In this document: positions 1 to 64,000 of the stretch, piece by piece | Position numbering within the stretch: the stretch's first letter is position 1 | Layout of the letters: each line of letters starts with the position of its first letter | DNA from: an uncultured Gammaproteobacteria bacterium | Lineage (GTDB): Bacteria > Patescibacteriota > Microgenomatia > 2-02-FULL-39-11 | Direction: 5' to 3' | Assembly: GCA_964354025.1 (NCBI GenBank) | Contig: CAYGXQ010000005.1 | Coordinates: 3,366 to 67,365 of the forward strand | DNA: 64,000 bases | Program-made: the position numbers and the translations under genes | The notes under the pieces: generated by a model | Seen by the model: the letters and a program-made list of their open reading frames with translations, nothing else | What the model was told of the DNA's origin: nothing | Databases searched by the model: none

Positions 1-35
1 TAATAAGAGACACAAAAATAATAGGAATCTTTGAA

Positions 36-386
36 ATGAATGAGGATTCTATAGAAATGGGAGGATCTATAGCACGCGGAGGATTAGGAAACATTAAATT
101 ATCTTCACAATTTGCACTAAGTGCAAGTGCAGATGATTTGGCAATTTACTTAGCTCATGAAATTACCCATGTCGAACAATTTAATAAAGATCCCATAAGA
201 GAGCTTTTAAATCCTCTCTTAGGCAAAATTTTCTCAAGTGAATTCAATCATAATCTTGATACAGAAGAAACAGCATACTTATATGAATATTTAATATCCT
301 TAGAAATGAATCATAAAAGTAAGTATACAGAATGGAGTAAAAAACTTTACTCCAGTAGATCGGCATTAGAAGACGTATATCGTTAG
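36..386 (+). CDS. Small protein with an HExxH (HEITH) metallopeptidase-like motif. The frame is open to the window start, so this may be the 3' part of a longer, possibly toxin-tip, gene
   Basis: ORF track; HEITHVEQ seen in translation; no in-frame stop between nt 3 and the ATG. Confidence 0.4.
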   Translation: MNEDSIEMGGSIARGGLGNIKLSSQFALSASADDLAIYLAHEITHVEQFNKDPIRELLNPLLGKIFSSEFNHNLDTEETAYLYEYLISLEMNHKSKYTEWSKKLYSSRSALEDVYR

Positions 387-565
387 CACTAACAATAGCT
401 GTTTCCTAGAAATAAACCGGGGACGGTTCTCAAATAGGTACCGAATTGATAAAAATCATTTGATTACAAGGTTGGACCTTGTTTTGGGGCAGAAAAGCAT
501 GGGGGGATTTTGAGTTTTATAACCATTGACTGACAAGAGTGAGATTAGATAGAATATTATGATCG

Positions 566-781
566 ATGAAATATAATCTTAATCCTCAACAACTAGACAG
601 ATTATCAGAGATACTTGGTAATTTAGGATTGATTTTCTTTGCTTCTATTGTGTTGCCTATACTTCAAGGAAAAGAATCAGTTGATCCATTTGTGATGATT
701 TCTGGAGCAATCACTACCTCTGCTTGTCTATTTATGAGTTTACTTATCTTTGAGTTTACTTATCTTAAAGAAGGAGGTTAA
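566..781 (+). CDS. Small hydrophobic hypothetical protein
   Basis: ORF track only; two hydrophobic stretches. Confidence 0.3.
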   Translation: MKYNLNPQQLDRLSEILGNLGLIFFASIVLPILQGKESVDPFVMISGAITTSACLFMSLLIFEFTYLKEGG

Positions 782-899
782 AATTAAAGTATGAATATTA
801 ATATTAATCCACTTCAGGGCTTTTATCTGATTGGTGCTATTTTGCTTCTTGCGATAGCTATCCTGTTATACCCGACTCTTAAAAATCAATCCAAAAGAT

Positions 900-1060
900 A
901 ATATTCCGGTATTCCGTATTCCGGAACTATTCCGTATTCCGAGACGGTCCTTTAATTGATTGTCACCACCTTCCGGCTTCCGGAAATGAAGAAGTTTCAA
1001 TTATCGCCTGACGGATGACATCAAACGCGGACTGAAGTCCGCTACTCCGGAAATCTATAC
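900..1060. promoter_or_regulatory. Candidate regulatory array upstream of gene 1130-1957
   Basis: Five TATTCCG heptamers (902-941), TTCCGGAA palindromes (919-926, 978-985, similar at 1045-1052) and hairpin GCGGACT-GAA-AGTCCGC (1027-1042) seen directly. Confidence 0.35.
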
Positions 1061-1129
1061 CTTCCTCTTTTTCCCTCTTGACTCGGGATTATTTATACCT
1101 ATATAAATAAATTAGGTAGATAATTTTTC

Positions 1130-1957
1130 ATGAAAAAAAAGCTGCTCGTTGTTGTTTTATTGGGGATTCTTTTTTTGCTGCCTGTAGCTCTATACGCTTT
1201 GAAAAACGCTACTGGCGATACCCGCTCCAAAGCAAGTAATCCTAATATCCCTCCGCAAAACATCACCATCACTAATCTCAATGCTGAAGGTTTCACCGTC
1301 AACTGGCTGACAACTAATCCAACTGTTGGCAAAATATATTACGCCAAAAAAACAGATTTTGACCGGATCAAAATCCCCAACCTGATGGCGGTAGAAAGTT
1401 TTGATACTGATCAATCGCCGCCGAAAGGATTTCTACCAAATACCCACAGCGTCACTTTAACCGGACTTTCCCCCCTCACCGAATATGCCGTCTTCATCTG
1501 CAATTCAAACAGCTGCAACAATAACCAGTTATACGGCATGGGTATCGCCACCGCTACCGGCAGCGCTGTCCGGCAAGGTATTGGCATCCCGATGAAGGTG
1601 AAAACACTCACCCCGATAAATCCGCCTGAAGAATCCAAACCGATTTTCGGCACTTTGAAATTTACCAACAAAAAGATACCAACCTCAATACTAATATTTG
1701 CCACCTTGAAAAAAGGCGCTTCAGTTTCCGCGCCTTTATCCGTCTCGATATTGCCGACTGCCGTCCAGACCGAAATTCCCTTTTCCATTGAACTGGCCAA
1801 CGCTAAACTGGCAGACCTGACCGGCAACTTCCCTATTGAAGAGACTGACCTGATCACGGTCAAAGCCTTTTGGGTCGAAGACGCTAAAGTGAAAACTAAG
1901 CAATTTGTCTATCCGGTTTCCCAAAGTTTCCCGATTAAAGACATTTTGGCATTATGA
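1130..1957 (+). CDS. Secreted or membrane-anchored protein with a fibronectin-III-like segment
   Basis: N-terminal MKKKLLVVVLLGILFLLPVALYA signal; an ITITNL..GFTVNWL..Y motif typical of FN3; ATGA overlap with the next gene. Confidence 0.55.
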   Translation: MKKKLLVVVLLGILFLLPVALYALKNATGDTRSKASNPNIPPQNITITNLNAEGFTVNWLTTNPTVGKIYYAKKTDFDRIKIPNLMAVESFDTDQSPPKGFLPNTHSVTLTGLSPLTEYAVFICNSNSCNNNQLYGMGIATATGSAVRQGIGIPMKVKTLTPINPPEESKPIFGTLKFTNKKIPTSILIFATLKKGASVSAPLSVSILPTAVQTEIPFSIELANAKLADLTGNFPIEETDLITVKAFWVEDAKVKTKQFVYPVSQSFPIKDILAL

Positions 1958-4900
1958 CAGACGTAACCAATCCAATACAAATAAATCCAGTACAACCTAA
2001 TCCGGTCCAATCGCCCGCTCCATCTGAAGAGAAACCGGCAGGATCGAAAATATCCGTGAAAAAGATCGTCCTCAGTCTGTTTATCATTATTATTATCTGT
2101 CTCCTTGTCCCGATATTAGTGCTCTTTTTAAATCCTTTCGGGATACTGACAAACCGTATCAATCAGGCAAAAACAATAACAACTGAGAATAAAACCTCTT
2201 TTGACCGGCTGATAGACAGGGTTGTCCTGATACCGGAAACATTTACCCAAAAATTTATACCGGTGAAAAAACCGGCTGACAGTTTTTTGAACAGAGAGAT
2301 CAAGTCATATTACGAGAATAAAGATAAACCGGATCAAATAAAAATCATTTACAGCAACCAGCCGGAACTGACTACTCCTCAAGCAACTGACAGCGGCAAT
2401 GTCCGGGGAATCAGTACGGACAGCCGGGGCGAAGTCCTCGCGGCTGTCAACCAGTTTTATGTCCAATATATGCCCATGCCCGGCAAGGCCAACTTTTCTT
2501 CCAACCAATTTAACGGTTCCGCTTCTTTAAGTTATCCTCTCAACCTGCCGAAAGGTCCGGGCGGTTTTACTCCCGGTGTCAGCCTGAATTATTCTTCCGA
2601 AAGCGTCGATGCACTGATGCAGCAGACGGATACCAAAAAACTGCAGTATTTTGCCCGGCAAAGCGGTCCGGTTGGTTTGGGCTGGTCGCTTTCCGCCGGC
2701 GAGGGTTCGGTAAATGTGGACCGTCATGGCAGTGAAAATCCCTGTTCATGGAATTATAAATTATCTTTCTCCGGCGGATCGGCGGAATTTTTCAAAGTCG
2801 ATGACAACGGCAATCCGATTACAAGTTGTAAAGACGCCAACACGGTCAGCCCCGAATGGCTAAATTCCAAAAAATGGCGCACCAACCCGGAGCTTTTTCT
2901 CAAAATCGAGCAGGGCTGGGCCAGTGATTTATTCCCCGGCGACTCTGATTTTTCTTTCTCCAGAACCAGGGTCGGCGATGCACAAGTCAACAATCCCGGC
3001 CAGGACGCCCGGGAAGAAAGATTTGATATCTGGAAAGTGACTACTCCGGACGGCTCCGAATACGTCTTCGGCAACGGTAAACAGGAACATTACAGCCAGA
3101 GAGCTCAACCTCAGGGCGATACTTACATCTTTATGATAAAAGGTTTAAATGACAGCCAGATAAATACCTGGAAACAATACCGCGTGAAAAATCTCTTCGG
3201 GCAAAAAATGATTTACCGCTATAATCCGGTTTGGAACGCCTCGGCTCTATGGGTCGGTGAGGGTAACGTTTCCGTCAGTAATCTTGCCGGTATCGAATAC
3301 GGAGTAAACAAGATCGAGTTCCTTTATAACCAGGCAAGAAAGGATACCGGACTGGTAAAAGAAAACGGTCTTTATTGGGCGCAAAATCCTTATGAATACA
3401 CTTATATCGCTCCATATGCCCTTTCGGCCATCAAGGTCTATTCCAAAACCAGCCAGCTTTTGAAAACCTATGAATTAACATATTGGGACGGAAACGCGAC
3501 CGGGAACGGGGCATGGATAGATGCAAATTCGACTGAAGTCGGCCAGCCATGCGGCGGATTCTGGGACTCGGCTCACCCAATCACATATCAGGTAAAAGGA
3601 TATTATAAAATTAACAATGACCAAAATGTCCAGTCATATCACTTAGTCCTCAAATCAATTAAGGAAACTACGCCTTCCGGTGCTTCCCTGCCACCCCAAA
3701 CTTTCACCTATCAAAAAGTTGATGATATTATCAATATGCTTGATCCTTCTCCGCCCGCGGGCAAAAGCAAAGGCTGCTGGCAAATTACTCCCAAAACCGT
3801 AACAAACCGCAACAGTATCTATATCCAAACCGCCGATAACGGCTTCGGAGGCAAGACTGAATATATTTTTGAGACAGCCAGAAAAGCCGACCGGATTTAT
3901 TTGCCTGAGGGTACTAATTTCTTGGATAACGGTTACGACAATCCGGTATTTGATTATAATACTGTTATTGATGACGCGTCGAAAACTGCCTTTTACGAGA
4001 AGTATGAAAGGCCGTTTCGGCAAAGAGGCTTAAGAAGAGCGCGCCTGCAAAGAATCAAAGTCTCCGACGGCCTGAATAATTTTAATGAATCATATTTTGA
4101 TTATGGTACGGCAGAACCGAAAACTGTCCTGAAGCAGATAGGCAAAAGTTACGCTTATGTGGAAAATACTTATGATGATGATTTTGTCGGTTACAGCGGT
4201 GTAACCGTCTATTCCGGTAAGAAAAACCTCGCTCTCAACCCAGGCAGCATTAACTCCTGGGCTTCCAAATCAAAAACTTATTATCACCAGATACTGACTT
4301 CTTCCGGCTGCGCCAAAAAAGATCCCCGGGCCGGTTCCAACTACCGCAGTCAGGGATTTGACGAAAACGGCATCATCTCGGAAAGTGTCCAATACAGCCG
4401 TTTTAAAAATTGGACTGATGTTACCAATAACATCAATTCACTTCCCAATCCAATCGGTGAATCCTGTGCAGACATTCCTCCAAGACCGGTGGTTTTTCAA
4501 TTAAAAACGGATTCTATCACCGCAAAACAGGGTGAAAACGTAGCTTCTCTTTTTGACGCTTGCACGACCACACATCCTTCTTACTGTAATATTATCCAGA
4601 CCGAAGTGAAGAATTATGATTGGGATCCAACGAGTAATACCAATCCGGAAAAAAACAAATTCGGCGCTCTTATAAAGACTGAATCATATTTGAGGAAATA
4701 CGAAAGTGGATCTTATGTCCTGAATAAACTGGCCAGCTCCCAGATCAACTATCTGTCACAGGGCTATAAATACGGAGACTCAAGCACCTACCTTCTCAAT
4801 AAACCTTATGAAACCTGGATTAATAACCCTGTTTCTGACGGTAAAAGATACAAATGGCAAAGAACGTATTATGATAATCAGGCTTTCGGGATACTGAACG

Positions 4901-7900
4901 GAATCGGCAAAAATCTCACCACGAAAACAGAAACCTGTCTCTATGAGAATGCGACATGTAAGATTGCCGGTCAATCGGAAATCCTGCAATATGATAGCTA
5001 TGGAAACGCTCTTCAGGTAAAAGACGGTCAGGGCAATATCAGTAAAACTTCCTATGACGGCACATATAATGCTTATCCGAAGAAATCCATTAATGCTTTA
5101 GGCCAATTCAGCACCACCGAGTATGACTTTGAGACCTCTATCTCTGCTACCAACCCGACCAATCTCGGCTTACCAGTATCAGTAACCGATATTAATGGTC
5201 TAGTTTCCAAAAGCACTTATGACGCTTTGGGCTGGCTGAAAGCTGTTTATAAACCGGGTGACACAACTCCATCAGCAGAATTTGAATATCATCTTAATGA
5301 AAACTCACTCTATGGCGTTCCGATTGCCGTCATGGCCAAAGTCCGGACAGAAAAAGGGACGACTGATGAGGCAAAAATTCTCAAGACTTATGACCTTTAT
5401 GACGGTCTGGGCAACAAAGTCCAATCCCAATCGCTCATACGCAATAATAATATTGACCAATTCATTACATCATACGCCGACGTCGACTACACCTGGAATC
5501 AAAATAATCCCGGAGTCAAAACTATCGCCAGCGAAAATTATGACACGGCAAATTTTGGAAAGCTCAACACCACAATGGTCGGGACGACGACCGGAACCGC
5601 CAAGAAATCTTATGCTTTTGCCAATCTCTCCGGCCAGAACTGGAAAAGCATTGATATGAACGGTAACGTCAGCTACTCATACAGCAATCCGGAAGATTTC
5701 ACCGCTAAAACCGTTTCCCCCAACGGTCTGATCGCTTATGCCGCTGCTGATCCGGTTGCCCGAACACAAACCGGTTCAGTCTGTAAAGACATTGTCAGCG
5801 GTTATACTCCCAATGACGGTACTTTTTTAACTGATAAATTCCTACGCAGCTGTCCCGTCTCCGGAGCAAAAATCTCCACCAAGACCGTCTCCGATTTCAT
5901 GGGTAATACCACCTATGTGTATGACAATCTAGGGATCACCAGCGGCGGAAAGCCTTTAACTACCAATATTTATGACTCACTCGGCCGGCTGCGAACCTCA
6001 AATGATGCTGATTTGGGTATTTCAAACGTCGTCGATTTCGATCTTAACGGCAATATTTTAAAAACTACAAACGCGGCCGGGACCGAATTTAGAACTACCT
6101 ATGACGCTCTTAACCGTCCGTTTGAAAAATATGTCGCTGGACAGCTTCGAAATAAATTCTATTATGACCAACCGTATGATGGCCGGATTTGCGGTACTAC
6201 TAGTACTGCTACTAAAGGCAAACTTTGCAAAAAAGAAGAATGGGGCAATGATCCTTTAAGTCCTTCTTCGCAGGGTAATCTGATCCTTAAATATCTCAAA
6301 TATGACGATCTGGGAAGAGTGCTTGAGGAAAGAGTCAATTACGGCGGGACGCTGGCTTCAAAATTCGGCGGCAGCGACTTTGTCACTTCTTATACTTATG
6401 ACAATATCGACCGGGTTTTGACGGTAAAATACCCCGATTTTGCCGGCTCGGGGATTCCCCCAGAAACTGTCACCAATACTTATACGGGGCCTTATCTTTC
6501 GATGGTCAAAGGGGATAAAAATTATGTTAACAGTTTAGCTTATGATTACTTGGGACGCTTAACTAAAAGATCCTTAAATGGAGGAACCGTTTACCCGATA
6601 ACTGAAGACTATGCTTATGACGTCAACAGAAGGCTTTCACAAATCCAGGTCACCAACGTTTCAAAAGATCAGGGCACTTTCAAAGGGGTTAATTTGGCTT
6701 ATAACAATTATGACAGTGCTACCGGCAATATTTTAGGTATTATGGACAACGCTATCTACGCTAACCCGTTGCTTTCCAAAACCATGAATTATAAATACGA
6801 TAATCTTTCCCGACTGGTTTGCGCTGATTCGAGCACTAATTGTAATAATCCCCAGTTTGCCAATGCCCAAAACACATATTCATATGACGATCTGAATAAT
6901 TTATTAAACAAAAAAGAAGATAAAAATTATGCTTTTGCTATCGACAGCAACTTCCCCTACCACGGAGTGAAAAAAGTGACCGCCGGAACTACTCCCGGAC
7001 CAGGTATTTCTTATGATAACCTCGGCCGGATGACTTCCTATACCGTCCCCGGAGGATACCAGATCGATATCCCGAAAGCTGATGGCTTTGACCTCAATTC
7101 CGGCAAGCCGCAAAAGATAGTTTATACCAATCTGGCTGCTATGCCTACTTTAGCATCAACTCCGATTCCCACCGTCACCAAAACTCCGACTCCGACGGCT
7201 ACCAAAACACTGACGCCGACCACGACCGCCGCCGCACAACCGACACTCACTCCAACCAAAACGCTTACACCAACTATTACCAAATCACCCACTCCGACGA
7301 TAACCGGTCAGGCAGTCAAATCACCCACGCCGACTGTCACCAAAACACCCACACCGACAGCAACAGGTGCGGCTGTCAAAACTCCGACTCCGACTACTGC
7401 TCAAACCCAAACCGGAAACATTTTGACTCTTCAACCTTCTCCGGCCGTAAATAACAATCTATCCCTTAATACATCTCTTTCGCCTTCTGCGATCATGACC
7501 AAAGTCAGAAGCACCTGTTCCGTCACCGAAAACAGTAAACTTTCGTATAACACGGCATCAACAAAATACACTTATTCTGTTGTCGTCATCCTGGGTAAAA
7601 CTTATTCATTTAACAACTTCAAGATTCCCACTATTCCCCCTAATGGAATATTTTCCATTTCTTACTCGGGCGGGAAATCAAACTGCCAGGTCAGCTTCCC
7701 CGCCGCCTTAGGCATCCAGGTCCAAGCCCAAACTCCGAGCAACGCGGTCACCGAAGTCTATTATTACGACGGCGAAGGAAGCAGAATCATGAAAGCGCTG
7801 GTAGGTTCTGACGGTAAACTGTCTAATGAAGTCCTTTATATCAACCAATATCTGGAAAAAGACAGAGGCGGCAAACTTTTCCGGAAAAATTATTACGCCG

Positions 7901-8778
7901 ACGGCAAACTGGTCGCGGTCAGAAATTTTAATTATCTGGACAGTGAACCGGCCATCCCCGCTATCACTGCCGTGCCAACTGGCCAATATAACCCAATTTC
8001 AACTATTACAGCCGGAGCCTATGCCACTGCCGCTCCCTACCGTTCACCGACTCCGTTGCCGCCCGGTGCCGCTACTCTTACCCCAACTCTCCCCCCCGGA
8101 ATCTATCTGAATTCCGGCGGGAATATTTCAACAACAGTAGGAGGAAACGGGCAATTTAAATCCTGTACTTCAGTATGTAATGCTAATAATGGTAAAGTTT
8201 GCGTCAGTGTCGGAACCGATATTTACGGTTCAAATGGGATGCTTAAAACTTGGGATGCCTCAAATGGAGGTACCGGAGAATGTTTTGACGGAAATAACAG
8301 CGGTACGCCGATTAATTGTACTGATATTATTACTGACAAAGGAGGCCGGCCCAAAGCCTGCCCGGACAGCGGACATCTGACCAACTGGACCAATTGCAAC
8401 TGCGCCAATCCTTCTCCTACTGTCACGCCCACAAAAATTCCTCCTACCGCTACCCCCACTAAAACACCCACGCCTACTCCAGCTTTAGTGATAGAAATAA
8501 ATGATGGAACGAAAGCAACAACTTGTACAACTCTCTGTTTAAACTCAACCAAAGCTCCAGGTTCCTCTTGTATCAGCGTAGGAATAAACGCTCAAGCTAA
8601 TGATCGCTACATGATGACTCTGGGTAAAGATGATATCTATGGTCAGTGCATAACATACTCAGATGAGAATCTTAATTGTTCCTCAATTATGGGAAATAAA
8701 TTTAGTATGAGCAAATCTTGCAGTAATACTCTCGGTGAAACTCATATCGCCAACTGGACTAAATGCAAATGTCAATAA
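1954..8778 (+). CDS. Giant (2274 aa) membrane-anchored YD/RHS-repeat protein with a Thr/Pro linker and C-terminal Cys-rich modules
   Basis: Repeated YDxxGR(L/M) motifs (YDSLGRL, YDALNRP, YDDLGRVL, YDNIDRVL, YDYLGRL, YDNLSRL, YDNLGRMTSY); N-terminal TM helix; TPTPT linker; no DPxGL-type RHS core seen. Confidence 0.85.
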   Translation: MTDVTNPIQINPVQPNPVQSPAPSEEKPAGSKISVKKIVLSLFIIIIICLLVPILVLFLNPFGILTNRINQAKTITTENKTSFDRLIDRVVLIPETFTQKFIPVKKPADSFLNREIKSYYENKDKPDQIKIIYSNQPELTTPQATDSGNVRGISTDSRGEVLAAVNQFYVQYMPMPGKANFSSNQFNGSASLSYPLNLPKGPGGFTPGVSLNYSSESVDALMQQTDTKKLQYFARQSGPVGLGWSLSAGEGSVNVDRHGSENPCSWNYKLSFSGGSAEFFKVDDNGNPITSCKDANTVSPEWLNSKKWRTNPELFLKIEQGWASDLFPGDSDFSFSRTRVGDAQVNNPGQDAREERFDIWKVTTPDGSEYVFGNGKQEHYSQRAQPQGDTYIFMIKGLNDSQINTWKQYRVKNLFGQKMIYRYNPVWNASALWVGEGNVSVSNLAGIEYGVNKIEFLYNQARKDTGLVKENGLYWAQNPYEYTYIAPYALSAIKVYSKTSQLLKTYELTYWDGNATGNGAWIDANSTEVGQPCGGFWDSAHPITYQVKGYYKINNDQNVQSYHLVLKSIKETTPSGASLPPQTFTYQKVDDIINMLDPSPPAGKSKGCWQITPKTVTNRNSIYIQTADNGFGGKTEYIFETARKADRIYLPEGTNFLDNGYDNPVFDYNTVIDDASKTAFYEKYERPFRQRGLRRARLQRIKVSDGLNNFNESYFDYGTAEPKTVLKQIGKSYAYVENTYDDDFVGYSGVTVYSGKKNLALNPGSINSWASKSKTYYHQILTSSGCAKKDPRAGSNYRSQGFDENGIISESVQYSRFKNWTDVTNNINSLPNPIGESCADIPPRPVVFQLKTDSITAKQGENVASLFDACTTTHPSYCNIIQTEVKNYDWDPTSNTNPEKNKFGALIKTESYLRKYESGSYVLNKLASSQINYLSQGYKYGDSSTYLLNKPYETWINNPVSDGKRYKWQRTYYDNQAFGILNGIGKNLTTKTETCLYENATCKIAGQSEILQYDSYGNALQVKDGQGNISKTSYDGTYNAYPKKSINALGQFSTTEYDFETSISATNPTNLGLPVSVTDINGLVSKSTYDALGWLKAVYKPGDTTPSAEFEYHLNENSLYGVPIAVMAKVRTEKGTTDEAKILKTYDLYDGLGNKVQSQSLIRNNNIDQFITSYADVDYTWNQNNPGVKTIASENYDTANFGKLNTTMVGTTTGTAKKSYAFANLSGQNWKSIDMNGNVSYSYSNPEDFTAKTVSPNGLIAYAAADPVARTQTGSVCKDIVSGYTPNDGTFLTDKFLRSCPVSGAKISTKTVSDFMGNTTYVYDNLGITSGGKPLTTNIYDSLGRLRTSNDADLGISNVVDFDLNGNILKTTNAAGTEFRTTYDALNRPFEKYVAGQLRNKFYYDQPYDGRICGTTSTATKGKLCKKEEWGNDPLSPSSQGNLILKYLKYDDLGRVLEERVNYGGTLASKFGGSDFVTSYTYDNIDRVLTVKYPDFAGSGIPPETVTNTYTGPYLSMVKGDKNYVNSLAYDYLGRLTKRSLNGGTVYPITEDYAYDVNRRLSQIQVTNVSKDQGTFKGVNLAYNNYDSATGNILGIMDNAIYANPLLSKTMNYKYDNLSRLVCADSSTNCNNPQFANAQNTYSYDDLNNLLNKKEDKNYAFAIDSNFPYHGVKKVTAGTTPGPGISYDNLGRMTSYTVPGGYQIDIPKADGFDLNSGKPQKIVYTNLAAMPTLASTPIPTVTKTPTPTATKTLTPTTTAAAQPTLTPTKTLTPTITKSPTPTITGQAVKSPTPTVTKTPTPTATGAAVKTPTPTTAQTQTGNILTLQPSPAVNNNLSLNTSLSPSAIMTKVRSTCSVTENSKLSYNTASTKYTYSVVVILGKTYSFNNFKIPTIPPNGIFSISYSGGKSNCQVSFPAALGIQVQAQTPSNAVTEVYYYDGEGSRIMKALVGSDGKLSNEVLYINQYLEKDRGGKLFRKNYYADGKLVAVRNFNYLDSEPAIPAITAVPTGQYNPISTITAGAYATAAPYRSPTPLPPGAATLTPTLPPGIYLNSGGNISTTVGGNGQFKSCTSVCNANNGKVCVSVGTDIYGSNGMLKTWDASNGGTGECFDGNNSGTPINCTDIITDKGGRPKACPDSGHLTNWTNCNCANPSPTVTPTKIPPTATPTKTPTPTPALVIEINDGTKATTCTTLCLNSTKAPGSSCISVGINAQANDRYMMTLGKDDIYGQCITYSDENLNCSSIMGNKFSMSKSCSNTLGETHIANWTKCKCQ

Positions 8779-8799
8779 AAATAATCCTACACCGATTTC

Positions 8800-9216
8800 T
8801 TATATCCGCAGATTTTGAGGAATAAAAATGAGGTCCGTTTCCCTTTTGGCCGCCGCTTCGTCTTCTGAGGCATGAATGGCGTTTTGCTGGATGTCTGTCC
8901 CGAAGTCGCCGCGGATGGTTCCTTTACCCGCTTTGGTACTGTCTGTCGGACCGCACAATGCCCGCACGCGGCTGACAACATCTTTTCCTTCCCAGAGCAT
9001 CGCCATGACCGGTGTTTCCTGCATAAATTTTTTCAACCCTGGAAAAAACGGCTTCTCTTTGTGATGGGCATACCACTGATCAAGAAGTTTATCGGAGAGC
9101 CTGACGAATTTGGCCCCTGCCAGGATAAAACCGGCTTTCTCGAAGCGGGAGATAATTTCACCGATCACCTTTTTCTTGACGGTGTCGGGCTTGATGAGAA
9201 TGACTGTCTGTTCCAT
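8800..9216 (-). CDS. ndk: Nucleoside diphosphate kinase
   Basis: Full-length similarity pattern (ILIKPD..GEII..FE..GF, NAIHASD-like, catalytic His region). Confidence 0.9.
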   Translation of the reverse strand: MEQTVILIKPDTVKKKVIGEIISRFEKAGFILAGAKFVRLSDKLLDQWYAHHKEKPFFPGLKKFMQETPVMAMLWEGKDVVSRVRALCGPTDSTKAGKGTIRGDFGTDIQQNAIHASEDEAAAKRETDLIFIPQNLRI

Positions 9217-9220
9217 AAAA

Positions 9221-9276
9221 TTAGCGTTTAGCTCCTAGCGTTTAGCGTTTCGTTTATAACTAGACGCTAGACGCTA
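9221..9276. repeat. Composite heptamer repeat: (TAGCGTT)n half followed by (CTAGACG)n half
   Basis: tagcgtttagctcctagcgtttagcgttt...ctagacgctagacgcta. Copies of the same family lie at 37037-37107 (inverted) and, split, at 37781-37813 plus 37959-37990. Confidence 0.7.
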
Positions 9277-10554
9277 TTTAAATAATTTTCTAAATCTTTC
9301 TTCTTGTTTATACGGTCCTATTATAGCAAGGTTCAGCCGGTTTTGTCCAAAGATATTTTCCGCAACTTCCTGTACTTGGGCCGAAGTCACTTTATCAATT
9401 TTCTCCATAATTTCCTGCGGAGTGCGGATATTTTTTTCCAAAAGTTCGGCCGTCCCGAAAAGCGAAGCGACATTGTGACTGTCTTCCAGTTCGAGAGTCA
9501 GTCTGCCTTTGAGATATTCTTTGGCTTTCCCCAATTCCTCTTCGGAAACCAGTTTATCAGCCATTTTTTGGTATTCGCCAATAATTACTTTGATCGCCTC
9601 ATCAATCCGGCCCACATCCACTCCCGCCTGGGTGACGAAATTACCAACGTCTGTGTATTTTTCTGTAGCTGACCGGACATAATAAGCCAGTCCCCTCTTC
9701 TCCCGCACTTCGATGAAAAGCCGGCTTGACATCCCGCCGCCCAAAACGCTGGTCAAAACTCCCAGAGCGTATCTTTCCGGATGAACCAAAGGATAAGCCC
9801 GCACTCCCAGACAAAGATGCGCCTGTTGGGTGTCTTTGTATTGGACCAGCAATCCCGGTACCTTCTGACCATCATCAACAGTTTCCGCTTTCTCCACTTT
9901 CCTCTTCCCCCACTCCCCAAAATATTTTTTCATTAAATTTATAATTTGTAATTTATAATTTGTAATTTTGTTAATACCTCCCGCAATCACCACCACCGTA
10001 TTCCCCGGCGTATACAATCTGTCCATATAACTAACGAAGTCTTTTCTTTTCACTGACGAAATCACTTCTTTTTTTCCGATAATGTCTCTGCCCAATTTCG
10101 TGTCGCCGTAAAGGAGATTTTCGTAAAGGTCGCCCACTTTTCTCATCGGCAAGTCCTCATACATATTGTATTCTTCGATAATGACGCCTTTTTCTTTAGC
10201 AATCTCTTTTTCATCCAATCGGGAGTGTAACAAAATATCTGATAATATATCAATCAATAAAGGAAGATGTTTCACTGCTGCTTTTATATAATATCCGGTA
10301 TGATCTTTGCTGGTGAAAGCATTGGACTCACCGCCGATGCCATCAACGATCGAGGAAATTTCAAGAGCCGTCGGCCGTTTCTTTGTTCCCTTGAAAGCCA
10401 TGTGTTCAAGAAAGTGCGACAATCCATTGATCCCCTTTTCCTCGAAGCGTGAACCAGCACCGACCAAAACCAAAACCGTCACCGACTCCACCGAAGGCAT
10501 GGGAACAGTGATCAGCCGGAGACCGTTAGTGAGGGTATGTGTTTGGTAGTTCAT
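9274..10554 (-). CDS. M16 (pitrilysin/insulinase) family zinc peptidase
   Basis: Inverted zinc motif HFLEHMAFKGT (HxxEH); length 426 aa; carries an in-frame heptamer tract at 9935-9975. Confidence 0.85.
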   Translation of the reverse strand: MNYQTHTLTNGLRLITVPMPSVESVTVLVLVGAGSRFEEKGINGLSHFLEHMAFKGTKKRPTALEISSIVDGIGGESNAFTSKDHTGYYIKAAVKHLPLLIDILSDILLHSRLDEKEIAKEKGVIIEEYNMYEDLPMRKVGDLYENLLYGDTKLGRDIIGKKEVISSVKRKDFVSYMDRLYTPGNTVVVIAGGINKITNYKLQIINLMKKYFGEWGKRKVEKAETVDDGQKVPGLLVQYKDTQQAHLCLGVRAYPLVHPERYALGVLTSVLGGGMSSRLFIEVREKRGLAYYVRSATEKYTDVGNFVTQAGVDVGRIDEAIKVIIGEYQKMADKLVSEEELGKAKEYLKGRLTLELEDSHNVASLFGTAELLEKNIRTPQEIMEKIDKVTSAQVQEVAENIFGQNRLNLAIIGPYKQEERFRKLFK

Positions 10555-10607
10555 AAGAGGTTTCTATCATACAAAAACGGGGCGGAAAAGAAAAGGAGGA
10601 AGATGGA

Positions 10608-11846
10608 TTAAATCTTTGTACCGCGCTCACCACGAAGATCAGCTTTAATATTAGGATCTTTTGACCACACAGTTATTTTATATTCCAGCAAGTCAAAAGC
10701 TCCTTCCCGTTTTATCTCTCCATCAGTACCGGTGTAATCTTTAAAGTCTGTTCTAATCAGTTCTATATGGGCAACAAATCTGAGTGACTCTAAAACTACC
10801 ACCTGACCTGCTCTGGCCGTTTCAATATTGCCAAATTGATACCTTAAATGCTGTCCCTCAAAAACAGGAATTCTGGCATTTGGAGATGTAATCGTACTGC
10901 AAACATTAGTATGACCTGTATTAGGATCATTTAGCTGAAATATTACTTGATCTGACAGATGAAAAACATAGGCATCGTTTACCGGATTATTTGAAGCATC
11001 ACGAGTTTCAAATAAATTATCTATTCTTAAGAAATTAAATCTTGCGCTATCTTCTTCATCAATAAAAAACATTTGGCTTATATCTGTACCATTATTTGTA
11101 AAACTAACCGAATGGCCAATCTGCCTCCAGCTTGGATCAACCGTTGCCTCATTTTTAGCTACTATCCTGCCAGACTGATAAGTATTTCCCTCAACTATTC
11201 TTAACCTTCCATCGGTTTCTGGTAAACTTGTCAAAAGGTGAGCTTCCTCGCTAGGAATAGGAATCGGCGTTGCCCCTGCCCGTGCCCCTTCCGCGTATCC
11301 GGCTGCTTGGATATCCTGCGTCATCTGCTGTCTCCAGGCAGCCAGAGTACCTGATAATCCCGGAGTTTCCATTGCTAATTTGCGCCAATCGGGGGATAAA
11401 TAATCATCCAGGATTACTAAATCCTCTTCGGTAAAACGATTTTGTTGGGAATCAGCCCTCCATTGTGTCGCCCTATGTATAAGATATTTAAGGTAACTTT
11501 TTAATGGTCCTCCATCTTGTGCCGGATCCTGAAATTGGGCTATTTGTCCGTCAGTAAGTTTATCATTTAAATCTAGGTAAGTTGTTAAAACATCCAACCG
11601 AAAATTTTTCTCGCCATCCTCCAAAGGAGCATTAACCAATAAAGACAGATAAACAGGCTCAATTATGTCATCAGTAACAAGATCTTCCGGCAGTTCTCCT
11701 CCCGGTGGCCGCCGTTTCTCTTGAAGCAGTTCGATTTGATGATTAACAACATTAAATATTGCGTTATGAATAGATAACTGACGAGTCTTCTCCGGTTTTG
11801 GCCGCGGATCTCCTGCTGTAAGTGGTGGATCTCCAATTAGTGACAT
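10608..11846 (-). CDS. Hypothetical protein
   Basis: Long ORF with no recognisable motifs. Confidence 0.5.
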   Translation of the reverse strand: MSLIGDPPLTAGDPRPKPEKTRQLSIHNAIFNVVNHQIELLQEKRRPPGGELPEDLVTDDIIEPVYLSLLVNAPLEDGEKNFRLDVLTTYLDLNDKLTDGQIAQFQDPAQDGGPLKSYLKYLIHRATQWRADSQQNRFTEEDLVILDDYLSPDWRKLAMETPGLSGTLAAWRQQMTQDIQAAGYAEGARAGATPIPIPSEEAHLLTSLPETDGRLRIVEGNTYQSGRIVAKNEATVDPSWRQIGHSVSFTNNGTDISQMFFIDEEDSARFNFLRIDNLFETRDASNNPVNDAYVFHLSDQVIFQLNDPNTGHTNVCSTITSPNARIPVFEGQHLRYQFGNIETARAGQVVVLESLRFVAHIELIRTDFKDYTGTDGEIKREGAFDLLEYKITVWSKDPNIKADLRGERGTKI

Positions 11847-11929
11847 ATATTTAAACTATAACACACCCAAAACCTTCGTCAAAGCCCAGAGGAAAAACCG
11901 CGAATTTAGAAGAAATAACTTGTAGAATA

Positions 11930-12898
11930 CTAAGATATTGGATAATGTATGGCAATAAAAGGAGGCACAGGCAAATCCACGCCCGCCATCTTGGCGGCCA
12001 ACTGTTTCATCTCATAGATTGCTGTCATATCCGGCGGAAGAACCGTTACCGCGGTTTTTGCCGGTTCTTCAAGTCCTGCCGACATATTTTTTGAAACCGG
12101 CGGTAACTGCCTGTATTGCTCTATTAGTTCTGGAGTCAGCTTAGTATAAAACCTTTCGTTAAAATTAAACTTAGCATTGTAACTATTATTTCCAACGCTT
12201 GCATGAACCAATCCGTAGCCTAAATCTTCACCGTATGGTTTTATACCTAATCGTGGAGATCCATCATGTTCATGGACTGCCCCGGAATATTCGGCAGATA
12301 AATTTCTTGTCGCATTTTCCCACTCTGGTTTACTTAAGCCTAAATAATCAGAATATACTCCATTACTTTGAACCGTTAGAATCCGTGCTACCGTATCATT
12401 ATTGCTGGCAATGTTACCCTCATGTATCTCAAGTCTTTCTAATTTTCTATCTTCACTTCCAAATTTTAAAAAGATTTTTTTATATCGTTGCTGTTTATGT
12501 TCCAATGAAAGATTGTCAGTGTGGGTTTTAATTTCCAGAATAGTCAGTTGCCCTTTTGGATCTCTATATACACCAATTTCATATTGTGTGTTTAGATTAC
12601 TCGGATCAGCAAGGATTGCTTTTATCCAGGGAGGAAGAGCTTGAGAATCATCAGGATCAGCAAGTTCTCTTTCTCCTTTAAATCCTTTTAATCCGGGCAT
12701 TAATACTTCAACCGCTTGTGAAGTTTGAAATAAGTCAAAATTCTCACTTAGTCGAGTCAGCGCGCTTCTCCATGAATCCTGTTCCCTGCCGGAAACCATG
12801 GGCGGCATTTGATCTCCCCAATGGTCAGCTTGTGCAACCGGAACTATTTTCGGGGGGGGCAAACCGGCAGTAGCATGTTCAGGAACCAACATTACCAT
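11930..12898 (-). CDS. Hypothetical protein
   Basis: Long ORF with no recognisable motifs. Confidence 0.5.
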   Translation of the reverse strand: MVMLVPEHATAGLPPPKIVPVAQADHWGDQMPPMVSGREQDSWRSALTRLSENFDLFQTSQAVEVLMPGLKGFKGERELADPDDSQALPPWIKAILADPSNLNTQYEIGVYRDPKGQLTILEIKTHTDNLSLEHKQQRYKKIFLKFGSEDRKLERLEIHEGNIASNNDTVARILTVQSNGVYSDYLGLSKPEWENATRNLSAEYSGAVHEHDGSPRLGIKPYGEDLGYGLVHASVGNNSYNAKFNFNERFYTKLTPELIEQYRQLPPVSKNMSAGLEEPAKTAVTVLPPDMTAIYEMKQLAAKMAGVDLPVPPFIAIHYPIS

Positions 12899-12972
12899 AT
12901 TATTTAATCAATATCATATCTTTTACTTATTCACAAGAAGGAATTGAAATGAATACCAGTTTTTGACTATCG

Positions 12973-13224
12973 CTATTTTGCGTAATGGTTGTTGATATCA
13001 ACAATTTCCGCTTCACCATCATCTGTCAGAATAAAAATCGCCCTGTATTTCCTGTCTATCCGGAAAGAATAGATCTTCAATTCTTTTGGCTCGAGAATTT
13101 CCGTGTGTAATGAGGGATGTTTCGGATTGACGGTGAAAAAAGCTATCTGTCTCTCCAGTTTCCGTTCCAGTCTATGTTTTTTGGCGTAATTTAAAAGATC
13201 AGCTCGGAGCGGCTTAACCGGCAT
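12973..13224 (-). CDS. RelE/ParE-family type II toxin
   Basis: 83 aa; RelE/ParE-like pattern; 11 nt overlap with the upstream RHH gene. Confidence 0.65.
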   Translation of the reverse strand: MPVKPLRADLLNYAKKHRLERKLERQIAFFTVNPKHPSLHTEILEPKELKIYSFRIDRKYRAIFILTDDGEAEIVDINNHYAK

Positions 13225-13477
13225 AGGCAGACGACTTTGATAATCCTTTTGTAACGCTGTTGATAAACTTGCTGTTGTATTTACCTGTTTTGGCCATTTT
13301 CTGCCTTACTTCCTCAAGAGGCCGCGGAGTAAAAACTTCCAATTCCAACTCTCCGGAAAAATATTTCCGCAGGAGAGCGCGGATAAATTCAGAACGGGTG
13401 GCATAACCCTGTCTGGAAGTTTCTGTCTCGACTAAACTGGCAACCTGTTCCGGTAAAGAAATCGTAAATGTAGTCAT
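13214..13477 (-). CDS. Ribbon-helix-helix (CopG/ParD-like) antitoxin
   Basis: 87 aa; the N-terminal ..ISLPEQVASLVETE..RSEFIRALLRKY pattern is typical of RHH. Confidence 0.6.
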   Translation of the reverse strand: MTTFTISLPEQVASLVETETSRQGYATRSEFIRALLRKYFSGELELEVFTPRPLEEVRQKMAKTGKYNSKFINSVTKGLSKSSAYAG

Positions 13478-13530
13478 ATAAGAAATTTTAACAAATTTTC
13501 TTATTTATTGTCAAGATAGATTAAAAATAT

Positions 13531-15012
13531 CTATAACACACCCAAAACCTTGGTCAAAGCTTGGGTTTCGAATTGGTTGAAGCTCTCGATATCACCTACT
13601 GCTTGCTGATTCAAGCAGACGAAAATCGAATAAGAACCATCTGGTTTTATAAAGCCTCCCATATCGTGGTGATTCATGCCAACTTTAAATTCACCTTCAC
13701 CGATTATATGAAACGATGAAATGCTACTTGGAACTGGGTATTGCGTCTTAAAATATGCCAATCTTGTTTTATTATCTGTTTGTTCCGCTAAAGCCTGTAT
13801 GATAAAATCTCTGTCTTCATCTTGAAGTAATCGTCTATTAATAATATTCCCAAGTATTTTGCCTAAATCTCCAGCCGTAGTCATAAAAAGTTGATGCGAT
13901 ACACTATAGTCAGTCTTCGTCAGCTCTAGTTCTGTCTGTAATCTTTTTGCAATGATTTTACAGGATGCATCCCAATTTCTTGTGCCTGTCAATTGATAGA
14001 CCAATCCTTCATATACATATTCATCGTGATTCCTCAATAGTCTAAATATCGCCTCCCGAAAGTTTGGGTAAGTATGTCCCATAAAAACCACCGGATTTGT
14101 TAGATTGTATTTTGCCGGATTTTGACGGATATCCCGCAAGGCCAACATTGCTATAGGCAGTGTAATCAAACTCCAGGCTTCAAAGGGGACTTCCGAATTC
14201 ACGGCAATCACTTCACCTTTTTCATTTTGGGCAAAAAAGGCGGACTGCCCGGGCATTTCTTTTGCCAAACCGGCAATCTCCTCCTGCACTTCGGCGATCA
14301 ATACCGTCCTGTCTTTCACCGGTCTGGTCGGCTTTTCCAAAACATGTTCTTCCCTTTCCCGGTAAATGCCTCCTCCGCCATAACCCTGTCCGGGCGGGTT
14401 GACTGTTTCTATGACCGGTGGAGCTTGTATAGCTGAAGGTTTTTCCGGTATAAATTTGGAAAGAATCCATCCCAAACCGGCTGCACCGGCCGCACCTGCC
14501 AATCCGATCACTAATTTCCTTCTCGTTTGACAAAAACGTATCCGGTTATCAACCAGATAACCGAAATTGGCAATTTTCCTTGCGGCTGTCCGGTCAAGTT
14601 GATCAATGCTGATAGCCTGCGGGTCTCCCCATGCCTGACCGTTATATTTTCTCACCGCAAAAGATACCTCATCGCCTTCTATATTCAAGCAATAATATTT
14701 ATCCGGACTGGTTCTGGAAAAATAACCTACTTCGCTCAAAGCCTCACCTTGCAATCTCACTAAAAAACTGTCTCCCTCATCTAACTCCAAAACCGCCTTA
14801 TCTTTCTTAAAAGACACATCTCTGCCCAAAGCAAAAAGAAGAGTATCTTCTTGAGGTTTTTCCGCCACCACCGGCGTTCCCCTGAACAGCTCAAATTCCG
14901 TCAAGGCTTTAGCCAGCGGCCGGCTATGGTCTATCAACCACGAAGTATTTATCCTTTCTTCGCTTTGTGCCGGATTAATGGATAAAGCAGCTATCTCGCC
15001 AGTCATAATCAT
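13531..15012 (-). CDS. Membrane-anchored protein whose C-terminal domain resembles a degenerate class A beta-lactamase or transpeptidase fold
   Basis: Central TM (LVIGLAGAAGAAGLGWIL) and a GYGGGG tract. The C-terminal region aligns by eye with class A landmarks: FEAWSLIT for FxxxSxxK (Lys replaced by Thr), TRN for SDN, KVG for KTG, then a DMGGFIKPDGSYSIFVCL-like strand. Confidence 0.5.
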   Translation of the reverse strand: MIMTGEIAALSINPAQSEERINTSWLIDHSRPLAKALTEFELFRGTPVVAEKPQEDTLLFALGRDVSFKKDKAVLELDEGDSFLVRLQGEALSEVGYFSRTSPDKYYCLNIEGDEVSFAVRKYNGQAWGDPQAISIDQLDRTAARKIANFGYLVDNRIRFCQTRRKLVIGLAGAAGAAGLGWILSKFIPEKPSAIQAPPVIETVNPPGQGYGGGGIYREREEHVLEKPTRPVKDRTVLIAEVQEEIAGLAKEMPGQSAFFAQNEKGEVIAVNSEVPFEAWSLITLPIAMLALRDIRQNPAKYNLTNPVVFMGHTYPNFREAIFRLLRNHDEYVYEGLVYQLTGTRNWDASCKIIAKRLQTELELTKTDYSVSHQLFMTTAGDLGKILGNIINRRLLQDEDRDFIIQALAEQTDNKTRLAYFKTQYPVPSSISSFHIIGEGEFKVGMNHHDMGGFIKPDGSYSIFVCLNQQAVGDIESFNQFETQALTKVLGVL

Positions 15013-17627
15013 ATTCTCACTCCTGTTTGTCTGGCTTGGGCGCGGCGCAGACCAGCTCTTACTGCTTTTTGACCTCTTATCATTTCATTTCGCTTCGCGT
15101 TTGAAACTGCCCGGCTTTCTGCCCGGATACCGGCTCCTTGTTTTTCCTGATATTCTTTCCAACCAACAGGCCTTACCTCTCCTCCGGCTGATTGGGTTAA
15201 AGTGACCGGATGGACAGACTGCAGTCTGGTAGATACCGGTTGCTCGCCGTAATAAGCGGCGCCGGAGAGATATTTCGCCCGCGATTTGACTAATTTGTCC
15301 AAAGTCTTCAAAGCTTCTTTTTCATCTGCGTCCGTCAAAATAGCAATGATCGAGGATTTTTCGTCTGTACCGGCTTTGGCACGCAAAAGATGAAAAAGTT
15401 TGCCGTTAACCATGAAATGGCTAATATCTGCTTGATAACCAAGATCAGGTATTTCCGTTCCACCCTGAAAATCAGCCGGGGTGAGAGTTAAACCCGGACA
15501 AAAGCCGCTGGTACCGATTGCTCCCTTGGTTGAACAAACTTCTTGTCCATCTACTTTTATGCTTTTTATCACCGTCGGTTCCAGATGCCGGCCGCCCAGA
15601 TCAATGGAAAATGCAGTCATTAAATCAAGCATAGAAAATCTGCCTTTCTCTGTTTCTATCAATAAATCAGCTGGAGAAATATTTCCTGCCATAGCACTCA
15701 CCAAACTTGCTTTCTCTTTATCAATAATATCTAAAACCGCGATTGAATTGGTTCCTTTCAATTTAGCCGCTTCTTCAACCGCCACCTTTTGTATCCCCGC
15801 TTCCAGAGTGGTTTGCACCTCCACACTGTAATTGGGAAGATTCTTTCCAAACATCTTCTCCAATTCGCCAAAAACCATGCCATTATAAAAGTTTCTTTCC
15901 TGCGGCACTTCCGGAGTCAGGATTTTTACCTGGTCCAACTCTTTCAATATCTCTGATTTTTCATCCGGATTGACTGCTCCTTTCTTGATTAAATTATCCA
16001 AAACGTCTTTAGCATGATTTAATAAAGCTATCTTACCTTCCGATGTTGTTGGATCATAAGTTGTTGGCGACTGGATCATGGCGGTTAAAAGTAATGACTG
16101 GGCTCTATCTAAATCTTTGGCGTCTTTACCAAAGTAGATTTGGGCGGCTGCTGGTACCCCATTACACTGGTTGCCTAAATAGATTACATTCAAATACATT
16201 TCCAGAATTTTATTTTTCGGATAATTACGAGTGATTTCATCGGCCAACAACCATTCTTTCACTTTTCTTGGTAATGATTCTGTTCTTGCGTATTCCGGGC
16301 TAAATAACAAATTACGGGCTACCTGTTGGGTGATAGTCGATGCTCCTCCTTCTCTGATAAACGGCATGATGCTTTTTATTTGAGAAGGAGTAATCTTGCC
16401 AAAAAAAGCTTTGATGATATCCGGCACGTTATAACCGGCATTGGTGTAAAAAGTCGGATCTTCATTTCCGACTGCATAAGCGATCATATATTGTGATATT
16501 CCATCTATGGAAACATAATTTTTCAAACCGCCTTCGGGAGCAAATCTGACCGTTATCGGAGTGCCTGTACTATCTTCTATCGTCACCGGCTGATTTGCCC
16601 GCGTCTGTTCCGCCAATTCGGTTGTGGGAGGTAAATGCAATTTATCCATAAACATCGGCCTGACCCCCTGAGACCAAGTAGCGTCTAGAACTCCCAGCGG
16701 AAAATCAATTACATAAGGCTTGGTAATAGGACTGGTGGCCAACGCATAAGCCGCTATCGCCATTACCGCCGGACCTTTTAAGCGCAACAATTGCGCCAAA
16801 TATCTCTGATACAAGGCTTCCTGTTTAGCATGAAGAATTCGTGGCGTCGTGGCAGCCTTCCTTTCTGCTTTTTCTCTTGTTTGTTTTTCTTTCCTATCAG
16901 CCACCCTTTTCTCCACATCTGCCACAATCGCTTTCATCTTGCCTGGTTCTCCGGCCGCTCTTTCAACCTCAAAAATCAGATCAGAAGCACTAATGGCTAA
17001 TCGGATATATTTTCTTTCGCCGGCTTCCATCCGTTCTTCTTTTTTCCGCATCACTTCTCCCAAGACTTGGGTTAACCGTATCCTGCCAAGTGTTAAAGAT
17101 CTCTCTACTTCCTCAAGTAAATGTGAAACTGACATGGCCGGTCTGAAGGCGCTAGTAATCTCTTCCCTGAGTTGTTTGACAGCCGGAAAATCTTGGGGAA
17201 AGTGTTCTGTCAGTTGTTTAGTTGGATAAAAGTTAAGAACTCGAAAATCATTTTCGGTGATTGCATATAGAGTAGGATTGTCATGATATTGGGCTAATCT
17301 TTCTTCAAGGTATGCTCTCCAGGCAAGATAAGGAGCCTCTTTGGGATTAGCCGTTATCTGTTCTCTCAAGGCAATTGCCTGATCTTTACTGGCTTTCCCT
17401 TTAGATTCCAATATAGTCAGGATTTGTACATAACCTGCCGGTTCTACGCTGGTCACTATCAGGGCCAGAAGACTATCAGGATAAGGTTGTTCAGGATGAC
17501 TTTTCTGGCGTTGGATCTGCTCTGTTAAACAACCAAAGGCAATGTCTGACCGAGTGAGTGTTGGTCTTACCTCAGGTTCTACGTTTAGTCCTACCCTTAG
17601 TGGTGAAGTTAATTCAGCTGATATCAT
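15009..17627 (-). CDS. Large protein with an internal GT51 peptidoglycan glycosyltransferase (transglycosylase) domain; no transpeptidase motifs
   Basis: All five GT51 motifs seen: GNEDPTFYTNAGYN, GGASTITQQVARNL, RKVKEWLLADEITRNY, KNKILEMYLNVIYLG, RAQSLLLTAM. A TM segment precedes the domain. The N-terminal extension is about 285 aa. ATGA overlaps on both sides. Confidence 0.8.
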   Translation of the reverse strand: MISAELTSPLRVGLNVEPEVRPTLTRSDIAFGCLTEQIQRQKSHPEQPYPDSLLALIVTSVEPAGYVQILTILESKGKASKDQAIALREQITANPKEAPYLAWRAYLEERLAQYHDNPTLYAITENDFRVLNFYPTKQLTEHFPQDFPAVKQLREEITSAFRPAMSVSHLLEEVERSLTLGRIRLTQVLGEVMRKKEERMEAGERKYIRLAISASDLIFEVERAAGEPGKMKAIVADVEKRVADRKEKQTREKAERKAATTPRILHAKQEALYQRYLAQLLRLKGPAVMAIAAYALATSPITKPYVIDFPLGVLDATWSQGVRPMFMDKLHLPPTTELAEQTRANQPVTIEDSTGTPITVRFAPEGGLKNYVSIDGISQYMIAYAVGNEDPTFYTNAGYNVPDIIKAFFGKITPSQIKSIMPFIREGGASTITQQVARNLLFSPEYARTESLPRKVKEWLLADEITRNYPKNKILEMYLNVIYLGNQCNGVPAAAQIYFGKDAKDLDRAQSLLLTAMIQSPTTYDPTTSEGKIALLNHAKDVLDNLIKKGAVNPDEKSEILKELDQVKILTPEVPQERNFYNGMVFGELEKMFGKNLPNYSVEVQTTLEAGIQKVAVEEAAKLKGTNSIAVLDIIDKEKASLVSAMAGNISPADLLIETEKGRFSMLDLMTAFSIDLGGRHLEPTVIKSIKVDGQEVCSTKGAIGTSGFCPGLTLTPADFQGGTEIPDLGYQADISHFMVNGKLFHLLRAKAGTDEKSSIIAILTDADEKEALKTLDKLVKSRAKYLSGAAYYGEQPVSTRLQSVHPVTLTQSAGGEVRPVGWKEYQEKQGAGIRAESRAVSNAKRNEMIRGQKAVRAGLRRAQARQTGVRI

Positions 17628-20600
17628 ATTCGGCCTCTCCCCTGGTTAAACGTTCTTGCTTGTTGTCTGACAAATCTAGTTTGCGCTTTTTGGGCTGCCA
17701 GTCTTTGTGTCTTATCCCGGGCCGGCGTGCTGATCCCGTATGTTGCTCCCCTGGCCGGAGGTACTATCGAAGAAAGCTGGTCCTGCTCAAAAGCGGAAAT
17801 GACCGTTTTTATCCTCTCCTGAAGTTTTTGCAAAGGAATGGTACTGTTTTCCGTCTGCACTGTCACAATGGGTTGTCCCCGCACATCCGGCACTGCCTGA
17901 ATAAACAACTTACGGCCATCTTCTATTAAGAAACTCATCCCATCGGCAATCGATTCGTTCAGCGCATTCAACATCGGTGGGCTTAGATGCTGGCCTTTAT
18001 AAATTTCCTGCACCAAACCGGCAATATCAAAAGTACTGGTTTTGAAATGCAAGCGCCCATACGCATCATAATAATATTCGCTTTTTGACATCCGGTTGTT
18101 AGTCAGCAGGTATCGGTTTAATTTAACGGTATCTACTTTAAAAGGCCCGGTAGACGAAGCAAAACCAACCCGGTTAGCCAATGCTTCGATATATCTTTTA
18201 CTGGACGGATCGCCTTTGGCCGCCTGCACCACTGCTTCCCGGATGGAATATTCTTGTAATCCCGGGACATAAGTCCAAAACGCGGCAGAACCGCCGGCTT
18301 GGCTGGCAACCCAGATTTTATCGTCATAAGTAAGTTTATGATCTGAAATTAGCTTGTTAATTTCATCTAAAGAAACCAACAAAAGCATTTCCTGTGAAAA
18401 TCCGCCTGCTTCAAACTGGTTTGACGCATTAGCTTCAATTATCTTGCTATTCCTGTCTATGGCCACCAAAGAAGCTTGTCCTCCCGAAGCTTTCAGCGAT
18501 TCTGACAAGGTAAATTGCGCTGAAACCAGAGATTTTCCCTGACTATTGAGACGCAGATTGCCTTCTTTAAGGTCGGAAAGATCCGGCAGTTGGTTAAAAG
18601 AAACCGGCTGGACATTTTCGTTGAAACCTCTCGGGCCGTAGTAGTAATATTTACCATCCTGACCAACGAAGACATTGGGCGCTTCCAATTTTACCGGAGA
18701 TTTATCAACTCCCATCACTTCACCGTCAATCGGCCCAATGGTATAAGCCCTTATTTCTCCGGAAGAATCATAATAAATTATTTGATCCCGCACTAATGTC
18801 GGATTAGTCAGATTTGCCAACGAATCCACCGGCTGCCTTTTGGTTTGTTCTGAAGTGGCAAATAACTGATAAATTGTTTTCCCTTTTCCCGTTCCCCATG
18901 AAAAAGTAAAGGCTGTCTTTTGCGCCACCAGGTAATATTCGCCGCCGTTCCTCGGGAGCCAGACTTCTATCACACCATCCTGCAGTCTTTCATTATTTAC
19001 CACCCTGACCGGCTGTCCTTTTTGCAGATTGCCGTCAACCAGCGCCCAGACTGATTCCGTATCTCCAACGACGCCACCGCCGATTACACCTCCGCTTTGA
19101 AGAGTAGTCTGTGGCCTACTGGCTACTAACAAATTTTGTATGAGAATATATTTCGGGCCTTCTCCGATAGCCACCACTTCCAGTTTGCCTGAAGCGGGAT
19201 TGACGATAAAAAACCGGTCAGTCGCCACTTCCTTACCGTCTTTCCCTCTTTCGAAGTACCGGTAAACCGAAGCCGTATAACCGGGTTTGACATTTAATAC
19301 CCCGCCAAAATTTGCCAAGTCAATGGTCATCTTTATATCTTTCTGGCCTACCAGATAGCCGCCGTCTTTTGTCACCAATACTTGCGGTTCATATAAATAA
19401 TCAGCGAGACTGACTTCTGTTGCTTTGGTTCTTTGCAAAATCTCGGCTAAAAATTGAGTTCTTCCCAAATCCTCCGGTCTTCTTCCATGCGACCTTGATA
19501 ATTCTCTGATATTAATTTCTTCTTTAAACTGTTTTTTGGGATCGAAATCACCTCTGAATCGGGCTTTCCCCAACTCTTCCGGTTTTCCATCACCGGCTCC
19601 CAAAAAGATCCCGTTTTCCAAAACATAAATAGTCGGCAAACCGTCGTGCGCGGCAATGGCGTAAATATTCTGGTTGCCATAAACGAAGCTGGTAGCCTGG
19701 GCCACCAACTGGTTTCCTTCGGCATCAACCCCAAAATCCACATAGACAGTTTTGCCGGCGGCATTGGTATAAATCAAAATCCCTTTATCATTTTCGGTGA
19801 TGATATTTAAACCCCAAGCTGGATCCTGCAGGGTATAAGTCGTTGAATCGAAGATGCCGTCATTGCCAAAACCGGCTCTCATATCGTCAAATTGCTCTTT
19901 GGTCTTGATATCTTTGGCAAAAAATACTTTTTGCCCCGGTTTAACCAGTTCAATCTGCTGGTAATTATTCGGATCACTAGACCGAGTCCAACCGACGATC
20001 TCTCCAGTTCTTAAAATCAAAAACTGGGGAACCGGTTGGCCTTTATCGTCACTACGGAAAGGCGTCCGGTAAATCGGTTTATCCGGATTATTATCCAAAA
20101 TCAGCTTACCACCCTCATCCAAGACTTTTACCGGACTGCCATCTTGCATCTTACCGAAATCCGGATAACTGCCATCGGGATTAGTCAGGTATCTCACAAA
20201 CTGGGTGGCTCCCGCAGTCTCCGTTGCAGTCCGCTCAAGATATGGCACCGGCCTTTGGGAACCGTAAAGAGCATTTTTTTCCCCTTCAAAATTGTCAATA
20301 TCCAACCTTATGCCAACCCCTGCCGGAATGAAATGATTCGGATCCTGTGCGGTGGTCGTACGGGCTGGCAGCTGATAGCCTTTTTCCGGATAAGCGATTG
20401 CTTGTTCAACGCCTGGCAAAACTTTAACTGAATGGCGGGGTACTGTCACCAGGTCATATCCGACTACTTTTTTAGTAACTCCCTCATCTGTCCGATCAAT
20501 GCTTACCATCGGCACCACTCTTGTCTGCGCTTCGACTTCAGCGGTTGTATATGGCTTGTAAGGAGTAAGTAATTGGGCGGCGGTAAAAACCGCAGTCGAA

Positions 20601-23600
20601 GCCACAGCCGGTATTACTTTGGCTGCCAGTTTTTTTCTTTTTTCTCTTACTTGTGCTCCGCGTTCTCTGATTCCAACTACTAATTCCTGATCATCTTCTC
20701 TGATCGGCCGCAAACCGGTCCCGGTGTTGACGATTGAGCCAACCGGGAAATTTGGATTGAAACTGCTGTCTCTGACGATACAAACTAACTCCTTCGTCTG
20801 ATGATCCTCAATGATAATTACTTGGGCAATGTAATCACGATGGAAAAGAGCGTCCACAGCCAGCATCGCTTCCTGCAGGATGGGAGAGGCAAATCGTTTC
20901 CGCGGGTCACGCGGATAACGTTTGATAGCGACAGCATAAACCTGATTTTTAGGATCCATCAGTTTTGACTTTACCATTTGTGACTCAGCCACCGCGGGAA
21001 TATTTAAGAGATCCGTCCTTGCAAACATGGTAGTTGCTCCTTTCCCCACTGGATGAAGCTTCATGCTTTTCTCTGTTGTAATGTCGTAGGCGGCAAAAGA
21101 CGATCTTGTTTTTCCTTTTTTATCGGTTACCGGTTGCCTGGTAATCACCAGTTCCGCCTGCCGTCCATCTCCCAACATAGAACCAATGGCTACTCCCGCT
21201 GCTTCAGAACCGGCTGAATAATAACCGGTCGACGTATGATCCCTCCAACCGCGGATGATTTGTTGATAATCAACAGATGGCAATCTTTCAACCGGAATCG
21301 GGTCTTCTTCCTGACAATTATTCGCGGCGGCCGGATCAATCACAAAACACCTGATCCTTCTTTCTTCACCTTCCATCATCTCATACAAAACCACACTGGG
21401 ATGTCTCAAAGGGCTATTTGGTCTGGGAGCGATAACCGCCTCTAATTTTTGTTCACCGGCCGTATTTGTTAAAACTGAAAATCCAAATTGCTGGGCAATG
21501 CCGGGTTTATTTCCTTCTGATCCGATCGGATTTAATTGGTGAATCGGCCCGTAATTTTTCTCCAATGTATCCTCTGTTGCGCTTTCAAATCTCGCTATAT
21601 CTCTTTTTCCGCCCGACTCGTCATAAACTACCGGCCGGTTTTGGTCCGGATCCCAGACGATCCTAAAATACATACCATCAACCGTTATTTCAAACACCTC
21701 CCCGAAAGCTTTCCGTCTTTTCTCCAGATTTGTCTCGAGTAATTTTGCCGTTGCCTTAGCGGTCACTTCCCGGGCTGAAGATAAAATTCTCTCTTCAAGT
21801 ATTTCTGATAGAGGACTGGAAAACCCTATTCCCAAGGCAAAAGCTTTATTACCCGGCTGTCTGCTCCGGTCAATGGCCACCAGTTCTTTCCGGCCGCCCC
21901 CCCGCTCGATGATAAAGACTTCGCCAATCGCGGCGGCTCTTCCGGCCATTTCATCTGTCACCAGTTCCGGCCTTTCTCCGCTGGCTATAAATCTCAAATG
22001 ATAGATATTATCTGACCCGCCCAAATGGTATTCCTGTTTCAACCTTGAAAACTCTGAACTTTCCGCAAATCCACCTCCCTGCCAGACTCTGGTAGGCACT
22101 CTGGTGATTTTATACTGGTTTCCCTGTCCGTCAATCAAAACAACCTCATGCCGGAGAGCGGCCTTCGAAGGCGGAATATAAAGTTCCAAAGTTTTGTCAC
22201 CCAAAATATCAAGTTGGACAATTTCATCCGGTTTAAAAACGGCACGGGCTATGGCCGGATGAAAAGGTGTCCCTTCAACATATCCTCTGTCGAAACCGGT
22301 ACAAAGCTTTCTCGGGTCATCATCTTCAAGCGGCGCAATATCCGGATCTGTCCCCTCAGGATAAACAAAAGATAAAATCGGTACGTTTACTCCTTCTACA
22401 CGGGTATTAATAAGCTGGACTCTCGGTAAATGTCGTGTTCTCCGGTTATATGGTAAATATTGTGGATTGCCATCAGGATCGCGGGTTATGCAAACAGCGT
22501 AAATTTCTTCATTTAAGGGATTAACGGCCATATCTCTAACCGGATGAAAAGAGATATAACCCAACCCCGGATCAACCAGTCTCACTTCTGTCCTATTTCC
22601 CTCGGTTCTGGCATCAACCATGAATTCAATTCCCTGTCCCGTTTGTTCTTCCAGCCTGACCAAAGTCGGTTGCGTTAAAGATAATTCTTCGCTTGGCATA
22701 CCTGCTTCAACCTGAATCTGACTTTCCCGTAAAAGGCGTTTTTCTACTTCATTTCTCAGAGCTTTTTCCGCTCTTTGCGCTAAGTCAGAAGTAGCTGCCC
22801 GGAAAACCGCTTCCGCGCCTTTTTGCACCCCCGCTTGGGCGACTTGAGCCACAGTTTTGCCTGCTTCGCCCAACCAAACACCGGCGTCAAACAAAGCTGT
22901 TCCTGTTTCCCTTGCCCGCTCCACAACCTCTTTTCCGGTGAGCAGCAAGGCTCCCTGGGCACTTGGTAGAATCGGAACAGGATGAACTAAAAGTGGCAAT
23001 TCCTGTTGGTAAAACACAAAGTACGGATCATTAGGCGGCATCCGCTCTAAAACTTCCCGGTAACGTTCCGTCACCCAGGCAGCCATCACTGCTTCTGACG
23101 GGCTAACCGTCCGGCCGTTTTCATGTCCAGCCTCCCATACCCTCGGCCACAAATACTTGGATATCACCCGGGCGTTGGTGTCGGTCATGGCTAAATCCGG
23201 CGAAACAGCCGGACCCAGCATCCTTCCAATCAGTTCGTCTCTGACAAAAGAGATATCGTCTACCTCAAAAGTTTTCGGTAAAAGATAAAGAAGGGCAGCC
23301 GTCTTTCCGTCGATCGGCCGGTTACTCGTCCGATACTCAAGCACGGTCTCCAAAATGGCGCGAAGCAGCGGCTGTGAAATCTCATTTGAGCCAAAACCGG
23401 CGCGCGGTTCTGTCCGGGGGGCTAAAAATTCATCACCGATGGCTTTGTAATAAGCGTAAATTCTATCGTTTCGAAGCTCATCGTGGCGGTTGAGGATATC
23501 AACGCTGATACCTATCATCTTACAGTCCACCTCGTTTAAATTTCCGCCGTATAATTCCAGATAACCGGCCCGCAATCCCAAATGCCCGGTGATGATCCCC

Positions 23601-23743
23601 AGCATCCGCCGGTCTCTTTCCTGTCTGTCCAAACTGGCGCAATCCATGAGGTGTTGTACTGTTACCTGCTGGTCAAGAGAAGGTAGAGGTAAAGGCAATG
23701 GCCGGGCTTCCGCTGGCGGCGGTGGGGCAGGTGTTTCCATCAT
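17624..23743 (-). CDS. Giant (2039 aa) hypothetical protein, first gene of the overlapping operon
   Basis: Uninterrupted ORF; Pro-rich N-terminus; no recognisable catalytic motifs. Confidence 0.7.
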   Translation of the reverse strand: MMETPAPPPPAEARPLPLPLPSLDQQVTVQHLMDCASLDRQERDRRMLGIITGHLGLRAGYLELYGGNLNEVDCKMIGISVDILNRHDELRNDRIYAYYKAIGDEFLAPRTEPRAGFGSNEISQPLLRAILETVLEYRTSNRPIDGKTAALLYLLPKTFEVDDISFVRDELIGRMLGPAVSPDLAMTDTNARVISKYLWPRVWEAGHENGRTVSPSEAVMAAWVTERYREVLERMPPNDPYFVFYQQELPLLVHPVPILPSAQGALLLTGKEVVERARETGTALFDAGVWLGEAGKTVAQVAQAGVQKGAEAVFRAATSDLAQRAEKALRNEVEKRLLRESQIQVEAGMPSEELSLTQPTLVRLEEQTGQGIEFMVDARTEGNRTEVRLVDPGLGYISFHPVRDMAVNPLNEEIYAVCITRDPDGNPQYLPYNRRTRHLPRVQLINTRVEGVNVPILSFVYPEGTDPDIAPLEDDDPRKLCTGFDRGYVEGTPFHPAIARAVFKPDEIVQLDILGDKTLELYIPPSKAALRHEVVLIDGQGNQYKITRVPTRVWQGGGFAESSEFSRLKQEYHLGGSDNIYHLRFIASGERPELVTDEMAGRAAAIGEVFIIERGGGRKELVAIDRSRQPGNKAFALGIGFSSPLSEILEERILSSAREVTAKATAKLLETNLEKRRKAFGEVFEITVDGMYFRIVWDPDQNRPVVYDESGGKRDIARFESATEDTLEKNYGPIHQLNPIGSEGNKPGIAQQFGFSVLTNTAGEQKLEAVIAPRPNSPLRHPSVVLYEMMEGEERRIRCFVIDPAAANNCQEEDPIPVERLPSVDYQQIIRGWRDHTSTGYYSAGSEAAGVAIGSMLGDGRQAELVITRQPVTDKKGKTRSSFAAYDITTEKSMKLHPVGKGATTMFARTDLLNIPAVAESQMVKSKLMDPKNQVYAVAIKRYPRDPRKRFASPILQEAMLAVDALFHRDYIAQVIIIEDHQTKELVCIVRDSSFNPNFPVGSIVNTGTGLRPIREDDQELVVGIRERGAQVREKRKKLAAKVIPAVASTAVFTAAQLLTPYKPYTTAEVEAQTRVVPMVSIDRTDEGVTKKVVGYDLVTVPRHSVKVLPGVEQAIAYPEKGYQLPARTTTAQDPNHFIPAGVGIRLDIDNFEGEKNALYGSQRPVPYLERTATETAGATQFVRYLTNPDGSYPDFGKMQDGSPVKVLDEGGKLILDNNPDKPIYRTPFRSDDKGQPVPQFLILRTGEIVGWTRSSDPNNYQQIELVKPGQKVFFAKDIKTKEQFDDMRAGFGNDGIFDSTTYTLQDPAWGLNIITENDKGILIYTNAAGKTVYVDFGVDAEGNQLVAQATSFVYGNQNIYAIAAHDGLPTIYVLENGIFLGAGDGKPEELGKARFRGDFDPKKQFKEEINIRELSRSHGRRPEDLGRTQFLAEILQRTKATEVSLADYLYEPQVLVTKDGGYLVGQKDIKMTIDLANFGGVLNVKPGYTASVYRYFERGKDGKEVATDRFFIVNPASGKLEVVAIGEGPKYILIQNLLVASRPQTTLQSGGVIGGGVVGDTESVWALVDGNLQKGQPVRVVNNERLQDGVIEVWLPRNGGEYYLVAQKTAFTFSWGTGKGKTIYQLFATSEQTKRQPVDSLANLTNPTLVRDQIIYYDSSGEIRAYTIGPIDGEVMGVDKSPVKLEAPNVFVGQDGKYYYYGPRGFNENVQPVSFNQLPDLSDLKEGNLRLNSQGKSLVSAQFTLSESLKASGGQASLVAIDRNSKIIEANASNQFEAGGFSQEMLLLVSLDEINKLISDHKLTYDDKIWVASQAGGSAAFWTYVPGLQEYSIREAVVQAAKGDPSSKRYIEALANRVGFASSTGPFKVDTVKLNRYLLTNNRMSKSEYYYDAYGRLHFKTSTFDIAGLVQEIYKGQHLSPPMLNALNESIADGMSFLIEDGRKLFIQAVPDVRGQPIVTVQTENSTIPLQKLQERIKTVISAFEQDQLSSIVPPARGATYGISTPARDKTQRLAAQKAQTRFVRQQARTFNQGRGRI

Positions 23744-23939
23744 AAGACAACCTAACTATATCTTTGTAATATCAAAAATATCTATTTTCAAAAAAATCAG
23801 TGATAATTTTATAGTAAGCAGATTTTGTGAAAAAAACAAGAGAGGAATTTAAAGGAAATTAGAGGATTGTATTGAATATCACTTCAATATATCAAAATAT
23901 AATTATTAATAACAAAAATTGAAAAAATGCGAGTAGAAT

Positions 23940-24278
23940 TTATTTCTTAGGTGGCTGGGCTTTTGTCTGAAGTTCTGGAAATAGATAGTTTTTGGAGATG
24001 GTGTCACGCAGTTTCTCTACAAATCCTTCAATCGTCACCCCTGTCCGATCCTGAAACCTTTTCCTGATCTCCTCTTCCTGCCCTTTGGTATCCGTGATCT
24101 GTTCGATAGCCGTCAAATCCTCGTCAGTGAGAAAATAGAATAGAGCCATGTAAAGCTGGGCGGCGGAAAACTTCATGGCCGCGGCGATGAATTGCCCAAC
24201 CTCTTCTTCGCTTTTCTCCGCTTTCAGCTTATCGATAAATCCCAGATATAAATCGTCTTGCGCCATATATTTTCTCAC
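23940..24278 (-). CDS. Small acidic hypothetical protein
   Basis: ORF; 4 nt overlap with the upstream gene. Confidence 0.45.
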   Translation of the reverse strand: MRKYMAQDDLYLGFIDKLKAEKSEEEVGQFIAAAMKFSAAQLYMALFYFLTDEDLTAIEQITDTKGQEEEIRKRFQDRTGVTIEGFVEKLRDTISKNYLFPELQTKAQPPKK

Positions 24279-25630
24279 GGTTTTAAACTTGTTAATACGG
24301 CATTTGCTGATTGAAATAATCTTGCTAAACCATCATATGTCAGTAAATTCGGTATGTCACCTCTCGCATGCATGGCCTTTAACGCGGCATCCGCTTGGTC
24401 CGGATTAGCCGGTATCATTTTAAGTACTTCATTAACTGTATGCAGAACTCTTTCTGCCGAAGCTTGTTGCATCGCCGGTGTCATATCAACTGTACTTGGA
24501 ATATTTGTTCCATAAATTTGTTCTGCTACATCCTTGACCGCATCCCGCCATACATTAACGATATCACCCGTCATTCCATATTGACGAACAAGTGAATCTG
24601 TTGCTTTTATTCCTACATTCCAGGCATCTTGCGCACCGGTGATACTGGTTGATAAATGTGATTCTGCACTTCCCGGACCGGCTCCCGGAATTGTAACTCC
24701 GGTAACTCCACTATCAGGCGCACCCGGCGGCGCTACAGACCCAACATGTCCTCTGGCTCCGGGAACATCTATACCGGCTACGGCTCCCGGTGGTGGTGCT
24801 CCTCCTCCACTCGGCGCTCCTCCACCAGCTGGAGTTGTAAGATCAGCACGTCCTATTGCATGGATCGCATCCGCTCTTGATACGGCTCCTACTCCCTGTG
24901 GTAAAACTTTTTCAACGTTAGTGACATCAATCCCTCTTCCTGTCCCGCTACTTAATCCAGCATCAACCTTTCCAAGATCTTGTCTTGCTAGGTTGTCGGC
25001 CGCAACTACACGGAAATGCTGACCGATACCGATACCGATTCCTCCTCCTATCCCCCAAAATAAAGCAATTTGTTTAAAAATATTATCAATCGCTTCAATT
25101 CCCTTAATACGTTTTTCGAATGCTTCTAATCTTGGAGCTTTTTGTTCATCAGATAATGCCTTCCAACCTTTCGGTCTTCCTATTGGTTCTGAAATTCTTG
25201 CGATAGAAGAAGGCTTCAACAAAGCTACGGTAACCAAAGCGGCATCAGTAAGCGCTAAAGAAACATATCCCGCCGTTGTTCCGGCAACGTATGTGATAGC
25301 CCCTTCGAACACAGCGGCGGCGGCGACTGTGCCGACTGCCGGTAAACATCTTTTTGCATATTCTCCAAGTTTCGGTAGATTACTTTTTACCCAACCACCA
25401 AATCTTTCACCCGCTATTTCGAGAGGATCTCTTTCTTCTTTTTCTCCCGCCACGGCTGGCGTCACAGATAAGGGTACTTCTGTAGCAGGTGTGGGAGGAG
25501 TATAGTCTGCAGGAAGCATTGATCGAATTGAGGGAGCTGCTAACACTGGTTCTTCGACTACAGGAGGAACATACCCCCTGGGGAGCATGTCATTGATAGA
25601 TAAACGAGAAGGTGCTGGAGCATCTGTCAT
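24275..25630 (-). CDS. Pro/Gly-rich membrane protein, hypothetical
   Basis: TM segments; GGGAPSGGGAPPPG-type low-complexity tracts. Confidence 0.5.
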   Translation of the reverse strand: MTDAPAPSRLSINDMLPRGYVPPVVEEPVLAAPSIRSMLPADYTPPTPATEVPLSVTPAVAGEKEERDPLEIAGERFGGWVKSNLPKLGEYAKRCLPAVGTVAAAAVFEGAITYVAGTTAGYVSLALTDAALVTVALLKPSSIARISEPIGRPKGWKALSDEQKAPRLEAFEKRIKGIEAIDNIFKQIALFWGIGGGIGIGIGQHFRVVAADNLARQDLGKVDAGLSSGTGRGIDVTNVEKVLPQGVGAVSRADAIHAIGRADLTTPAGGGAPSGGGAPPPGAVAGIDVPGARGHVGSVAPPGAPDSGVTGVTIPGAGPGSAESHLSTSITGAQDAWNVGIKATDSLVRQYGMTGDIVNVWRDAVKDVAEQIYGTNIPSTVDMTPAMQQASAERVLHTVNEVLKMIPANPDQADAALKAMHARGDIPNLLTYDGLARLFQSANAVLTSLKP

Positions 25631-25662
25631 ACATAATTTCTCATTTCAATATTAAATCAATA

Positions 25663-28296
25663 TTATCCCTGCGGGTGAGCCGCCTGTGCTTGTGATGCTT
25701 CTTCCTGGAATAGCGCTTGACAAGCCATCATCAATACTACCCCTATACTGGCGCCTGCTTCCCACCTAAAACCGGCTTTTTTCTCAAGTATTTTCAACAA
25801 TCCTTTCATCTTATCTGGATTTGTGATACCTAAATCTCTGAATGCTTTAAAGATTGGATGCAAGGGTGATTTTTGTTGCTGTAATTGATCAATAAAAGCT
25901 ATTCTCCAGGCATCGTCATGATCTGTATTAACAAAATCAACTATTACATTGCGTAATTCTCTTTGATTCCGCGCCTCTTCTAATGATGCGCGAACCATCT
26001 CATAATCTTGTGACTCGTAATATGCCTGCAATTCAGCATTGATCGTATCTAGGCTATCTGCATGATCTTGTCCAACAGTCGCATCAAGGATTTCATTTCT
26101 TGTCACCGGTGGGCCTTGTGTTTCCGCCGCTGTTCCCGCTTCCGGTCCGACCGGAGGGACTCCAGGCACTCCCGTTTCCGGAGGAGTCGGCGGTCTTGCC
26201 GGCGGTGCCGGCGGAGCTTCAACTAACTTGGCATTTTCTGCTTCTCCTATTTCCACATTCAACACTCTTCTTGCCAGCTCTTCAGGTGAACCGAGGAAAG
26301 TATTACCATTAGCAAGGACTGTTGTTATTTGTATGTCAATATCTCCACCTATTTCCCGCATCATATCTCTGACTGTATTTAAAGACACCTGAACACCATC
26401 ATCTCTAAGCAATGCTTTTATTATCGCATCAGCGTCTATCTTCGGCATTTTACCTTTTGCTCCCCCTAAATTAACCTCAGACAACGGATTAAGAATGGTG
26501 ACTATTTGTCCTACCAGGGCTTGTCTCTCCGGAACTGATGCATCCACTGACTGACTCATTAATCTTAATAATTCTGGTTCTCTGCTTAAGGCTTTTCCAA
26601 ATTTTTTAGTCGCTGATTCGGCAAGTTTTCTAGTTTGCTCAACCGCCTCATCAAGTTCCGCAATATCTTTCCTTACTCCAGTAATTTTTTGAACCTCACC
26701 ATCCGGAGGCATTGCATATTTCTCTAGATACGCTTTCATGACCGCAGCCCGGACATAACCATGTGCAGTATCATATAATTTCGTTTGAATACCATAAGCT
26801 TCACTGTATCCTTTACCCACACGCTTCCCTTCTCCATCTACTCTCCATCTTTCAGCTTTTGTCTGGGCGTCTTTGTAATCTTCTTGACGTTTCCCCTGTA
26901 CAGCTTTATCAGTATCTAAGGCTGTAGACAGAGCTACGTAATCTGCTAAATCATCATCTGTAATTCTTGCTTGTAAATATCGAGAAACTCCCCCAATAGT
27001 ACTCAAATCATGCCCTTGTTTTGTCTGCCTGTCAGATAAATTAATCTTAGCTGCTACCGTTAAAATATCTTTAATCTGCTGTGACTTGTGTTCTTTTGTT
27101 ATTTTCCACTCTTCGGTTGGTTGCAATAATCGTTTTACTGCGTCAGCAATCACGTCCGGCGAATCTGTGGTAGAAATTCGCATCATCTGTAATAACTCCA
27201 CTTCCGCATCGTACGAGTCTCTCTTACCTGAAAATGCTTGTATAGCTTGCTCATCTGCAGTTATTCTTGCATCTGCCTGATCTAACACTGCTTTTGCTTT
27301 TAATACTCCGGCTGACTGCTCTATGTCATATTCATACCTTGTGCGCGTTTCTGCTGCTGGTTGACTTGGATCTTCAACCTCTTTTGTCCCACAAGCAACA
27401 ACTTTGTAATCAATCCCTTCTTCTCCTCCTGTTGGAGGGGTGGTTGAAGGAGTCCATGTAGGTATTTTTGTCTTATCTGGTATATTTCTGGCTCCTCCCA
27501 TTCTTCCCTTTGGTGGATATGTCGCTATTATCCATTCCGTCGGTTGTGTTGGATCTGAAACTCGCATCGTCCTAACCTTTGTCACTTCCTCTATCTCGAC
27601 CTGTGGAGCGGAAAATTCTGCCGCTTCCTTTTCCAATGCCGCTAATTTTTCCCGCAAATCTTGGATAGTTTGTGCGGTTTTTAATTCATGTCCTTCACAA
27701 ACAACCACTGCAGTCTTTAAATTTTCTTGTTGAGGCTTTGTTAATTCTGCAAGCGCGGTCTCCAAAAGATATGTTGCTTCTTCAAGTGGTATCGCCACTC
27801 CGCTCTTTACTTCATCTCTTTTTCCTTGCTCTAAAGCGGCTATTCTCTTTCTCAATTGAGCAGCATCTAGCACCTGTACTGGACCTGCTTTATCGGAAAA
27901 ATCATAACCTGTCCCTGTTAACACCTGCTTATTTACTATCCGTGGTGTGGCTAAACTAATGATATTCTGATCTACCGCTGCCGGTTGGGCTGGCGGGGGT
28001 GGTGGAGCTTCTGCCTCTAGTGGAGTTATTACTATTACTGGTTCTGGTGCTCTTGGAGCCGCTGGTGCTATTGCTTCAAATTGCGGTGGTTCTGCTGGTC
28101 TGGCCGGAGCCGCCGGTTCTGTCCGTCTGGAAACCGCGGGAGAAGGAGGTGCCGCTGGCGCGGCAGGTTTCGCGGCCGGGGCAGTTGGTGGTAATAAAGT
28201 ATTTAATTGTCTACCTAAATCTGCTGTATTTCCTGGTGCTGGTGGTGGTGCATCTGCTGATCTCATAAAATCCTCCTTCAATAGATTTTTGGGCAA
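25663..28296 (-). CDS. Large (877 aa) Pro/Ala-rich hypothetical protein
   Basis: Long ORF; N-terminal PAAP-rich region. Confidence 0.6.
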   Translation of the reverse strand: MPKNLLKEDFMRSADAPPPAPGNTADLGRQLNTLLPPTAPAAKPAAPAAPPSPAVSRRTEPAAPARPAEPPQFEAIAPAAPRAPEPVIVITPLEAEAPPPPPAQPAAVDQNIISLATPRIVNKQVLTGTGYDFSDKAGPVQVLDAAQLRKRIAALEQGKRDEVKSGVAIPLEEATYLLETALAELTKPQQENLKTAVVVCEGHELKTAQTIQDLREKLAALEKEAAEFSAPQVEIEEVTKVRTMRVSDPTQPTEWIIATYPPKGRMGGARNIPDKTKIPTWTPSTTPPTGGEEGIDYKVVACGTKEVEDPSQPAAETRTRYEYDIEQSAGVLKAKAVLDQADARITADEQAIQAFSGKRDSYDAEVELLQMMRISTTDSPDVIADAVKRLLQPTEEWKITKEHKSQQIKDILTVAAKINLSDRQTKQGHDLSTIGGVSRYLQARITDDDLADYVALSTALDTDKAVQGKRQEDYKDAQTKAERWRVDGEGKRVGKGYSEAYGIQTKLYDTAHGYVRAAVMKAYLEKYAMPPDGEVQKITGVRKDIAELDEAVEQTRKLAESATKKFGKALSREPELLRLMSQSVDASVPERQALVGQIVTILNPLSEVNLGGAKGKMPKIDADAIIKALLRDDGVQVSLNTVRDMMREIGGDIDIQITTVLANGNTFLGSPEELARRVLNVEIGEAENAKLVEAPPAPPARPPTPPETGVPGVPPVGPEAGTAAETQGPPVTRNEILDATVGQDHADSLDTINAELQAYYESQDYEMVRASLEEARNQRELRNVIVDFVNTDHDDAWRIAFIDQLQQQKSPLHPIFKAFRDLGITNPDKMKGLLKILEKKAGFRWEAGASIGVVLMMACQALFQEEASQAQAAHPQG

Positions 28297-28361
28297 AAAA
28301 GATTGCCTGTTTCCAGCTTAGGATATTTTTTCAACCCCTGTCAAGTGGCAGTTTGCCCGAT

Positions 28362-29726
28362 TTATCCCCACAGCCACCAGGGGATAAGATAAACCGGTAA
28401 ACCGTCTGCCTTGATAAATTGCAAATCTCCATTGTATACGACCACTCCTGCTTTTATTCCTTTTTGTGTTTTCGCGTAGAACCTTAAATTATTGATTTTT
28501 TCTTTCTCAACTCTTTCAGACATCGTCATCTCAACAGGAATTCTTTCGTTTTCACCCCAGCGGATGATTAAATCAATTTCCCGTCCGGCATAGTTGCGGA
28601 AATAATGGACATGAGGCTCAAAAATTTCATTTTTAGCGAAAGCCAAAAAACTGTTTAGGATGATTGTCTCAAAAATTCCGCCGCTTGAACGTGAGTCTAA
28701 AACATTCAGAAGTGTTTCCCGGCCTGCCAGGAAATTGGTTATTCCTGTATCAAATAAATAGCACTTCGGGCTTTTGACTATTTGGGAGTAAGGATCAATA
28801 TCAGGGGTCAACGTCTGCAGTACAAAAGTATTTTCCAGGATCTGCCGGTAATTTTTGACTGTTTTCACGTTAATCTGCGTTTGCCGGGAATAGTTCTCAT
28901 AATTTAATATCCCTCCGGCATTCAGGCTGAAAATCTGCAGAGTCTTTTGGAAATTTGATAATTCATGGACCAGACCCGCCTGGCGGATATCTTTTTCCAA
29001 ATAGGTGGTAACCGCGCTTTTTAGGAGCTCAAATTTGCTGTTTTTATCGTCCTTCTGCCAGATGCCGGGTAGAGCGCCATAAACTAAAAGTTCGTCGCGG
29101 ATAAGTTGGATTTCTCTTTTATACTTAAAAAGCAAGGCGTTTTTCTCCCGCAAAAAATCCTCATTTAAATTATCGAGTTTCCCGGGGAAAAGCGAAGGTA
29201 ATGTCAGGTTTAATTTACTTGACAATATTTCTCCGATTGAAAGCGGTTGGAGATAGACATATTGCGCCCGCCCTGCCATTGATTCGGCGGTTTTTTTCTG
29301 GATTTCCAAAGACGCGGAACCGGAAAGAATCACTTTAATCTTTTCCCCAATCGTATCATGCCAGATCTTTACTAAGTCAAAAACATCAGGTGCTTTTTGC
29401 GCTTCATCAATCACGACTAAAATTTCGCTTTCCAGACGTTCAAAAGTAGTACCCAGTTGGGACTCTATCTGTTTTTGCAGGAAATAGAAATCACTTTTAA
29501 CTTGGTTTTGCAAAAGGATATCATCGAAAAGAAAATAAAATGTCTTGAGTTTGCTCTTTTTGGCAAAGTTTTTTACCAGCGTAGTCTTGCCTGTCTGTCT
29601 GGCTCCTAAAACTGCTACAATGTAGTTTTGTGACAAATAGTGCTCGACTATTTTCTCAGCGGTTCTTCCGAAATATTGTTTAATTTCCGCCATAATAATT
29701 ACGTATTTTAAACAAAATTCAGTCAA
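28362..29726 (-). CDS. AAA+ ATPase of the type with a C-terminal DUF4143-like region
   Basis: Walker A VLGARQTGKTTL; Walker B-like LVVIDEAQ; the true start is probably the internal MAEIKQY. Confidence 0.75.
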   Translation of the reverse strand: MTEFCLKYVIIMAEIKQYFGRTAEKIVEHYLSQNYIVAVLGARQTGKTTLVKNFAKKSKLKTFYFLFDDILLQNQVKSDFYFLQKQIESQLGTTFERLESEILVVIDEAQKAPDVFDLVKIWHDTIGEKIKVILSGSASLEIQKKTAESMAGRAQYVYLQPLSIGEILSSKLNLTLPSLFPGKLDNLNEDFLREKNALLFKYKREIQLIRDELLVYGALPGIWQKDDKNSKFELLKSAVTTYLEKDIRQAGLVHELSNFQKTLQIFSLNAGGILNYENYSRQTQINVKTVKNYRQILENTFVLQTLTPDIDPYSQIVKSPKCYLFDTGITNFLAGRETLLNVLDSRSSGGIFETIILNSFLAFAKNEIFEPHVHYFRNYAGREIDLIIRWGENERIPVEMTMSERVEKEKINNLRFYAKTQKGIKAGVVVYNGDLQFIKADGLPVYLIPWWLWG

Positions 29727-29739
29727 ATGTCAAGAGAGT

Positions 29740-29798
29740 ACCTTGCAAGGTTGAACCTTGCAAGGTTATTGACAATCAATCTTTCGCTTTCTACACTG
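29740..29798 (+). promoter_or_regulatory. Tandem 12 bp palindromes ACCTTGCAAGGT, separated by TGA, abutting a sigma70-like promoter for gene 29807-31273
   Basis: ACCTTGCAAGGT at 29740-29751 and 29755-29766; TTGACA at 29770-29775; 17 nt spacer; TACACT at 29793-29798. Confidence 0.5.
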
Positions 29799-29806
29799 GA
29801 TTTACT

Positions 29807-31273
29807 ATGGCATCTTTAGCTCCTGAAGAACCTCACGGAGCGTCTAAACCAATAATTGAGCTTAAACCAGTCATGCCTTTTCGCTCCGCCGGTGAATTGA
29901 TGGCCCGAGTGGTCGCCGGCGACCTGCAAAAACTTCGGGAAAGACTGTTCGGGATCAAACCGGATGTAGAGGAATTGCAGATAATGGCCCGTTTCTGGCC
30001 GGATGTTTTTGACACAGAACAAAGAGAGGGGTTATTGGACCAACAACATCCGCTTTCCAGTACGTTCGCGCTAAATACTCTGGTTAGAGCATCTTTTGGA
30101 TTTGGCAACACCAAATACGGTTTGGAAACAAAAATAGATAACATTTTGACTGAAGAAGAAAAAAGAGTATTCCTGACTCTTTCCCAACTGCTTAACTCTT
30201 TAAATCCCCGACCCGCGCAAACAGCAGCACAACTTGAATCGATTAAGTCCTTGATAGCTTCTCCCCAACGATCTAAAGCTGGTCCGGCTGAAGAGATCAG
30301 AGAAGATGTGCTCCGTAATCCGGCTGACGCCAGACAATTTCTTCTCGATAATAATTCTACCGCCGGCGGCCTTACTCCTGAACTTTTGGCGCGTCTGATA
30401 CTATTTTCCGGCGATGTTGATATCGAAAGGTTTATCCAGACAGCGCTGGGTCTTGAGTCAGAAGATCCCAAAATAGCCGGAATCACAAAAGAGCTGCTCC
30501 CTGCCCTTCGGGAATGGTTTAAAACTAACAGTCCTTATTCTGCCGAAGCTGATTCAAATTATCCGGCCGGCCGGGTTTTAGGTGTGCTTCGGGATTTTTT
30601 TCCGGACAAGTTTACTGAAGAGGCAACTCTCGCTTTCAGGGTAGATATGGATCTGACCAGAGCCTCCCAGATTCTCCTTTTACATTTAACGGATAATAAA
30701 GATATTACTGAAGAACAATTTTTACCTTTTCTAAGTAGTGGTCCTTACTTCGGTCAAGAATTTGTAAGCCTGGGAACTATCCAAACACCGGCGCAACTGA
30801 TCGCGGAAGCAGCAGAACAGGCAGCATTTTCCCACCCCACTTTATCTTTAAGAAGCGGCGGTCCGTCTCCGGCAACAACTTTCGGAGTCAGTCTTTCCCC
30901 TAACGAGACAGCATCACTCTTTCCTTCCTTAGCTTCGGAATCTGAAGGAGCACGAACAGTACTTCAGCGATATACTGACGGAGATTTATCTTTATTCACT
31001 CAGGAAAGTCATCTTTCACCGGGACTGCGACGATACGCCGGAATTCTTTTAAAATCAGGCTCTTTCAGTGAAGATACCGCTAGTCTTGAAAGAGATGACG
31101 CGACAGTGGCTGATTTTCTTCAAAAAGGTAGCTGGAGTGATAATCCTACCGTGAAACAGACGGAAATAATTGATAAAATCCAGGCGCTGGAAAGAAAGGC
31201 CCAAAGAGTGAAATGCGTCCAATTTGCCCGTCTGGCAAGCCGTTACAGAAATTATTCGAAAAGTGCACCTTAG
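29807..31273 (+). CDS. Hypothetical protein
   Basis: Long ORF. Confidence 0.55.
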   Translation: MASLAPEEPHGASKPIIELKPVMPFRSAGELMARVVAGDLQKLRERLFGIKPDVEELQIMARFWPDVFDTEQREGLLDQQHPLSSTFALNTLVRASFGFGNTKYGLETKIDNILTEEEKRVFLTLSQLLNSLNPRPAQTAAQLESIKSLIASPQRSKAGPAEEIREDVLRNPADARQFLLDNNSTAGGLTPELLARLILFSGDVDIERFIQTALGLESEDPKIAGITKELLPALREWFKTNSPYSAEADSNYPAGRVLGVLRDFFPDKFTEEATLAFRVDMDLTRASQILLLHLTDNKDITEEQFLPFLSSGPYFGQEFVSLGTIQTPAQLIAEAAEQAAFSHPTLSLRSGGPSPATTFGVSLSPNETASLFPSLASESEGARTVLQRYTDGDLSLFTQESHLSPGLRRYAGILLKSGSFSEDTASLERDDATVADFLQKGSWSDNPTVKQTEIIDKIQALERKAQRVKCVQFARLASRYRNYSKSAP

Positions 31274-31312
31274 AGCTAAATCTCTATTTGCACCTTGGGT
31301 ATTCAGATTAAA
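31262..31312. repeat. 46-50 bp dispersed repeat, copy 1
   Basis: gtgcaccttagagctaaatctctatttgcaccttgggtattcagat; second copy at 32150-32196 with about 90 percent identity. Confidence 0.7.
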
Positions 31313-31373
31313 ACCCTTTTTTCAGCCAGTATTTTTTCCATTCTTCGCTATTTTTGACTTTACCGTGTAAAAT

Positions 31374-32141
31374 ATGGGCCTTATGAGGGCATTACACGAA
31401 TTAGTTACCCATAGAAGGCATGAGACTTTTCATCCCGATCCTGTCCGGGAACTTTCCCTTATGAATCTGGTCGAACGGAATTTTTCACCTGTTGATATGG
31501 ACTTTCCTAAAGATAATCCTGAGGACTTTCTCCAAATTGGCGATATCCTGCAGATTGGTCTAGATGGAAAAGAAGGCCCTGTTTGTTGCGCCTGGATGGT
31601 AACCGGACTTAAACCCCAGACTTCCGGCCTGACACCGCAACTCCATTTTTTATATGGTCTTGAAAACTGCGGTTTGTTTCGTCCGGAAGATCAAGTCTTA
31701 CATAATTACAAACATCCCTGGGAATTAAAAACACAACCAAAAATCATAGAAATGGTACAAAAACCGGCTCTTTTTCCTATTGCTTCCAGAAAGTTTGTAA
31801 ACGCCGATGTGTCTCTTTTGAGATTGGTAAATATGGATTTTTCCATGATGCAGGCTGATTACGCAGAAACTATGGATTACGCCGCAATCGCTCATCAAGC
31901 TGCGATGGTTTGGGCAAGTGTGGGAATTCTTGCCGGCGGTGTTGGTATGATATTTACACCTGATCCGGGTTTTTTAAAATCTATGTCAATCGGCGCTGAT
32001 ATTTCTTTTATCACTTTCTCTTTAGGTCTTTTACGTATGAAAAATATCTTAGAAAAACAGGCTGATGAAACAAAATCTCTTATCATCCAGACTCTTGGAG
32101 ATATTTCCCCTAAACTATGTGAATGTTTCTTTTCCGAGTGA
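31374..32141 (+). CDS. Hypothetical protein with a C-terminal membrane region
   Basis: ORF; hydrophobic C-terminal third. Confidence 0.5.
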   Translation: MGLMRALHELVTHRRHETFHPDPVRELSLMNLVERNFSPVDMDFPKDNPEDFLQIGDILQIGLDGKEGPVCCAWMVTGLKPQTSGLTPQLHFLYGLENCGLFRPEDQVLHNYKHPWELKTQPKIIEMVQKPALFPIASRKFVNADVSLLRLVNMDFSMMQADYAETMDYAAIAHQAAMVWASVGILAGGVGMIFTPDPGFLKSMSIGADISFITFSLGLLRMKNILEKQADETKSLIIQTLGDISPKLCECFFSE

Positions 32142-32149
32142 AATACAAA

Positions 32150-32196
32150 GTACACCTTAGAGGTGAATCTCTATTTGCACCTTGGGTATTCAGATG
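32150..32196. repeat. 46-50 bp dispersed repeat, copy 2
   Basis: gtacaccttagaggtgaatctctatttgcaccttgggtattcagat. Confidence 0.7.
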
Positions 32197-32210
32197 TAAT
32201 AACTGTAATA

Positions 32211-32243
32211 ACAACCCCTCCCCCTCTCCAGCGGGGAAGATTA
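32211..32243. repeat. Hairpin repeat family CCCCTCYCC..TTTCCGGCGGGGRA, copy a, at the 3' end of a minus-strand gene
   Basis: Four related copies: 32211-32243, 33201-33237, 33779-33809 and 34124-34150. Confidence 0.6.
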
Positions 32244-32918
32244 TTCTTTTGGCTTAATCCGAAGAAGTAGTTTGCGGGAAAGATTTTCATAGAATTTCAC
32301 AAAGTCAGTTTTATTTAACGGTATTTTTAATTCAGGAATAATGTTCATCTGTCTTGTATCTGCCATGCAATTGACAAAATGAAATTCAGATAAACCTGTA
32401 TCTTTTTGCCTGGACAGTTCAAACATCTTGTCAAAAGATAAATCAGTTTTTTTAAAAATCATATATAAATCTATATAATCTTTCGGTTCCAGTCTGCCGA
32501 AAACAGCCAGTATCTTATTGGAGGCAATATTAATAAGCGAATCCACTCTTACTCCTTCAATAGTGACAATCTCTCCAAAATGCCTCGGTTGTTCATGTAC
32601 GAAATCGATTCTTTGAATCCAGCGGTTATTTTTCTCCTGAAGGTAAACTTCATTATATGTTTTTGTCTGAACTTTTATGGAAACGAGAGAATTAGTCTTA
32701 TCGGCAATCTCTTTTAATACATCTGACAAAACTTCCGTGTTATATTCATCAAGAGAAAAAAAGTCAAAATCTTGACTTTTCCTGTGACCTAAATAAAAAG
32801 CCGCGAGGGCGGTTCCCCCTGTCAAGAAAAACTGCCGGCTAATCGGATAAGAAAAGAAAAGTTTAAGTATTTCTACCTGATGCGGAAGTAATACCGGATT
32901 ATTTTTAAAATTAAACAT
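32241..32918 (-). CDS. Nucleotidyltransferase of the AbiEii/DUF1814-like (GGTAL) type
   Basis: FFLTGGTALAAFYLGHRKSQDFDFFS motif; 8 nt overlap with the upstream small WDYD gene. Confidence 0.65.
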   Translation of the reverse strand: MFNFKNNPVLLPHQVEILKLFFSYPISRQFFLTGGTALAAFYLGHRKSQDFDFFSLDEYNTEVLSDVLKEIADKTNSLVSIKVQTKTYNEVYLQEKNNRWIQRIDFVHEQPRHFGEIVTIEGVRVDSLINIASNKILAVFGRLEPKDYIDLYMIFKKTDLSFDKMFELSRQKDTGLSEFHFVNCMADTRQMNIIPELKIPLNKTDFVKFYENLSRKLLLRIKPKE

Positions 32919-33159
32919 GGTATCCCCATACGCTTAACGCTTGCTCCCATGTGTTTTTTAATTGCGTATCCATACGAAGTTTGCTAAAGTTTGTGACAAT
33001 ATCTTCAACGGTGACGTATTTCCAGACATCATCGTACCTGGCGTGCGTTAATATTCTTCCCATCAGCCAGATCTTCTCCGTCTCATTTTTCCCGTGAAGG
33101 ATAGACCGAACCTGATCTTCGGACAGATCATAATCCCAAAGAAAATAAGGTCTTTTCAT
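32911..33159 (-). CDS. Small 'WDYD' protein, putative partner or antitoxin of the downstream NTase
   Basis: Homologous to the N-terminal part of ORF 44859-45170 (xWDYDxxE...), which also precedes a GGTAL NTase. Confidence 0.45.
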   Translation of the reverse strand: MKRPYFLWDYDLSEDQVRSILHGKNETEKIWLMGRILTHARYDDVWKYVTVEDIVTNFSKLRMDTQLKNTWEQALSVWGYHV

Positions 33160-33200
33160 AAGAATTGGATCTATTGTAGCATTCTTTTTTACCGAAGAAC

Positions 33201-33237
33201 AATCCCCCTCCCTCTTTCCGGCGGGGGGAAAAAATTA
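33201..33237. repeat. Hairpin repeat family, copy b
   Basis: aatccccctccctctttccggcggggggaaaaaatta. Confidence 0.6.
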
Positions 33238-33422
33238 TTTCAATTTTTTGGAGATGAAATTAACGATTTCTTTGGCGATTTCATAAGCTTCTTCCGCTTC
33301 ATCTCTTGTATATTTATCCAATTCTGAAATATCAGGATATCTTGTCTGGATATTTTATATTTAACTCAGTCCACTTAAGATCATCTTCACTTTTATCAAG
33401 CCAGATTTGCCACTCTTTATTA

Positions 33423-33761
33423 TTATTTCCCTTCATAGATCACTTCTCCTTTGCTTAATATTTCCCTGAAAAAGAAACTCTTTTTCAATCTCTCATCCAG
33501 CTCTTTTTGAGTCAGTACAAAAATATCATAAGGATAATCTAAAGAGAGCGCCAGTCTAGCATCGCAAAAACGGTCAGATAATTTTTGGTAAGTATTTTTT
33601 ATGATTAAAAGATCAACATCGCTTTTTCCATCAATAAATCTGCCGTTTGATAATGATCCAAAGAGAATAATCTTTTGGGGCTTAAGAGGTATAAGATCTG
33701 AAACAATTTGCTGCTTTATCTGATTAATCTTAGTCATTTTCCATATTATAGCATAGAACAA
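33423..33761 (-). CDS. Minimal nucleotidyltransferase (MNT/Pol-beta superfamily), possible solo TA component
   Basis: ILFGSLSNGRFIDGKSDVDLLII matches the GSx(9-13)DxD motif. Confidence 0.65.
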   Translation of the reverse strand: MFYAIIWKMTKINQIKQQIVSDLIPLKPQKIILFGSLSNGRFIDGKSDVDLLIIKNTYQKLSDRFCDARLALSLDYPYDIFVLTQKELDERLKKSFFFREILSKGEVIYEGK

Positions 33762-33778
33762 AAAAGATACTTGAATAA

Positions 33779-33809
33779 CTTCCCCTCCTCCCTTTCCGGC
33801 GGGGAAAAC
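33779..33809. repeat. Hairpin repeat family, copy c
   Basis: ttcccctcctccctttccggcggggaaaacc. Confidence 0.6.
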
Positions 33810-33814
33810 CGTAA

Positions 33815-34063
33815 TCAGTTTGAGGGAATTTCCAGCACTTTTTCTATCTTGCAGAGGCGGGTTTCGTGATCTTCAAGAGTATCGGAGTGTTCGGAGAGCT
33901 TACCAGTAGAAACTTCCTGTTCCTCACGAATGGCTTTTAATTCACCCATTACCTTACCCATACTTTCATAGAACTCATCTTTAGTGGGAAGATGTTTTAT
34001 CTCTTCCTTGACAATATTTCTGGTTAATTTTTCTATTTCATCGAGATTTTTTTGCGTAAGCAT
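33815..34063 (-). CDS. 82 aa coiled-coil protein, paralog A
   Basis: Paralog of 35590-35838: shared LPTK(D/E)EF...REEQ...LSEHSDTL(E/D)DHETRL.K(I/V)EK.L.I.SSN C-terminal region. About 50 bp of 5' leader is also shared. Confidence 0.5.
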   Translation of the reverse strand: MLTQKNLDEIEKLTRNIVKEEIKHLPTKDEFYESMGKVMGELKAIREEQEVSTGKLSEHSDTLEDHETRLCKIEKVLEIPSN

Positions 34064-34123
34064 AGAATCATCTTAGCAAGTGAAAAAATACCTGTCAATG
34101 TAACAAAGTACATCAACTCCCCT

Positions 34124-34150
34124 CTCCCCTTTCCGGCGGGGAAGAAGAGA
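34124..34150. repeat. Hairpin repeat family, copy d
   Basis: caactcccctctcccctttccggcggggaagaagag. Confidence 0.6.
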
Positions 34151-34216
34151 AAATAGAGAAAAAAAGAGAGATCTTCTTGTTGACAAATAATATACTTTTT
34201 TGTATATTATCTGTAA

Positions 34217-34780
34217 ATGACATTTCTTGAACTGCGAAAGCGGATAAAAGCCAACATCTTCACCTACCTGGACGTCGTGAAGCTATTCCCGGAAGATAAT
34301 CCGGAGCTGGTCAAAACCCAGCTTAACCGCTTCAGCACCAAAAAACTGATCATCGGCATCAAAAGAGGGCTTTACTGTTTTGAACCTGAAACGGTAGACG
34401 AATTTGAATTGGCAAGCCGGCTTTATCAGCCTTCTTATATCAGTCTTGAAACGGCTCTGAACTATTACGGAATTATCCCAGACGTACCACAGGCTATCAC
34501 TTCGATCACCCTGACCACAACCAAGAATCTCACTAATGCCTTTGGCAATTTTTATTACACGAAGATCAAACCTGTCCTCTATTTTGGCTTTTCCAAACTG
34601 AAATCAACCGACAGCGAAGGATATTTTAATCTTGCCAAAAAAGAAAAAGCCCTGCTGGACTACTTTTACATCCGCAAGATAAAAAGATTGGATAGCTTGA
34701 GATTAAATCTGAAAGAAATTAATCTGGCCCAATACCGAAGATACAGAACCATTTTCCCAAAATGGTTGCCGCAATTATGA
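34217..34780 (+). CDS. AbiEi-family antitoxin/transcriptional regulator
   Basis: SYISLETALNYYGII-type motif; 19 nt overlap with the following AbiEii-like gene. Confidence 0.65.
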   Translation: MTFLELRKRIKANIFTYLDVVKLFPEDNPELVKTQLNRFSTKKLIIGIKRGLYCFEPETVDEFELASRLYQPSYISLETALNYYGIIPDVPQAITSITLTTTKNLTNAFGNFYYTKIKPVLYFGFSKLKSTDSEGYFNLAKKEKALLDYFYIRKIKRLDSLRLNLKEINLAQYRRYRTIFPKWLPQL

Positions 34781-35574
34781 ATTACCTTATTGACTCTTTT
34801 AACCAAATTCTGGAATTTGCCGGTCGTTACAGCCTACCTCCCACTAAAAAGCGGGCTATATTGCGCGAATACCTCCAATGCAAAATACTCGAGCAAATCT
34901 ATCAGGAAAAAGAATCTCTGAATATTCTTTTTATCGGAGGGACATCTCTTCGGCTACTTTATGATCTCGACAGGTTTTCCGAAGATTTGGATTTTGACGT
35001 GCAAAATATTTCCTCCGGTTGCGTTGATCTACTGATTAAACGTATCTGTAAAAATCTGGTTAAAGAAAATATCGAAACTTCTCTCTATAAAAACGTGACT
35101 GACAAAAAAGTCTATTATGAACTTCGCTTCAAACATGTCCTTTTTCCGCTTAATATCAGCAAAAATATAGAAGAAAATTTAAGCATCAAGCTGGATTTTG
35201 AAAAATATTGGTTGGCGGAAAAAAAAGAGATAAAGCTATTAAACCGATACGGCTACCTGGTCAATTGCCTGACAATTCCCCTTGAACAGCTGCTGGTACA
35301 GAAACTTCACGCCTATCTTAGCCGGACGCAGACGCAACCAAGAGATCTTTACGATATTACCTGGCTTGTTTCTCATGGAGCAACGCTTGATAAAACTTTT
35401 ATGAAAAAGAATAAAATGGATAAAGATGCCGTCAATTTAGCTAAACAGAAATTTGAGAAAGAAAAAGGAATGCTTGCGACACTGAAACAAAAATTAAGAC
35501 CGTTTCTGATAGATGAAAATAATATCCGGAAACTGGATCTGTTTAACCAAGTTTTAGCTACCTTGCAAGGTTGA
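34762..35574 (+). CDS. AbiEii/AbiGii-family nucleotidyltransferase toxin
   Basis: ILFIGGTSLRLLYDLDRFSEDLDFD motif; its stop codon lies in the TGA spacer of the ACCTTGCAAGGT-TGA-ACCTTTAAAGGG palindromes. Confidence 0.75.
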   Translation: MVAAIMNYLIDSFNQILEFAGRYSLPPTKKRAILREYLQCKILEQIYQEKESLNILFIGGTSLRLLYDLDRFSEDLDFDVQNISSGCVDLLIKRICKNLVKENIETSLYKNVTDKKVYYELRFKHVLFPLNISKNIEENLSIKLDFEKYWLAEKKEIKLLNRYGYLVNCLTIPLEQLLVQKLHAYLSRTQTQPRDLYDITWLVSHGATLDKTFMKKNKMDKDAVNLAKQKFEKEKGMLATLKQKLRPFLIDENNIRKLDLFNQVLATLQG

Positions 35575-35589
35575 ACCTTTAAAGGGTAA

Positions 35590-35838
35590 TCAGTTTGAAG
35601 AAATTGCCAACGTCTTCTCTACTTTTCCGAGGCGGGTTTCGTGGTCATCAAGAGTATCTGAGTGCTCGGAGAGTTGTCCTACTAAGACCTTCTGCTCCTC
35701 ACGGAAGTCCTTAACTTCTTTCATGAGTTCATCCATTTTAGCGAAGAATTCTTCTTTGGTAGGAAGATGGCTAAATGCTTCTCTTATTCTTTCCCATTGC
35801 TCACGAAAAACATCTTTCAGATCATCTTTGGTCAGCAT
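35590..35838 (-). CDS. 82 aa coiled-coil protein, paralog B
   Basis: See paralog A. Confidence 0.5.
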   Translation of the reverse strand: MLTKDDLKDVFREQWERIREAFSHLPTKEEFFAKMDELMKEVKDFREEQKVLVGQLSEHSDTLDDHETRLGKVEKTLAISSN

Positions 35839-35926
35839 GAGGTCATCTTAACAAGTGAAAAATATCATGTCAATGTATAAAAATCCAATGGTAAAATAAA
35901 GAGAAAAATGGTAAAATAAAATTTCT

Positions 35927-35964
35927 GAGATTGCTTCTCCCGACTAAGTCGGGATCGCAATGAC
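35927..35964. mobile_element. Partial copy (one arm) of the MITE-like GTCATTGCGA-TIR element
   Basis: gagattgcttctcccgactaagtcgggatcgcaatgac matches the reverse complement of the left half of the 37851-37944 element, with the 16 bp palindrome replaced by a short hairpin. Confidence 0.5.
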
Positions 35965-35988
35965 AGATAACCGCGTAACTACTAATAT

Positions 35989-37002
35989 ATGATTACTTTT
36001 CTCAAAAAACGCTATAAGTTGATCCTCATCATCGCCCTCCTGGTTTTCGGCGGCTTTCTCTGCTACCGTAATTTCTTCGCGGCCAAAAACGGCAAGAAAG
36101 TCGACTCCGTCAAAGTCAAAAGAGGCACGCTTGAGGAAATACTGACCATTTCAGGCCAAGTTGAAGCCGACGAGAAAGTAACTCTCCGTTTCCAAACCTC
36201 CGGCAGACTGGCCTGGGTAGGGGTCAAGGAAGGCGACTACGTCAAAAAGTATCAAAGTATCGCCTCGCTGGATCAGCGCGAGATGAAAATGAACCTCGAT
36301 AAATACCTCAATACCTACATGAGCGAAAGATGGGATTTCGAGCAGACCAGAGATGATTATAAAGACACGTTCATTACCGACAAAATCAAGCGGATCAAGG
36401 AACAAACCCAGTTTGACCTGAATAATACGGTGACCGATGTTGAGATCAAAAACCTGGCCATCGAACTGGCCAATATGTTTACCCCGATCGAAGGGATAGT
36501 CACCCGGGTGGCTTCCCCTTACGCCGGGGTGAATGTCACCGCTACCCAGGCGGAATTTGACATCGTCAATCCCAAGACGGTCTATTTTTCTGCCCTGGCC
36601 GACCAGACGGAAGTGACCGAACTCTTCGACGGCAAGCCCGGCGAACTGACTCTCGATGCTTATCCGGAATCAACCTTCAGCGGAACGATCAAGAACATCT
36701 CTTTTAACCCCAAAAGCGGCGAAACCGGCACTGTCTACGCGGTGAAGTTTCTTTTTGACGGCGACAATACCGGCTACAAATACCGGTTGGGCATGGCCGG
36801 TGATTTGAGCTTTGTCACCAAAAGAAAAGAAGACGCCTTATACCTGCCGACAAAATTTGTCAAAGATGATAAATCAAAAAAATATGTCCAAATAAAGAAA
36901 AACGGCCAGACGGAAAAAGTTTACGTGGAAACCGGCATGGAGACGGACAGCAGTATCGAGATTACGAAAGGCGTGACGGAAGGAACGATTGTTTTCGATT
37001 AA
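35989..37002 (+). CDS. Efflux periplasmic adaptor (HlyD/MacA family)
   Basis: N-terminal TM; biotin-lipoyl-like and beta-barrel pattern; first gene of an ABC transporter operon. Confidence 0.7.
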   Translation: MITFLKKRYKLILIIALLVFGGFLCYRNFFAAKNGKKVDSVKVKRGTLEEILTISGQVEADEKVTLRFQTSGRLAWVGVKEGDYVKKYQSIASLDQREMKMNLDKYLNTYMSERWDFEQTRDDYKDTFITDKIKRIKEQTQFDLNNTVTDVEIKNLAIELANMFTPIEGIVTRVASPYAGVNVTATQAEFDIVNPKTVYFSALADQTEVTELFDGKPGELTLDAYPESTFSGTIKNISFNPKSGETGTVYAVKFLFDGDNTGYKYRLGMAGDLSFVTKRKEDALYLPTKFVKDDKSKKYVQIKKNGQTEKVYVETGMETDSSIEITKGVTEGTIVFD

Positions 37003-37036
37003 ATACCACACTCTATAAACATAAGAAAATATAAGA

Positions 37037-37107
37037 GCGTCTAGCGTCTAGATACTAGCGTCTAGTTAAGAAAAACTAAACGCTAAACGCTAGAAGCTAA
37101 ACGCTAA
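37037..37107. repeat. Composite heptamer repeat (inverted orientation) immediately upstream of the ABC ATPase gene
   Basis: Reverse complement equals ttagcgtttagcttctagcgtttagcgtttagttttt..ctagacgctagtatctagacgc. Confidence 0.7.
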
Positions 37108-37111
37108 ATTC

Positions 37112-37783
37112 ATGATACAACTCCAACACATCCATAAAGAATACAAGCTTGACGGGGATGTTTTCGTCGCCCTTAAAGACATCAATTTAAAAATCTCAGA
37201 CGGCGATTTTACGGCCATCGTCGGGCCATCCGGCTGCGGCAAATCCACCCTCATGCACATCATCGGCCTTTTGGATAATCCCTCAAGCGGAAAAATCACC
37301 ATTGACGGTAAAGATGTTTCTAAAATCACCGACGACGACCTATCCAAACTCCGCAACGAATTTGTCGGCTTTGTTTTCCAGCAGTTTAACCTGATAAATA
37401 AACTGACGGTAGCTGAAAATATTCTCCTGCCGACAATTTACTGCCGCAAAAAACTGGATTTTGTCCCCCAGCAAAGAGCCATGGAGCTGATGAAACGCTT
37501 TGAAATAGACTCCAAAGCCAAATCATACCCCAACAAGCTATCAGGCGGTCAGCAGCAGCGCGTCGCCATCGCCCGGGCTCTCATCAATAAGCCGAAACTT
37601 ATCCTGGCTGATGAGCCGACCGGAAACTTAGACTCCAAAACCGGTGAAAAAATCCTTGCTCTTTTGAAGGAGCTAAACGGCCACGACAAAATCACCATCG
37701 TCATGGTCACCCACGACAACCACATCGCCGAAAGGGCTAAAACTCACATCCATGTGCTGGATGGGGAGATCGTTGATAATTAG
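37112..37783 (+). CDS. ABC transporter ATP-binding protein (MacB/LolD type)
   Basis: Walker [10 protein letters not shown]; signature [15 protein letters not shown]; Walker [12 protein letters not shown]. Confidence 0.9.
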
Positions 37784-37813
37784 CGTTTAGCTTCTAGCGT
37801 TTAGCGTTTAGTT
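37781..37813. repeat. Composite heptamer repeat, first half (TAGCGTT)n. A perfect 33 bp inverted repeat of 37074-37106
   Basis: tagcgtttagcttctagcgtttagcgtttagtt; overlaps the stop codon of the ATPase gene. Confidence 0.7.
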
Positions 37814-37850
37814 AATGACAGTAGTTATGCAATGAATATTGATTTAGATT

Positions 37851-37944
37851 GTCATTGCGATCCCGAGTCCGCCAGCTGGCGGATCGAGGGAGAAGCAATC
37901 CCGTCCGAGATTGCCACGGCCAGTCAGACTGGCCTCGCAATGAC
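37851..37944. mobile_element. MITE-like element with 10 bp terminal inverted repeats GTCATTGCGA / TCGCAATGAC, carrying the 16 bp palindrome TCCGCCAGCTGGCGGA
   Basis: TIRs at 37851-37860 and 37935-37944; palindrome at 37868-37883; internal gaagcaatc / gattgcc inverted repeat. Homologous copy at 55998-56078. Confidence 0.6.
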
Positions 37945-37958
37945 ATAGAATAGCATGA

Positions 37959-37990
37959 CTAGACGCTAGCTTCTAGACGCTAGACGCTAA
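37959..37990. repeat. Composite heptamer repeat, second half (CTAGACG)n, separated from the first half by the MITE-like insertion
   Basis: ctagacgctagcttctagacgctagacgctaa. Confidence 0.65.
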
Positions 37991-37993
37991 TTT

Positions 37994-39202
37994 ATGACTT
38001 ACTTTATCTTCATCTTCAAATCCGCTCTTGAGGATTTCAGAAGGAACAAAATCAGGACTTTTCTGACTTCTCTCGGCATCCTCATCGGAGTTTCTTCCGT
38101 CGTCCTTCTCATCTCTTTTGGCTTAGGGCTAAAACAATATATCAAAAACCAGTTTGAATCCTTAGGCACCAACCTTATCATCATCATGCCGGGGAAAATA
38201 CTGGAAGGCGGCAGTTTCAGCTCAGGGGGCGGCGGCATCGGTGGCATCCGCTTTGACGAAAAAGATATTTTGGCTATCAGGAAAGTGAAAAATACCGCTT
38301 ATGTCGTCCCTGTTTACACCAAATCGGTAACCGTTTCAGGCGAAGGAAAGTCGGAAACCGGTACTCTTTACGCCACCACCGCAGACATCTTCCCTATCCG
38401 CAATCTTGAAGTCGAATACGGAAGCTTTTTTGATAAAAACGATGTCGAGAAAAGGAGCAAAAAACTGGTCATCGGGCCGAAACTGGCGGAAAAAGTTTTT
38501 GGCAGTAGCGATGATGCCCTCGGCAAAATCGTCAAGATCGAAAAACAGGCTTTCACTGTTGGCGGCATCTTAAAAAGTAAAGGCGGCGGCGGCTTCGGCG
38601 GGCCCGACTTTGACACTTTCGTCTATATGCCTTATAAATCTGCCCTGGCTTTTAATCCGGAAAAGCAATTCTATACCATCCTCATCAAAGCAAACAACGA
38701 AGAAGCCATCCCGCAGGTAAAAGACGACCTGAAAACCGCTCTTTTGAAAACCTACAAAGAAGACGACTTTTCCGTTGTCGAACAGACGGAGATCTTAAAC
38801 GCCGTCGCCTCAATCTTTGCCATCCTAAATACAGTTTTGATAGCTATCGCCGCAATCTCCCTGGTGGTGGGAGGTATCGGCATCATGAATATCATGTATG
38901 TCTCAGTCATTGAAAGAACCAGGGAAATCGGTATCCGACGGGCTATGGGAGCAACCGGCCGGGATGTGCTAATGCAATTTATTTTGGAAGCGGTCATCCT
39001 CTCTCTCATCGGCGGGCTGATGGGACTGGGATTATCTTTTCTGGTTGTCCTTCTCATCCAACCGTTTTTCCCGGCTTATGTGGACACCACCGCCGTCGCC
39101 ATCGCCATCGGCGTCTCTTCGGGGATCGGCATCATCTTCGGCGTGTTTCCGGCAAAAAGAGCGTCTGATCTGTCTCCGATTGAGGCGATAAGATATGAAT
39201 AA
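37994..39202 (+). CDS. ABC transporter permease, FtsX/MacB family
   Basis: N-terminal TM, large periplasmic domain and three C-terminal TMs; conserved GIMNIMYVSV.ERTREIG.RRA.GA segment. Confidence 0.85.
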   Translation: MTYFIFIFKSALEDFRRNKIRTFLTSLGILIGVSSVVLLISFGLGLKQYIKNQFESLGTNLIIIMPGKILEGGSFSSGGGGIGGIRFDEKDILAIRKVKNTAYVVPVYTKSVTVSGEGKSETGTLYATTADIFPIRNLEVEYGSFFDKNDVEKRSKKLVIGPKLAEKVFGSSDDALGKIVKIEKQAFTVGGILKSKGGGGFGGPDFDTFVYMPYKSALAFNPEKQFYTILIKANNEEAIPQVKDDLKTALLKTYKEDDFSVVEQTEILNAVASIFAILNTVLIAIAAISLVVGGIGIMNIMYVSVIERTREIGIRRAMGATGRDVLMQFILEAVILSLIGGLMGLGLSFLVVLLIQPFFPAYVDTTAVAIAIGVSSGIGIIFGVFPAKRASDLSPIEAIRYE

Positions 39203-39253
39203 GCAACCACTTCATTTCCGGAAGGTGATGACAATCTCTCGAAGGACCGTCCC

Positions 39254-40633
39254 CTATAGGTTCATAGAAAATAAAAATAGCTCAACGGGTATTAAACAAA
39301 GGTTTTTCCTCTGCAGATAATCATTTTTCGTAACAACAGTAAGCTTTTCTTTAGGAAATTTATCCATAAACCAGGAAAACTCGGCAGGATTAACGCGGTT
39401 TTGGAATTTTACCTCAAAATAAGACAGTTTCTGTTTATCCCTACCGATAAAATCAATCTCTCTGTCTTTTAACCGGCCGTAATAAAGATTTGGGAAGATA
39501 CGCCATAAATGCATCGCTGTCAGATTTTCAACTAAATGTGAAAGAAAAACCGGTTCAGTCAGTTTTTTCCTGGTAAACGAATACTGTTCATCGCGCATGT
39601 TTTCAATCTTCGCTAAAAAGCTCATGAGGATAAACGTGTCATTAAAATAAAACTTGTGGTTTTTCTTATAATCAGCCTTCCTTTGCGCCAGTTCAAAATA
39701 ATCCAGGTTGAAAACGGAAAACATTTGAGTCAGAAGATCAACATATTCAACCGCGCTCACATAAGAGGACAGACCGGCATTTTTGGCTAATTCGTAATAT
39801 GAAACCGGTGTCGTCAGCGAGCTGATCATTTTGGCAAAAATCAAATCGGCGGTTTTTTCCTGTTTGCCGAACTTATGCAAGTCGCCTATCACCCAGGAAG
39901 TGTAAATATCGGCAATCTCCGAGCTGATAAATCCTTTCTCGTAAAATTCGTTGATGACTGCCGGGAAGCCGCCGGTAAGAAGATAATCTTTAAAAAGGGC
40001 TTTTAATTTCGGCAGATGCAGCTTTTCCCGGCCCTTTTGCCAATCCCTGCTTTCAGGATAAACCATCTTCGCGAAATCCTTAAACAATAAAGGCAGAAAA
40101 ACAATGTCTTTTTCTTTGATATTGCCCCGCCTGCCGGGAAGCCTTTCTGAGGAAAACTTCAAATCAACGGTTGATGAGCCGGTCAGGAAGAAAAGCGTTT
40201 TTTTGCCCCACTGGCTTTCCGCGAAATCCTTGATTGTTCTTTGCCATTCTTTTACAAACGAGATTTCATCCAGAAAAACATAGTGAAAATCAGCCGTTTC
40301 TCCAAATTCCTGAAAATACGCATTGATGATATCAGAAAGCTCAAGAAAGGAAGAAACCGTGTTCAGGGAATAATAAAAAATGCCTTTGGGATTGACTTTA
40401 TCCTCCAGAAGAAGTTTTTTTATTATCTGCTTTGAGAGAGTGGTTTTACCTATTTGTCTAGGTCCGCGCAAAGTCATGACACCCGGCTCGTTTTCCGGAA
40501 AAGCGGAAAGAAGAGGGTGGATGAACTGAAATTTGCGGCCGGCGACTTCTTTAAGCTTATCGTCAGCCAAAATCAGCTCTTTCTCTCCCCACCAGGGATT
40601 TTTCTGGTATAAGGATAAAATATCAGGCGACAT
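39254..40633 (-). CDS. AAA+ ATPase with a DUF4143-like C-terminal region (second paralog)
   Basis: Walker A LRGPRQIGKTTL; Walker B VFLDEISF. Confidence 0.75.
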   Translation of the reverse strand: MSPDILSLYQKNPWWGEKELILADDKLKEVAGRKFQFIHPLLSAFPENEPGVMTLRGPRQIGKTTLSKQIIKKLLLEDKVNPKGIFYYSLNTVSSFLELSDIINAYFQEFGETADFHYVFLDEISFVKEWQRTIKDFAESQWGKKTLFFLTGSSTVDLKFSSERLPGRRGNIKEKDIVFLPLLFKDFAKMVYPESRDWQKGREKLHLPKLKALFKDYLLTGGFPAVINEFYEKGFISSEIADIYTSWVIGDLHKFGKQEKTADLIFAKMISSLTTPVSYYELAKNAGLSSYVSAVEYVDLLTQMFSVFNLDYFELAQRKADYKKNHKFYFNDTFILMSFLAKIENMRDEQYSFTRKKLTEPVFLSHLVENLTAMHLWRIFPNLYYGRLKDREIDFIGRDKQKLSYFEVKFQNRVNPAEFSWFMDKFPKEKLTVVTKNDYLQRKNLCLIPVELFLFSMNL

Positions 40634-40774
40634 ATATAACTATCACTTATGCTTTTATCACAAAAAAGCATAATTGTCAAATAGGTAATATTGAGGAGGT
40701 TATATCAACATCTCAAAGGACTGTCCCCTATTTGTACTATGTCCCCTATTTGTACTATTTGTTTATTATTCTCC

Positions 40775-41257
40775 TTAATCATTTAACCATGTACAATTTG
40801 GTGAGGTAGCACCGTACTTTTTTCCACATTCATTTCTAAAAAATTGATAAATTCCATCTTTTTCTTCCCGCTTAAGGGGCTTTCCCTCTATGCCTTCCAC
40901 CTTAGATATAACTGATTTACAATTTGCAACTGTATTATTCCCATTCAAGCAATTTATTCCTGCCTCTTTGAAGTTCTTTATTATCTCTGCTGTTTGTCCA
41001 AGCTGATTACCTGCGTCTTGTATTGCACCACCCGCTGTTTGACCTGCCTGTACGATTTGTTGTCCTGCTTGTTGTACCGGAGTGCTCGGAGAAGAAGTAG
41101 AAGATCCTCCCCCACAGGCTATAAGCCCACTATCGGTTTTCCCGCTTCTCACTGGATGATCACCAACATCACATGATTTTGCAAAATATTTTATTGGTTC
41201 TTCTGCTGGTGGTGCTGGAGCACAACTGCTTAGTATACTTGCTGCCAATCCGGCCAC
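40775..41257 (-). CDS. Putative secreted protein or lipoprotein (GTG start) overlapping the 3' end of toxin gene 1; candidate immunity protein, or the result of a frameshift
   Basis: ..AASILSSC lipobox-like sequence followed by a Cys-containing Gly/Gln-rich region; 89 nt out-of-frame overlap with 41169-41900. Confidence 0.4.
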   Translation of the reverse strand: MAGLAASILSSCAPAPPAEEPIKYFAKSCDVGDHPVRSGKTDSGLIACGGGSSTSSPSTPVQQAGQQIVQAGQTAGGAIQDAGNQLGQTAEIIKNFKEAGINCLNGNNTVANCKSVISKVEGIEGKPLKREEKDGIYQFFRNECGKKYGATSPNCTWLND

Positions 41258-41900
41258 TACTAATGTTGTACCAAAATTTAAAACTGCTTAATGTTGCACT
41301 GCCTAGGATCACCGCGGCGCTCACCAAGGCATCCTTTCCAGTAATTGCTGCTCCTTTGCTTCCTGTTCTCTCAAAAAATTTAGGATAAGATTCCTGCGCT
41401 TCTTTACCTACCCATATACCCTGTCCGGTATTATTTCTTTTTCTGCAGTTTTCCTCTTCTCCATAAGCACATTCCCAATTTCCTGAAGGATCATTTCTTA
41501 TAATGGGATTTCCTTCGACGTAGGCAAACCGGTTTGGCGAGTCCGCCAGCTGGCGGACGGAGTCCGCGGAAACGAAACGGGAAAGAACAGGATCGTAGTA
41601 GCGGGCGTTATAGTAAGAAAGAGTTGTTTTATCATCTTTAATTTGACCAGTGTAGGCACGTTCAGTGGCGGGATTTGAGGAATTTGGGGAACCGTAGGGA
41701 GAATATTTGGATTGGGAGATATTGTTTCCTTTATCATCCGAGACAGCAATCACTGATCCCAGATTGTCGGTATGAATATAGTAAGTAGATTCGGTGTAGG
41801 AAGCGTGAACAGGATGAGCAATGATAAATGATAAATTATAAATTACAAATGAAATTACAAATGACAGAATGCAAAATTTAGAATTTAGTAATTTAAACAT
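41169..41900 (-). CDS. Sec-signal + RHS-core + short variable tip protein (polymorphic toxin cassette 1)
   Basis: N-terminal hydrophobic signal ending AHPVHA/SY; RHS core motifs YYIHTDNLGSVIAVSDDKGNN...YNARYYDPVLSRFVSADSV...NPIIRNDPSGN. The last ~30 codons look like read-through in a wrong frame. Confidence 0.7.
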   Translation of the reverse strand: MFKLLNSKFCILSFVISFVIYNLSFIIAHPVHASYTESTYYIHTDNLGSVIAVSDDKGNNISQSKYSPYGSPNSSNPATERAYTGQIKDDKTTLSYYNARYYDPVLSRFVSADSVRQLADSPNRFAYVEGNPIIRNDPSGNWECAYGEEENCRKRNNTGQGIWVGKEAQESYPKFFERTGSKGAAITGKDALVSAAVILGSATLSSFKFWYNISSGRIGSKYTKQLCSSTTSRRTNKIFCKIM

Positions 41901-41938
41901 TTAATTTAGCATTTATAATTTATAATTTGTAATTTATT
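41822..41938. repeat. A/T-rich heptanucleotide-periodic tract spanning the start codon and signal peptide of toxin gene 1
   Basis: gataaat gataaat tataaat tacaaat ... tataatt tataatt tgtaatt; 7 nt periodicity over about 115 nt. Confidence 0.7.
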
Positions 41939-41947
41939 AACAGTATG

Positions 41948-42397
41948 TCACGAAGACAGAAGGGGTGTCAATTTTTCGATCAATTCCTTCGGGGAAACGA
42001 TGTGGAAATCCCTGATCTTTTTCCGCAGGATCAATAAATGTTTTTTATCCAAAGTCACCAAATAATCTGCTTCATTTTCACTGCAGGAAGCCAAAACATG
42101 GGAATCTCCCCTGTCGATAACTATTTTGTCGAATAAGGAAATAATTGATTGCTCGGGCGCTTCGGCTATTTTGGAAAATATCTTCGTGACTTCTGTTTTT
42201 GCCTTTTGGGGTGTCTGTTTTATCTTCGGCGCCCGGCGGCATACTTCATCAAGAATAATCTCGCTGATCAAACCGCTGATCTTCCCCTTCTTCACCCACG
42301 ACAGCAGTTTTCCCGACCCGCCTGAAGGAGAATGAAGTCCCGCCAGAATCACCGAAGCATTGAAAAAAACTACCGGAGCATGACTGTGTCGTCTCAT
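41948..42397 (-). CDS. PIN-domain toxin (VapC-like)
   Basis: N-terminal VVFFNASVILAGL; C-terminal DSHVLASCSENEADYLVTLDKKHL pattern; start abuts the stop of the AbrB-type gene. Confidence 0.65.
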   Translation of the reverse strand: MRRHSHAPVVFFNASVILAGLHSPSGGSGKLLSWVKKGKISGLISEIILDEVCRRAPKIKQTPQKAKTEVTKIFSKIAEAPEQSIISLFDKIVIDRGDSHVLASCSENEADYLVTLDKKHLLILRKKIRDFHIVSPKELIEKLTPLLSS

Positions 42398-42666
42398 TAT
42401 AATAAATGTTTTTTCTTTAAGATTTTCGAGTCTTCCCGGTCAAGCGCCAGAAACCCGTTTATTTCTTTACCGGAATAACTTCTTACCGGATAAGAAAGAG
42501 TCCTGACCGGCTCCAATATCAGTCTTCCCCGGTCTTTCCTCACCCTCACCAATCCTCTTTCCTCCAAACCAATCTCATCCCGCAGTTTTTTAGGGATGGT
42601 CAGAAGTCCCTTAGGCTGGACTTTGATGATTTCTTCAAAAGGAATAGTCTGCATAATTTTCTGCAA
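42397..42666 (-). CDS. AbrB/SpoVT/MazE-type antitoxin
   Basis: QPKGLLTIPKKLRDEIGL swapped-hairpin motif. Confidence 0.65.
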   Translation of the reverse strand: MQKIMQTIPFEEIIKVQPKGLLTIPKKLRDEIGLEERGLVRVRKDRGRLILEPVRTLSYPVRSYSGKEINGFLALDREDSKILKKKHLL

Positions 42667-42802
42667 TTCTAACTTTCTATATTATAGAATATTTGGATAA
42701 ATGTCAACTTCTATAAGCGAACGCAGACTAAAGTCTGCTCTTCCAAATAAAATCGCGTTTGAAGCCATCCGGCAGCCGACGAAGAAAAGGCAACGAAGAA
42801 GT

Positions 42803-43090
42803 TCATACTCCTGCCAGTTGAGGATGTTTATCGCCAATTTTCTCCATAACCCACATCCGGATAAGTTGTGTCGGGCCTAAACCTTTCTTTTTTGCCTGAT
42901 TTCTGACGTCATTCAGAGTATCAGCGTCCAGACGGATGTTGAGTGTTTCTGACAGGTTTCTCGCAAACTTAACTTTTGCGGATTTACCATTATCCCACGC
43001 TTTATCAAAGTGTTTTTCCCAATAATCAGCTTCTTTTGTGCGGTTCTTAAATACCGATATATCAGGCATAGATGGTTTGACTTTATTCAT
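42803..43090 (-). CDS. brnA: BrnA-like antitoxin
   Basis: C-terminal NIRLDADTLNDVRNQAKKKGLGPTQLIRMWVMEKI RHH-like tail; 4 nt overlap with the upstream BrnT. Confidence 0.65.
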   Translation of the reverse strand: MNKVKPSMPDISVFKNRTKEADYWEKHFDKAWDNGKSAKVKFARNLSETLNIRLDADTLNDVRNQAKKKGLGPTQLIRMWVMEKIGDKHPQLAGV

Positions 43091-43353
43091 GATTTAACCT
43101 CCTTTATAAATGCTGTAATAACATAATATGTTCCGTTACTGTAAGGTCGCAGATTCCGATCTTCAGGTGATAATACAATAGCGAGTTGCTTACCTCTCTT
43201 TGTCTTACCGGTGATAAGAATCCTTTTCCGGTAACTTTCCCTGACTTTATGTTTTCCGTGACAAACTTCTTCAATATCTTCCTGTGTAATTCCATGATGA
43301 TTCATGTGCTTTCTATTCCAATCATCCCAAATCAGTCTCTTTACCACGATCAT
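43087..43353 (-). CDS. brnT: BrnT-like (DUF497) ribonuclease toxin
   Basis: IWDDWNRKHMNHHGITQEDIEEV...YYVITAF pattern. Confidence 0.65.
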   Translation of the reverse strand: MIVVKRLIWDDWNRKHMNHHGITQEDIEEVCHGKHKVRESYRKRILITGKTKRGKQLAIVLSPEDRNLRPYSNGTYYVITAFIKEVKS

Positions 43354-43538
43354 AAGTTATCAACATTGTAACACATTGTGCTACAAAGTCAATCCCGGGA
43401 TAGCAGATAAAAAAAGTGAAGCAGGCCGAACTGATTGAGGAAAAAGTGACGAAATAACTTCATTTCCGGAAGGTGGTGGCAATCTCTCAAAGGACCCCTA
43501 TTTCTTTTTCTATTTTTTCCAATATTGTCATGTTTATG

Positions 43539-44789
43539 TTATGGAGTCACCAATGTATTTATCCATAACTTGGTTAAATTGGGATAATGAAGATTATATT
43601 TTTCTGCTGTACCAATATTCGCGACCCATTTACGCCAAACATCATTTCTCCCACTATAACTAAAAATCCATGATTGTCCTTGATGTATCTCTGGCATAAA
43701 CCAACCTGTAAGTTGGCAGGCCGCACTTTCCTTTATGTCTTGTTGGTAATCAGAAATGGAATTATCAATATAATAAGAACCATAATCTTCTTGCGGTCCA
43801 CTCTTTTGTTTATTCGATTTGGGAGGAATCGCCAACTTACCATAAATATTTTCCCAATATACAGAATCTTTTGTTGCTGCTTCTTGGTAGCTTTCTTCAT
43901 TAAAATTCTTCAACATAAGATAATGCGTTGCTTCATGAACAAACTCGTGTTCCTGCTGCCATTGAGGTAGTGTAAATGTTCGTGGATCCAAAAAAACTGA
44001 TGAAGGGAAATATTCACCTTCTCTTTCGAAACTATTATTTAAATAATTTTCGCCTATATCTGTTCGATTAATATACAATCCCTTCAGGATATTTGGATTA
44101 TGGGTTATATATATTATTCTTTCGATGCTTTTTTCAATCGATTTAATTTCATTTGTACGCCATGCCCACATACTTCGATAGTATGGATTATTTTTATAAC
44201 CTGGCCATCTATCCGGATTATTTATATCTTCTTCTTTTATTTCCTGGTCTACATTATAAGCAAAGGAAACACCATATTTTTTAGAAATTTTTTGTGCTAA
44301 TTGGAATGATTCATTTGTATCCTTTACATAAGATTCAAATTGTAAATCTATACCTTCATCTGCCCTTTGTCCTCCCGGATCATTCATCATGATCGGATTA
44401 CCACCCACATAGGAGTATCTGTTCAGCTGGTCCGCCAGCTGGCGGACGCTATCAGCCGAAATAAATCTGGATAAAACTGGGTCATAGTACCTCGCGTTAT
44501 AATATGCCAGTTGGGTGTTCTTATCCGCAATTTGACCTGTATATTCTCTTTCAGTTGTAGGTTGTAAGTTGTAGGTTGTAAGTTCATTTCCATATGGAGA
44601 ATACTTGGTTTGTGAGACATTGTTTCCTTTATCATCTGAGACAGCTATCACTGACCCCAGATGATCCTGATGGATATAGTAGGTGGTTTCGGTGTAAGCG
44701 GCGTAGACCGGAGAAATGAATAATCCAATAAACAAATAACCCAATAATCCAATGAATATAACAATGAAACAATGTAGCAATTTATCCAT
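43539..44789 (-). CDS. Sec-signal + RHS-core + HExxH metallopeptidase-like tip (polymorphic toxin cassette 2)
   Basis: Signal peptide; core YYIHQDHLGSVIAVSDDKGNN..YNARYYDPVLSRFISADSVRQLAD..NPIMMNDPGGQ; tip contains HEFVHEATH. Confidence 0.75.
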   Translation of the reverse strand: MDKLLHCFIVIFIGLLGYLFIGLFISPVYAAYTETTYYIHQDHLGSVIAVSDDKGNNVSQTKYSPYGNELTTYNLQPTTEREYTGQIADKNTQLAYYNARYYDPVLSRFISADSVRQLADQLNRYSYVGGNPIMMNDPGGQRADEGIDLQFESYVKDTNESFQLAQKISKKYGVSFAYNVDQEIKEEDINNPDRWPGYKNNPYYRSMWAWRTNEIKSIEKSIERIIYITHNPNILKGLYINRTDIGENYLNNSFEREGEYFPSSVFLDPRTFTLPQWQQEHEFVHEATHYLMLKNFNEESYQEAATKDSVYWENIYGKLAIPPKSNKQKSGPQEDYGSYYIDNSISDYQQDIKESAACQLTGWFMPEIHQGQSWIFSYSGRNDVWRKWVANIGTAEKYNLHYPNLTKLWINTLVTP

Positions 44790-44790
44790 A
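44712..44790. repeat. Heptamer-periodic tract spanning the start and signal peptide of toxin gene 2
   Basis: aataatc caataaa caaataa cccaata atccaat gaatata acaatga aacaatg tagcaat. Confidence 0.6.
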
Positions 44791-44791
44791 T

Positions 44792-44846
44792 GGATTAGCG
44801 GATTTTAATCCGCGCAAATTAACGCGCAATAAATTGCGCTATTCCA
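44792..44846. promoter_or_regulatory. Two-palindrome operator-like module upstream of toxin gene 2
   Basis: GCGGATTTTAATCCGC (44798-44813) and GCGCAATAAATTGCGC (44824-44839). The same module recurs at 46782-46869 and, reordered, at 48160-48248. Confidence 0.5.
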
Positions 44847-44858
44847 ATTTGTAATCTA

Positions 44859-45170
44859 ATGCCATTGTGGCATGAAAACGGAAGAACTGTCAAACCGGGT
44901 TTGTCTATACTTCCCTTCTCTGCTACAATAATAATCACTATGGCTCATATCTGGGACTACGATATCAACGAACTTAAAAAGACAGAGCAAGGCAGGCTCC
45001 TTATCCTTGAACGGATGATCAATTTCGGTCCCGACAAGAGAGAAAAGATCAGTCTTTCACAAGTTAAAAAAAATTGGGATAAATTGCATCTGTTCCCGAG
45101 TGCCAAAAAGCTTCTGGAACTTCTGATATGGGGAAAATATCTGTCCTCACCGGAAAACAAAAGATCGTAA
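44859..45170 (+). CDS. Small 'WDYD' protein (probable true start at MAHIWDYD), partner of the decayed NTase gene
   Basis: Homologous to 32911-33159. Confidence 0.4.
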   Translation: MPLWHENGRTVKPGLSILPFSATIIITMAHIWDYDINELKKTEQGRLLILERMINFGPDKREKISLSQVKKNWDKLHLFPSAKKLLELLIWGKYLSSPENKRS

Positions 45171-45478
45171 TAGATGAGATAAAGAAGGAAAAAAACCTGG
45201 CTTCCCGATTCTATCTCACGGGCGGGACCGCTCTTTCGGCATTTCATCTTCAGCACCGCTATTCTGATGATCTGGATCTTTTCAGTGATGATGCCTTTGA
45301 TAAGGAAAAAATCGTTAATTTCATCAAGAGACTGGCCACTCAAAGATTTTTTCCGGAAGCAGGCGGAACTGATAGGGAAAAAGGTGACAAGATAAACTTC
45401 ATAAGGTGTCAAGCCGGTACACCTGGAAGGTGTACGAGTGGACATCCGGCAGGCCGCAAAGAATCTAGAGGAAAATAA
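45128..45478 (+). pseudogene. Truncated or frameshifted GGTAL nucleotidyltransferase (AbiEii-like) gene
   Basis: N-terminal FYLTGGTALSAFHLQHRYSDDLDLFSDD matches 32241-32918; after about 80 aa the sequence diverges into low-complexity residues and stops early. Confidence 0.5.
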
Positions 45479-45521
45479 GATCGTATATAATAAGGGAAAT
45501 AAACTACTTCATTTGGAAATT

Positions 45522-53653: not shown

Positions 53654-54976
53654 TTATAAGTCCGCGAGTATTCTGAAATATTCAGAGATGACCGGCCCGA
53701 TAAATCCGGCTAATTTTTCCTGTCCTGCCCGGATAACTTTCCCGTGATCAACCTCAAAACTTCCTCCTCCGGCTCTCGGATCAACCAAATCTGTGGCTGC
53801 CACAATGGCTAAATACGGCAATCGTCTGTCAAATGGAGTTGAAGAAGGCTTGGACATCTGGTGATAGGCGGCAAGTTCCGGAGCCGTACCCATACCATGG
53901 GCTATCGCAATAGGCGTATTTGGAAATCTTCTATCTTCAACTGGTGTTTGAACCTCTAATTCCTGTATCTGCCGTGCAACTACCCTTGCCAAAGCCCAAT
54001 CAGCAGCATCCTCAAAACTTGGTGGTTTATGACAGTCAAAAAGAAACGCCAAATGTCTTGAGGGTTGTGGGTCTTCCGGCCGATAAGCGGCATTAGCATT
54101 AATTAACGATTCAAATAAATTAATCAAACTCTGATCAGATGTCCTGTCTGCACCCGTCTGGAATGGCCCCCCGAAAACAGAACCCAACAGCGTCTGGTCA
54201 CCGCAACCCGGATCTGTTCTGGATATTCTGCCGACTAGATCATCATTTAAGACAACATATCCTATATCTCCGATTTGGGGACGGGCAATTCCTTCTCCTT
54301 CCACCGCATCCATGCCTGAAGCGAAAGTGGTAAAAACTGATTCTACTCCCAAACCTTTCAATACTCTGGGCACTAAAGCCAGACTGTGTTGTGGCCATGG
54401 AGACCCTTCTATCGAATAATCATGTTCCCGGCCTTCCCAGACTAAAACAGTAGCTTTATTCCCACTCCCACGCTTTCCCGTGACTTCATAGACATGCATT
54501 TTCCCTCCGGTATGACCGGCCACAGTAGGTTTGGCCAGATAAGCAAGCGGTTGCTCACCATATGCCAGTTCAAATACTTTCCGCAATCCCTCACCCTCTT
54601 TCGGTAATGGAAATCCGGTACCCGGCTGGTAGGATAAAATCCGCTCCGGTAATTTATGTTGTATCAAAGCTGCTTTTATCCCCAAAGTCATCTCACACAC
54701 CTGTTCAAGATGGACATACTGAGCAACCATATCCATTTTCCTTTTCCCCTGAATCGTCATCCATTCTCCGGCAGAAATTCCATGTTGTCTTAGCCTTTGC
54801 AATTCATCATAATCTACTCCATTTTCTCGTAAGGTAAGTGATGATCTGTCCAATACCCCGCAAACCATATTAAGAATAGGCTTAAGCTTCTTCATTCCTT
54901 CAGCGTCAAGCGGTGCAGTAGGAGAAATGTCTAGGGAATGTCTCACATTAGAGGTAGCTATTGTTTCTGTATGCAT
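53654..54976 (-). CDS. Hypothetical protein (440 aa), GC-richer than its surroundings
   Basis: Long ORF; composition differs by eye from the flanking AT-rich TA genes. Confidence 0.55.
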   Translation of the reverse strand: MHTETIATSNVRHSLDISPTAPLDAEGMKKLKPILNMVCGVLDRSSLTLRENGVDYDELQRLRQHGISAGEWMTIQGKRKMDMVAQYVHLEQVCEMTLGIKAALIQHKLPERILSYQPGTGFPLPKEGEGLRKVFELAYGEQPLAYLAKPTVAGHTGGKMHVYEVTGKRGSGNKATVLVWEGREHDYSIEGSPWPQHSLALVPRVLKGLGVESVFTTFASGMDAVEGEGIARPQIGDIGYVVLNDDLVGRISRTDPGCGDQTLLGSVFGGPFQTGADRTSDQSLINLFESLINANAAYRPEDPQPSRHLAFLFDCHKPPSFEDAADWALARVVARQIQELEVQTPVEDRRFPNTPIAIAHGMGTAPELAAYHQMSKPSSTPFDRRLPYLAIVAATDLVDPRAGGGSFEVDHGKVIRAGQEKLAGFIGPVISEYFRILADL

Positions 54977-55043
54977 ATATTTGGATTTTGTATTAATTGA
55001 GGCAGGCGGTAAGAATTATACTTAACCAATTATCATAATGCAA

Positions 55044-55107
55044 CGCTATCCTCGCCGCCATCGTCATCGCCCTCATCTCCAGTATCCTCAACGTGATCTT
55101 CCAGTAA
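55044..55107 (+). repeat. Duplicated 3' end of the holin-family gene (last ~18 codons plus stop), near-identical to 52880-52943
   Basis: 54 nt identical (gccgccatcgtcatcgccctcatctccagtatcctcaacgtgatcttccagtaa), plus a similar 10 nt before it. Confidence 0.75.
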
Positions 55108-55179
55108 TATATGCTATTTCTTATCCGGCCGGACAGATGATAACATATATTGACAATCTCGGGGATTAAATATTGTTAA

Positions 55180-55404
55180 TCACGTCATTAATTTATATTC
55201 TTCCGGGTCTAAATTAATATCTCTTAATATTTTTCTCAAAAGTCCTCTTCCTATTTCTTCTCCTTTATGCATAGGTACTACTGTTTCTCTTCCGTCTGGA
55301 TGTTGAAGAATCAGATGACTGCCTTTTTGTCTTACAGGAATAAATCCGAGTTTATGCAGTATTTTGAGCAATTTAATTGCCTTAACTGGGGATAATTTAG
55401 GCAT
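55180..55404 (-). CDS. hicA: HicA mRNA-interferase toxin
   Basis: KGSHLILQHPDGRETVVPMHKGEEIGRGLLRKIL pattern. Confidence 0.75.
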   Translation of the reverse strand: MPKLSPVKAIKLLKILHKLGFIPVRQKGSHLILQHPDGRETVVPMHKGEEIGRGLLRKILRDINLDPEEYKLMT

Positions 55405-55654
55405 ATTGGATTTTTATATCCTCTATCCCGAAGAAGTTGATCATTGATTGCGGAGACTTGATTTTTTCCTTCTTTAATTCCTTGTGAACTTCCAGATACA
55501 AATCTATCGCCTCTTTTATCCTATCCCGTACTTTTTCCAGCGTCTTGGCTTGGGTATGACAACCGGGTAACTCAGGCACTGAAGCAATATAATATCCATC
55601 TTCATCCTGTTCTAAAAGTATTTTAAATTGTAAATAATTATTGGATTTTGACAT
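55397..55654 (-). CDS. hicB: HicB-like antitoxin
   Basis: EQDEDGYYIASVPELPGCHTQAKTLEKV pattern; 8 nt overlap with hicA. Confidence 0.7.
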   Translation of the reverse strand: MSKSNNYLQFKILLEQDEDGYYIASVPELPGCHTQAKTLEKVRDRIKEAIDLYLEVHKELKKEKIKSPQSMINFFGIEDIKIQYA

Positions 55655-55708
55655 ATAGGGAATTATAGCATATTAATTCTAATAAATGGCAACTCTGAGG
55701 ATCGAACC

Positions 55709-55796
55709 ATTCCATGTCTCCTCCTTCGGCATGGCCATCCTCGCCTCCATCGTCATCGCTATCCTCTCCAGCATCGTGAATGTGATTTTCCAGTAA
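55709..55796 (+). repeat. Second, diverged copy of the holin-gene 3' end (about 85 percent identity to 52856-52943)
   Basis: ttccatgtctcctccttcggcatggccatcctcgcctccatcgtcatcgctatcctctccagcatcgtgaatgtgattttccagtaa. Confidence 0.7.
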
Positions 55797-55997
55797 TGGA
55801 TTTCCTGTGTGGATTGTATATATAGGCCTATATCTTTTTTGATTTTTATGGTATAATCCTCATCACTATAAGGTATTCTCTCAAATCCGTTCTTCAAGCG
55901 ATCTGATCTTGGTGGAATATCTTATTTTTTTGCTCTTTAAAAAGACAGCAAGCCGTACCGCAGGAAACCGGAATAGAAGGTAGTAATACTTTATGCC

Positions 55998-56078
55998 GTC
56001 ATTGCGAGCAAAACGAAGTGAAGCGAAGCAATCTCTTATAAATTTAGATTGCCGCGTCGCTACGCTCCTCGCAATGAC
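55998..56078. mobile_element. MITE-like element, second full copy (TIR GTCATTGCGA / TCGCAATGAC)
   Basis: TIRs at 55998-56007 and 56069-56078; internal gaagcaatc..agattgcc as in the 37851-37944 copy. Confidence 0.6.
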
Positions 56079-56262
56079 AATGAAGAAGGTTTTTATATAA
56101 GTTCTAAACTTACTATCTCCTACTTCGGTTTTCTGCGTGTAATATTACCCCTTAAAGGAGAAAGGGTGTGGTCACCAAATTTAAACCACAACGCAACGAT
56201 ACTAAAAAGTCGCAATCACCGAATGCGGCTATACAAAAATCCGAAAAGAGAAAGAGGAAAAA

Positions 56263-56793
56263 ATGAGAACGCGACAAATCGTGAGTCTGCTTGTCTTGGT
56301 TTTGGTCGTCGTTGCCAGCCTTGTCACGTCGGAATCTACGTGTGCCCAAAGTCTGGCGTGCGATGCCGACGTGAATAACGACGGCGTTGTGAATATCTTT
56401 GACCTAGCCATCGTCGCCGACAATTTCGGCACCACGACTAGCGACGGGCGCTTTGACGGGGACGTCAACGGCGATGGCATTGTGAACATCTACGATCTCA
56501 CCGTTGTGGCAGGCCAATTTGGCCATATTTGCCAAGGGCTCGAGTTGTTCGACGTCAAAATTGACGAGCCTTTTAACGTCCTGATCGACGGAAATTGGAA
56601 GTACGTCTGGATTAATTCCGGTCACCAGGGGCGCACTAATGTCCAGGGAACCAACTTGGTGACTGAAGAGATTGGGCCGGATCAGTATCGGGTCACCAAT
56701 TTCGAACGACAATGGTTCGATATCTTGTACCTGGGAGGTGGAAAATTTCGTATAGTCACCGACAATTGGCTGATACACGTCCCTCCCCAATAG
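56263..56793 (+). CDS. Secreted dockerin-domain protein
   Basis: Signal peptide; two dockerin Ca-binding repeats DVNNDGVVNIFDLAIVADNFG and DVNGDGIVNIYDLTVVAGQFG. Confidence 0.7.
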   Translation: MRTRQIVSLLVLVLVVVASLVTSESTCAQSLACDADVNNDGVVNIFDLAIVADNFGTTTSDGRFDGDVNGDGIVNIYDLTVVAGQFGHICQGLELFDVKIDEPFNVLIDGNWKYVWINSGHQGRTNVQGTNLVTEEIGPDQYRVTNFERQWFDILYLGGGKFRIVTDNWLIHVPPQ

Positions 56794-56805
56794 GTGTGGT
56801 CCCCC

Positions 56806-56847
56806 GGGAATCCCGCACCGCACTTATGTGCGGGATCCCTTTTGGGG
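56806..56847 (+). terminator. Rho-independent terminator-like hairpin after the dockerin gene
   Basis: gggaatcccgcac...gtgcgggatccc stem followed by ttttgggg. Confidence 0.55.
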
Positions 56848-57028
56848 AATGCAGCGTTACACCCACACTTGGTGTGTAAAGCTGCCCTTTTGGGGAAGAA
56901 TTCGGCTGAAAAAGTCGATAAAAATCCCGTTTCGCGGGACCAAATTTATCCTTTTTCGCCTGTCGGCTTGCTGTCTTTCCCATTATTCTCTCTACAATTA
57001 TCAACCCCGAAGATTGTCCACTCCCGCC

Positions 57029-57331
57029 TCAAAGTTCAATTCTGATTTTACCCAAGGCAAAACGGTGCAAGAGGGTGGAAATTAATGTCTGGTAAGGCAG
57101 CATATTCTCCGCGGCTTTTGCCCTAATAGCAACCAAATCACGGCTATTTAACCTAATACTGACCCTTTTGTCTTTTTTGGCTGCTGATTGAAAGATTTTT
57201 GTGATCCTTGCTTTTTCTGCCTCCATATTTTTTACCTGTTTATATTCTCCGCGTTCTATGGCGTCATTTATTTCCTTCTCTTCCGGATCAAGTTTAAGAT
57301 TGGCAAACGGATCGAATTTCTTATAATTCAT
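57029..57331 (-). CDS. brnA: BrnA-like antitoxin (pair 3)
   Basis: C-terminal VSIRLNSRDLVAIRAKAAENMLPYQTLISTLLHRFA. Confidence 0.65.
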   Translation of the reverse strand: MNYKKFDPFANLKLDPEEKEINDAIERGEYKQVKNMEAEKARITKIFQSAAKKDKRVSIRLNSRDLVAIRAKAAENMLPYQTLISTLLHRFALGKIRIEL

Positions 57332-57615
57332 ACTGTCTTCTCCTTCCTTTTAATAAATAACTTTGTATATTTTCTGCTGGGAAATGCCGTCTTTAAAAAG
57401 ATCTTTTCCTCATCTTCCGTAAACGGTACGGCATAAGCGTAGTTATCTATCTTTATAATAAACAATTTCTGCCCCGGATAACGTTTCTGATTTGGATTAT
57501 CAACGATGGCTAACATGTTTCCCCTATTTATTGCCTTCTTAACCGCTTCAAAAGAAACCCCGCGTTCCTTTTTCAACAATAGATTTTTTTCTTTACTGTA
57601 TTCAATTCTCTTCAC
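57328..57615 (-). CDS. brnT: BrnT-like toxin (pair 3)
   Basis: IEYSKEKNLLLKKERGVSFEAV...YAYAVPFTEDEEKIFLKTAFPSR; 4 nt overlap. Confidence 0.65.
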   Translation of the reverse strand: MKRIEYSKEKNLLLKKERGVSFEAVKKAINRGNMLAIVDNPNQKRYPGQKLFIIKIDNYAYAVPFTEDEEKIFLKTAFPSRKYTKLFIKRKEKTV

Positions 57616-57904
57616 TAATTCAGTATAAATAATTATACATCCAATGTCAATACATAGTCAACATAGAACCTACAACGAGCGTGTTTGGTGAATTGATGAT
57701 ATAATTGGCATAAAATGGAGAGGTCGCCTAGCACTGTATTTCGTTAATTTCGCGGCATTATCAGTGTTATGATAGATCGGTACAAAGGTTCAAAGAAAAA
57801 ACTTTATACCGTAATATTCACGAAATACAGTACTAGTGGTTTATGGCGGTAGGCTCACTCGTTTGAATAGTAACTCGAATTAATCCCGCTCTGCGGGAAA
57901 AACT

Positions 57905-57988
57905 GGAGGGTTCGCCTAATGGTATGGCACTAGTCTTGAAAACTAGCGGGAGAAATCCCTTGCAGGTTCGAATCCTGTACCCTCCGCC
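57905..57988 (+). tRNA. tRNA-Ser (anticodon TGA), type II with long variable arm
   Basis: Acceptor GGAGGGT/ACCCTCC; D arm GCC..GGC; anticodon stem CTAGT/ACTAG with loop CTTGAAA; variable arm cgggagaaatcccttg; T arm GCAGG-TTCGAAT-CCTGT; discriminator G. Confidence 0.7.
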
Positions 57989-58168
57989 GCGTAAGAACGT
58001 TGATTTTGCATTGCAAAATCTTACGTTCAACGCGGCTGTCGCGTTTAAATCGATGATTTATTACGCGACGCTGGTTGACTTATCCCAATTTCTCCAGAAT
58101 CTCTTTTCTCTTTTTGGAAAAAAAGTGGGGGTTTACGCCTATTTCCTTTACTTCTTTTATTTTCATAC

Positions 58169-58762
58169 TTATAAACCTAACTGTCCTTTGATCCTACTTA
58201 TTACTGCTTCTCTGTATTCATTACCATACCACTGCGGCAGATTCCACAAATCGGCAAAAATCTGCGCCGGAGGGGTCTTTTTATAAACGCGAAGAAACGG
58301 GTCCTGCTTCAAAATATAAATATTAGCCTCTTTTTTTATGTTTAGGGGAAACCGAGCCATAATCTCTTGCGGATTTAGGGAATAAAAATAGACCGTTTCA
58401 TAATCAGCCGGCATTTGGGAAGAATAAAATCTGACGGCCGAATAAGCTGTCGGTAAAACATCGGAGGGCATGGAAGCCTCAATGGCAAAAACCGTCATCG
58501 GATTATATGTCTTATAAACAATATCCCCGACGACGTCCCGCCTGGTGGCCCAAAAAAAGAGTAATCTATAGGCATCAACTACTTTAGAATTGTTTTTCCC
58601 CACCTGAACCATCCCGGCCTTTCTTAATGGATATAGAGCGTGGGAAACCATGCTAGTAGAAAGGCCGAATTTCTCCGCCAGTTCCGAAAGACGGAAATCC
58701 GCATTTTTCTCCTCTATCGACCGGTAAAGAAGCTCCCTCCAGATATATTCTATTTTATTCAT
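58169..58762 (-). CDS. Putative winged-helix transcriptional regulator
   Basis: N-terminal LSELAEKFGLSTSMVSHALYPLRKAGMV HTH-like segment. Confidence 0.45.
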   Translation of the reverse strand: MNKIEYIWRELLYRSIEEKNADFRLSELAEKFGLSTSMVSHALYPLRKAGMVQVGKNNSKVVDAYRLLFFWATRRDVVGDIVYKTYNPMTVFAIEASMPSDVLPTAYSAVRFYSSQMPADYETVYFYSLNPQEIMARFPLNIKKEANIYILKQDPFLRVYKKTPPAQIFADLWNLPQWYGNEYREAVISRIKGQLGL

Positions 58763-58841
58763 TTTCTATTTATATGAAAATTTATAACGGATATTTTCTA
58801 TTATAGTAGAAAATAGAGGAGTTTGTCAAATGAAAAAAGGG

Positions 58842-60917
58842 TTACATCTTCTCTACCGTTTCGATCCCGAGGATGAAAAGACCTCTTTTGATAAGGTTTG
58901 CCGTAGTTTGAGTCAGAACCAGACGGAAATCGGATTCCAATATCGTGTGTTTCTGGTAAAAGAGGCTGTAGCTTTGCGCCAGCTCAAAAAGATAAGCACA
59001 GAGAAGGTGCGGCGAGAAAGCCGCGGCCGCCTCGGCGACCACCTCCGGGAAGCGGTAGAAAAGACGGAGAAGTGATAACTCTTCAGTATTAGGTATTAGG
59101 TATTTGGTATTAAGTATTTTTTTGTTTTCTTCTTTTATACCTGATACCTGATACCTGATACCTGATACCTTCTCAGCTTTTCTCATCACGCTCATACACC
59201 TCGCGTAGGCATACATGAGGTACGGCCCGCTGTCGCCTTCGAAGGAAACTGACTTGCCGAAGTCGAAGACGATGTCATTGCCGATGTTGTTTTTGAGAAG
59301 GGCGTATCTGATGGCTCCGAGGGCCACTTTTTCCGCGATTTCTCCAATTTCGGTTCCCCCTTCTGCTTTTCTGTCTGTTTTTGCGATAATCTCCAAAACT
59401 CTTTTTTTAGCCTCCTCCAGAAGCCACTCGAAGGTGATGACGTTGCCCGAGCGCGAAGACATCTTGCCTTCCGGCAGCCTAACCATGCCGTGGGCGATGT
59501 GATAGGCTTTCTCCCCCAATTCCGGCTCGATCTTTTTCATGGCCGCCTTCACCACTTTGTAATATTCGTCTATTTCTTTACCGAAAACATTAATTGATAA
59601 ATCGTATTTGAAATCTTGATATTTGGCCATAGCCAATCCCAAGTCTTTAGCCTCATAGGTAGGCAGACCGAGTTTATTGACAAAAACCCTGGTATGCAGG
59701 CCGTCCTGTTCACCCCGGTAGACGACTCCCCCTTCGCTTTTTTCCAAAACGCCCAGCTTCAAACCCTTTTCCACCAGCTTCATCCCGTACTCGCCCACCC
59801 ACGACTCCGGATAATAGCCGTCGAACTTCGTTCCCAGCCTTTTGTAGATCGTCTCAAAATATTCCAGGCTCCACTTCAAACCTGCCCCGTAGACCTCCCT
59901 GACCTCCTCCAGACGGTCTTCTTTACCATGAACATACTGTTTATAGTCAATGATCGGCTGCCAGCCTTTGTCTTTCTTCAAAATCTCCTGCGCGGCCACG
60001 TAAATAAGGGAATTGATCTCCTTAACCTCTTCCGCAACCTTCTTATCCTCATCAAACTTTATCGTCCCCAAAGCATAACCTTCCCCAAGCAGTTTCTGCC
60101 TTTCGGATATGGGTAACTTCCCAAGCTCGTGAATGTATTTTCTTAATTCTTCTAAATATTCTTTCCCTTTCAGAATTTGTAATTTGTCATTTGTAATTTG
60201 TAATTTAGCTAAAAGTCCGTATAGACTTTTAGCGATATGCATCCCTACATCTCCGTAAAAATCTCCCCGCCAGACGGTTGCTCCGCAGGCTTCAAACAGC
60301 CTGGCGATAGCCTCGCCGATGAAGTTGGAATACATATGCCCGAGGTGAAACTCCTTAAAAGGGTTGGGGTCTGTATATTCAACGGCAATTTTCTTTCCCG
60401 TCATTTGGGCTGTTATGACCGGATATTTCATATCTAGCACTCTCTCCATCTGACTGATAATGCATGGGGTAGCCACAACCAGATTTAAGAAGCCACAGCC
60501 TGCAATTGATACATTCTCCAGGATACTTTTTGGAGAAATAGTCAGATCCGAAGGTACATAACTATCAGCTTTAACTGCTATCGTTTGATCTTGTCCTATA
60601 TATTCATCTATTTTTCGTTTTAGCTTCTCCGCCAACTCAATCGGCTTCATTTTTAGTCTTTTAGCCATGATCATGGCGATATTAGAAGAATAGTCCCCAT
60701 AACCTTTATTTATAGGATGTTCGATAAAAATAGCGGAAAAAGGGATTTTTTCGCCTGTTTCCCCCAAAACCTCCCCTACGGCCTGGCGGATGACGCACCG
60801 CAGCTGGAAAGCAAGAGAGTGCGGATCATCGGTGATGATCTTGGGGAATTTCCTTTCTGTTCTCGGATCAATGGCAAATTTCATAATATATCCTGACACG
60901 CTGGGTGACTTTCTCAA
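58842..60917 (-). CDS. argS: Arginine--tRNA ligase (class I)
   Basis: VEYTDPNPFKEFHLGHMYSNFIGEAIARL (HIGH region) and KMSSRSGNVITF (KMSKS region). Long, at 691 aa, with an in-frame heptamer tract at 60174-60206. Confidence 0.9.
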   Translation of the reverse strand: MRKSPSVSGYIMKFAIDPRTERKFPKIITDDPHSLAFQLRCVIRQAVGEVLGETGEKIPFSAIFIEHPINKGYGDYSSNIAMIMAKRLKMKPIELAEKLKRKIDEYIGQDQTIAVKADSYVPSDLTISPKSILENVSIAGCGFLNLVVATPCIISQMERVLDMKYPVITAQMTGKKIAVEYTDPNPFKEFHLGHMYSNFIGEAIARLFEACGATVWRGDFYGDVGMHIAKSLYGLLAKLQITNDKLQILKGKEYLEELRKYIHELGKLPISERQKLLGEGYALGTIKFDEDKKVAEEVKEINSLIYVAAQEILKKDKGWQPIIDYKQYVHGKEDRLEEVREVYGAGLKWSLEYFETIYKRLGTKFDGYYPESWVGEYGMKLVEKGLKLGVLEKSEGGVVYRGEQDGLHTRVFVNKLGLPTYEAKDLGLAMAKYQDFKYDLSINVFGKEIDEYYKVVKAAMKKIEPELGEKAYHIAHGMVRLPEGKMSSRSGNVITFEWLLEEAKKRVLEIIAKTDRKAEGGTEIGEIAEKVALGAIRYALLKNNIGNDIVFDFGKSVSFEGDSGPYLMYAYARCMSVMRKAEKVSGIRYQVSGIKEENKKILNTKYLIPNTEELSLLRLFYRFPEVVAEAAAAFSPHLLCAYLFELAQSYSLFYQKHTILESDFRLVLTQTTANLIKRGLFILGIETVEKM

Positions 60918-61000
60918 GTATACAATATTCGTCCTCTTTGTGAATAGAAGAAAAGAGACGAGCCTTAATAAAGGAATTTAGAGGAACTTAGGGGAACTTA

Positions 61001-61744
61001 ATGCGGAAATGTAGTACACTGGTTTCAATGGGAAAATTATTAAAGCCCAAGTTTAGCTTGAGGCTGACTCTCTTTCTTCTTGTTTGCCTGATTATATCAA
61101 TCTTTCTCAATATTTTCCTGATTTACCAAAATCTCGAAAGAAGCCGGGTGACGAGGGTTGTCGACGGAGATAGTCTGGAACTTTCCGACGGGCGGAGAAT
61201 AAGACTATTAGGACTTGACGCGCCGGAGAAAGGAAGGTGCATGGGGACGGAGGCTCGGGAACGATTGAAGGCCTTGGCGGCAAACAGGTTTGTCCGCCTG
61301 AAAGACGAAGTAACTGACGATTACGGCCGGATATTGGCTAATGTCATCCTCCATCCTACTCTCTATGAGTGGCGGGAATACCTTTGGCAACGGTTTATAG
61401 TCAAAAGCGAATCTTTGAAGACTCCCTTCCTAAACGGAACAATGGTGATGGAAGGTTTGGCAAGATTTAATAGCGTCGCCAGCCCCTATAAAGAAATCCT
61501 CACTCAAGCGCAGGAGAAGGCTAGACGGGAGAAACGCGGCATCTGGAGCGAGGCTTGCCGGCAAACTACTCCTGAAACGGATTGTTTGATTAAGGGAAAC
61601 ATAAGGGCGGAAGAGAAAATTTACCACTTGCCGGATTGCCCCAACTACCCGGAAGTAATCATTGATCAGTCTTTCGGCGACCAATGGTTTTGCACCGAAG
61701 AGGAAGCAGCATCTCAAGGATTTCGGAAAGCGCAGGGGTGCTAA
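61001..61744 (+). CDS. Thermonuclease (SNase-like) family protein with N-terminal TM
   Basis: RVVDGDSLELSDGRRIRLLGLDAPE motif; C-terminal KIYHLPDCPNY...WFCTEEEAASQGFRKA tail common in this family. Confidence 0.8.
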   Translation: MRKCSTLVSMGKLLKPKFSLRLTLFLLVCLIISIFLNIFLIYQNLERSRVTRVVDGDSLELSDGRRIRLLGLDAPEKGRCMGTEARERLKALAANRFVRLKDEVTDDYGRILANVILHPTLYEWREYLWQRFIVKSESLKTPFLNGTMVMEGLARFNSVASPYKEILTQAQEKARREKRGIWSEACRQTTPETDCLIKGNIRAEEKIYHLPDCPNYPEVIIDQSFGDQWFCTEEEAASQGFRKAQGC

Positions 61745-63666
61745 ATTACCAAAGGTGTCCTATCTGGGACACCTCTAAGGTGTACTCTGTATTGACAGGC
61801 TGGCAAATAGTCTGTAGTCTGGAATTAGACGTGAAAAAGATAATTTCTTATATCACGGTTTTTGTTTTTTTTGTCATTTCTGCCCTTCTCGTCACAATCA
61901 CCAAATCAGGGAAACCCGTTTTTGCTCTTGTTGGTACGTATTATAATTATGCTTCTGGTATATCCTGCGATACAGTCTGCAGTAGAAATGAAGGGTATTG
62001 TGTTGGTACAAGCAATATGCATAAATGGGATCCAAATGGTGATGGTGCCTGCGCAGAGTATCCTTCAAGTTGTACAGATTTGATGACGGCCGGATATGGA
62101 ACATGCGGAGGTTATCAAAATCGTTGGAATCAGTGTACTTGCAGCAGTAGAAGTATTAAAGTCAATGAAGCATCCGGCAAGTCCTGCAATCAGATATGCG
62201 GCAGCGGCAACTGCGTCACTGTTGGCAATGATTCTTTGGCAAGGAATGGATTGAAATATCAATGGGACACTGGAGGAAACGGTTGTAATGCTCCTCCTCC
62301 GTCAAGTTGTTCCGACGTTATAAGGGAGCAGGGGGCCAACAAAACAATGTTTTGTGGAGGCCGTCATGTCGAATGGACCAATTGCTGGTGTGAAACGGCG
62401 CCGCCGGCAACGCCGACACCGACTGTTAGTTGTTCCTGTTCAGGTACAAATGACTGTATAGGCAAGTCGCCTCCCTGTGGAGGCACTTCCTGTGTCATCG
62501 GCACTTGCGGTTCGGTTCAGACGCCAACTCCCACCGCCACACCGACTGTCACAACGACACCGACGCCAATAAGAGGTACTTGTACCGATTCCGATGGAGG
62601 TTTAAATTACTATGTAAAAGGAGTAGTAACTCATAATGGCGTTGAGATCCCCACGGATTGGTGCAAAACCGCCACTACGGGAATAGCTAATACAATACCG
62701 GTGCTTGCAGGAAGATATTTGAATGAAGGAATTTGCCCTGATGCATATACTTTTTCAACTGTGAATTATGAATGTCCGAACGATTGTTATGATGGTGCGT
62801 GTTTATCAACCTTAACACAAACTCCCACTCCTACCCGGACACCTACACCAAGCCGTACAAATACACCTACTCCTACCAGAACGCCAACACCGGGAAGTTC
62901 GTCTTCTTATAATTGGGTAGATGTTTATCCAATACCAAATATGAAATCATGTAATACTATATGTCAGGAGCAGACCCCTTCCAGCCAATGTGGTAATGTA
63001 TGTGATGGTGGGTATGGATTCAAAATAGGTACATTTAACAGTTCATGCAATTACAGCGTGGATGTCATCAATTGCACTTCGTGCGCCGGTCTTCACCTGT
63101 ACTGTTGTTGCAATTCCTCAATTTCTCTTACCCCTACTCCAACCCCAACCACACCGGCCAATATTTCCCCAACGATTACGCCAACCCCTTATTGCCAATG
63201 CGACCTTTGGGCGGTGGTAGACGACCATTGCGCACCCAAATTTGCTTCCTGTACTGCCAAATATACCTGTGATTGTCTTAATCAATTGCCAACTGTCACT
63301 CCAACACCATCCGGATCAATCAGTCTCACACCAACTCCAACCATACCTGCCAATATCACTGTAACCCCTTCCCCTACCACGAATCCAAACATCTCTCCTA
63401 CCGTGACTCCCTCCCAGCCTCCAATCTCCGTCACTCCTACCATCACACCTCCGGCATCATGTACCCCTTGTGTAAAAAAGAACCAGGGTGACGCGGACTG
63501 CAACGAAGTGATTAACGGTGCTGATTACACTATCTGGAAATCTGATTTTCTTACCGGAGCAAGATTTACCAATGGCTGTCCGGCTTCGGATACGGCTGAT
63601 TTCAACAATAACGGCAGAGTGGACCTTCAGGACTTTGAGATCTGGCGGAAAAACAGTTATTTATAA
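61684..63666 (+). CDS. Secreted Cys-rich modular protein with Thr/Pro linkers and a C-terminal dockerin domain; probable start at the GTG near 61832 (VKKIISYITVFV...)
   Basis: Signal-anchor; repeated Cys modules (C.x.C...W..C.C) similar to the C-terminus of 1954-8778; C-terminal DCNEVINGADYTIWKSDF and DFNNNGRVDLQDFEIWRKN dockerin repeats. Confidence 0.65.
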   Translation: MVLHRRGSSISRISESAGVLNYQRCPIWDTSKVYSVLTGWQIVCSLELDVKKIISYITVFVFFVISALLVTITKSGKPVFALVGTYYNYASGISCDTVCSRNEGYCVGTSNMHKWDPNGDGACAEYPSSCTDLMTAGYGTCGGYQNRWNQCTCSSRSIKVNEASGKSCNQICGSGNCVTVGNDSLARNGLKYQWDTGGNGCNAPPPSSCSDVIREQGANKTMFCGGRHVEWTNCWCETAPPATPTPTVSCSCSGTNDCIGKSPPCGGTSCVIGTCGSVQTPTPTATPTVTTTPTPIRGTCTDSDGGLNYYVKGVVTHNGVEIPTDWCKTATTGIANTIPVLAGRYLNEGICPDAYTFSTVNYECPNDCYDGACLSTLTQTPTPTRTPTPSRTNTPTPTRTPTPGSSSSYNWVDVYPIPNMKSCNTICQEQTPSSQCGNVCDGGYGFKIGTFNSSCNYSVDVINCTSCAGLHLYCCCNSSISLTPTPTPTTPANISPTITPTPYCQCDLWAVVDDHCAPKFASCTAKYTCDCLNQLPTVTPTPSGSISLTPTPTIPANITVTPSPTTNPNISPTVTPSQPPISVTPTITPPASCTPCVKKNQGDADCNEVINGADYTIWKSDFLTGARFTNGCPASDTADFNNNGRVDLQDFEIWRKNSYL

Positions 63667-63965
63667 TATATTAAAGTCAGCGGAGTACCGCTTCTATCCG
63701 TAATCACCTTCCGCGGTTTGTTTCTCTCGTAATATTCACTCAAGCGGAACAGGGGGAAAAGAGACGGCCGGTTCAAAACCACTACCACTTCGCTTTCTTC
63801 AGGCGGTTTGGTATTTAACTTCTCCCAAAGATCAGGACGCAAATAATATCTTGCCAGAAGATCGGCCATCCGGCAGGAAACAACCGCTCCCTTCGGCGCA
63901 ACTTGGTTGACATAACCAATCGCCTCTTTGTAAGAAGATGCCCAGAAATCCGGATCCCTGTTCAC
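63657..63965 (-). CDS. Hypothetical ORF at the window edge
   Basis: ORF track only. The start is taken at the ATG at 63965, but the frame may continue past the window end. Confidence 0.3.
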   Translation of the reverse strand: MNRDPDFWASSYKEAIGYVNQVAPKGAVVSCRMADLLARYYLRPDLWEKLNTKPPEESEVVVVLNRPSLFPLFRLSEYYERNKPRKVITDRSGTPLTLIYYK

Positions 63966-64000
63966 CGCCAGGGCGTTATAGTAATTTATCTGGTAGGGAT

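Follow-up and report, generated by a model that had tools for sequence, protein, structure and literature searches.

What does a class A beta-lactamase-like domain do when its catalytic motifs are substituted and its gene follows that of a peptidoglycan glycosyltransferase? The question is raised by g493, the last of three genes of an operon (order g2039, g872, g493) in the window, the 64-kb stretch of DNA analysed here. To our knowledge, the envelope biology of CPR bacteria is almost unknown. A preliminary description had placed a class A beta-lactamase-like domain at 13575-14265 (residues 250-480 of g493), assigned three catalytic motifs to it and read it as probably non-hydrolytic. We confirm this observation in part, and our results support its interpretation.

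Organization of g493 and its operon

As shown in Table 1, g493 consists of an N-terminal domain, a membrane anchor, a linker and an ectodomain. An identical protein is encoded on an independent Logan contig (L001) from a separate run. g493 had no NCBIfam or PHROGs match, so a phage origin of the gene is not supported.

Table 1. Features of the g493 operon and positions in the window.
Feature	Position	Strand	Description	Basis
g2039	17624..23743	(-)	2039 aa, bitopic; first gene of the operon; TM ~1041-1061; ATGA-coupled to g872 (17624-17627)	
g872	15009..17627	(-)	Bitopic GT51 peptidoglycan glycosyltransferase; GT51 at residues 369-544 (15996-16523)	
Coupling junction	15009..15024	(-)	AGGAG 15020-15024; g493 ATG 15010-15012 overlaps g872 TGA 15009-15011 as ATGA	
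g493	13531..15012	(-)	493 aa, bitopic; N-terminal domain, TM anchor, linker and beta-lactamase-fold ectodomain	ORF list
N-terminal domain of g493	14530..15012	(-)	Residues 1-161, ~160 aa; beta-rich; predicted cytoplasmic	
QTRRK (Tat-like) and single TM helix	14449..14529	(-)	Helix LVIGLAGAAGAAGLGWILSKFI, residues 167-188	Hydropathy scan, alignment A2
Extracellular linker of g493	14311..14448	(-)	Pro/Gly-rich, residues 189-234	Sequence, low pLDDT in the full-length model
Ectodomain of g493	13534..14310	(-)	Residues 235-493; class A beta-lactamase / PBP-A fold	
SxxK-box equivalent	14161..14172	(-)	S281-L-I-T284	Profile alignment to PC1 STSK and 6v4w SVFK; column table
SDN-loop equivalent	14020..14028	(-)	H329-D330-E331 ('LRNHDEYVY')	Profile alignment to PC1 'YSDNTA' and 6v4w 'QSDNNG'
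KTG-box equivalent	13699..13707	(-)	I436-I437-G438 ('SFHIIGEG')	Profile alignment to PC1 'DKSGQA' and 6v4w 'HKTGSS'

The translational coupling of g493 to a transglycosylase-domain protein, which the preliminary description had claimed, is borne out by the ATGA overlap at 15009-15012 with a Shine-Dalgarno sequence (AGGAG) ahead of it. The partner, g872, contains a GT51 domain (Pfam PF00912, E = 5e-44), and alignment to the GT domain of Aquifex PBP1a showed that both catalytic Glu motifs (EDxxF and RKxxE) are present. What follows GT51 is the vestige of a transpeptidase, with SxxK, SxN and KTG all missing. A search of g872 for PF00905 gave no match, and when MAFFT aligned it with ordinary class A PBPs, each of the three transpeptidase boxes proved to be substituted or deleted. 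Of the two parts of a bifunctional class A PBP, g872 has the GT51 and not the transpeptidase. 'GRFSMLD' was considered as the SxxK box of g872 and rejected, for MAFFT aligns 'GGRHLEP' to 'PGSAIKP' instead, and the box is lost either way.

For g2039 no Pfam, NCBIfam or PHROG match was found. The match of its C-terminus to a TAL effector in the PDB is an artefact of repeats, none of the individual domains being significant, and phmmer searches of the PDB with this C-terminus and with the C-terminal remnant of g872 gave nothing usable. The region around the operon contains TA, Abi and RHS genes, including one for a giant RHS-repeat protein.

The N-terminal domain of g493 is conserved in the relatives P0002, P0003 and P0006 and in L010_g625; it had no match in Pfam, and its domain profile found nothing significant in the PDB. 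Five basic residues flank the sole strong TM segment of g493 on its N-terminal side (hydropathy scan), and because they lie on that side the N-terminal domain is predicted to be cytoplasmic. The anchor reads T-R-R-K-L-V followed by an Ala/Gly-rich helix and so conforms to the pattern Z-R-R-x-hydrophobic-hydrophobic. T163-R164-R165 is invariant in all four aligned relatives (alignment A2), and TRR is also found in L010_g625. The TRR lies about 160 aa from the N-terminus, an atypical position for a Tat signal; L002_g418, which has a homologous ectodomain, bears a canonical SRRSFLK signal at its N-terminus. No tatA or tatC is present among the genes of the window. We infer that g493 may be inserted in a Tat-dependent manner.

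The ectodomain has a class A beta-lactamase-like fold

PF13354 (Beta-lactamase2) matched residues 259-463 of g493 with an E value of 6.3e-11 and 42.5 bits, above the gathering threshold (cutoff 22), and the match spans positions 3-209 of the 214 profile positions, which places g493 in the family. A phmmer search of the PDB with full-length g493 found nothing relevant. When the profile of the domain family was compared with the PDB, the top matches were class A beta-lactamases, the first being S. aureus PC1 (6wgr, E = 4.3e-7), and the profile also matched PBP-A (E = 2.8e-4).

Single-sequence AlphaFold of the whole protein was unusable (pLDDT 37.7), and an alignment-based run on the ectodomain was used instead. 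The AF2 model obtained from an alignment of 8 sequences had a pLDDT of 89.7 and a pTM of 0.89. Foldseek matched this model to 837 PDB chains at E<=0.001, and the best 50 of the 837 all had the class A beta-lactamase fold. The TM scores to class A-fold structures were 0.68-0.81, and the model shows the two-domain arrangement, alpha/beta plus all-alpha, of this fold. Among the matches listed, the closest structures were LRA-5 (TM 0.80) and PBP-A (0.74-0.77), both of which are without Glu166. The class A beta-lactamase-like fold of the g493 domain is genuine and far beyond chance. Pfam, profile-to-PDB comparison and fold search agree on the domain, and the claim stands after the Foldseek check that the preliminary description had named for it, which returned significant class A-fold matches.

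The catalytic motifs of g493 are substituted

The motif map in Table 1 comes from HMM alignments to two enzymes of solved structure, 6wgr and 6v4w; the alignments are independent and mutually consistent. FEAWSLITLP holds S281, which corresponds to Ser70 and is kept, and T284, which replaces Lys73; the retained Ser and the change of Lys to Thr had been recognized correctly. The SDN motif had been assigned to LTGTRNWD, an assignment that we correct: in both alignments the true equivalent is H329-D330-E331, 12 residues earlier, in which Ser130 is replaced by His and Asn132 by Glu. In the relative P0007 the same columns spell out SDN. The third string had been taken as the KTG region. Its second half, HHDMGGFIKPDGSYSIFVCL, was placed correctly, but FKVG (442-445) is not the KTG box, which is I436-I437-G438; here Lys234 is replaced by Ile and the Gly alone is kept, and the relatives read K-I/F-G in these columns. 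The two motifs had been misplaced because canonical spacing was assumed, but in this family a deletion shortens the segment between helix H2 and the SDN loop.

Glu166, the deacylation base, sits with Asn170 on the Omega loop of class A enzymes. In PC1, Glu166 and Ile167 belong to an insertion that the family profile lacks, and they have no aligned counterpart in g493; the alignment of the Omega loop is uncertain, and the AF2 model has a beta-hairpin in the segment where this loop is expected. A Glu conserved in the family (E361 in 'TELEL') is found a few residues upstream of where Glu166 would fall. Throughout the family, the strings FEAW-S-LI and HDMGGF, which line the active site, have stayed conserved.

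In characterised class A enzymes and PBPs, neither Lys73 nor Lys234 is dispensable. With four residues replaced (Lys73, Ser130, Asn132 and Lys234) and none aligned to Glu166, the g493 ectodomain is, judged from its sequence, very probably catalytically dead, and the corrected map strengthens the earlier suggestion that it is non-hydrolytic. Covalent penicillin binding is unlikely, since Lys73 and Lys234 are missing. None of the boxes of a functional Ambler class A enzyme (SxxK, SDN and KTG) is intact, and a functional beta-lactamase was rejected for g493. Of what defines a PBP-A-type DD-peptidase, g493 has the fold (TM 0.77 to 2j9o) and not the intact SxxK, SxN and KTG.

Comparison with known proteins

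Like the class A beta-lactamases S. aureus PC1, TEM, CTX-M and PER, g493 has the PF13354 domain, the same order of secondary structures and a Ser at the N-terminus of H2. It differs from canonical class A enzymes in having 4 of 5 catalytic landmarks substituted or absent (K73T, S130H, N132E, K234I, E166 unaligned), in its shorter H2-to-SDN segment and in the modelled beta-hairpin at the place of the Omega loop.

The best structural match listed, LRA-5 (PDB 8EO5/8EO7, Foldseek E = 5e-13), is a 'precursor' from a soil metagenome which shares with g493 a class A fold without Glu166 at a sequence identity of about 15-17%. The beta-lactamase activity of LRA-5 is biologically insignificant, and the substitutions Y69Q and V166E turn it into an active beta-lactamase (PMC12777564). 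Unlike LRA-5, g493 has no equivalents of Lys73, Ser130, Asn132 and Lys234. LRA-5 is a soluble, single-domain protein, whereas g493 adds an N-terminal domain, a TM anchor and a GT51 operon.

PBP-A (Tll2115 of Thermosynechococcus elongatus, PDB 2J7V/2J9O) likewise has a class A-like fold without Glu166. It is an active DD-carboxypeptidase/endopeptidase (PMC11189452), acting on peptidoglycan and not on antibiotics. Its PDB entries include the L158E mutant, and the title of entry 2J8Y describes a PBP-A acyl-enzyme with penicillin G. Unlike PBP-A, g493 lacks the acylation residues; PBP-A is a cyanobacterial periplasmic protein and has neither the N-terminal domain nor the TRR anchor. The intact relatives P0005-P0008 probably resemble PBP-A functionally.

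The dLytM factors EnvC and NlpD are degenerate-hydrolase regulators of cell-wall enzymes. Their likeness to g493 is a functional analogy, not homology: in both, an enzyme fold is retained after catalytic loss and is genetically tied to peptidoglycan enzymes, but dLytM pairs the LytM fold with amidases, and g493 pairs a beta-lactamase fold with GT51, LCP and amidase. By this analogy, g493 might conceivably act as an activator.

Relatives of the domain and their genomic company

An exhaustive HMMER scan of 1.84 billion representatives found 8 clusters of the domain family, so few that statistics of conservation carry little weight. All relatives that bear a name belong to Patescibacteria. A word-indexed homology search returned only g493 itself when g493 was the query and nothing when the domain alignment was used, and a protein-level scan of genome contigs with g493 found no relative. 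One relative carries the bare annotation 'serine hydrolase'.

SxxK and KxG are kept in most relatives; P0005, P0006 and P0008 keep S..K, S.. and K.G. The dead members are g493 and P0003 only, and the derived states S130H and K234I are common to both. P0003, whose gene occupies the corresponding neighbourhood in a related genome (L002), has Asp in place of Ser70 and the same His at the S130 position. In the domain tree g493, P0002 and P0003 were not resolved. The domains of g493 and P0003 are 36% identical, and an M16 peptidase of the adjoining region is 72% identical between the two genomes. The shared S130H and K234I at only 36% identity, together with the confident fold, point to long-term retention after catalytic loss. 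P0004 resembles a truncated copy.

In all members examined, the family is linked to wall enzymes, being coupled or fused to GT51, LCP or amidase. Roizmanbacteria and Brennerbacteria proteins of about 3000 aa hold GT51, PF00905 and this domain in a single chain; LCP is fused to the domain in P0003 and P0006; and an Amidase_2 gene lies upstream of the P0002 gene, the two sharing 4 nt. At the syntenic locus L010 the genes run GT51, LCP and then one for a protein that shares the N-terminal domain and anchor but has a different ectodomain, and in relatives this N-terminal domain and anchor carry LCP or HExxH ectodomains. No similarity was seen between g2039 and the first 1700 aa of the giant fusion proteins, so that a 'Rosetta stone' argument is limited to GT51 and the beta-lactamase-like domain. 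In L007 and L008, the genes that precede those of the fusions have no homologues in the window. Gene linkage of this kind is an association, known here from the genes, and implies no physical complex.

Proposed function of g493

On balance, we favour the view that g493 is a retained pseudo-enzyme, the non-catalytic accessory or scaffold ectodomain of a Microgenomates cell-wall module. The protein would be single-pass, with a cytoplasmic N-terminal domain, the TRR and TM anchor, a Pro/Gly-rich stalk and the ectodomain outside. The ectodomain keeps the fold, the Ser70 equivalent and the Gly of the KTG strand, and has lost the general-base and substrate-anchoring residues; neither beta-lactam hydrolysis nor DD-peptidase activity would be expected of it, and its inactivity is predicted from these substitutions. 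Through the ATGA coupling, g493 would be made in fixed stoichiometry with the GT51 glycosyltransferase and the 2039-aa surface protein, and outside the membrane, stem peptides of peptidoglycan or a partner enzyme may sit in the old substrate groove. Such a binding or scaffold role is suggested by the genomic association.

A broader version of this proposal, which we put forward tentatively, is a hitherto undescribed, Patescibacteria-restricted 'plug-in' system for wall enzymes in which the N-terminal domain and an internal twin-arginine signal-anchor display interchangeable ectodomains, the one of this lineage being a GT51 adaptor. The ectodomains would be PBP-A-like, LCP plus PBP-A-like, or an HExxH domain, and the proteins would be co-translated with GT51, LCP or amidase proteins, all ending in a related Arg/Gln-rich tail. 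In this lineage the PBP-A-like ectodomain would have turned into a non-catalytic regulator or adaptor dedicated to the GT51 glycosyltransferase. If this is true, g493 would stand beside the dLytM activators as an equivalent derived from a PBP.

Four other explanations were weighed, and we take them in order of decreasing probability. The first is a transmembrane sensor, whose dead ectodomain would bind a wall fragment or beta-lactam non-covalently and signal through the TM helix to the N-terminal domain, which would control a cytoplasmic partner, e.g. a sigma factor. A cytoplasmic domain, one TM segment and a ligand-binding-type ectodomain suit this idea, as does the conservation of the N-terminal domain independently of the ectodomain, and in L002 the P0003 gene begins 7 nt after that of a 650-aa protein with sigma-70 regions 2-4. 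We nevertheless think it unlikely: neither a sigma factor gene nor any other for signalling is found in the g493 operon, no likeness to anti-sigma, kinase or protease domains could be detected in the N-terminal domain, and a generic anchor or assembly role fits better with the fact that the same N-terminal domain and anchor bear enzymatic LCP or HExxH ectodomains. BlaR1 and MecR1, like g493, are membrane proteins with an extracellular domain of a penicillin-recognising fold. BlaR1 combines a class D-type sensor that needs acylation with a multi-pass M56 zinc-protease domain. In g493 there is a dead domain of class A type and one strong TM segment only, and no M56 Pfam match or HExxH was found; a BlaR1-like sensor was rejected.

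It is quite unlikely, in our judgement, that the operon is aimed at the wall of another cell, its surface module recognising host peptidoglycan in an episymbiotic or parasitic lifestyle. Such lifestyles have been proposed for CPR bacteria, and the organism is a Microgenomates relative. GT51, LCP and the class A PBP fusions tell against this explanation, for they are biosynthetic enzymes and consume lipid-linked precursors made by the cell itself, and there is no known host. The 2039-aa surface protein at the start of the operon, the abundance of the giant RHS-repeat protein, TA and Abi genes in the region and the fast evolution of the domain (36% identity against 72% for the neighbouring peptidase) are in its favour, and there is a precedent in other small bacteria, in which giant proteins have been linked to attack on the prey cell wall (bioRxiv 10.1101/2023.11.21.568195). 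This explanation is compatible with a non-catalytic binder and is a variant of our preferred one, not a contradiction of it.

We regard it as very unlikely that g493 is still an active acyl-serine enzyme (a DD-peptidase, an esterase or a weak beta-lactamase) with a rewired site, in which Ser281 would be activated by His329 with Asp330 or Glu331, a Ser-His-acid arrangement on the SDN loop, in place of the Lys73/Ser130/Lys234 network. It is true that Ser281 is kept though its surroundings have changed, that His329 and Glu331 occupy the places of Ser130 and Asn132 within a conserved active-site lining, and that both Lys-less members, g493 and P0003, have His at the S130 position. However, P0003 has this His without the Ser, so the His does not track the nucleophile. 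The two lysines lost are the essential ones of known class A enzymes and PBPs, and a hydrophobic Ile for Lys234 removes the carboxylate anchor.

Least probable is a decaying relic of a PBP-A-like enzyme gene that drifts towards a pseudogene and has no current role: four catalytic positions are replaced and the family is very small and patchy, with one seemingly truncated copy, but the ORF runs unbroken for 493 codons, with a good Shine-Dalgarno sequence and with coupling to the gene before it, conservation of the non-catalytic core suffices for a confident model from 8 sequences, and the dead state persists in two lineages of such low domain identity.

Significance

Although it passes the Pfam threshold for a beta-lactamase, g493 should not be counted as an antibiotic-resistance determinant. 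It adds a case in which the class A beta-lactamase / PBP-A fold is retained past the loss of the catalytic machinery. The genetic tie of the domain to glycosyltransferase, LCP and amidase genes is unusually clear. The intact and dead members of the family are a natural comparison set for the role of this fold after it ceased to be an enzyme, and among CPR bacteria g493 is a candidate for a non-catalytic partner of the wall enzymes.

Fold of the g493 ectodomain

The beta-lactamase-like (Bla-like) domain recognised in the preliminary description covers residues 250-480 of g493, the 493-aa protein of a minus-strand operon. The resemblance is genuine. PF13354 (Beta-lactamase2) in Pfam matched residues 259-463 over nearly the full profile (E 6.3e-11, 42.5 bits; curated cutoff 22 bits), which makes g493 a member of this family by sequence. 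No match was returned by phmmer against the PDB or by NCBIfam, and a word-indexed search of 5.8 billion proteins returned only g493 itself. When 1.84 billion cluster representatives were scanned exhaustively with HMMER, just eight proteins came up at E<=0.001, and their Bla-like domains were aligned (alignment A1). When the A1 profile was compared with the PDB, class A beta-lactamases came out on top, the best being S. aureus PC1 (6wgr, E 4.3e-7), followed by a Chitinophaga enzyme (6v4w) and then CTX-M, Toho-1, PER-type enzymes and PBP-A.

When A1 was supplied, AlphaFold2 modelled residues 235-493 with pLDDT 89.7 and pTM 0.89, while pLDDT was only 37.7 from the single sequence. A Foldseek search of the model, proposed earlier as a check, gave 837 PDB matches at E<=0.001, and the best 50 of the 837 were all of the class A beta-lactamase fold. 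The top match was LRA-5 (8eo7/8eo5; E 5e-13, TM 0.80); cyanobacterial PBP-A (2j9o/2j7v) gave TM 0.74-0.77, and PER, TLA, CTX-M, BlaC and TEM ranked below both. By its modelled fold g493 is a class A beta-lactamase/PBP-A-like protein, and the domain first described by eye is supported by PF13354, the A1 profile and the structural search.

Catalytic motifs

The motif map was drawn from A1 and from two independent HMM alignments, in which the family profile was matched to 6wgr and to 6v4w; the correspondences agree (class A numbering). S281-L-I-T284 aligns with Ser70-x-x-Lys73; as had been noticed, Ser is kept and Lys is replaced by Thr. Ser130-Asp-Asn corresponds to H329-D330-E331 (in LRNHDEYVY) and Lys234-Thr/Ser-Gly to I436-I437-G438 (in SFHIIGEG). 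LTGTRNWD, formerly taken for SDN, sits 12 residues past H329-D330-E331, in the loop matching the class A 'IGG' region. FKVG, formerly taken for KTG, is located in the hairpin after I436-I437-G438; the rest of that third string, HHDMGGFIKPDGSYSIFVCL, which follows the KTG equivalent, had been placed correctly on strands beta4 and beta5. Both misplacements arose because canonical spacing was assumed: the Ser70 and Ser130 equivalents are 48 residues apart in the g493 family, against the canonical 60.

In the HMM alignment, Glu166 and residue 167 of PC1 are inserted with respect to the family profile; at the position of the Omega loop the model has a short beta-hairpin. Glu166 probably has no aligned counterpart in g493, but E361, a conserved Glu, precedes its position by a few residues.

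Four catalytic or substrate-anchoring residues (Lys73, Ser130, Asn132 and Lys234) are replaced in g493. From what is established for class A enzymes and PBPs, the absence of Lys73 and Lys234 would by itself be expected to prevent both acylation and recognition of the carboxylate. Judged by its motifs, g493 does not carry the three catalytic boxes of a functional class A beta-lactamase, nor would it be an acylatable PBP; it is predicted to be a membrane-anchored domain of the PBP-A/class A fold that is catalytically degenerate. Its closest solved relatives, LRA-5 with negligible beta-lactamase activity (PMC12777564) and PBP-A, a DD-carboxy/endopeptidase (PMC11189452), are known examples of the class A fold without Glu166. 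g493 is further degenerate than these, both lysines and Ser130 being lost as well. None of the features of BlaR1/MecR1 is present in g493.

Motif boxes of g493 and its relatives
Protein	SxxK	SDN	KTG
P0005	SLIK	SSD	KFG
P0008	SLIK	SSE	KFG
P0006	SLIK	SSE	KIG
P0007	SLVK	SDN	sequence stops before box
P0002	SLIK	GNG	KIG
g493	SLIT	HDE	IIG
P0003	DLIN	HKN	ITG

The boxes make this look like a PBP-A-type DD-peptidase family whose machinery was lost in g493 and P0003. The derived states S130H and K234I and the genomic neighbourhood are common to both proteins, so there was probably a single loss, predating their divergence. The clusters of the relatives have named members in Patescibacteria, Candidatus Roizmanbacteria and Candidatus Brennerbacteria, and the ArgRS encoded in the window is 87% identical to its counterpart in a Candidatus Microgenomates MAG.

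Operon and topology

Both junctions of the operon (g2039/g872 and g872/g493) are ATGA stop/start overlaps preceded by a purine-rich Shine-Dalgarno sequence, AGGAG 7 nt upstream of the g493 ATG and GGGGAGAGG upstream of the g872 ATG. The operon most likely ends at g493, because a promoter-like site (near-consensus TTGACA-18-TAAAAT) separates its stop codon from an antitoxin/toxin pair. L001, a contig assembled independently from another run, encodes a protein identical to g493, which is therefore not an assembly artefact.

Coordinates of features (window unless a contig is named)
Feature	Position	Strand	Remarks
g2039	17624-23743	minus	2039-aa ORF; first in tightly packed series
g872	15009-17627	minus	872-aa ORF; second in series
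g493	13531-15012	minus	493-aa ORF; third in series
Bla-like domain of g493	13575-14265		
T163-R164-R165 of g493	14518-14526		invariant; directly before Ala/Gly-rich TM helix
Transpeptidase remnant of g872	15228-15770		residues ~620-800; lead-in 'aavvldp..G.vlAmvG' recognisable
Arg/Gln-rich tails	15012-15125; 17627-17731; ends of L003:3-1334, L010:94-2175, L010:2172-4202		C-termini of g872 and g2039 (first two)
Weak Bla-like match in g2039	17993-18493		residues 1751-1917
Promoter-like site	13485-13514		between g493 stop and next gene pair
RHH (ribbon-helix-helix) antitoxin	13214-13477		directly downstream of g493
RelE/ParE/HigB-like toxin	12973-13224		paired with antitoxin
Two ORFs	10608-12898		412 and 322 aa
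M16 peptidase (pitrilysin-family, YfmF/YfmH-like)	9274-10554; L002:7800-9041; L010:10012-11286		72% identical across three Microgenomates contigs
112-aa ORF	23940-24278		just upstream of g2039
L010_g625	L010:4199-6076		
Sigma-70-like gene	L002:1771-3723		650 aa; regions 2, 3, 4 C-terminal; long N-terminal extension
Small helical protein	L007:14503-14991; L004:1259-1573		162 and 104 aa; 33% identical to each other
Conflict/mobile-type genes	1954-8778; 28362-29726; 32241-32918; 34762-35574; 39254-40633		
Two MacB/FtsX-type ABC permeases	37994-39202; 46917-48146		

The only strong hydrophobic segment of g493 is residues 167-188. Its N-terminal flank has five basic residues (NRIRFCQTRRK) and its other flank no net charge. 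The predicted orientation therefore has the N-terminus inside, with a Pro/Gly-rich stalk carrying the beta-lactamase-fold domain outside. g872 and g2039 seem to follow the same plan, with weaker hydrophobic segments. The T-R-R before the helix is also found in P0002, P0003, P0006 and L010_g625; it resembles a twin-arginine (Tat) motif, yet a folded domain precedes it, and its distance from the N-terminus is ~160 aa. L002_g418, a homologue (32%) of the HExxH ectodomain in L010_g625, carries a canonical Tat signal at its N-terminus (SRRSFLKVG), and this suggests that T-R-R and helix may form an internal Tat signal-anchor. No tat genes occur within the 64-kb window.

The two ORFs between the antitoxin/toxin pair and the M16 peptidase had no Pfam, NCBIfam or PHROG match and no predicted TM segment. 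A HEPN/MNT pair follows the giant GT51-transpeptidase-Bla-like fusion genes of L007, L008 and L009, as the antitoxin/toxin pair follows g493. The small helical protein, with no Pfam match, is encoded on the opposite strand, adjoining the genes of P0005 and P0006. The wider window is rich in conflict/mobile-type genes (a 2274-aa RHS-repeat protein, two AAA_14/DUF4143 ATPases and two AbiEii-family nucleotidyltransferase toxins).

Association with cell-wall enzymes

Wherever the context of a relative could be read, it links the relative to a peptidoglycan enzyme. In P0005 and P0008, GT51, a PF00905 transpeptidase and a C-terminal Bla-like domain form a single chain of ~3000 aa. P0003 and P0006 carry the g493-type N-terminal domain and TM anchor, then LCP (LytR-CpsA-Psr), then the Bla-like domain. 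P0002 is built like g493, and its gene overlaps an upstream Amidase_2-domain gene by 4 nt. In the window the partner g872 is a GT51 glycosyltransferase (PF00912, E 5e-44), both of whose catalytic Glu motifs align to Aquifex PBP1a. Its nearest homologue, P0021, is a GT51 protein likewise without a detectable transpeptidase domain; the other homologues among the matches listed are all ordinary GT51+PF00905 PBPs. Aligned with PBPs of this kind, g872 and P0021 are left with just the beginning of the transpeptidase domain; SxxK is substituted, and both SxN and KTG are absent.

The P0021 operon (L010) is syntenic: GT51, an LCP protein and L010_g625 follow each other with 4-nt overlaps. The first 235 residues of L010_g625 are 57% identical to the N-terminal domain and anchor of P0002, and its ectodomain is the HExxH-containing domain, not Bla-like. 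The M16 peptidase gene lies downstream of g493 and of P0003 (L002), and a few genes downstream of L010_g625. Upstream of it the wall operon is reshuffled: g2039, GT51 and the Bla-like gene in the window; a sigma70-like gene, then an LCP+Bla-like fusion in L002; GT51, LCP and the N-domain+HExxH protein in L010. Together, these contexts define a Microgenomates cell-wall locus that is conserved yet modular, with g493 as its terminal, anchored-ectodomain gene.

A related Arg/Gln-rich tail ends every non-terminal operon protein (GT51, LCP, Amidase_2 and g2039; e.g. ..RARQQARASERGQLNRAQQQARANIPRVRGRA), with 70% identity between the tails of the L003 amidase and L010_LCP. The Shine-Dalgarno/ATGA overlap accounts for the last few codons, not for the whole 30-50-aa tail, which is possibly a docking or sorting peptide. 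The C-terminal part of g2039 gave a weak, non-significant match to the Bla-like profile (7 bits, E 0.06 in the six-frame set) that begins at the right place (SLVAIDRNSKIIEANASNQFEAGGFSQ vs SAFFAQNEKGEVIAVNSEVPFEAWSLIT); this region might represent another copy of the fold, degenerated still further.

Possible role of g493

The earlier reading, a probably non-hydrolytic PBP-like sensor or scaffold, is essentially right with the two motif placements corrected. We propose that g493 is a surface-exposed pseudo-enzyme, co-produced with the 2039-aa protein and the GT51 synthase. Its former substrate groove would hold either the stem peptides of peptidoglycan or the ectodomain of a partner, and the protein may act as an adaptor, scaffold or regulator within the wall module. 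Degenerate LytM domains (EnvC, NlpD) serve as partners of amidases; they are the nearest functional analogy, not homologues.

Alternatively, g493 could be a transmembrane sensor that signals via its N-terminal domain. In favour of this, the sigma-70-like gene of L002 stops 7 nt before the gene of P0003 (LCP plus dead Bla-like domain); however, no signalling gene is present at the g493 locus, and the same anchor bears ordinary enzymes elsewhere. Recognition of a host cell's wall is a further rival. Plain decay would also explain lost motifs, and the Bla-like domains of g493 and P0003 are only 36% identical, against 72% for the adjacent M16 peptidase. Despite this divergence, g493 is an uninterrupted, translationally coupled ORF whose non-catalytic core is well enough conserved to yield a confident modelled fold, which argues for retention under selection for a non-catalytic role, not simple decay. 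A rewired Ser281/His329/acid active site is weakened by P0003, which has the His without the Ser.

The g493 family is very small, CPR-restricted and always coupled to wall enzymes. Its description helps to avoid a false 'beta-lactamase' call, and g493 offers an entry point to CPR wall biology.

Follow-up and report, generated by a model that had tools for sequence, protein, structure and literature searches.

ORF-less heptamer foldback elements, probably of IVS type, at the junctions of an ABC transporter operon in a Candidatus Gottesmanbacteria/Microgenomates bacterium

A MacB-type ABC ATPase gene in the 64,000-nt stretch of DNA that we analyzed (referred to here as the window) is bracketed by a perfect inverted repeat. 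We conclude, with a probability of roughly 0.7, that this repeat belongs to two gene-less, IVS-type foldback elements (E2 and E3) that were inserted separately on either side of a resident ATPase gene, and that a third copy in the window (E1) is an element of the same kind. The structure of the repeat, the insertion and turnover of elements relative to related genomes, the sharing of arms with copies that bear an S23p gene (PF05635), and the general association of inverted heptamer arrays with S23p genes carry this reading. The host is a Candidatus Gottesmanbacteria/Microgenomates (CPR) bacterium, the relatives of the window's ATPase being Candidatus Gottesmanbacteria. The locus joins three puzzles that were separate for decades, namely the excess of heptanucleotide repeats, the role of the IVS and its conserved S23p, and the heptamer arrays found upstream of start codons, as some copies with these arms contain an S23p gene and others do not, most S23p genes sampled irrespective of repeats have inverted heptamer arrays beside them, and the hairpins are gained, duplicated and exchanged.

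Structure of the repeat and its operon

The elements, the genes around them and the copies of a second, nested element are positioned in the window as follows.

35989..37002, plus strand: HlyD/periplasmic-adaptor-like gene, upstream in the same operon (BSH_RND/YknX_C Pfam matches on orthologues)
37003..37035, plus strand: 33-nt spacer from the HlyD stop to E2
37036..37107, minus strand: E2, ORF-less heptamer foldback in reversed orientation between the HlyD-like gene and the ATPase gene; C-type arm 37036-37065 (AGCGTCT x4.3), loop 37066-37075 (TTAAGAAAAA), T-type arm 37076-37107 (CTAAACG x4.7)
37112..37783, plus strand: MacB-type ABC ATPase ORF of 223 aa, 100% match to P0001
37780..37990, plus strand: E3, foldback with a nested insert in its loop; T-arm 37780-37813, loop and insert 37814-37957 (144 nt), C-arm 37958-37990
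37822..37945, plus strand: nested element, structured, inside the E3 loop
37994..39202, plus strand: MacB/FtsX permease gene, downstream in the same operon (MacB_PCD and FtsX matches on orthologues)
9221..9276, plus strand: E1, third foldback copy, between an M16 peptidase gene and ndk; T-arm 9221-9250, loop 9251-9259, shortened C-arm 9260-9276
55997..56079, plus strand: second full copy of the nested element, by alignment
35925..35965, minus strand: half copy of the nested element, by alignment, ending 4 nt upstream of the HlyD-like ATG

The inverted arms that bracket the ATPase gene (37074-37107 and 37780-37813) are 34 nt each, 100% complementary and 672 nt apart, which bears out the original prediction except that it had put their length at 33 nt. 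An outer pair of arms (37029-37066 and 37958-37995) extends over 38 nt with 87% complementarity. The perfect repeat results from the opposite orientation of two copies of one imperfect palindrome, which places like arms face to face. Each palindrome is a foldback element in its own right, composed of ~4 TTAGCGT units, a short loop and ~4 CTAGACG units, with arms that range from 2.4 to 4.7 heptamer units in length. The T-type and C-type arms differ by one T/C substitution in each heptamer, and the two halves do pair through G-T/G-U wobbles as had been proposed, one strand folding with G.U pairs. The outermost letters of the elements are TTAGCG...CGCTAA, their loops measure 9, 10 and 144 nt and contain no PF05635 ORF, and all three elements are intergenic and closed by stop codons in all six frames. 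Composite copies in the window number exactly three (E1-E3), and further copies of the family are present in other CPR genomes. The heptamer patterns are matched 10 and 9 times in the 64 kb, as compared to 0.38 and 0.17 matches expected from shuffled sequences.

The elements are tightly fitted between stop and start codons. The ATPase ATG (37112) begins 4 nt after the last base of E2, and the ATPase stop codon (TAG, 37781-37783) is located inside E3, both as originally described, while the permease ATG begins 3 nt beyond the end of E3. The third copy, which had also been claimed between ndk and the M16 peptidase gene, is present in the window as E1; the TAG stop codon of the M16 peptidase (9274-9276) lies within it, and the ndk ATG is positioned 4 nt from its T-arm. 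The earlier suggestion that the downstream copy is split by a nested insertion also holds, the 144-nt loop of E3 containing an element that recurs at the two other positions listed above. Its blocks are, in order, AGTAGTTATGC ... GTCATTGCGA, a pair of variable inner hairpins on either side of GAAGCAATC/AGATTGCC, and finally TCGCAATGAC; it is predicted to fold with -53.6 kcal/mol (z -7.0), and a relative of it is present in a Nitrospinota contig. Rfam contains no family for either the E1-E3 hairpins or the nested element, and the Rfam scan of the window returned only tRNA and no rRNA.

Heptamer arrays are not confined to E1-E3. The window contains 14 arrays of period 7, whereas each of the other periods between 4 and 12 is represented 0-3 times. 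Some of the period-7 arrays are in frame inside the arginyl-tRNA synthetase (ArgRS) gene and an M16 peptidase gene. Three additional heptamer foldbacks have other sequences.

59086..59170, no strand assigned: heptamer foldback of different sequence, in frame in the ArgRS gene (z -8.8); arms GTATTAG x4.7 and ATACCTG x4.9 separated by a loop, again with one T/C difference per unit
49248..49329, no strand assigned: heptamer foldback (AAATTAT x4.6 ... AATTTGT x3.7) over the start and signal-peptide coding region of an RHS-like paralogue
41820..41937, no strand assigned: heptamer foldback (AATGATA/AAATTAC ... AATTTAG/AATTTGT) at the 5' end of an RHS-like paralogue

Element turnover at the operon junctions and arms shared with S23p-bearing copies

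In the comparison with related genomes, the HlyD/ATPase and ATPase/permease junctions are referred to as J1 and J2, respectively. The order and orientation of the HlyD, ATPase and permease genes are unchanged in 8/8 related assemblies (including L001-L003, L010 and L124-L126), whether or not elements are present. In L001-L003, whose ATPase genes share 68.8-72.0% nucleotide identity with that of the window, the element is absent and the genes are joined by ATGA or 8-nt overlaps or by a 20-nt spacer, J2 in the distant relatives being an ATGA overlap. In L010 and L124 (85-86% nucleotide identity in the ATPase gene) J1 reads TAAATG and contains no E2. Four other types of heptamer hairpin are found at J1 or J2 in L010, L124, L125 and L126, and J2 is occupied by some heptamer hairpin in all five close relatives. 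L125 and L010 have ATPase genes that are 99.3% identical, and J1 of L125 has gained a copy of that genome's own J2 hairpin, a 113-nt structure that was duplicated intact. The spacer core upstream of E2, CCACACTCTATAAACATAAG, is common only to the window and L126, where it is followed by a different heptamer hairpin. Comparison of filled and empty sites is compatible with a TA or AT target-site duplication that is inseparable from the element ends.

These comparisons indicate that the elements come and go at fixed junctions while the ATPase gene stays put, and that the ATPase ORF is a resident gene of the operon as opposed to cargo or an invertible or mobile cassette. The original prediction had raised the alternative that the repeats are the borders of a segment that is inverted or mobilised. 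Such a segment would carry the ATPase gene and, if invertible, make it phase-variable, and a perfect 34-bp inverted repeat with a second, imperfect pair outside it is what such a segment would display. In addition, the arms can bound an inserted unit, as in L010 a PF05635 gene lies between inverted arms belonging to this family, a unit that is missing from L124, which is 94% identical. However, the fixed position and orientation of the ATPase gene in all eight assemblies, in which the flanking elements are absent or replaced, argue against inversion, as does L125, where the gene is flanked by direct rather than inverted copies of another hairpin. Inversion would also turn an essential transporter subunit antisense within its own operon. 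Invertons have a nearby recombinase and occur in both orientations; the flanking inverted repeats are present here, whereas a single orientation was found in the 8 assemblies and no transposase or recombinase was detected among the neighbouring ORFs that were scanned (AbiE and PIN/CopG toxin-antitoxin systems, an AAA-DUF4143 protein and RHS-like proteins). We therefore consider an invertible or mobilised ATPase segment extremely improbable.

A 32-nt T-arm that includes the irregular unit TAGCTTC is identical at two sites in the window, at two sites in L010 and in a Levyibacteriota contig (L025); its recurrence at several loci and genomes therefore identifies a family and not a chance resemblance. 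As a separate observation, the arms are low-complexity repeats, and some of the similarity between genomes could be convergent. The recurrence also bears on the idea that arrays arise and change in place, the polymerase slipping on 7-nt units and then switching template, which would both create inverted arrays and homogenise them, with no transposition-like copying. In many bacteria no other long simple repeat is as over-represented as the heptanucleotide kind, and a slippage mechanism linked to the footprint of the polymerase has been put forward, according to Mrazek (2007) as cited in PMC4692102 and PMC4679880. Several arrays behave as slippage would predict: the E1 orthologue in L010 has a C-arm of 4.3 units as compared to 2.4 in the window, together with a different loop; the arms of the ArgRS hairpin are perfectly homogeneous in the window and decayed in L128; and RHS-like paralogues carry different heptamers at the equivalent position (44553 versus 46549). 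Slippage accounts for changes in array length and for homogenisation but not for dispersal, and it is at odds with identical 32-nt arms that share an irregular unit at unlinked loci of different genomes, with the intact J2-to-J1 duplication in L125, and with whole units, gene included, that are present or absent between 94%-identical genomes. As a full explanation it appears quite improbable.

The relationship to S23p is most direct in L022, another Gottesmanbacterium, in which arms AGCGTCTAGCGTCTAGGAGCTAGCGTCTAG and CTAAACGCTAGACGCTATTAACTAAACGCTAA are identical to those of E2 at 27/30 and 28/32 positions and enclose a 375-nt ORF. The ORF product is 68% identical (tblastn) to the 123-aa PF05635 protein of L010 and matches a PF05635-family profile with E 4.2e-47, the L010 protein itself matching Pfam PF05635 with E 2e-36. 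A PF05635 gene is located between heptamer arms in L010 and L089 as well, and none is present in the 64-kb window. Among the 119 loci fetched by the heptamer pattern, 5 contain a PF05635 gene, and in 4 of these 5 cases the gene is ≤5 nt from an array. An unbiased sample was obtained by protein similarity, comprising 10 PF05635 genes on plasmids of Cyanobacteria, Bacteroidota, Alphaproteobacteria and Gemmatimonadota: in 6/10 the gene is flanked on either side by heptamer arrays in inverted orientation, in one the two flanking heptamer arrays are direct, in two an array is present on a single side, and in one the arrays are of period 8. The searchable literature contained neither a link between non-rRNA S23p genes and flanking heptamer arrays nor ORF-less IVS derivatives at operon junctions, and searches for the repeat sequences returned nothing relevant.

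S23p is a four-helix-bundle protein, a pentameric relative of the DGR accessory protein Avd, and to our knowledge it has no demonstrated role in mobility. Many rRNA IVSs contain no ORF. On the preferred reading, full-length members of the family would carry a PF05635 gene in the loop between inverted heptamer arms, and E1-E3 would represent the ORF-less form. E2 and E3 would have been inserted separately, in opposite orientations, into the closely spaced junctions J1 and J2 of the HlyD-ATPase-permease operon and would be transcribed as part of its mRNA, where they may form long double-stranded stems, either locally or by pairing E2 with E3. By analogy with rRNA IVSs, for which this is established, the stems would be substrates of RNase III. 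The elements are presumably tolerated at the junctions because they contain stops in six frames and because folding would hold the upstream stop codon close to the downstream start codon. As a counterpoint, no known transposase goes with the family.

Folding and association with start codons

Foldback hairpins are predicted on both strands (z -2.9 to -6.5), and arms of 30-34 nt fold with -25 to -39 kcal/mol, a stability that is reached by ≤1/200 shuffled sequences. The hairpin calls were based on direct arm matching and manual curation, as minimum free energy folding is noisy at pattern loci where arrays pair with themselves. For E2, the strand that pairs with G.U is the antisense strand (-39.3 kcal/mol), and the opposite strand, which has A.C mismatches and corresponds to the mRNA sense, folds with -31.2 kcal/mol (z -5.3). 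The whole E3 unit folds with -99.2 kcal/mol (z -9.7). When the whole transcript is folded, pairing between E2 and E3 (-56.3 and -53.5 kcal/mol) is favored over the local hairpins (-29.0 and -39.6 kcal/mol), and the predicted E2:E3 pairing forms a ~64-bp stalk around the ATPase cistron, 34 bp of which is perfect.

The stable stems between genes are in keeping with the suggestion of a generic role at gene ends, as intrinsic terminators or transcriptional insulators. However, E1, E2 and E3 have no U-tract and are not matched in a terminator scan (scans with promoter and terminator consensus sequences found no match in the elements), and they are located within operons whose genes overlap in relatives. 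Nor is the repeat ubiquitous at gene ends, an outcome that the original prediction had named as counting against rearrangement: of the roughly 47 genes in the window just 3 have a copy, and copies track start codons instead of gene ends. A terminator or insulator function is very improbable in light of these data. The companion part of that claim, that the repeats form a REP-like family, stands insofar as they are dispersed, REP/MITE-like palindromes.

Among 16 family copies, 12 end ≤11 nt from the ATG of an ORF of ≥100 aa, a placement that applies to 4.5% of intergenic positions (p about 3e-10). Most genes in the window lack a Shine-Dalgarno site, and the organism rarely uses such sites. The orientation with CTAAACG next to the ATG predominates in about 9 versus 2-3 independent cases, a difference that is not significant once orthologous copies are excluded. 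We also considered that folding might restore the spacing between a split Shine-Dalgarno site and the AUG, an idea that was dropped since the organism rarely uses these sites.

This association, together with the constant occupancy of J2, means that a hairpin at these junctions could be selected for function and not merely tolerated. The hairpins would then be cis-acting RNA elements, either intercistronic stems that couple translation or RNase III processing sites. In the coupling mechanism, the upstream ribosome would stop at the 5' base of the stem, melt it and thereby expose the start codon located at its 3' base; the role could be filled by any heptamer hairpin, so that the sequence would be free to change while the structure is kept. 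The geometry of E1 and E3 fits, as the upstream stop is in the first heptamer and the downstream ATG lies 3-4 nt past the last one, and so does the scarcity of Shine-Dalgarno sites. The predicted E2:E3 stalk resembles rRNA processing stalks, and TAACTGA heptamers ending 1 nt upstream of start codons have been proposed to act in translation (MacGregor 2015). Against such a role, the more distant relatives dispense with a hairpin and have overlapping genes, J1 of L010 and of L124 contains no element, and the stop codon upstream of E2 is 33 nt away, too far for the stem to be melted by a terminating ribosome. E2 and E3 differ in strength as mRNA stems because their orientation differs, covariation is seen at only 2/23 base pairs of the RNA structure and is too minimal to be informative, and a similar hairpin lies in frame inside the essential ArgRS gene, where coupling is impossible. 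Selection for such a role is a possible but unlikely explanation of the hairpins; it is not strictly exclusive of a selfish-element reading, because a selfish origin could have been followed by co-option.

Comparison with known repeat systems

Single matches to TAGCGTYTAGCGTYTAG in a genome-collection scan are near the level of chance (an estimated ~280 in 596 Gb), such that counts per phylum mean little, and the informative ones among the matches listed are limited to multi-unit arrays, hairpins and those of the close relative L010. A metagenome scan with a family-specific 22-mer matched only a telomere-like TTTAGGG satellite, and a scan of viral contigs found short arrays only.

The likeness to eukaryotic foldback (FB) transposons is one of design. 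These transposons have arms of short tandem sub-repeats and a variable loop that sometimes contains genes, and they are associated with a transposase. E1-E3 share the arrangement of arms and loop, whereas FB transposons are much larger and eukaryotic, and no homology is implied. Rickettsia palindromic elements (RPE), described by Ogata in 2000, are reportedly tolerated in frame inside essential protein genes, much like the heptamer hairpins in frame within the ArgRS and M16 peptidase genes of the window. RPE differ in sequence, host and heptamer sub-structure, and E1-E3 themselves are intergenic and closed in six frames. The insertion sequences IS1397 and ISKpn1 insert in REP loops, and in both REP/MITE elements and E1-E3 the loop is a hot spot for nested insertions. 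REP/BIME/REPIN sequences and bacterial MITEs (PMC3184786, PMC2229807) are, like E1-E3, short, non-coding, dispersed imperfect palindromes that are polymorphic for presence or absence, and MITEs share with them terminal inverted repeats. Unlike REP/BIME/REPIN sequences, E1-E3 have no GTAG head and, among the ORFs scanned, no RAYT or IS transposase partner; unlike REPs and MITEs, their arms are tandem heptamers. Where a MITE has a transposase-coding parent IS, the gene-bearing relatives of E1-E3 encode PF05635/TIGR02436 four-helix-bundle proteins, which are not recognised transposases.

Heptanucleotide repeats have been described as STRR in cyanobacteria (Mazel 1990), as TAACTGA repeats in Beggiatoaceae (MacGregor 2015) and as GGGAATC repeats in Xanthomonas (Rehm 2015). 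They share with E1-E3 a period of 7 and an intergenic location, and as in the family described here they often end a few nucleotides before a start codon that lacks a Shine-Dalgarno site and vary in length between relatives. The Xanthomonas repeats commonly occur in convergent (inverted) pairs, of which there are 70-75 per genome (Rehm 2015). The function of the cyanobacterial, Beggiatoaceae and Xanthomonas repeats is unexplained, as it is here. These reports treat the arrays as simple repeats that are possible protein-binding sites or G-quadruplexes, and none makes a connection with S23p genes or with foldback elements whose arms are defined.

A broader proposal, which is speculative but has some chance of being right, is that an S23p gene between inverted heptamer arrays constitutes a pan-bacterial selfish family that inserts in transcribed DNA (rRNA helices, operon junctions and ORFs). 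Its foldback derivatives and solo arrays would then explain much of the heptanucleotide excess (STRR, TAACTGA and GGGAATC), S23p would bind the arrays and promote their copying or maintenance, and in CPR bacteria poor in Shine-Dalgarno sites the elements would also serve as swappable RNase III or coupling modules. For annotators, such hairpins call for caution, as they split or extend ORFs in CPR genomes and break assemblies, and "23S_rRNA_IVP" genes inside cas operons are probably insertions and do not indicate cas-associated functions.

The IVSs of 23S rRNA genes (Coxiella, Leptospira, Salmonella and others) differ from E1-E3 in that they are located in helix 25 or 45 of 23S rRNA, whereas E1-E3 lie between protein-coding genes and some of the related hairpins lie within them. 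Excision by RNase III is established for IVSs, and the stems of E1-E3 are predicted substrates only. The Coxiella IVS has terminal inverted repeats and an S23p ORF, is cut by RNase III and contains 2-3 tandem GACAGAT heptamers before the S23p ATG, their number depending on the strain; in that study S23p was considered unlikely to be expressed in Coxiella at all (PMC4990558). Like these sequences, E1-E3 have terminal inverted repeats and a long stem, and in both groups tandem heptamers vary in number, those of Coxiella being just upstream of the S23p ATG. Both include full-length members with an S23p ORF in the loop, here between arms that are near-identical to those of E2, as well as short forms without an ORF, and both are sporadic among close strains and deemed selfish.

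Heptamer foldbacks around the ATPase gene

As read in the sequence at 36800-38300 and 9100-9400, the composite repeat runs from a T-arm of about four TTAGCGT units through a short A/T-rich loop into a C-arm of about four CTAGACG units. The window holds 10 and 9 matches to the two heptamer patterns, as compared to 0.38 and 0.17 expected, and every one is confined to three ORF-less copies, E1, E2 and E3.

Foldback copies and adjoining genes (window positions)
9221-9276: E1; contains the TAG stop codon of the M16 peptidase gene; 4 nt separate its end from the ndk ATG
37036-37107: E2; reversed orientation, ends 4 nt before the ATPase ATG
37112..37783: ATPase ORF
37780-37990: E3; its first heptamer holds the ATPase TAG stop codon, and it ends 3 nt before the permease ATG
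37994: ATG of the permease gene

A repeat search returned an inverted pair at 37074-37107 and 37780-37813 that is 100% complementary over 34 nt, with 672 nt between its arms, and a second pair at 37029-37066 and 37958-37995 (87%). The original prediction of an inverted repeat around the ATPase gene is borne out, with perfect arms of 34 rather than 33 nt, as are its third copy between the M16 peptidase and ndk genes and its placement of the ATPase start 4 nt past the upstream copy and of the stop within the downstream one. The perfect repeat arises because E2 and E3 are oppositely oriented, T-arm facing T-arm. Each unit of the T-arm departs from the reverse-complemented C-arm at a single T/C position, so that the fold of one strand contains G.U pairs and that of the other A.C mismatches (-39.3 and -31.2 kcal/mol, respectively, for E2), in agreement with the wobble pairing proposed for the two halves. 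An irregular unit, TAGCTTC, is second from the 5' end in both E3 arms (37780-37813 and 37958-37990); the two units thus occupy direct rather than mirror positions and do not pair with each other, a placement that, judged from the sequence, simple fold-back duplication would not give.

The arms of E3 are separated by 144 nt (about 145 bp had been proposed, correctly attributed to a nested element), within which lies a structured element at 37822-37945. It comprises the blocks AGTAGTTATGC ... GTCATTGCGA, two variable inner hairpins flanking GAAGCAATC/AGATTGCC, and then TCGCAATGAC, and its predicted fold has an energy of -53.6 kcal/mol (z -7.0). A second copy occupies 55997-56079, a half copy (35925-35965) stops 4 nt before the HlyD-like ATG, and a Nitrospinota contig carries a related sequence beside a heptamer array. 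Nesting within the loop is likewise seen in hairpins of Saccharibacteria and of the Microgenomates relative PFL108 (L010). Hairpin loops are known to attract further insertions, and the nested insert in E3 fits this tendency. Very short G+C-rich palindrome families (TCCGCCAGCTGGCGGA, GCGGATTTTAATCCGC and GCGCAATAAATTGCGC) recur around the RHS-like genes, and one of them supplies an inner hairpin of the nested element.

Short G+C-rich palindromes (window positions)
37868-37883, 41542-41557, 44431-44446, 46816-46831
44791-44814, 46785-46808, 48226-48249
44823-44838
others

Foldback elements turn over rapidly at fixed operon junctions

Judged by its ATPase protein, the window belongs to Candidatus Gottesmanbacteria / Microgenomates. 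We compared the HlyD/ATPase (J1) and ATPase/permease (J2) junctions of the HlyD-ATPase-permease operon over eight relatives.

Junctions in relatives (nucleotide identity of the ATPase gene, to the window unless stated)
L001, L002, L003: 68.8-72.0%; J1, 8-nt or 20-nt overlap, or 20-nt spacer; J2, ATGA overlap
L010: 85-86%; J1, TAAATG, empty; J2, a different heptamer hairpin, ATTCAAA/TGACAAA ... TTTGTCA/TTTGAAT
L124: 85-86%; J1, TAAATG, empty; J2, hairpin of L010
L125: 99.3% to L010; J1, direct copy of the L010-type J2 hairpin; J2, L010-type hairpin
L126: 84.3% (~94% to the L010 group); J1, third hairpin type; J2, fourth hairpin type

The junction hairpins of the relatives span from just past the stop codon to just short of the start codon, and at J1 the sole feature that L126 has in common with the window is a 20-nt spacer core, CCACACTCTATAAACATAAG. 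The comparison indicates that insertion sites and hairpin architecture are fixed, whereas the hairpin sequence family is swapped over short time scales. E2 and E3 are thereby shown to be insertions of a dispersed foldback family, and the ATPase gene to be resident. E1 is older; its orthologue upstream of ndk in L010 has a longer C-arm and a different loop.

The alternative that the repeats bound an invertible or mobilised segment, making the gene a switch or cassette, was rejected, as gene order and orientation are unchanged in 8/8 relatives. The terminator/insulator reading was likewise not sustained: neither a promoter nor a terminator consensus was found within E1-E3. The bracket around the ATPase gene is incidental.

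In L125, a 113-nt heptamer hairpin occurs twice in direct orientation (710-831 and 1504-1554), once on either side of the ATPase gene, paralleling the window's bracket but in another orientation and from another family; the contig ends within the second copy, so such repeats break assemblies. In L001-L003, two FtsX/MacB permease genes lie side by side; in the window (37994..39202 and 46917..48146) they are split by a 7.7-kb opposite-strand island (39203-46916) with an AAA-DUF4143 gene, PIN/CopG toxin-antitoxin genes and three or four RHS-like paralogues. A ~40-nt dispersed repeat, ACTTCATTTCCGGAAGGTGrTGrCAATCTCTCrAAGGACC, occurs at 39209-39248, 43457-43496, 946-976 (reverse) and 40683-40722; one copy lies directly past the permease stop codon and another adjoins a (TATTCCG)n heptamer array at 902-941. 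An 87-nt repeat has three copies, 78-85% identical (52857-52943, 55021-55107 and 55710-55796), the first of which forms the 3'-terminal part of a holin-family gene (52608..52943).

A dispersed family at start codons and inside genes

E2 and E3 have exactly the same 32-nt T-arm, irregular second unit included, as two copies in L010 and one from Levyibacteriota (L025). Curtissbacteria, a further Gottesmanbacterium, Omnitrophota and others contain related copies. For 12 of 16 family copies, an end lies at most 11 nt from the ATG that opens an ORF of 100 aa or more, as compared to only 4.5% of intergenic positions in those loci (binomial ~3e-10, a figure that one orthologous pair inflates somewhat). 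CTAAACG units beside the ATG are the commoner orientation (~9 versus 2-3 independent cases), which is only suggestive of a bias. An Rfam search with the hairpins and the nested element gave no match, and RNA covariation in the family is negligible. Over the whole window, only ~8/47 putative gene starts have a Shine-Dalgarno-like motif and A/T-rich sequence precedes most, suggesting that initiation here is largely Shine-Dalgarno-independent.

Period-7 arrays number 14 in the 64-kb window, as compared to 0-3 for every other period from 4 to 12, and none was found in the distant relatives L001 and L003. Several are hairpins of the E1-E3 design built from other sequences.

Other heptamer arrays (window positions)
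59086-59170: GTATTAG/ATACCTG hairpin, wholly in frame in ArgRS, encoding KVSGIRYQVSGIKEENKKILNTKYLIPNT in the catalytic-DALR domain linker
60174-60206: array in frame in ArgRS, encoding KLQITNDKLQIL
9936-9968: array in frame in the M16 peptidase
49248-49329: AAATTAT/AATTTGT hairpin
41820-41937: heptamer hairpin

ArgRS homologues carry differing low-complexity inserts at the two sites and range from 554 to 982 residues; a decayed form of the window's hairpin persists in L128 (62% amino acid identity), and the sister genome L127 has another insert. These differing and decayed inserts suggest that slippage-type homogenisation acts on top of dispersal. The in-frame arrays of the ArgRS (58842-60917) and M16 peptidase genes, both essential, are translated with a 7-residue period (KVSGIRYQVSGI..., KLQITNDKLQIL and NKITNYKLQIINL), and the ArgRS homologue P0125 contains RVYPVRNSSDG twice, at separate sites. 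Two RHS-like paralogues carry AGTTGTA/GGTTGTA (44553-44584) and CTTTACG/CTTAACG (46549-46579) arrays at one shared position, a variable loop past a conserved PYG motif.

The elements would be transcribed along with the operon, and their arms would form 30-34 bp stems in the transcript. Predicted full-transcript pairing favours E2 with E3 (T:T, 34 perfect bp, -56.3 kcal/mol; C:C, -53.5 kcal/mol) over the local hairpins (-29.0 and -39.6 kcal/mol); the ATPase cistron would then form a loop at the top of a ~64-bp stalk like those of rRNA processing. RNase III cutting of such stems is established for intervening sequences (IVSs) of 23S rRNA genes and for rRNA or T7 processing, and the stems are expected substrates. 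Both arms repeat a stop triplet at 7-nt intervals on either strand and so close all six frames; this, together with folding that keeps stop beside start, plausibly aids tolerance at stop/start junctions. Neither a target duplication nor a transposase was established for the E1-E3 family.

S23p genes and intervening sequences

The foldback family of E2 and E3 is shown to include members bearing a gene for S23p, the four-helix-bundle protein of PF05635. In L022, another Gottesmanbacterium, arms identical to those of E2 at 27/30 and 28/32 positions surround a 377-nt loop that is almost exactly a 375-nt S23p-like ORF; the loop of E2 is 10 nt. This layout recurs in Levyibacteriota (L089), Gemmatimonadales (L056) and L076, where the heptamers are either the same or different, and a ~525-nt L010 unit with a PF05635 gene is wholly absent from L124 (94% identical). 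Profile searches found the gene in 5/119 loci collected by heptamer pattern, four of the five adjoining an array within 5 nt, and none in the 64-kb window.

As an unbiased test, PLSDB plasmids were searched with the L010 protein, giving 31 records, mostly from Nostoc, Calothrix and other cyanobacteria, plus Riemerella, Gemmatirosa and Azospirillum. Among ten regions inspected, inverted heptamer arrays flank the gene on both sides in six, long direct arrays do so in one, two have an array on one side only and one has period-8 arrays. The plasmid genes are placed between operon genes (cas6|cas4, cas10|cmr3 and HlyD-like|ABC ATPase); array-flanked examples at cas or HlyD-like/ABC ATPase sites come from Pseudanabaena (L144), Picosynechococcus (L149), Anabaena 90 (L150) and Calothrix (L147). 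Genes of the 23S_rRNA_IVP type had already been noticed within cas loci (PMC3936711), an association that may reflect selfish-element insertion rather than CRISPR function.

The value of the locus is that it reveals two things: ORF-less heptamer foldbacks of the IVS type have colonised a CPR genome, both within genes and at its operon junctions, and S23p genes show an association with inverted heptamer arrays. As a general association the latter is apparently undescribed; no literature tying S23p genes generally to flanking heptamer arrays or ORF-less foldbacks was found in an incomplete library, which leaves novelty unproven. Xanthomonas has many convergent pairs of GGGAATC heptamers, TAACTGA arrays of Beggiatoaceae stop 1 nt short of start codons, and CPR rRNA insertions occasionally encode 23S_rRNA_IVP proteins. 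[quoted passage not shown]

Follow-up and report, generated by a model that had tools for sequence, protein, structure and literature searches.

An inverted dimer of small REP-type units shares a perfect 16-nt palindrome with two toxin genes and the leader of a third

The element at positions 37851-37944 of the 64,000-nucleotide stretch of DNA analysed here (the window) is an inverted dimer of small REP-type units and not, as a first-pass annotation had it, a MITE derived from a transposase. One of its two units carries at the tip of its hairpin the perfect palindrome TCCGCCAGCTGGCGGA (the 16-mer), which is also present in two toxin genes and in the 5' leader of a third. This palindrome is part of the repeat family's own stock of sequences; the toxin genes are not where it arose. 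We favour, with slightly better than even confidence, a joint explanation according to which the element is a dimer of CGTC-type REP units, the 16-mer is the apex of a slot hairpin, and the toxin-gene copies arose by short-patch templated copying. The link made by the palindrome is real and unusual, and its base is one 9-kb neighbourhood plus two phage contigs.

The dimer spans 37850..37945, with its tags outermost (T-GTC...GAC-A), and lies between an ABC ATPase gene and the first of two permease genes. Its left unit (U2; 37851..37900, plus strand) reads GTCATTGCGA-(TCCCGAG-TCCGCCAGCTGGCGGA-TCGAGGGA)-GAAGCAATC and its right unit (U3; 37909..37944, minus strand) reads GTCATTGCGA-(GGCCAGTCTGACTGGCC)-GTGGCAATC, the hairpin of U3 being found only once within the window. 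A single unit (U1; 35929..35964, minus strand; GTCATTGCGA-(TCCCGACTTAGTCGGGA)-GAAGCAATC) is located 25 nt upstream of an hlyD-like gene; it had been described as a half copy and indeed shares both the terminal repeat, GTCATTGCGA at 35955, and the inner motif, GAAGCAATC/GATTGC at 35929, which is also found at 37892 and 56025. Together with a second inverted dimer at 55998..56078 (units at 55998-56033 on the plus and 56047-56078 on the minus strand, with near-canonical slots), the window thus holds five REP units, that is, two dimers and one singleton. The terminal sequence GTCATTGCGA is exact at each of the five positions reported for it (37851 (+), 37935 (-), 55998 (+), 56069 (-) and 35955 (-)), and if up to one mismatch is allowed nine sites are found in the 64 kb, as against 3.6 expected, a count reached in none of 100 shuffles. 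When folded as single-stranded DNA, the 37851-37944 dimer is predicted to form a four-way junction (-29 kcal/mol, z = -5.75), and the fold of the 55998-56078 dimer scores likewise (z = -6.0). The tag is TGTC in four of these units and CGTC in one, the tails are CCC or CTC, and the slots are private GC-rich hairpins of 17-31 nt where canonical units have a short minihairpin.

Outside the window, a scan of IMG/VR for GTCATTGCGA-N50-80-TCGCAATGAC, that is, for the two ends 50-80 nt apart, yielded such dimers on at least 120 contigs. The units have the architecture (C/T)GTC-ATTGC-GA-(variable slot)-GAA (or GCG/GTG)-GCAAT-CC(A)G, and a dimer consists of a unit, a spacer of ~15-25 nt and the mirror-image unit. 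In other genomes the canonical slot is a minihairpin, GC-GNA-GC, which accounts for 89 of the 7-nt slots tabulated (GAA 48, GCA 25, GTA 9, GGA 7) and which we take to be the GNA-triloop DNA minihairpin motif; a slot of this kind suggests that it is the folded single strand of the unit that counts. Where the slot is longer it forms a GC-rich hairpin of varied sequence, with 191 distinct ones in 513 units. Across 318 units the base preceding GTC is C in 64% and T in 33%; about half of the units end in a CCA tail and about a quarter in CTC. That this is a real repeat family with conserved boundaries, as had been supposed, is borne out by 142 unique copies among the matches listed, in which the base at -1 is C or T, that at +1 is G or A, and the composition outside ±2 is random. 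The conserved ends are sharp and 1-2 bases longer than had been reported (Y at -1, R at +1), making the tag (C/T)GTC...GAC(G/A).

The repeat occurs at no fewer than 40 places on plasmid pSA1 of Novosphingobium resinovorum, 15 nt past a dioxygenase gene on pNL2 of N. aromaticivorans, and on plasmids of Methylosinus and Methylobacterium. A Microgenomates MAG (L121), which also holds the closest relatives of the toxins, has a copy at 4237-4318, and a phage contig (L213) has eight same-strand units, devoid of an inverted partner, between phage tail genes. Rfam holds no family matching the repeat in the window or at eight loci with canonical copies, and a full-text literature search with the terminal and inner sequence strings returned primers only.

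The element shares with MITEs such as Correia and Nezha its small size (81-94 bp), its terminal inverted repeats, its many copies and its intergenic location. A classical MITE, however, would be a deletion derivative of an IS, mobilised by a DDE transposase acting on the 10-bp terminal inverted repeats, and we consider this origin very improbable. A target-site duplication is found neither at 37851-37944 nor at 55998-56078, and the check for such duplications around further copies, which the first-pass annotation had suggested, gave the same result: 123 of the 142 unique copies among the matches listed have no flanking direct repeat at all, and those of the remainder are 1-5 nt long and at chance level. 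No Pfam match to a transposase, integrase, recombinase or Y1/HUH protein was obtained among the scanned window ORFs of at least 100 aa, and an IS with cognate termini was found neither in the window nor at the loci fetched. A cognate transposase is likewise absent beside the copies at 120 loci, where all-against-all clustering of 5198 ORFs in search of a partner gene yielded phage- or GTA-like structural genes and spurious high-GC ORFs only. Moreover, lone half units exist (at 35929, and as the eight same-strand units of L213), and the inner parts are kept as hairpins, which is the behaviour of REPs. It is hence the combination of missing target-site duplications, missing transposase and REP-dimer anatomy that argues against the MITE label.

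Among REP systems, REPINs, which are mobilised by RAYT (TnpA-REP) tyrosine/HUH transposases, resemble the window dimer in that they are inverted REP doublets which fold as one long hairpin or as two, in that they lack a target duplication, and in that their spread is presumed to proceed via single-stranded DNA and an enzyme acting in trans, as we presume for the repeat described here. REPINs, however, carry a GTAG tag in place of CGTC, a RAYT gene is not found among the scanned window ORFs, and REPIN sequences are lineage-specific whereas the conserved ends of the window repeat are common to several phyla.

By its architecture only, the repeat can be placed in the super-family of CGTC-tagged REPs, of which it would constitute a further family or variant. 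These REPs have been described (Di Nocera 2013, PMC3733652) as having an unpaired CGTC or TGTC tag (CCTC being allowed), a stem of 8-9 bp that starts with A-T pairs, a loop of 4-5 nt and a 3-nt tail that is mostly CCA, and as occurring mainly as inverted dimers, for which a single long hairpin and a pair of separate hairpins are alternative folds. Alphaproteobacteria dominate among the hosts given there, with outliers in Chlorobi, Bacteroidetes, Spirochaetes and Thermotogae; the account assigns the super-family no dedicated transposase, names Rickettsia RPE-4 and RPE-6 as intragenic members, includes Neisseria dRS3, and allows that some members, bulged or otherwise unusual, may have been missed (PMC3733652). 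As far as that description goes, the window repeat agrees in its unpaired (C/T)GTC tag, in the order CGTC-ATT...AAT-CC, in its inverted dimers, in the absence of a transposase gene among the ORFs scanned in the 64 kb and at 120 short loci, in its mostly intergenic (between same-direction or convergent genes) and occasionally intragenic location, and in a range that is abundant in Alphaproteobacteria and scattered in other phyla. Its stem, ATTGC...GCAAT in all units, likewise opens with A-T pairs, but comprises 5 perfect bp followed by a GA/GAA internal loop and GC-GNA-GC where 8-9 bp are given for the CGTC-tagged REPs, and the window slots of 17-31 nt compare with a loop of 4-5 nt. The peptides listed for CGTC-1 to CGTC-4 (VIPAKAGI, VILDGRNIEF, VIPGLDPGI and VIPVLDTGI; PMC3733652, Additional file 3), which belong to REP-encoded stretches of 8-10 to ~30 amino acids (PMC3733652), back-translate to stems of the type ATTCC...GGAAT and not ATTGC...GCAAT, the consensus being judged here via the peptides. 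Finally, Patescibacteria lie outside the five phyla that PMC3733652 lists.

The 16-mer is found exact at 37868, 41542, 44431 and 46816, as had been reported, and is thus common to the repeat, two toxin genes and the leader of toxin 3; with 0.01 occurrences expected and none of 100 shuffles producing this count, chance is excluded. The window holds no further site, and no decayed one, within two mismatches, and the identity of the four copies extends to a 17-mer that consists of G plus the 16-mer. They lie within 9 kb of the 64-kb window (p ~0.01 by our own estimate), a tight clustering that fits local copying and equally a local function. In U2 the 16-mer occupies 37868-37883 at the apex of the slot hairpin, and U1 and U2 are the same except at this tip, where U1 reads TCCCGA-CTTAG-TCGGGA and U2 reads TCCCGA-G-(16-mer)-TCGAGGGA.

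Two unrelated phage contigs carry the same palindrome in the slots of ordinary units, and for this reason we assign it to the repertoire of the repeat family. On L213, found by scanning for the REP head followed by the palindrome core within 14 nt, a unit reading GTCATTGCGAG-GA-(16-mer)-GAC-GAAGCAACC lies beside seven ordinary units; relative to the standard GAG-GA-GCGAAGC-GAC-GAA, the 16-mer stands exactly for GCGAAGC. On L222, a Mu-like phage found by scanning IMG/VR for the bare 16-mer, the unit reads TTCATTGCGA-(16-mer)-GAAGCAATC and the 16-mer is the entire slot; a one-base loop variant with the same flanks (L350) probably represents the same site. Since zero-loop palindromic slots are rare (of at least 14 nt, one in the tally of 191 distinct long slots and, in addition, that of L222), the recurrence is unlikely to be coincidental, with the caveat that a palindrome holds half the information of a random 16-mer. 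In IMG/VR as a whole the 16-mer occurs 55 times, as against a rough chance estimate of ~16 that assumes uniform composition and would be higher in GC-rich DNA. On contigs below 55% GC, 6 of ~14 independent 16-mers lengthen to perfect palindromes of 22-24 nt. One low-GC match (L149) proved to be a hairpin within non-coding DNA of Bacteroidetes-like character. A test of whether slots have k-mers in common with the DNA around them was compromised by degenerate copies; after inspection, the effect was left in the window alone.

In the toxin genes, the shared sequence is an 18-nt perfect palindrome, GTCCGCCAGCTGGCGGAC, at 41541..41558 in the toxin-1 ORF (41169-41900) and, in homologous codons, at 44430..44447 in the toxin-2 ORF (43539-44789), both on the minus strand. 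The 16-mers at 41542 and 44431 are in frame on that strand and contribute to V-R-Q-L-A-D, in agreement with the first-pass annotation, which had further concluded that four codons were lost from toxin 3 (45522..46775, minus strand). The direction of the change is the opposite: toxins 1 and 2 read GTC CGC CAG CTG GCG GAC at a site where toxin 3 has the ancestral GTG AAT GAT (V-N-D). At codon level nine close relatives, namely two loci in the Microgenomates MAG and seven metagenome contigs, all have the short form, seven of them with S-(V/I)-N-D and the others with TASD and SVGD, and the codons GTC AAC GAC themselves are found in three (L159, L160 and L165). Among the best 30 of 1.84 billion representative proteins, which were searched exhaustively (a word-indexed search having given 5 proteins only), SVRQLAD is confined to toxins 1 and 2. 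The comparison with relatives thus indicates that toxins 1 and 2 gained the palindrome in a recent, lineage-specific change of AAY (N) to CGC CAG CTG GCG (RQLA), a net gain of 9 nt or three codons. Contrary to what had been thought, the palindrome is no fixed feature of the toxin family but derived, and limited to these two among the best 30 relatives.

The two recipients belong to different subfamilies, toxin 1 to that with DS.NRFAYVEGNPI (like L121) and toxin 2, together with toxin 3, to that with DQ.NRYSYVGGNP (like L122). Around the site the flanks of toxins 1 and 2 are ~65% identical and yet enclose one identical 20-mer, and this identity within diverged flanks suggests either that the same change occurred twice or that a very short patch was transferred between paralogs. 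Toxin 2 and the palindrome-free toxin 3 are ~90% identical on either side of the site. Only the 18-nt palindrome, and no whole REP unit, is present in the genes, and the neighbouring codons are ancestral toxin sequence. Hence the toxin copies resemble Rickettsia palindromic elements and intragenic REPs in being in-frame, repeat-derived inserts that are missing from orthologues and are tolerated, but differ from them in that intragenic REPs carry the whole unit while the toxin genes hold a hairpin tip of 12-18 nt only. Template switching in toxin 2 via a neighbouring CAGCTG was considered and rejected; it cannot yield the observed sequence, and the motif is missing in toxin 1.

As had been noted, the fourth copy (46816-46831) is found in the 5' leader of toxin 3, whose probable start codon is the ATG at 46775; it forms part of a 38-nt module, TCCTTCG-(16-mer)-TCAGGACAAGCCAAG, at 46809..46846. 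Comparison of the leaders of toxin 2 (44791-44847) and toxin 3 (46785-46871) shows that a second hairpin repeat is present there as an inverted pair, and that the module stands in place of the 8-nt spacer between its members, which is CAAATTAA in the toxin-2 leader. Its ~80% identity with the hairpin of U2 plus the GAAGCAAT part makes it probably a headless REP unit of the U2 type. Given the promoter-like TTGACA-18-CATACT on the minus strand at 46917-46888, the module falls within the 5' UTR of toxin 3. We rejected the reading of the module as a toxin-gene fragment: the 26/29 alignment in question relies on TCCGCG of the adjacent hairpin repeat, and the alignment with U2 is at least as good.

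How such units spread and how the tip reached the toxin genes can be sketched as follows. Most likely, by analogy with other REPs and REPINs, the units would be recognised and copied as folded single strands by an enzyme acting in trans; the sharp ends, the lack of target duplications and the conserved GNA triloop point to single-strand copying. To our knowledge, a mobilising enzyme has not been described for any of the widespread CGTC repeats. A unit lying within an operon would be transcribed and would act, if at all, as a hairpin in the mRNA. For the toxin copies we put forward, with low confidence, that a nearby copy of the hairpin most likely served as template for short-patch copying, whether by ectopic conversion or by template switching. 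In the weakest step of the scheme, the 12-nt core CGCCAGCTGGCG would have taken the place of the loop in the mini-dyad GTC-AAC-GAC in two diverged paralogs, and selection would then have kept in-frame outcomes only. Short-patch copying would have had to rely on microhomologies of ~3 nt and to strike the same codon in two paralogs, which is improbable a priori, and repeated landing at dyad centres would be better explained by a directed insertion process.

Such a process is at the heart of a further reading, which we regard as possible, though distinctly less probable than the joint explanation: that TCCGCCAGCTGGCGGA/GTCCGCCAGCTGGCGGAY, with its core CGCCAGCTGGCG, is an autonomous insertion module of 12-18 nt directed to dyad centres, that is, to REP hairpin tips in three unrelated genomes, to the spacer of a REP-like dimer and to the GTC-AAC-GAC loop in two toxin paralogs, by an enzyme that might be the one handling CGTC repeats. 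Every comparable copy in the window does replace a dyad centre (CTTAG in U2, the 8-nt spacer in the leader, AAC in the toxins); CGTC stands directly 5' of the core at three of the four window sites; and on the phage contigs the 16-mer takes the place of GCGAAGC within a GGA-x-GAC unit (L213) or fills the slot (L222), in frames that differ among the three genomes, which disfavours simple descent from one REP variant. The window copies are moreover all perfect, none within two mismatches having decayed, and the palindromes of 22-24 nt reached by 6 of ~14 independent IMG/VR occurrences below 55% GC would suit such a module. However, we know of no mechanism for moving 12-18 nt, the halved information of a palindrome makes its recurrence among millions of hairpins less surprising, the 55 IMG/VR occurrences are of the same order as the ~16 estimated for chance, and slots of the repeat family do not in general have k-mers in common with the DNA around them. 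The first-pass annotation had instead proposed a site of specific recombination or nicking that shuffles toxin cassettes. In two paralogs the palindrome does lie within the conserved RHS-core end, and in the third it is in the leader; the site has the CGTC of the family tag; and the paralogs are visibly mosaic, with toxin 3 resembled by toxin 1 over alignment columns 91-180 and by toxin 2 over columns 241-450. Yet the three-toxin alignment reveals no change of paralog relationship at column 365, where the palindrome starts; the relationships are the same on both sides, the mosaic breakpoints are located ~120-270 nt upstream of it, and the junction between conserved and variable parts ~60-75 nt downstream. 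Since, in addition, no recombinase, integrase or HUH gene is present among the scanned ORFs of the 64 kb, none of the other toxin-family members examined has the palindrome, and the 16-mer resides in REP units of phage contigs around which no toxin gene is seen, we hold a role in cassette exchange to be unlikely; the palindrome might still be a nicking site.

Still less credence can be given to the palindrome being an operator, at which a transcription factor would co-regulate the toxin/exporter island. A perfect 16-bp dyad with four copies within 9 kb would fit an operator, as would the location of two of them upstream of paralogous permease genes, 118 nt from that at 37994 and 93 nt from that at 46917, where the promoter region is divergent. 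Real operators, however, differ between sites, while the copies of the 16-mer show no difference over 17 nt; two of them are situated within genes, ~350 nt into the coding sequence; a search of 37700-38050 gave no promoter-like site; no regulator gene adjoins the copies, the sole HTH match in the window being a weak one of ArsR type (58169-58762), more than 11 kb away; and the 16-mer recurs in the REP slots of unrelated genomes. An uptake-signal or Chi-like sequence was also considered and set aside: isolated half-sites (TCCGCCAG or its complement) number 5 as against ~1 expected by our own estimate, and GCTGGCGG, one mismatch away from E. coli Chi, occurs just three further times in the 64 kb, which in both cases is too few.

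Very short GC-rich palindromes that are found between genes and, in frame, within genes of AT-richer genomes have precedents in the mobile GC clusters of yeast mitochondria and in cyanobacterial HIP1. We know of no established mechanism for the spread of either; they have no sequence relation to the 16-mer, of which only four copies were seen, all within 9 kb. If directed insertion were at work here, the locus would provide a handle on how CGTC repeats are made and moved, and an autonomous module, if real, would imply that DNA insertion directed to hairpin tips, perhaps by the enzyme of the CGTC repeats, could remodel coding genes in frame. If, on the other hand, rare templated repair is responsible, the toxin copies are a small curiosity. 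The palindrome leaves views on cassette exchange in polymorphic toxins unchanged. What the locus does illustrate is that a module found repeatedly in different genomes, and which has entered two protein genes in frame, can occupy the variable slot of the hairpin. The repeat itself we regard, on its sequence features, as an ordinary member or slightly aberrant family of a known super-family, in a phylum that PMC3733652 does not list; extension of the architecture to a Patescibacteria genome and to phage contigs suggests a route for its spread between phyla.

The locus also provides evidence of invasion. The hlyD-like gene, the ABC ATPase gene and the gene of the MacB-FtsX permease 1, identified by Pfam and by comparison with compact orthologous operons, extend over 35989..39202 on the plus strand and are separated from the partner permease 2 (46917-48146) by a 7.7-kb island (39203-46916) with the three toxin genes, TA modules and an AAA ATPase. 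In the orthologous hlyD-ABC-permease1-permease2 operons L210, L211 and L212 (70-78% amino acid identity) the spacers measure 0-36 nt, and these operons contain no REP, arrays or palindrome. In the window, by contrast, the spacer between ATPase and permease is 210 nt long and houses the REP dimer, the ATPase gene is flanked on both sides by nested inverted heptamer arrays, and the hlyD-like gene has the single REP unit upstream. The comparison thus indicates that REP units, heptamer arrays and the toxin/TA island invaded a once-compact hlyD-ABC-permease-permease operon. Homologues of the permeases place the source population in the Patescibacteria (Gottesmanbacteria/Microgenomates-like). Exact-protein look-ups gave no match for the ABC ATPase, toxin 2 or the toxin-3-like P0129. 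An independent Logan assembly (L209; ERR3804373, 3.9 kb) is base-identical to 37922-41784 of the window, including the palindrome of toxin 1, and its contig ends inside the REP dimer and inside toxin 1, as would be expected of repeated DNA.

The window is rich in tandem heptamer arrays, each comprising ∼4.3–4.9 copies and extending over ∼30–33 nt, which look similar to the STRR repeats of cyanobacteria and are built from units including TTAGCGT, CTAGACG, AATTTGT, AGTTGTA and ATACCTG. Arrays are located at 9221–9276, 9936–9968, 37036–37108, 37780–37811, 37959–37989, 41820–41937 and 49248–49329, and those inside ORFs at 44553–44584, 46549–46579, 59086–59170 and 60174–60206; the sites are both intergenic and in-frame, the latter within toxin 2 (encoding the peptide TTYNLQPTT), toxin 3 (EALSVKRQAES) and the arginyl-tRNA synthetase ORF. 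No heptamer arrays were found in the orthologous operons of the relatives L210–L212. Two nested inverted array pairs flank the ABC ATPase gene (37112–37783) on both sides (37029–37107 and 37780–37995): (i) an inner pair forming a perfect 34-nt inverted repeat (37074–37107/37780–37813), and (ii) an outer pair of 38 nt with 87% identity (37029–37066/37958–37995). This geometry would allow inversion of the entire ABC ATPase gene or, alternatively, its enclosure in a very long mRNA stem.

In relatives the two permease genes lie side by side; in the window they are separated by an inserted 7.7-kb island (39203–46916) encoding an AAA/DUF4143 ATPase, three small RHS-core toxins with signal peptide, PIN/MazE and BrnT/BrnA-like pairs, and AbiE fragments. 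Module ends are marked by a 40-nt repeat (39209–39248 and 43457–43496, with a weaker copy at 40683–40722). Toxin 1 (41169–41900) and the overlapping ORF 40775–41257 jointly match a single 361-residue relative, P0134; a frameshift or split in toxin 1 is therefore probable. A second REP-like family, in which TTGGAWTAGC is followed by a 16-nt hairpin (GCGGATTTTAATCCGC, GCGCAATAAATTGCGC, GCGCACTAAAGTGCGC or GCAGACTAAAGTCTGC), has copies at 42723–42746, 44790–44847, 46784–46871 and 48160–48250, where the leaders of toxin 2 and toxin 3, as well as the region downstream of permease 2, contain it as inverted pairs; a similar hairpin is located at 1027–1042.

The CGTC-type REP family, to which the window's REP dimers belong, is likewise encountered on phage contigs, where its units are located between genes for phage structural proteins (L213, 3339–12744; L222, 8290–8400). 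The eight units of L213 are all on the same strand, and in the Mu-like phage L222 TTAATTG heptamers adjoin the REP unit. The family could travel between hosts in phage genomes. In L149, a Bacteroidetes-like contig of 35% GC, the 16-mer palindrome sits at the centre of a perfect 24-nt palindrome within a ∼250-nt non-coding region of structured appearance (11020–11280). Finally, the terminal 87 nt (52857–52943) of a holin-like gene (PF04020, 52608–52943) are present two more times with 78–85% identity (55021–55107 and 55710–55796); both extra copies, which are probably gene remnants, share a long non-coding stretch with the second REP dimer (55998–56078).

Follow-up and report, generated by a model that had tools for sequence, protein, structure and literature searches.

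[quoted passage not shown] The best named relatives of the window are Candidatus Microgenomates and Gottesmanbacteria, which places the organism in Microgenomates (CPR); a filamentous cyanobacterium with STRR repeats had been considered and was rejected on these grounds. T2 (43539-44789) is an ORF whose 416-aa translation has a hydrophobic helix at its N-terminus, the tip of an RHS-associated core and a C-terminal domain that is divergent and contains HEFVHEATH. T3 (45522-46775) encodes 417 aa, with HEYAHN in its C-terminal domain. The listed ORF with a TTG start reaches 46853, but the library protein P0138 (417 aa) begins at MVKWINFF, and this start was used for T3. T1 (41169-41900) is a 243-aa paralog that overlaps the next ORF by 89 nt. 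Small ORFs lie downstream of the toxin genes (44957-45445 and 40775-41257).

All three proteins match the TIGR03696 model above its curated cutoff of 32.5 bits (T2, 75.0; T3, 71.5; T1, 71.7). Profile matches of the core include residues 2040-2157 of TcdB2-TccC3, residues 587-690 of YenC2 and Rhs proteins, with E-values down to 5e-22. In the RHS shell of TccC3/YenC2, the T2 core aligns with the final ~115 residues, and both the conserved Asp residues (GQxxD, SxD; invariant columns include D66 and D90) and the terminal DPxG are present. By comparison with TccC3, these Asp residues are probably the catalytic ones. In this group, proteins of ~240-440 aa carry a signal peptide, then the final ~115 aa of the RHS core, and end in a variable C-terminal domain. 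As in the Rhs/YD polymorphic toxins of TIGR03696, the core tip (DHLGS, PYG, xTGQ..D, YYNARYYDP..RFxSxD, NPxxxxDPxG) is followed by an unrelated C-terminal domain, and the identity between T3 and its relative P0139 ends immediately past NDPxG. In contrast to those toxins, there is no large YD-repeat shell here: the core begins at residue ~26-50, right behind a signal peptide or TM helix. Pfam RHS_repeat gave no match and PF03527 scored below its cutoff. The loop discussed below had been placed inside the RHS core, which is inaccurate in that these proteins carry only its C-terminal tip. The C-terminal domains of T2 and T3 gave no Pfam match and no PDB sequence match, and their HExxH motifs were seen by eye only.

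The three paralogs differ in a loop that occupies homologous positions in protein and DNA alignments, between PYG and TERxYTGQ. The T2 loop is 33 nt long (codons 44556-44588) and contains four plus-strand units, ttgtagg/ttgtaag/ttgtagg/ttgtaag, at 44555-44582; the earlier note had read the units correctly and started them one base too early, at 44554. TRF reports an array at 44553-44584 (plus strand AGTTGTA/GGTTGTA), either as 4.6 copies of period 7 or as 2.3 copies of period 14 with a 100% match. On the coding (minus) strand the array reads CTTACAA/CCTACAA twice, and the codons GAA CTT ACA ACC TAC AAC TTA CAA CCT ACA ACT give ELTTYNLQPTT, of which the array encodes ELTTYNLQPT. The array belongs to the TTGTAAT (=AATTTGT) family as a variant, at distance 1 from the AATTTGT arrays. 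The T3 array, at 46549-46579, has period 7, 4.4 copies and an 83% match by TRF. Its sense strand reads AAGCGTT AAGCGTA AAGCGTC AAGCG within loop codons 46545-46583 (KEALSVKRQAESI). The string gcttgacgctttacgcttaacgctt, noted before at 46545-46570, is present, but at 46555-46579. The T2 and T3 units are unrelated to each other. The T3 units align one by one with the TAGCGTT/TAGCGTC arm of intergenic elements, with T replaced by A in each unit, so that TAG becomes AAG and the stop is removed. The proposed kinship of this tract with the intergenic TAGCGTT composite repeats was thus borne out. The T1 loop does encode SPNSSNPA (41667-41690), but by a 9-nt tandem duplication (CCAAATTCC/TCAAATCCC; TRF 41673-41691, period 9) and not by a heptamer, as its identity is 0.72 at lag 9 and 0.30 at lag 7. 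The general claim that the paralogs carry different short-period tracts at one loop is therefore confirmed.

The autocorrelation check at lag 7 that had been suggested shows that the periodicity is real. Lag 7 was the best lag for both tracts, with identities of 0.72 for T2 and 0.63 for T3. Among shuffled sequences, the observed identity was reached at any lag from 2 to 12 in 0/5000 cases for T2 (p<2e-4) and 1/5000 for T3 (p<=2e-4 for both). TRF scores were 50-64 and 41-48 for the T2 and T3 tracts, respectively. Across the 64 kb, 0.45% of 36-nt windows have a lag-7 identity of at least 0.63, forming 11 regions that cover 1.2% of the window. Since such regions are few, two arrays in one homologous ~40-nt loop indicate non-random placement. 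The tracts have the features of heptanucleotide long SSRs and STRRs, being head-to-tail 7-nt units that are longer and commoner than composition predicts. No RNA structure was found at the tracts (z=0.13 for T2, 0.6 for T3).

Loop length varies throughout the family, and the canonical form is an 11-aa xTRxxxGxLPT, a length that T2 retains. The canonical 33-nt loops of four relatives (L008, L011, L013 and L017) showed no periodicity. The extended loops of four others (L005, L007, L012 and L010) were periodic at lag 7 (p<=6e-4), with units that differ. Relatives from other metagenomes carry further heptamers at the homologous loop (GAATATT; GTCAGAC plus GTAGGAA; NNATCAG), while L003 and L006 have an octamer and L001 has a GC-rich palindromic element. 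Over 105 distinct family loops, amino-acid identity in the long loops was 14.8% at lag 7 compared to 5.5-10% at other lags (p=4e-6). Extended loops occur in 41/83 short-form relatives and in 3/32 with long N-termini, a comparison that ignores phylogeny. The relatives L008-L017 were considered as possible C-termini of full-length RHS proteins. This was rejected, as they are 450-510 aa long with their own signal peptide and ~three extra YD hairpins, and the contrast is thus between a longer RHS remnant and the core tip only.

Some loops are shared between genes. The P0139 loop is identical to that of T3 even though the cores are only 83% identical, which may reflect some constraint on the T3 loop peptide, and the P0171 loop is T2-like at 55% core identity. 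The idea that the tracts arose independently therefore holds between array types and not for every gene. At the locus in L001 that is orthologous to T2, the loop has a different insert; L001 was the only true relative from the genome-contig scan, in which L002 (Ruminococcus, 33%) was uninformative. No contig in the look-up collection encoded a protein identical to T2. Identity between T2 and T3 is 92% immediately downstream of the loop and that between T1 and T3 is 94% upstream. On the question of a recombination breakpoint, the 92% tract starts right past the loop, and further mosaic boundaries lie elsewhere. From the alignment, the loop is predicted to be exposed; AlphaFold2 modeled T2 poorly from 18 aligned sequences (mean pLDDT 45).

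The loop is one of many sites with such arrays. The window contains 13 period-7 arrays, compared to 0.1 expected from Markov-3 simulations, an excess of ~100-fold; other periods gave 0-3. Within and outside ORFs, the arrays are mostly 30-36 nt long and hold 4.3-4.9 copies of a unit that measures 7 nt or, occasionally, 8-9 nt. They fall into few unit families, as 31/136 array pairs are within 1 mismatch of each other versus 2% expected. The sites comprise intergenic hairpins and, in frame, ArgRS, an M16 peptidase, signal peptides, T1-T3 and ORF 48265-49344. The genic arrays, alone or paired, occupy variable loops or hydrophobic stretches at N-termini. Those between genes come in inverted pairs, which fold into strong hairpins. 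A hotspot peculiar to one codon, as first proposed, is not what these genome- and lineage-wide arrays support.

Three intergenic composites share an internal irregular unit and common ends, which makes them copies of one element. The first, at 9221-9276, joins a TTAGCGT-type arm to an inverted CTAGACG-type arm, and its last 3 nt are the stop codon of gene 9274-10554. The second (37036-37108) lies between the HlyD-like and ABC ATPase genes and folds at -39.3 kcal/mol (z=-7.3). The third, at 37780-37989, has a 146-nt GC-rich insert (37812-37958) nested in its loop, and its first unit provides the TAG stop of gene 37112-37783. The z-scores of the intergenic hairpins range from -3.2 to -7.3, and paired arrays form hairpins while the solo arrays of T2 and T3 are unstructured. 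No target-site duplication was recognizable by eye at the three intergenic copies.

ArgRS, on the minus strand, contains three arrays, one of them 100% perfect. An inverted pair at 59086-59170 joins GTATTAG x4.7 to ATACCTG x4.9, the latter being the perfect array, and encodes KVSGIRYQVSGIKEENKKILNTKYLIPNT in frame. Exactly 11 aa encoded by this pair, KVSGIRYQVSG, are missing from E. coli ArgRS, and the hairpin of the pair has z=-6.6 on the sense and -8.8 on the antisense strand. The third array, AATTTGT x4.7 at 60174-60206, encodes KLQITNDKLQI in frame. At this site, orthologs have KLKTQNSKLKT and similar peptides, and the DNA of L020 is CAAAACT x5.1 with a 100% match. Exact 4-aa repeats at lag 7 number 26, in 21/120 ArgRS orthologs, compared to 1-5 at other lags. 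In the nearest relative, whose ArgRS is 86% identical, the ArgRS loop carries another array. Orthologous arrays at ArgRS site 1 are each perfect and differ in their units, and NTKY arrays recur in distant ArgRS orthologs. In the M16 peptidase gene (minus strand), a 33-nt AATTTAT/AATTTGT array at 9936-9968 encodes KITNYKLQII in frame, a net gain of +6 aa relative to PDB 3hdi. The ArgRS site-1 and M16 arrays add little or no net length. A simple insertion quantum of 33 nt was considered and rejected, given RHS loops of 24, 33, 36, 39, 42 and 48 nt and net gains of +0, +6 and +11 aa in ArgRS and M16. Those loop lengths, set against the canonical 33 nt, and arrays of 4.3-4.9 units that are not whole multiples of 7 also disagree with the suggested rule that insertions measure 7n constrained to 3m.

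Other repeats of this kind lie at the 5' ends of genes on the minus strand. The N-terminal hydrophobic helix of T2 (IGLLGYLFIGLF) is encoded by an octamer array, AATAAACC x4.4, at 44719-44753 (TRF and translation). At the 5' end of T1, an inverted pair of family-B arrays spans 41820-41939, and its downstream arm (41820-41854) encodes the signal-peptide core ILSFVISFVIYNLSFII. Another inverted family-B pair, at 49248-49338 in the 5' end of ORF 48265-49344, encodes MNDKLQITNYKF...ILTFVISFIIYNLSFII, and about 60 nt of it are roughly 93% identical to the 5' end of T1. A separate repeat, the palindrome CCGCCAGCTGGCGG within GTCCGCCAGCTGGCGGAC, was seen in DNA alignments at 44432-44445, in frame in T2 (VRQLAD), where it adds a net +9 nt compared to T3 and L001. 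Copies were also found at 41543-41556 (T1), 46817-46830 (upstream of T3) and 37869-37882 (intergenic), giving 4 exact matches versus 0 expected.

Arrays within genes lie on whichever strand has no stop in all three frames. The intergenic units of family A have stops on both strands, and perfect arrays within ORFs are stop-free on the sense strand only. The imperfections of the T3 array fall exactly where stop avoidance is needed, its variable seventh base avoiding TAA.

We consider it fairly probable that a permissive loop has repeatedly taken up heptamer-periodic modules of ~30-36 nt that occur genome-wide, and that selection kept those that were in frame and free of stops. The T2 tract would then be a solo member of a class of small modules found throughout this Microgenomates genome and those of its relatives. 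The loop would be a hotspot through its tolerance of insertions, without targeting. Arrays would arrive or be replaced as multi-unit blocks, through ectopic copying, template switching or the insertion of a small element. Growth in 7-nt steps is not part of this proposal because every such intermediate is a frameshift. Selection would retain only versions that are stop-free and whose net length is 3n, as in T3, where the TAGCGTY unit may have been kept with TAG changed to AAG. The ELTTYNLQPT peptide probably just fills the loop, with little or no selective effect. Three observations fit block acquisition less easily. For the solo arrays, neither a mobilizing enzyme nor a target-site duplication nor defined ends could be found, and the 64-kb window contains no transposase or RAYT-like gene. 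The canonical length of the T2 loop and the slight or absent net gain at ArgRS site 1 and in M16 look like overwriting and not plain insertion. Also, arrays of the same family at one site in distant orthologs (NTKY in ArgRS; P0171 and T2), together with the perfect, differing arrays at ArgRS site 1, suggest long persistence with concerted homogenization, for which some slippage or conversion within arrays is needed.

Another possible explanation, which we regard as doubtful, is local slipped-strand expansion from a chance proto-repeat in the loop, with a preference for 7 nt and survival of in-frame outcomes. Heptanucleotide SSRs are the most over-represented class of long SSR in many bacteria and are ascribed to polymerase slippage (Mrazek 2007, as cited in PMC4679880; PMC4692102). 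All units of T2, and likewise all units of T3, share one substitution relative to the family consensus. Orthologous ArgRS arrays are homogeneous internally and different between species, a concerted evolution that is typical of slippage, and the first unit of the site-1 array aligns with the ancestral K-x-K-x-x-N. However, steps of +/-7 or +/-14 shift the frame and should be lethal in ArgRS, while a slip of +21 is possible only where the repeat already exceeds 21 nt. Slippage also does not account for the few unit families that recur at unrelated loci, for intergenic arrays that are copies with identical irregularities, or for sizes that cluster at 4.3-4.9 units when a broad VNTR distribution is expected. 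The expansion at the site that the earlier note proposed is thus unlikely if it went by 7-nt steps, since the intermediates should kill ArgRS and since each intergenic array is a copy of a defined, dispersed element.

More speculative, and in our view unlikely, is a dedicated Microgenomates activity that writes or copies ~33-nt heptamer-periodic patches in single events, so that the arrays would be no by-product of slippage. Such an activity would overwrite loops of essential proteins in frame, keep arrays perfect over long divergence and supply coding material, including the hydrophobic signal-peptide cores through which orphan RHS core-toxin cassettes would have become secreted mini-toxins. 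The activity might be a repair process of a template-switching or primase-polymerase-like type, or a tiny non-autonomous mobile element.

The loop could instead be an adaptively hypervariable surface loop of a secreted toxin, for example in immunity or recognition evasion, with the arrays as raw material. It diverges more than any other part of the core, which is otherwise mosaic, extended loops are concentrated in the short-form relatives, and diversification is known for polymorphic toxins. Nevertheless, we find this quite unlikely: the same arrays occupy loops of ArgRS and the M16 peptidase, where diversity has no obvious value, the RHS core tip is a conserved carrier and not the polymorphic toxin/immunity interface, and the T3 loop is unchanged in P0139.

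A phase-variation (contingency) switch, in which one heptamer gained or lost flips the toxin gene, is very unlikely. The precedent is neuO, where a coding heptanucleotide VNTR (AAGACTC, giving RLKTQDS) acts in this way (PMC3046976), and toxin genes are plausible contingency loci. The tracts here are short (4.4-4.6 units) and alternating or imperfect, whereas a switch of the neuO type calls for a long perfect tract with single-unit alleles, including out-of-frame ones. Relatives with the same array had the same or an in-frame length within a limited sampling: P0139 matches T3 in loop length, and no frameshifted alleles were seen among the loci compared. The same array class is also present in an essential gene, and the overlap of T1 with ORF 40775-41257 lies far downstream of the loop, so that the shortness of T1 is unrelated to it. 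Finally, plain divergent loop sequence with no true repeat structure, suggested by the length variation of the loop across all RHS proteins, has virtually no chance of being correct given the lag-7 statistics of both tracts, their TRF scores and a 14-nt unit at 100% identity.

The proposed uptake of modules can be compared with several known systems. Heptanucleotide SSRs show a genome-specific excess of 7-nt units, with ~4 units preferred and inverted pairs in G-rich arrays (PMC4692102). They are mainly intergenic near gene ends, where they supply or overlap stop codons (PMC4679880), and are reported as under-represented in coding sequence, and units that are not 3n are said to be disfavored in ORFs (PMC4692102; PMC4679880). 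The arrays described here share with these repeats (Mrazek et al. 2007; cyanobacterial STRR; GGGNATC in Xanthomonas/Nostoc; TAACTGA in Beggiatoaceae) the over-representation of 7-nt tandems, the size of ~4 units, the inverted pairs and the supply of stop codons. They differ in that many lie in frame in genes, including ArgRS, and in their CPR host. Because the units are not G-rich, the preference for ~4.5 units is not explicable by G-quadruplexes. The neuO poly-psi repeat of the E. coli K1 prophage CUS-3 is read in all three frames, giving a 7-aa period that is disordered and tolerated (PMC3046976). Its RLKTQDS resembles KLKTQNS and KLQITNY here. In contrast, the 2-93 copies of neuO are perfect, stand at the 5' end and act as a phase switch, while the present arrays have ~4.5 units, are often imperfect and internal and occur in many genes, and no length variants of them were seen.

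Rickettsia palindromic elements (RPE) and other MITEs are found in frame in unrelated genes, housekeeping genes among them, at positions that the protein fold can accommodate (PMC10969869, citing Ogata 2000). Similarly, the present arrays are small repeats dispersed as shared-sequence copies that include unrelated genes (families A and B), with hairpin potential in paired form. RPEs are about 100-150 nt long with no tandem period, whereas the arrays here are ~33 nt of 7-nt units and are solo without a palindrome in T2 and T3. Borg tandem repeats give rise to amino-acid repeats and disordered regions, are enriched in extracellular and membrane proteins and arise independently in homologs (PMC9879509). 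All genic Borg units are divisible by three (PMC9879509), unlike the units of 7 (some 8) nt here, with which the frame rotates through the array, so that total length and freedom from stops must be selected. GC-rich elements nested in heptamer or octamer arrays were found here in P0020 ('GFGGQA'), in L019 (a 29-nt insert) and in the 37812-37958 insert. Elhai et al. (2008) reportedly described small dispersed repeats inserted in the heptamer arrays of Nostoc in a similar manner; the phylum and the elements are different.

Heptanucleotide repeats have been an unexplained excess in bacterial genomes since 1990 (as STRR) and 2007 (as long SSRs), and are usually treated as intergenic. No report of heptanucleotide repeats in CPR, Patescibacteria or Microgenomates was found in the literature, and the in-frame heptamer arrays of CPR appear to be undescribed. 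That they lie in frame in a CPR bacterium, within essential genes and toxin genes, constrains how such arrays form: inside ArgRS, change cannot proceed by single 7-nt steps. Orthologous sites with different perfect arrays are natural experiments. For the RHS field, the analysis documents an abundant mini-RHS architecture of signal peptide, core tip and toxin, with one loop of the core able to vary freely. Patescibacteria proteins contain repeat-derived peptides, such as KLQITNY, KLKTQNS and NYELRI, by which alignments and domain assignments can be misled. In these very small genomes, the arrays are a source of protein novelty, as loop fillers and possibly as signal peptides.

The loop between PYG and TERxYTGQ of the RHS core tip was compared in the three mini-RHS toxin paralogs. 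In T2 (ORF 43539-44789, minus strand, 416 aa), the plus strand reads ttgtagg, ttgtaag, ttgtagg, ttgtaag at 44555-44582. TRF called 44553-44584 as period 7 (4.6 copies) and period 14 (2.3 copies, 100% match). The sense strand, GAA CTT ACA ACC TAC AAC TTA CAA CCT ACA ACT, encodes ELTTYNLQPTT, flanked by YSPYG and EREYTGQ. T3 (45522-46775/46853, minus strand; loop codons 46545-46583) has KEALSVKRQAESI at the equivalent position, encoded by AAGCGTT AAGCGTA AAGCGTC AAGCG... (TRF 46549-46579, period 7, 4.4 copies, 83%). Lag 7 was the top lag in each, with identities of 0.72 (T2) and 0.63 (T3), and these values were matched at any lag by 0/5000 and 1/5000 shuffles, respectively. Identity of at least 0.63 at lag 7 occurs in just 0.45% of 36-nt windows across the 64 kb. 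TRF and autocorrelation therefore agree with an earlier note that the T2 tract is a tandem array, and its central idea, that the paralogs differ by short-period repeats at one site, was right. It had placed the T3 string at 46545-46570, which is corrected here to 46555-46579. In T1 (41169-41900), the loop SPNSSNPA is coded by a 9-nt duplication and not by heptamers. The T2 and T3 array types are mutually unrelated. Rotated, the unit AATTTGT found elsewhere in the window (family B) becomes TTGTAAT, from which the T2 unit (TTGTAGG/TTGTAAG) differs by one mismatch. The proposed kinship of the T3 tract with (TAGCGTT)-like intergenic repeats (family A) held, as five units align with a family-A arm, each having AAG in place of TAG. 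The T3 loop is identical in a related protein, P0139. Another relative, P0171, has STTYPLQPTT where T2 has LTTYNLQPTT, at a core identity of 55%.

All three paralogs match TIGR03696 (RHS repeat-associated core) at 71-75 bits (cutoff 32.5). In TcdB2-TccC3, YenC2 and several Rhs proteins, the family profile matches the final ~115 RHS-shell residues; T1-T3 themselves have no YD-repeat shell. Their order is a hydrophobic N-terminal helix, ...YTESTYYIHTDNLGS...PYG-loop-TERxYTGQ..D..YYNARYYDPVLSRFISADS...NPIMRNDPGG and unrelated C-terminal domains. P0139 is 83% identical to T3 through NDPxG with no relation beyond, as is characteristic of polymorphic toxins. The C-terminal domains had no Pfam or PDB match; candidate HExxH motifs are visible in them. 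In a search of 1.84 billion representatives, the mini-RHS architecture (360-470 aa, core from residue ~25-100) predominates in the closest 150 relatives. The paralogs form a mosaic: T1/T3 identity is 94% in the first 89 nt of the alignment, T1/T2 identity 86% in the next 42 nt, and T2/T3 identity 92% starting at the first base past the loop. Toxin-antitoxin pairs of PIN/MazE-like and BrnT/CopG-like type are situated between T1 and T2. The closest RHS-core relative among species-representative genomes, locus L001 of a Candidatus Microgenomates MAG (72%), has the same BrnT/CopG pair downstream of its T2 ortholog. The window ArgRS is 86% identical to the partial ArgRS of that MAG (GCA_022866885.1), compared to 44-58% for Gottesmanbacteria and other Microgenomates proteins. 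GC content is 43%.

Several other features of the window were seen. The YD region of a 2274-aa RHS-repeat protein (1954-8778, plus strand) closes with RKNYYADGKLVAVRNFNYLD, after which the protein diverges and has no DHLGS...RYYDP core; its relatives run on as RKNYYFSGKLVAVKDN..NYIHQDHLGS.... Past the signal peptide, T1-T3 start exactly where this protein diverges. Together they may represent an RHS that has been split or decapitated, its core tip and toxin being encoded in separate secreted cassettes. T1 (243 aa) and the next ORF, 40775-41257, have 89 nt in common (41169-41257), and the latter begins lipoprotein-like (LAASILSSC). A frameshift or truncation of T1 is one possible reading; the other is that the ORF encodes a lipoprotein in its own right, a candidate immunity protein. 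Two AAA_14/DUF4143 ATPase genes (28362-29726, 39254-40633) and two AbiEii-type nucleotidyltransferase toxin genes (32241-32918, 34762-35574) make the window rich in defence and toxin-antitoxin modules surrounding the mini-RHS cluster. An operon-like series at 35989-39202 comprises HlyD-like, ABC ATPase and FtsX/MacB-like permease genes, with a hairpin repeat element in every intergenic gap, and a second MacB-like permease (46917-48146) adjoins T3.

The loop was compared in 16 metagenomic loci. Relatives that retain ~3 extra YD hairpins (L008-L017; proteins of ~450-510 aa, each with a signal peptide of its own) have the canonical loop STRTxxGxLPx, whose 33 nt show no periodicity. Relatives with only the core tip have longer loops than these. 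Heptamers fill the loops of L005 (GTATATC GAATATT GAATATA GTATATT), L007/L012 (GTCAGAC GTCAGAT plus GTAGGAA GTAAGAA GTTAGAA) and L010 (CTATCAG TCATCAG CTGTCAG TCATCAG), each with lag-7 p<=6e-4. L003/L006/P0001 have an octamer array (AATAACCC...), and L001 a GC-rich palindromic insert, 'SAFAKATADEAG'. Of the family representatives, 41/83 short-form and 3/32 long-N-terminus proteins have a loop of 13 aa or more (Fisher p=4e-5, phylogeny ignored), and long loops have a lag-7 identity of 14.8% compared to 5.5-10% at other lags (p=4e-6). CAGTCAA x4.4 was seen upstream of the loop (SQQGTANSQQ; L011 4063-4093, also L015 4175-4205), so the PYG loop is not the sole array-accepting site in the RHS core.

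Across the window, a lag scan found 13 period-7 arrays of at least three units, with 0.1 expected from third-order Markov simulations; other periods within 4-16 gave 0-3 arrays. The majority of TRF period-7 arrays have 4.3-4.9 copies (30-36 nt). With units normalised for rotation and strand, 31/136 array pairs are within one mismatch, compared to 2% expected. Family A (TTAGCGT / CTAGACG) forms intergenic composites at 9221-9276, 37036-37108 and 37780-37989, with strong folding (z down to -7.3). Their arms align over ~36 nt with a common irregular unit (GCTTC/GCTCC, or ATA/AAG), so the three are copies of a single dispersed hairpin element and did not expand independently. They lie so close to 37112-37783 and 9274-10554 that they supply the stop codons. 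Family B (AATTTGT / AATTTAT / AATGATA) lies inside an M16 peptidase (9936-9968; KITNYKLQII; net +6 aa vs PDB 3hdi), inside ArgRS (60174-60206; KLQITNDKLQI) and as inverted pairs at the 5' ends of T1 and ORF 48265-49344. ArgRS also has an inverted pair at 59086-59170, GTATTAG x4.7 and a 100% perfect ATACCTG x4.9, encoding KVSGIRYQVSGIKEENKKILNTKYLIPNT; E. coli ArgRS is missing precisely the 11 residues KVSGIRYQVSG. The arms at 59080-59176 and 37030-37112 differ systematically, such that one strand pairs by G-U where the other mismatches C-A. The better-folding RNA is the antisense one in ArgRS (-37.7 vs -28.0 kcal/mol), and at 37030-37112 it is the strand antisense to the HlyD/ABC genes on either side (-39.3 vs -31.2 kcal/mol).

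Orthologs of ArgRS carry the same class of array. Exact 4-residue lag-7 repeats numbered 26, in 21/120 orthologs, compared to 1-5 for every other lag between 3 and 12. They concentrate at few sites, chiefly the loop between RKA and NPEELSLLR (NYELRIKNYELRI, SEIRNPKSEIKN, KLKTQNSKL, EITNDKLQMTNK). Related locus L020 has CAAAACT x5.1, 100% perfect, exactly where the window ArgRS has ACAAATT x4.7, and octamer arrays in a second loop. In L019, the nearest relative, the ArgRS loop carries a different octamer array, interrupted by a 29-nt GC-rich element, and a 'GFGGQA' element lies within the array of ortholog P0020. Period 7 was also the top TRF period in 17 related RHS loci (27/74 arrays), followed by 8 and 9.

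All three reading frames run through a heptamer array, so the ORF cannot survive a stop triplet anywhere in the unit. Stops are present on both strands of family-A units, which are located only in intergenic DNA. The perfect in-ORF arrays (AATTTGT, ATACCTG, TTGTARG, AATGATA) are stop-free on the sense strand alone, which fixes their orientation. Imperfect in-ORF arrays vary exactly at would-be stop positions; in T3 the seventh base (T, A, C) avoids in-frame TAA. An intergenic TATTCCG(G) array (902-941, mixed 7/8-nt spacing) has, in contrast with family A, a unit stop-free on both strands.

Small repeats were also seen at other coding positions. The 5' ends of T1 and the unrelated ORF 48265-49344 (41816-41942 and 49244-49342) share ~93% identity over ~60 nt, an inverted pair of AT-rich heptamer arrays whose downstream arm codes for the hydrophobic core of both signal peptides (ILSFVISFVIYNLSFII, ILTFVISFIIYNLSFII). 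The T2 N-terminal helix is coded by an octamer array (44719-44753), and the signal peptide LGFGVWILGF of L011, L016 and L017 by TTGGGAT x5.3. Arrays thus seem to be a recurrent source of signal peptides. A GC-rich palindrome, (GT)CCGCCAGCTGGCGG(AC), has 4 copies (41543-41556, 44432-44445, 46817-46830, 37869-37882) against 0 expected. Two copies are in frame, in T1 and T2 (VRQLAD, +9 nt vs T3 and L001); they mark a second permissive site in the RHS core, for a small repeat of another kind. A GC-rich element of 146 nt (37812-37958), with inverted repeats inside it (GTCATTGCGA...TCGCAATGAC), is nested in the loop of intergenic hairpin element 3 (37780-37989); similar inserts split the ArgRS-ortholog arrays of P0020 ('GFGGQA') and L019 ('PFDSAQGRQF') and occupy the L001 RHS loop.

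The arrays are dispersed, fall into families, cluster in size, are present in essential genes and turn over between close relatives. The earlier note had proposed site-specific expansion; the data are best understood as one permissive loop repeatedly sampled by lineage-wide heptamer-periodic modules. The main rival is polymerase slippage, to which heptamer excess has been ascribed (Mrazek 2007, as cited in PMC4679880 and PMC4692102), and slippage probably contributes to array homogenisation. Arrays would be gained or replaced as multi-unit blocks, because all +/-7 or +/-14 intermediates in ArgRS would be frameshifts and a +21 slip requires a prior repeat of >21 nt. Several arrays bring little or no net length change (T2 loop, the canonical 33 nt; ArgRS 60174-60206, ~0; M16 peptidase, +6 aa), which looks like overwriting. 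Different yet internally perfect arrays at orthologous sites imply homogenisation or repeated rewriting. Neither an enzyme candidate for array formation within the window nor a target-site duplication was found. Phase variation, as in neuO, is unlikely for tracts this short and imperfect, and for an array class also present in ArgRS.

Heptanucleotide long SSRs, STRR, GGGNATC and TAACTGA repeats share the unit size, the preference for about four units, the inverted pairs and the gene-end position, but are reported as intergenic and depleted in ORFs, whereas the window arrays are also in ORFs. The neuO poly-psi tract (PMC3046976) has the same heptamer-to-heptapeptide coding, but is a long phase switch. 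Rickettsia palindromic elements (PMC10969869) are likewise in-frame selfish DNA in housekeeping genes, but are not tandem-periodic. Borg tandem repeats (PMC9879509) likewise yield new protein segments, but from units always divisible by three. Our literature search found no paper connecting heptanucleotide repeats with CPR bacteria. The in-ORF arrays bear on how heptamer repeats form and on the making of coding sequence in reduced genomes.
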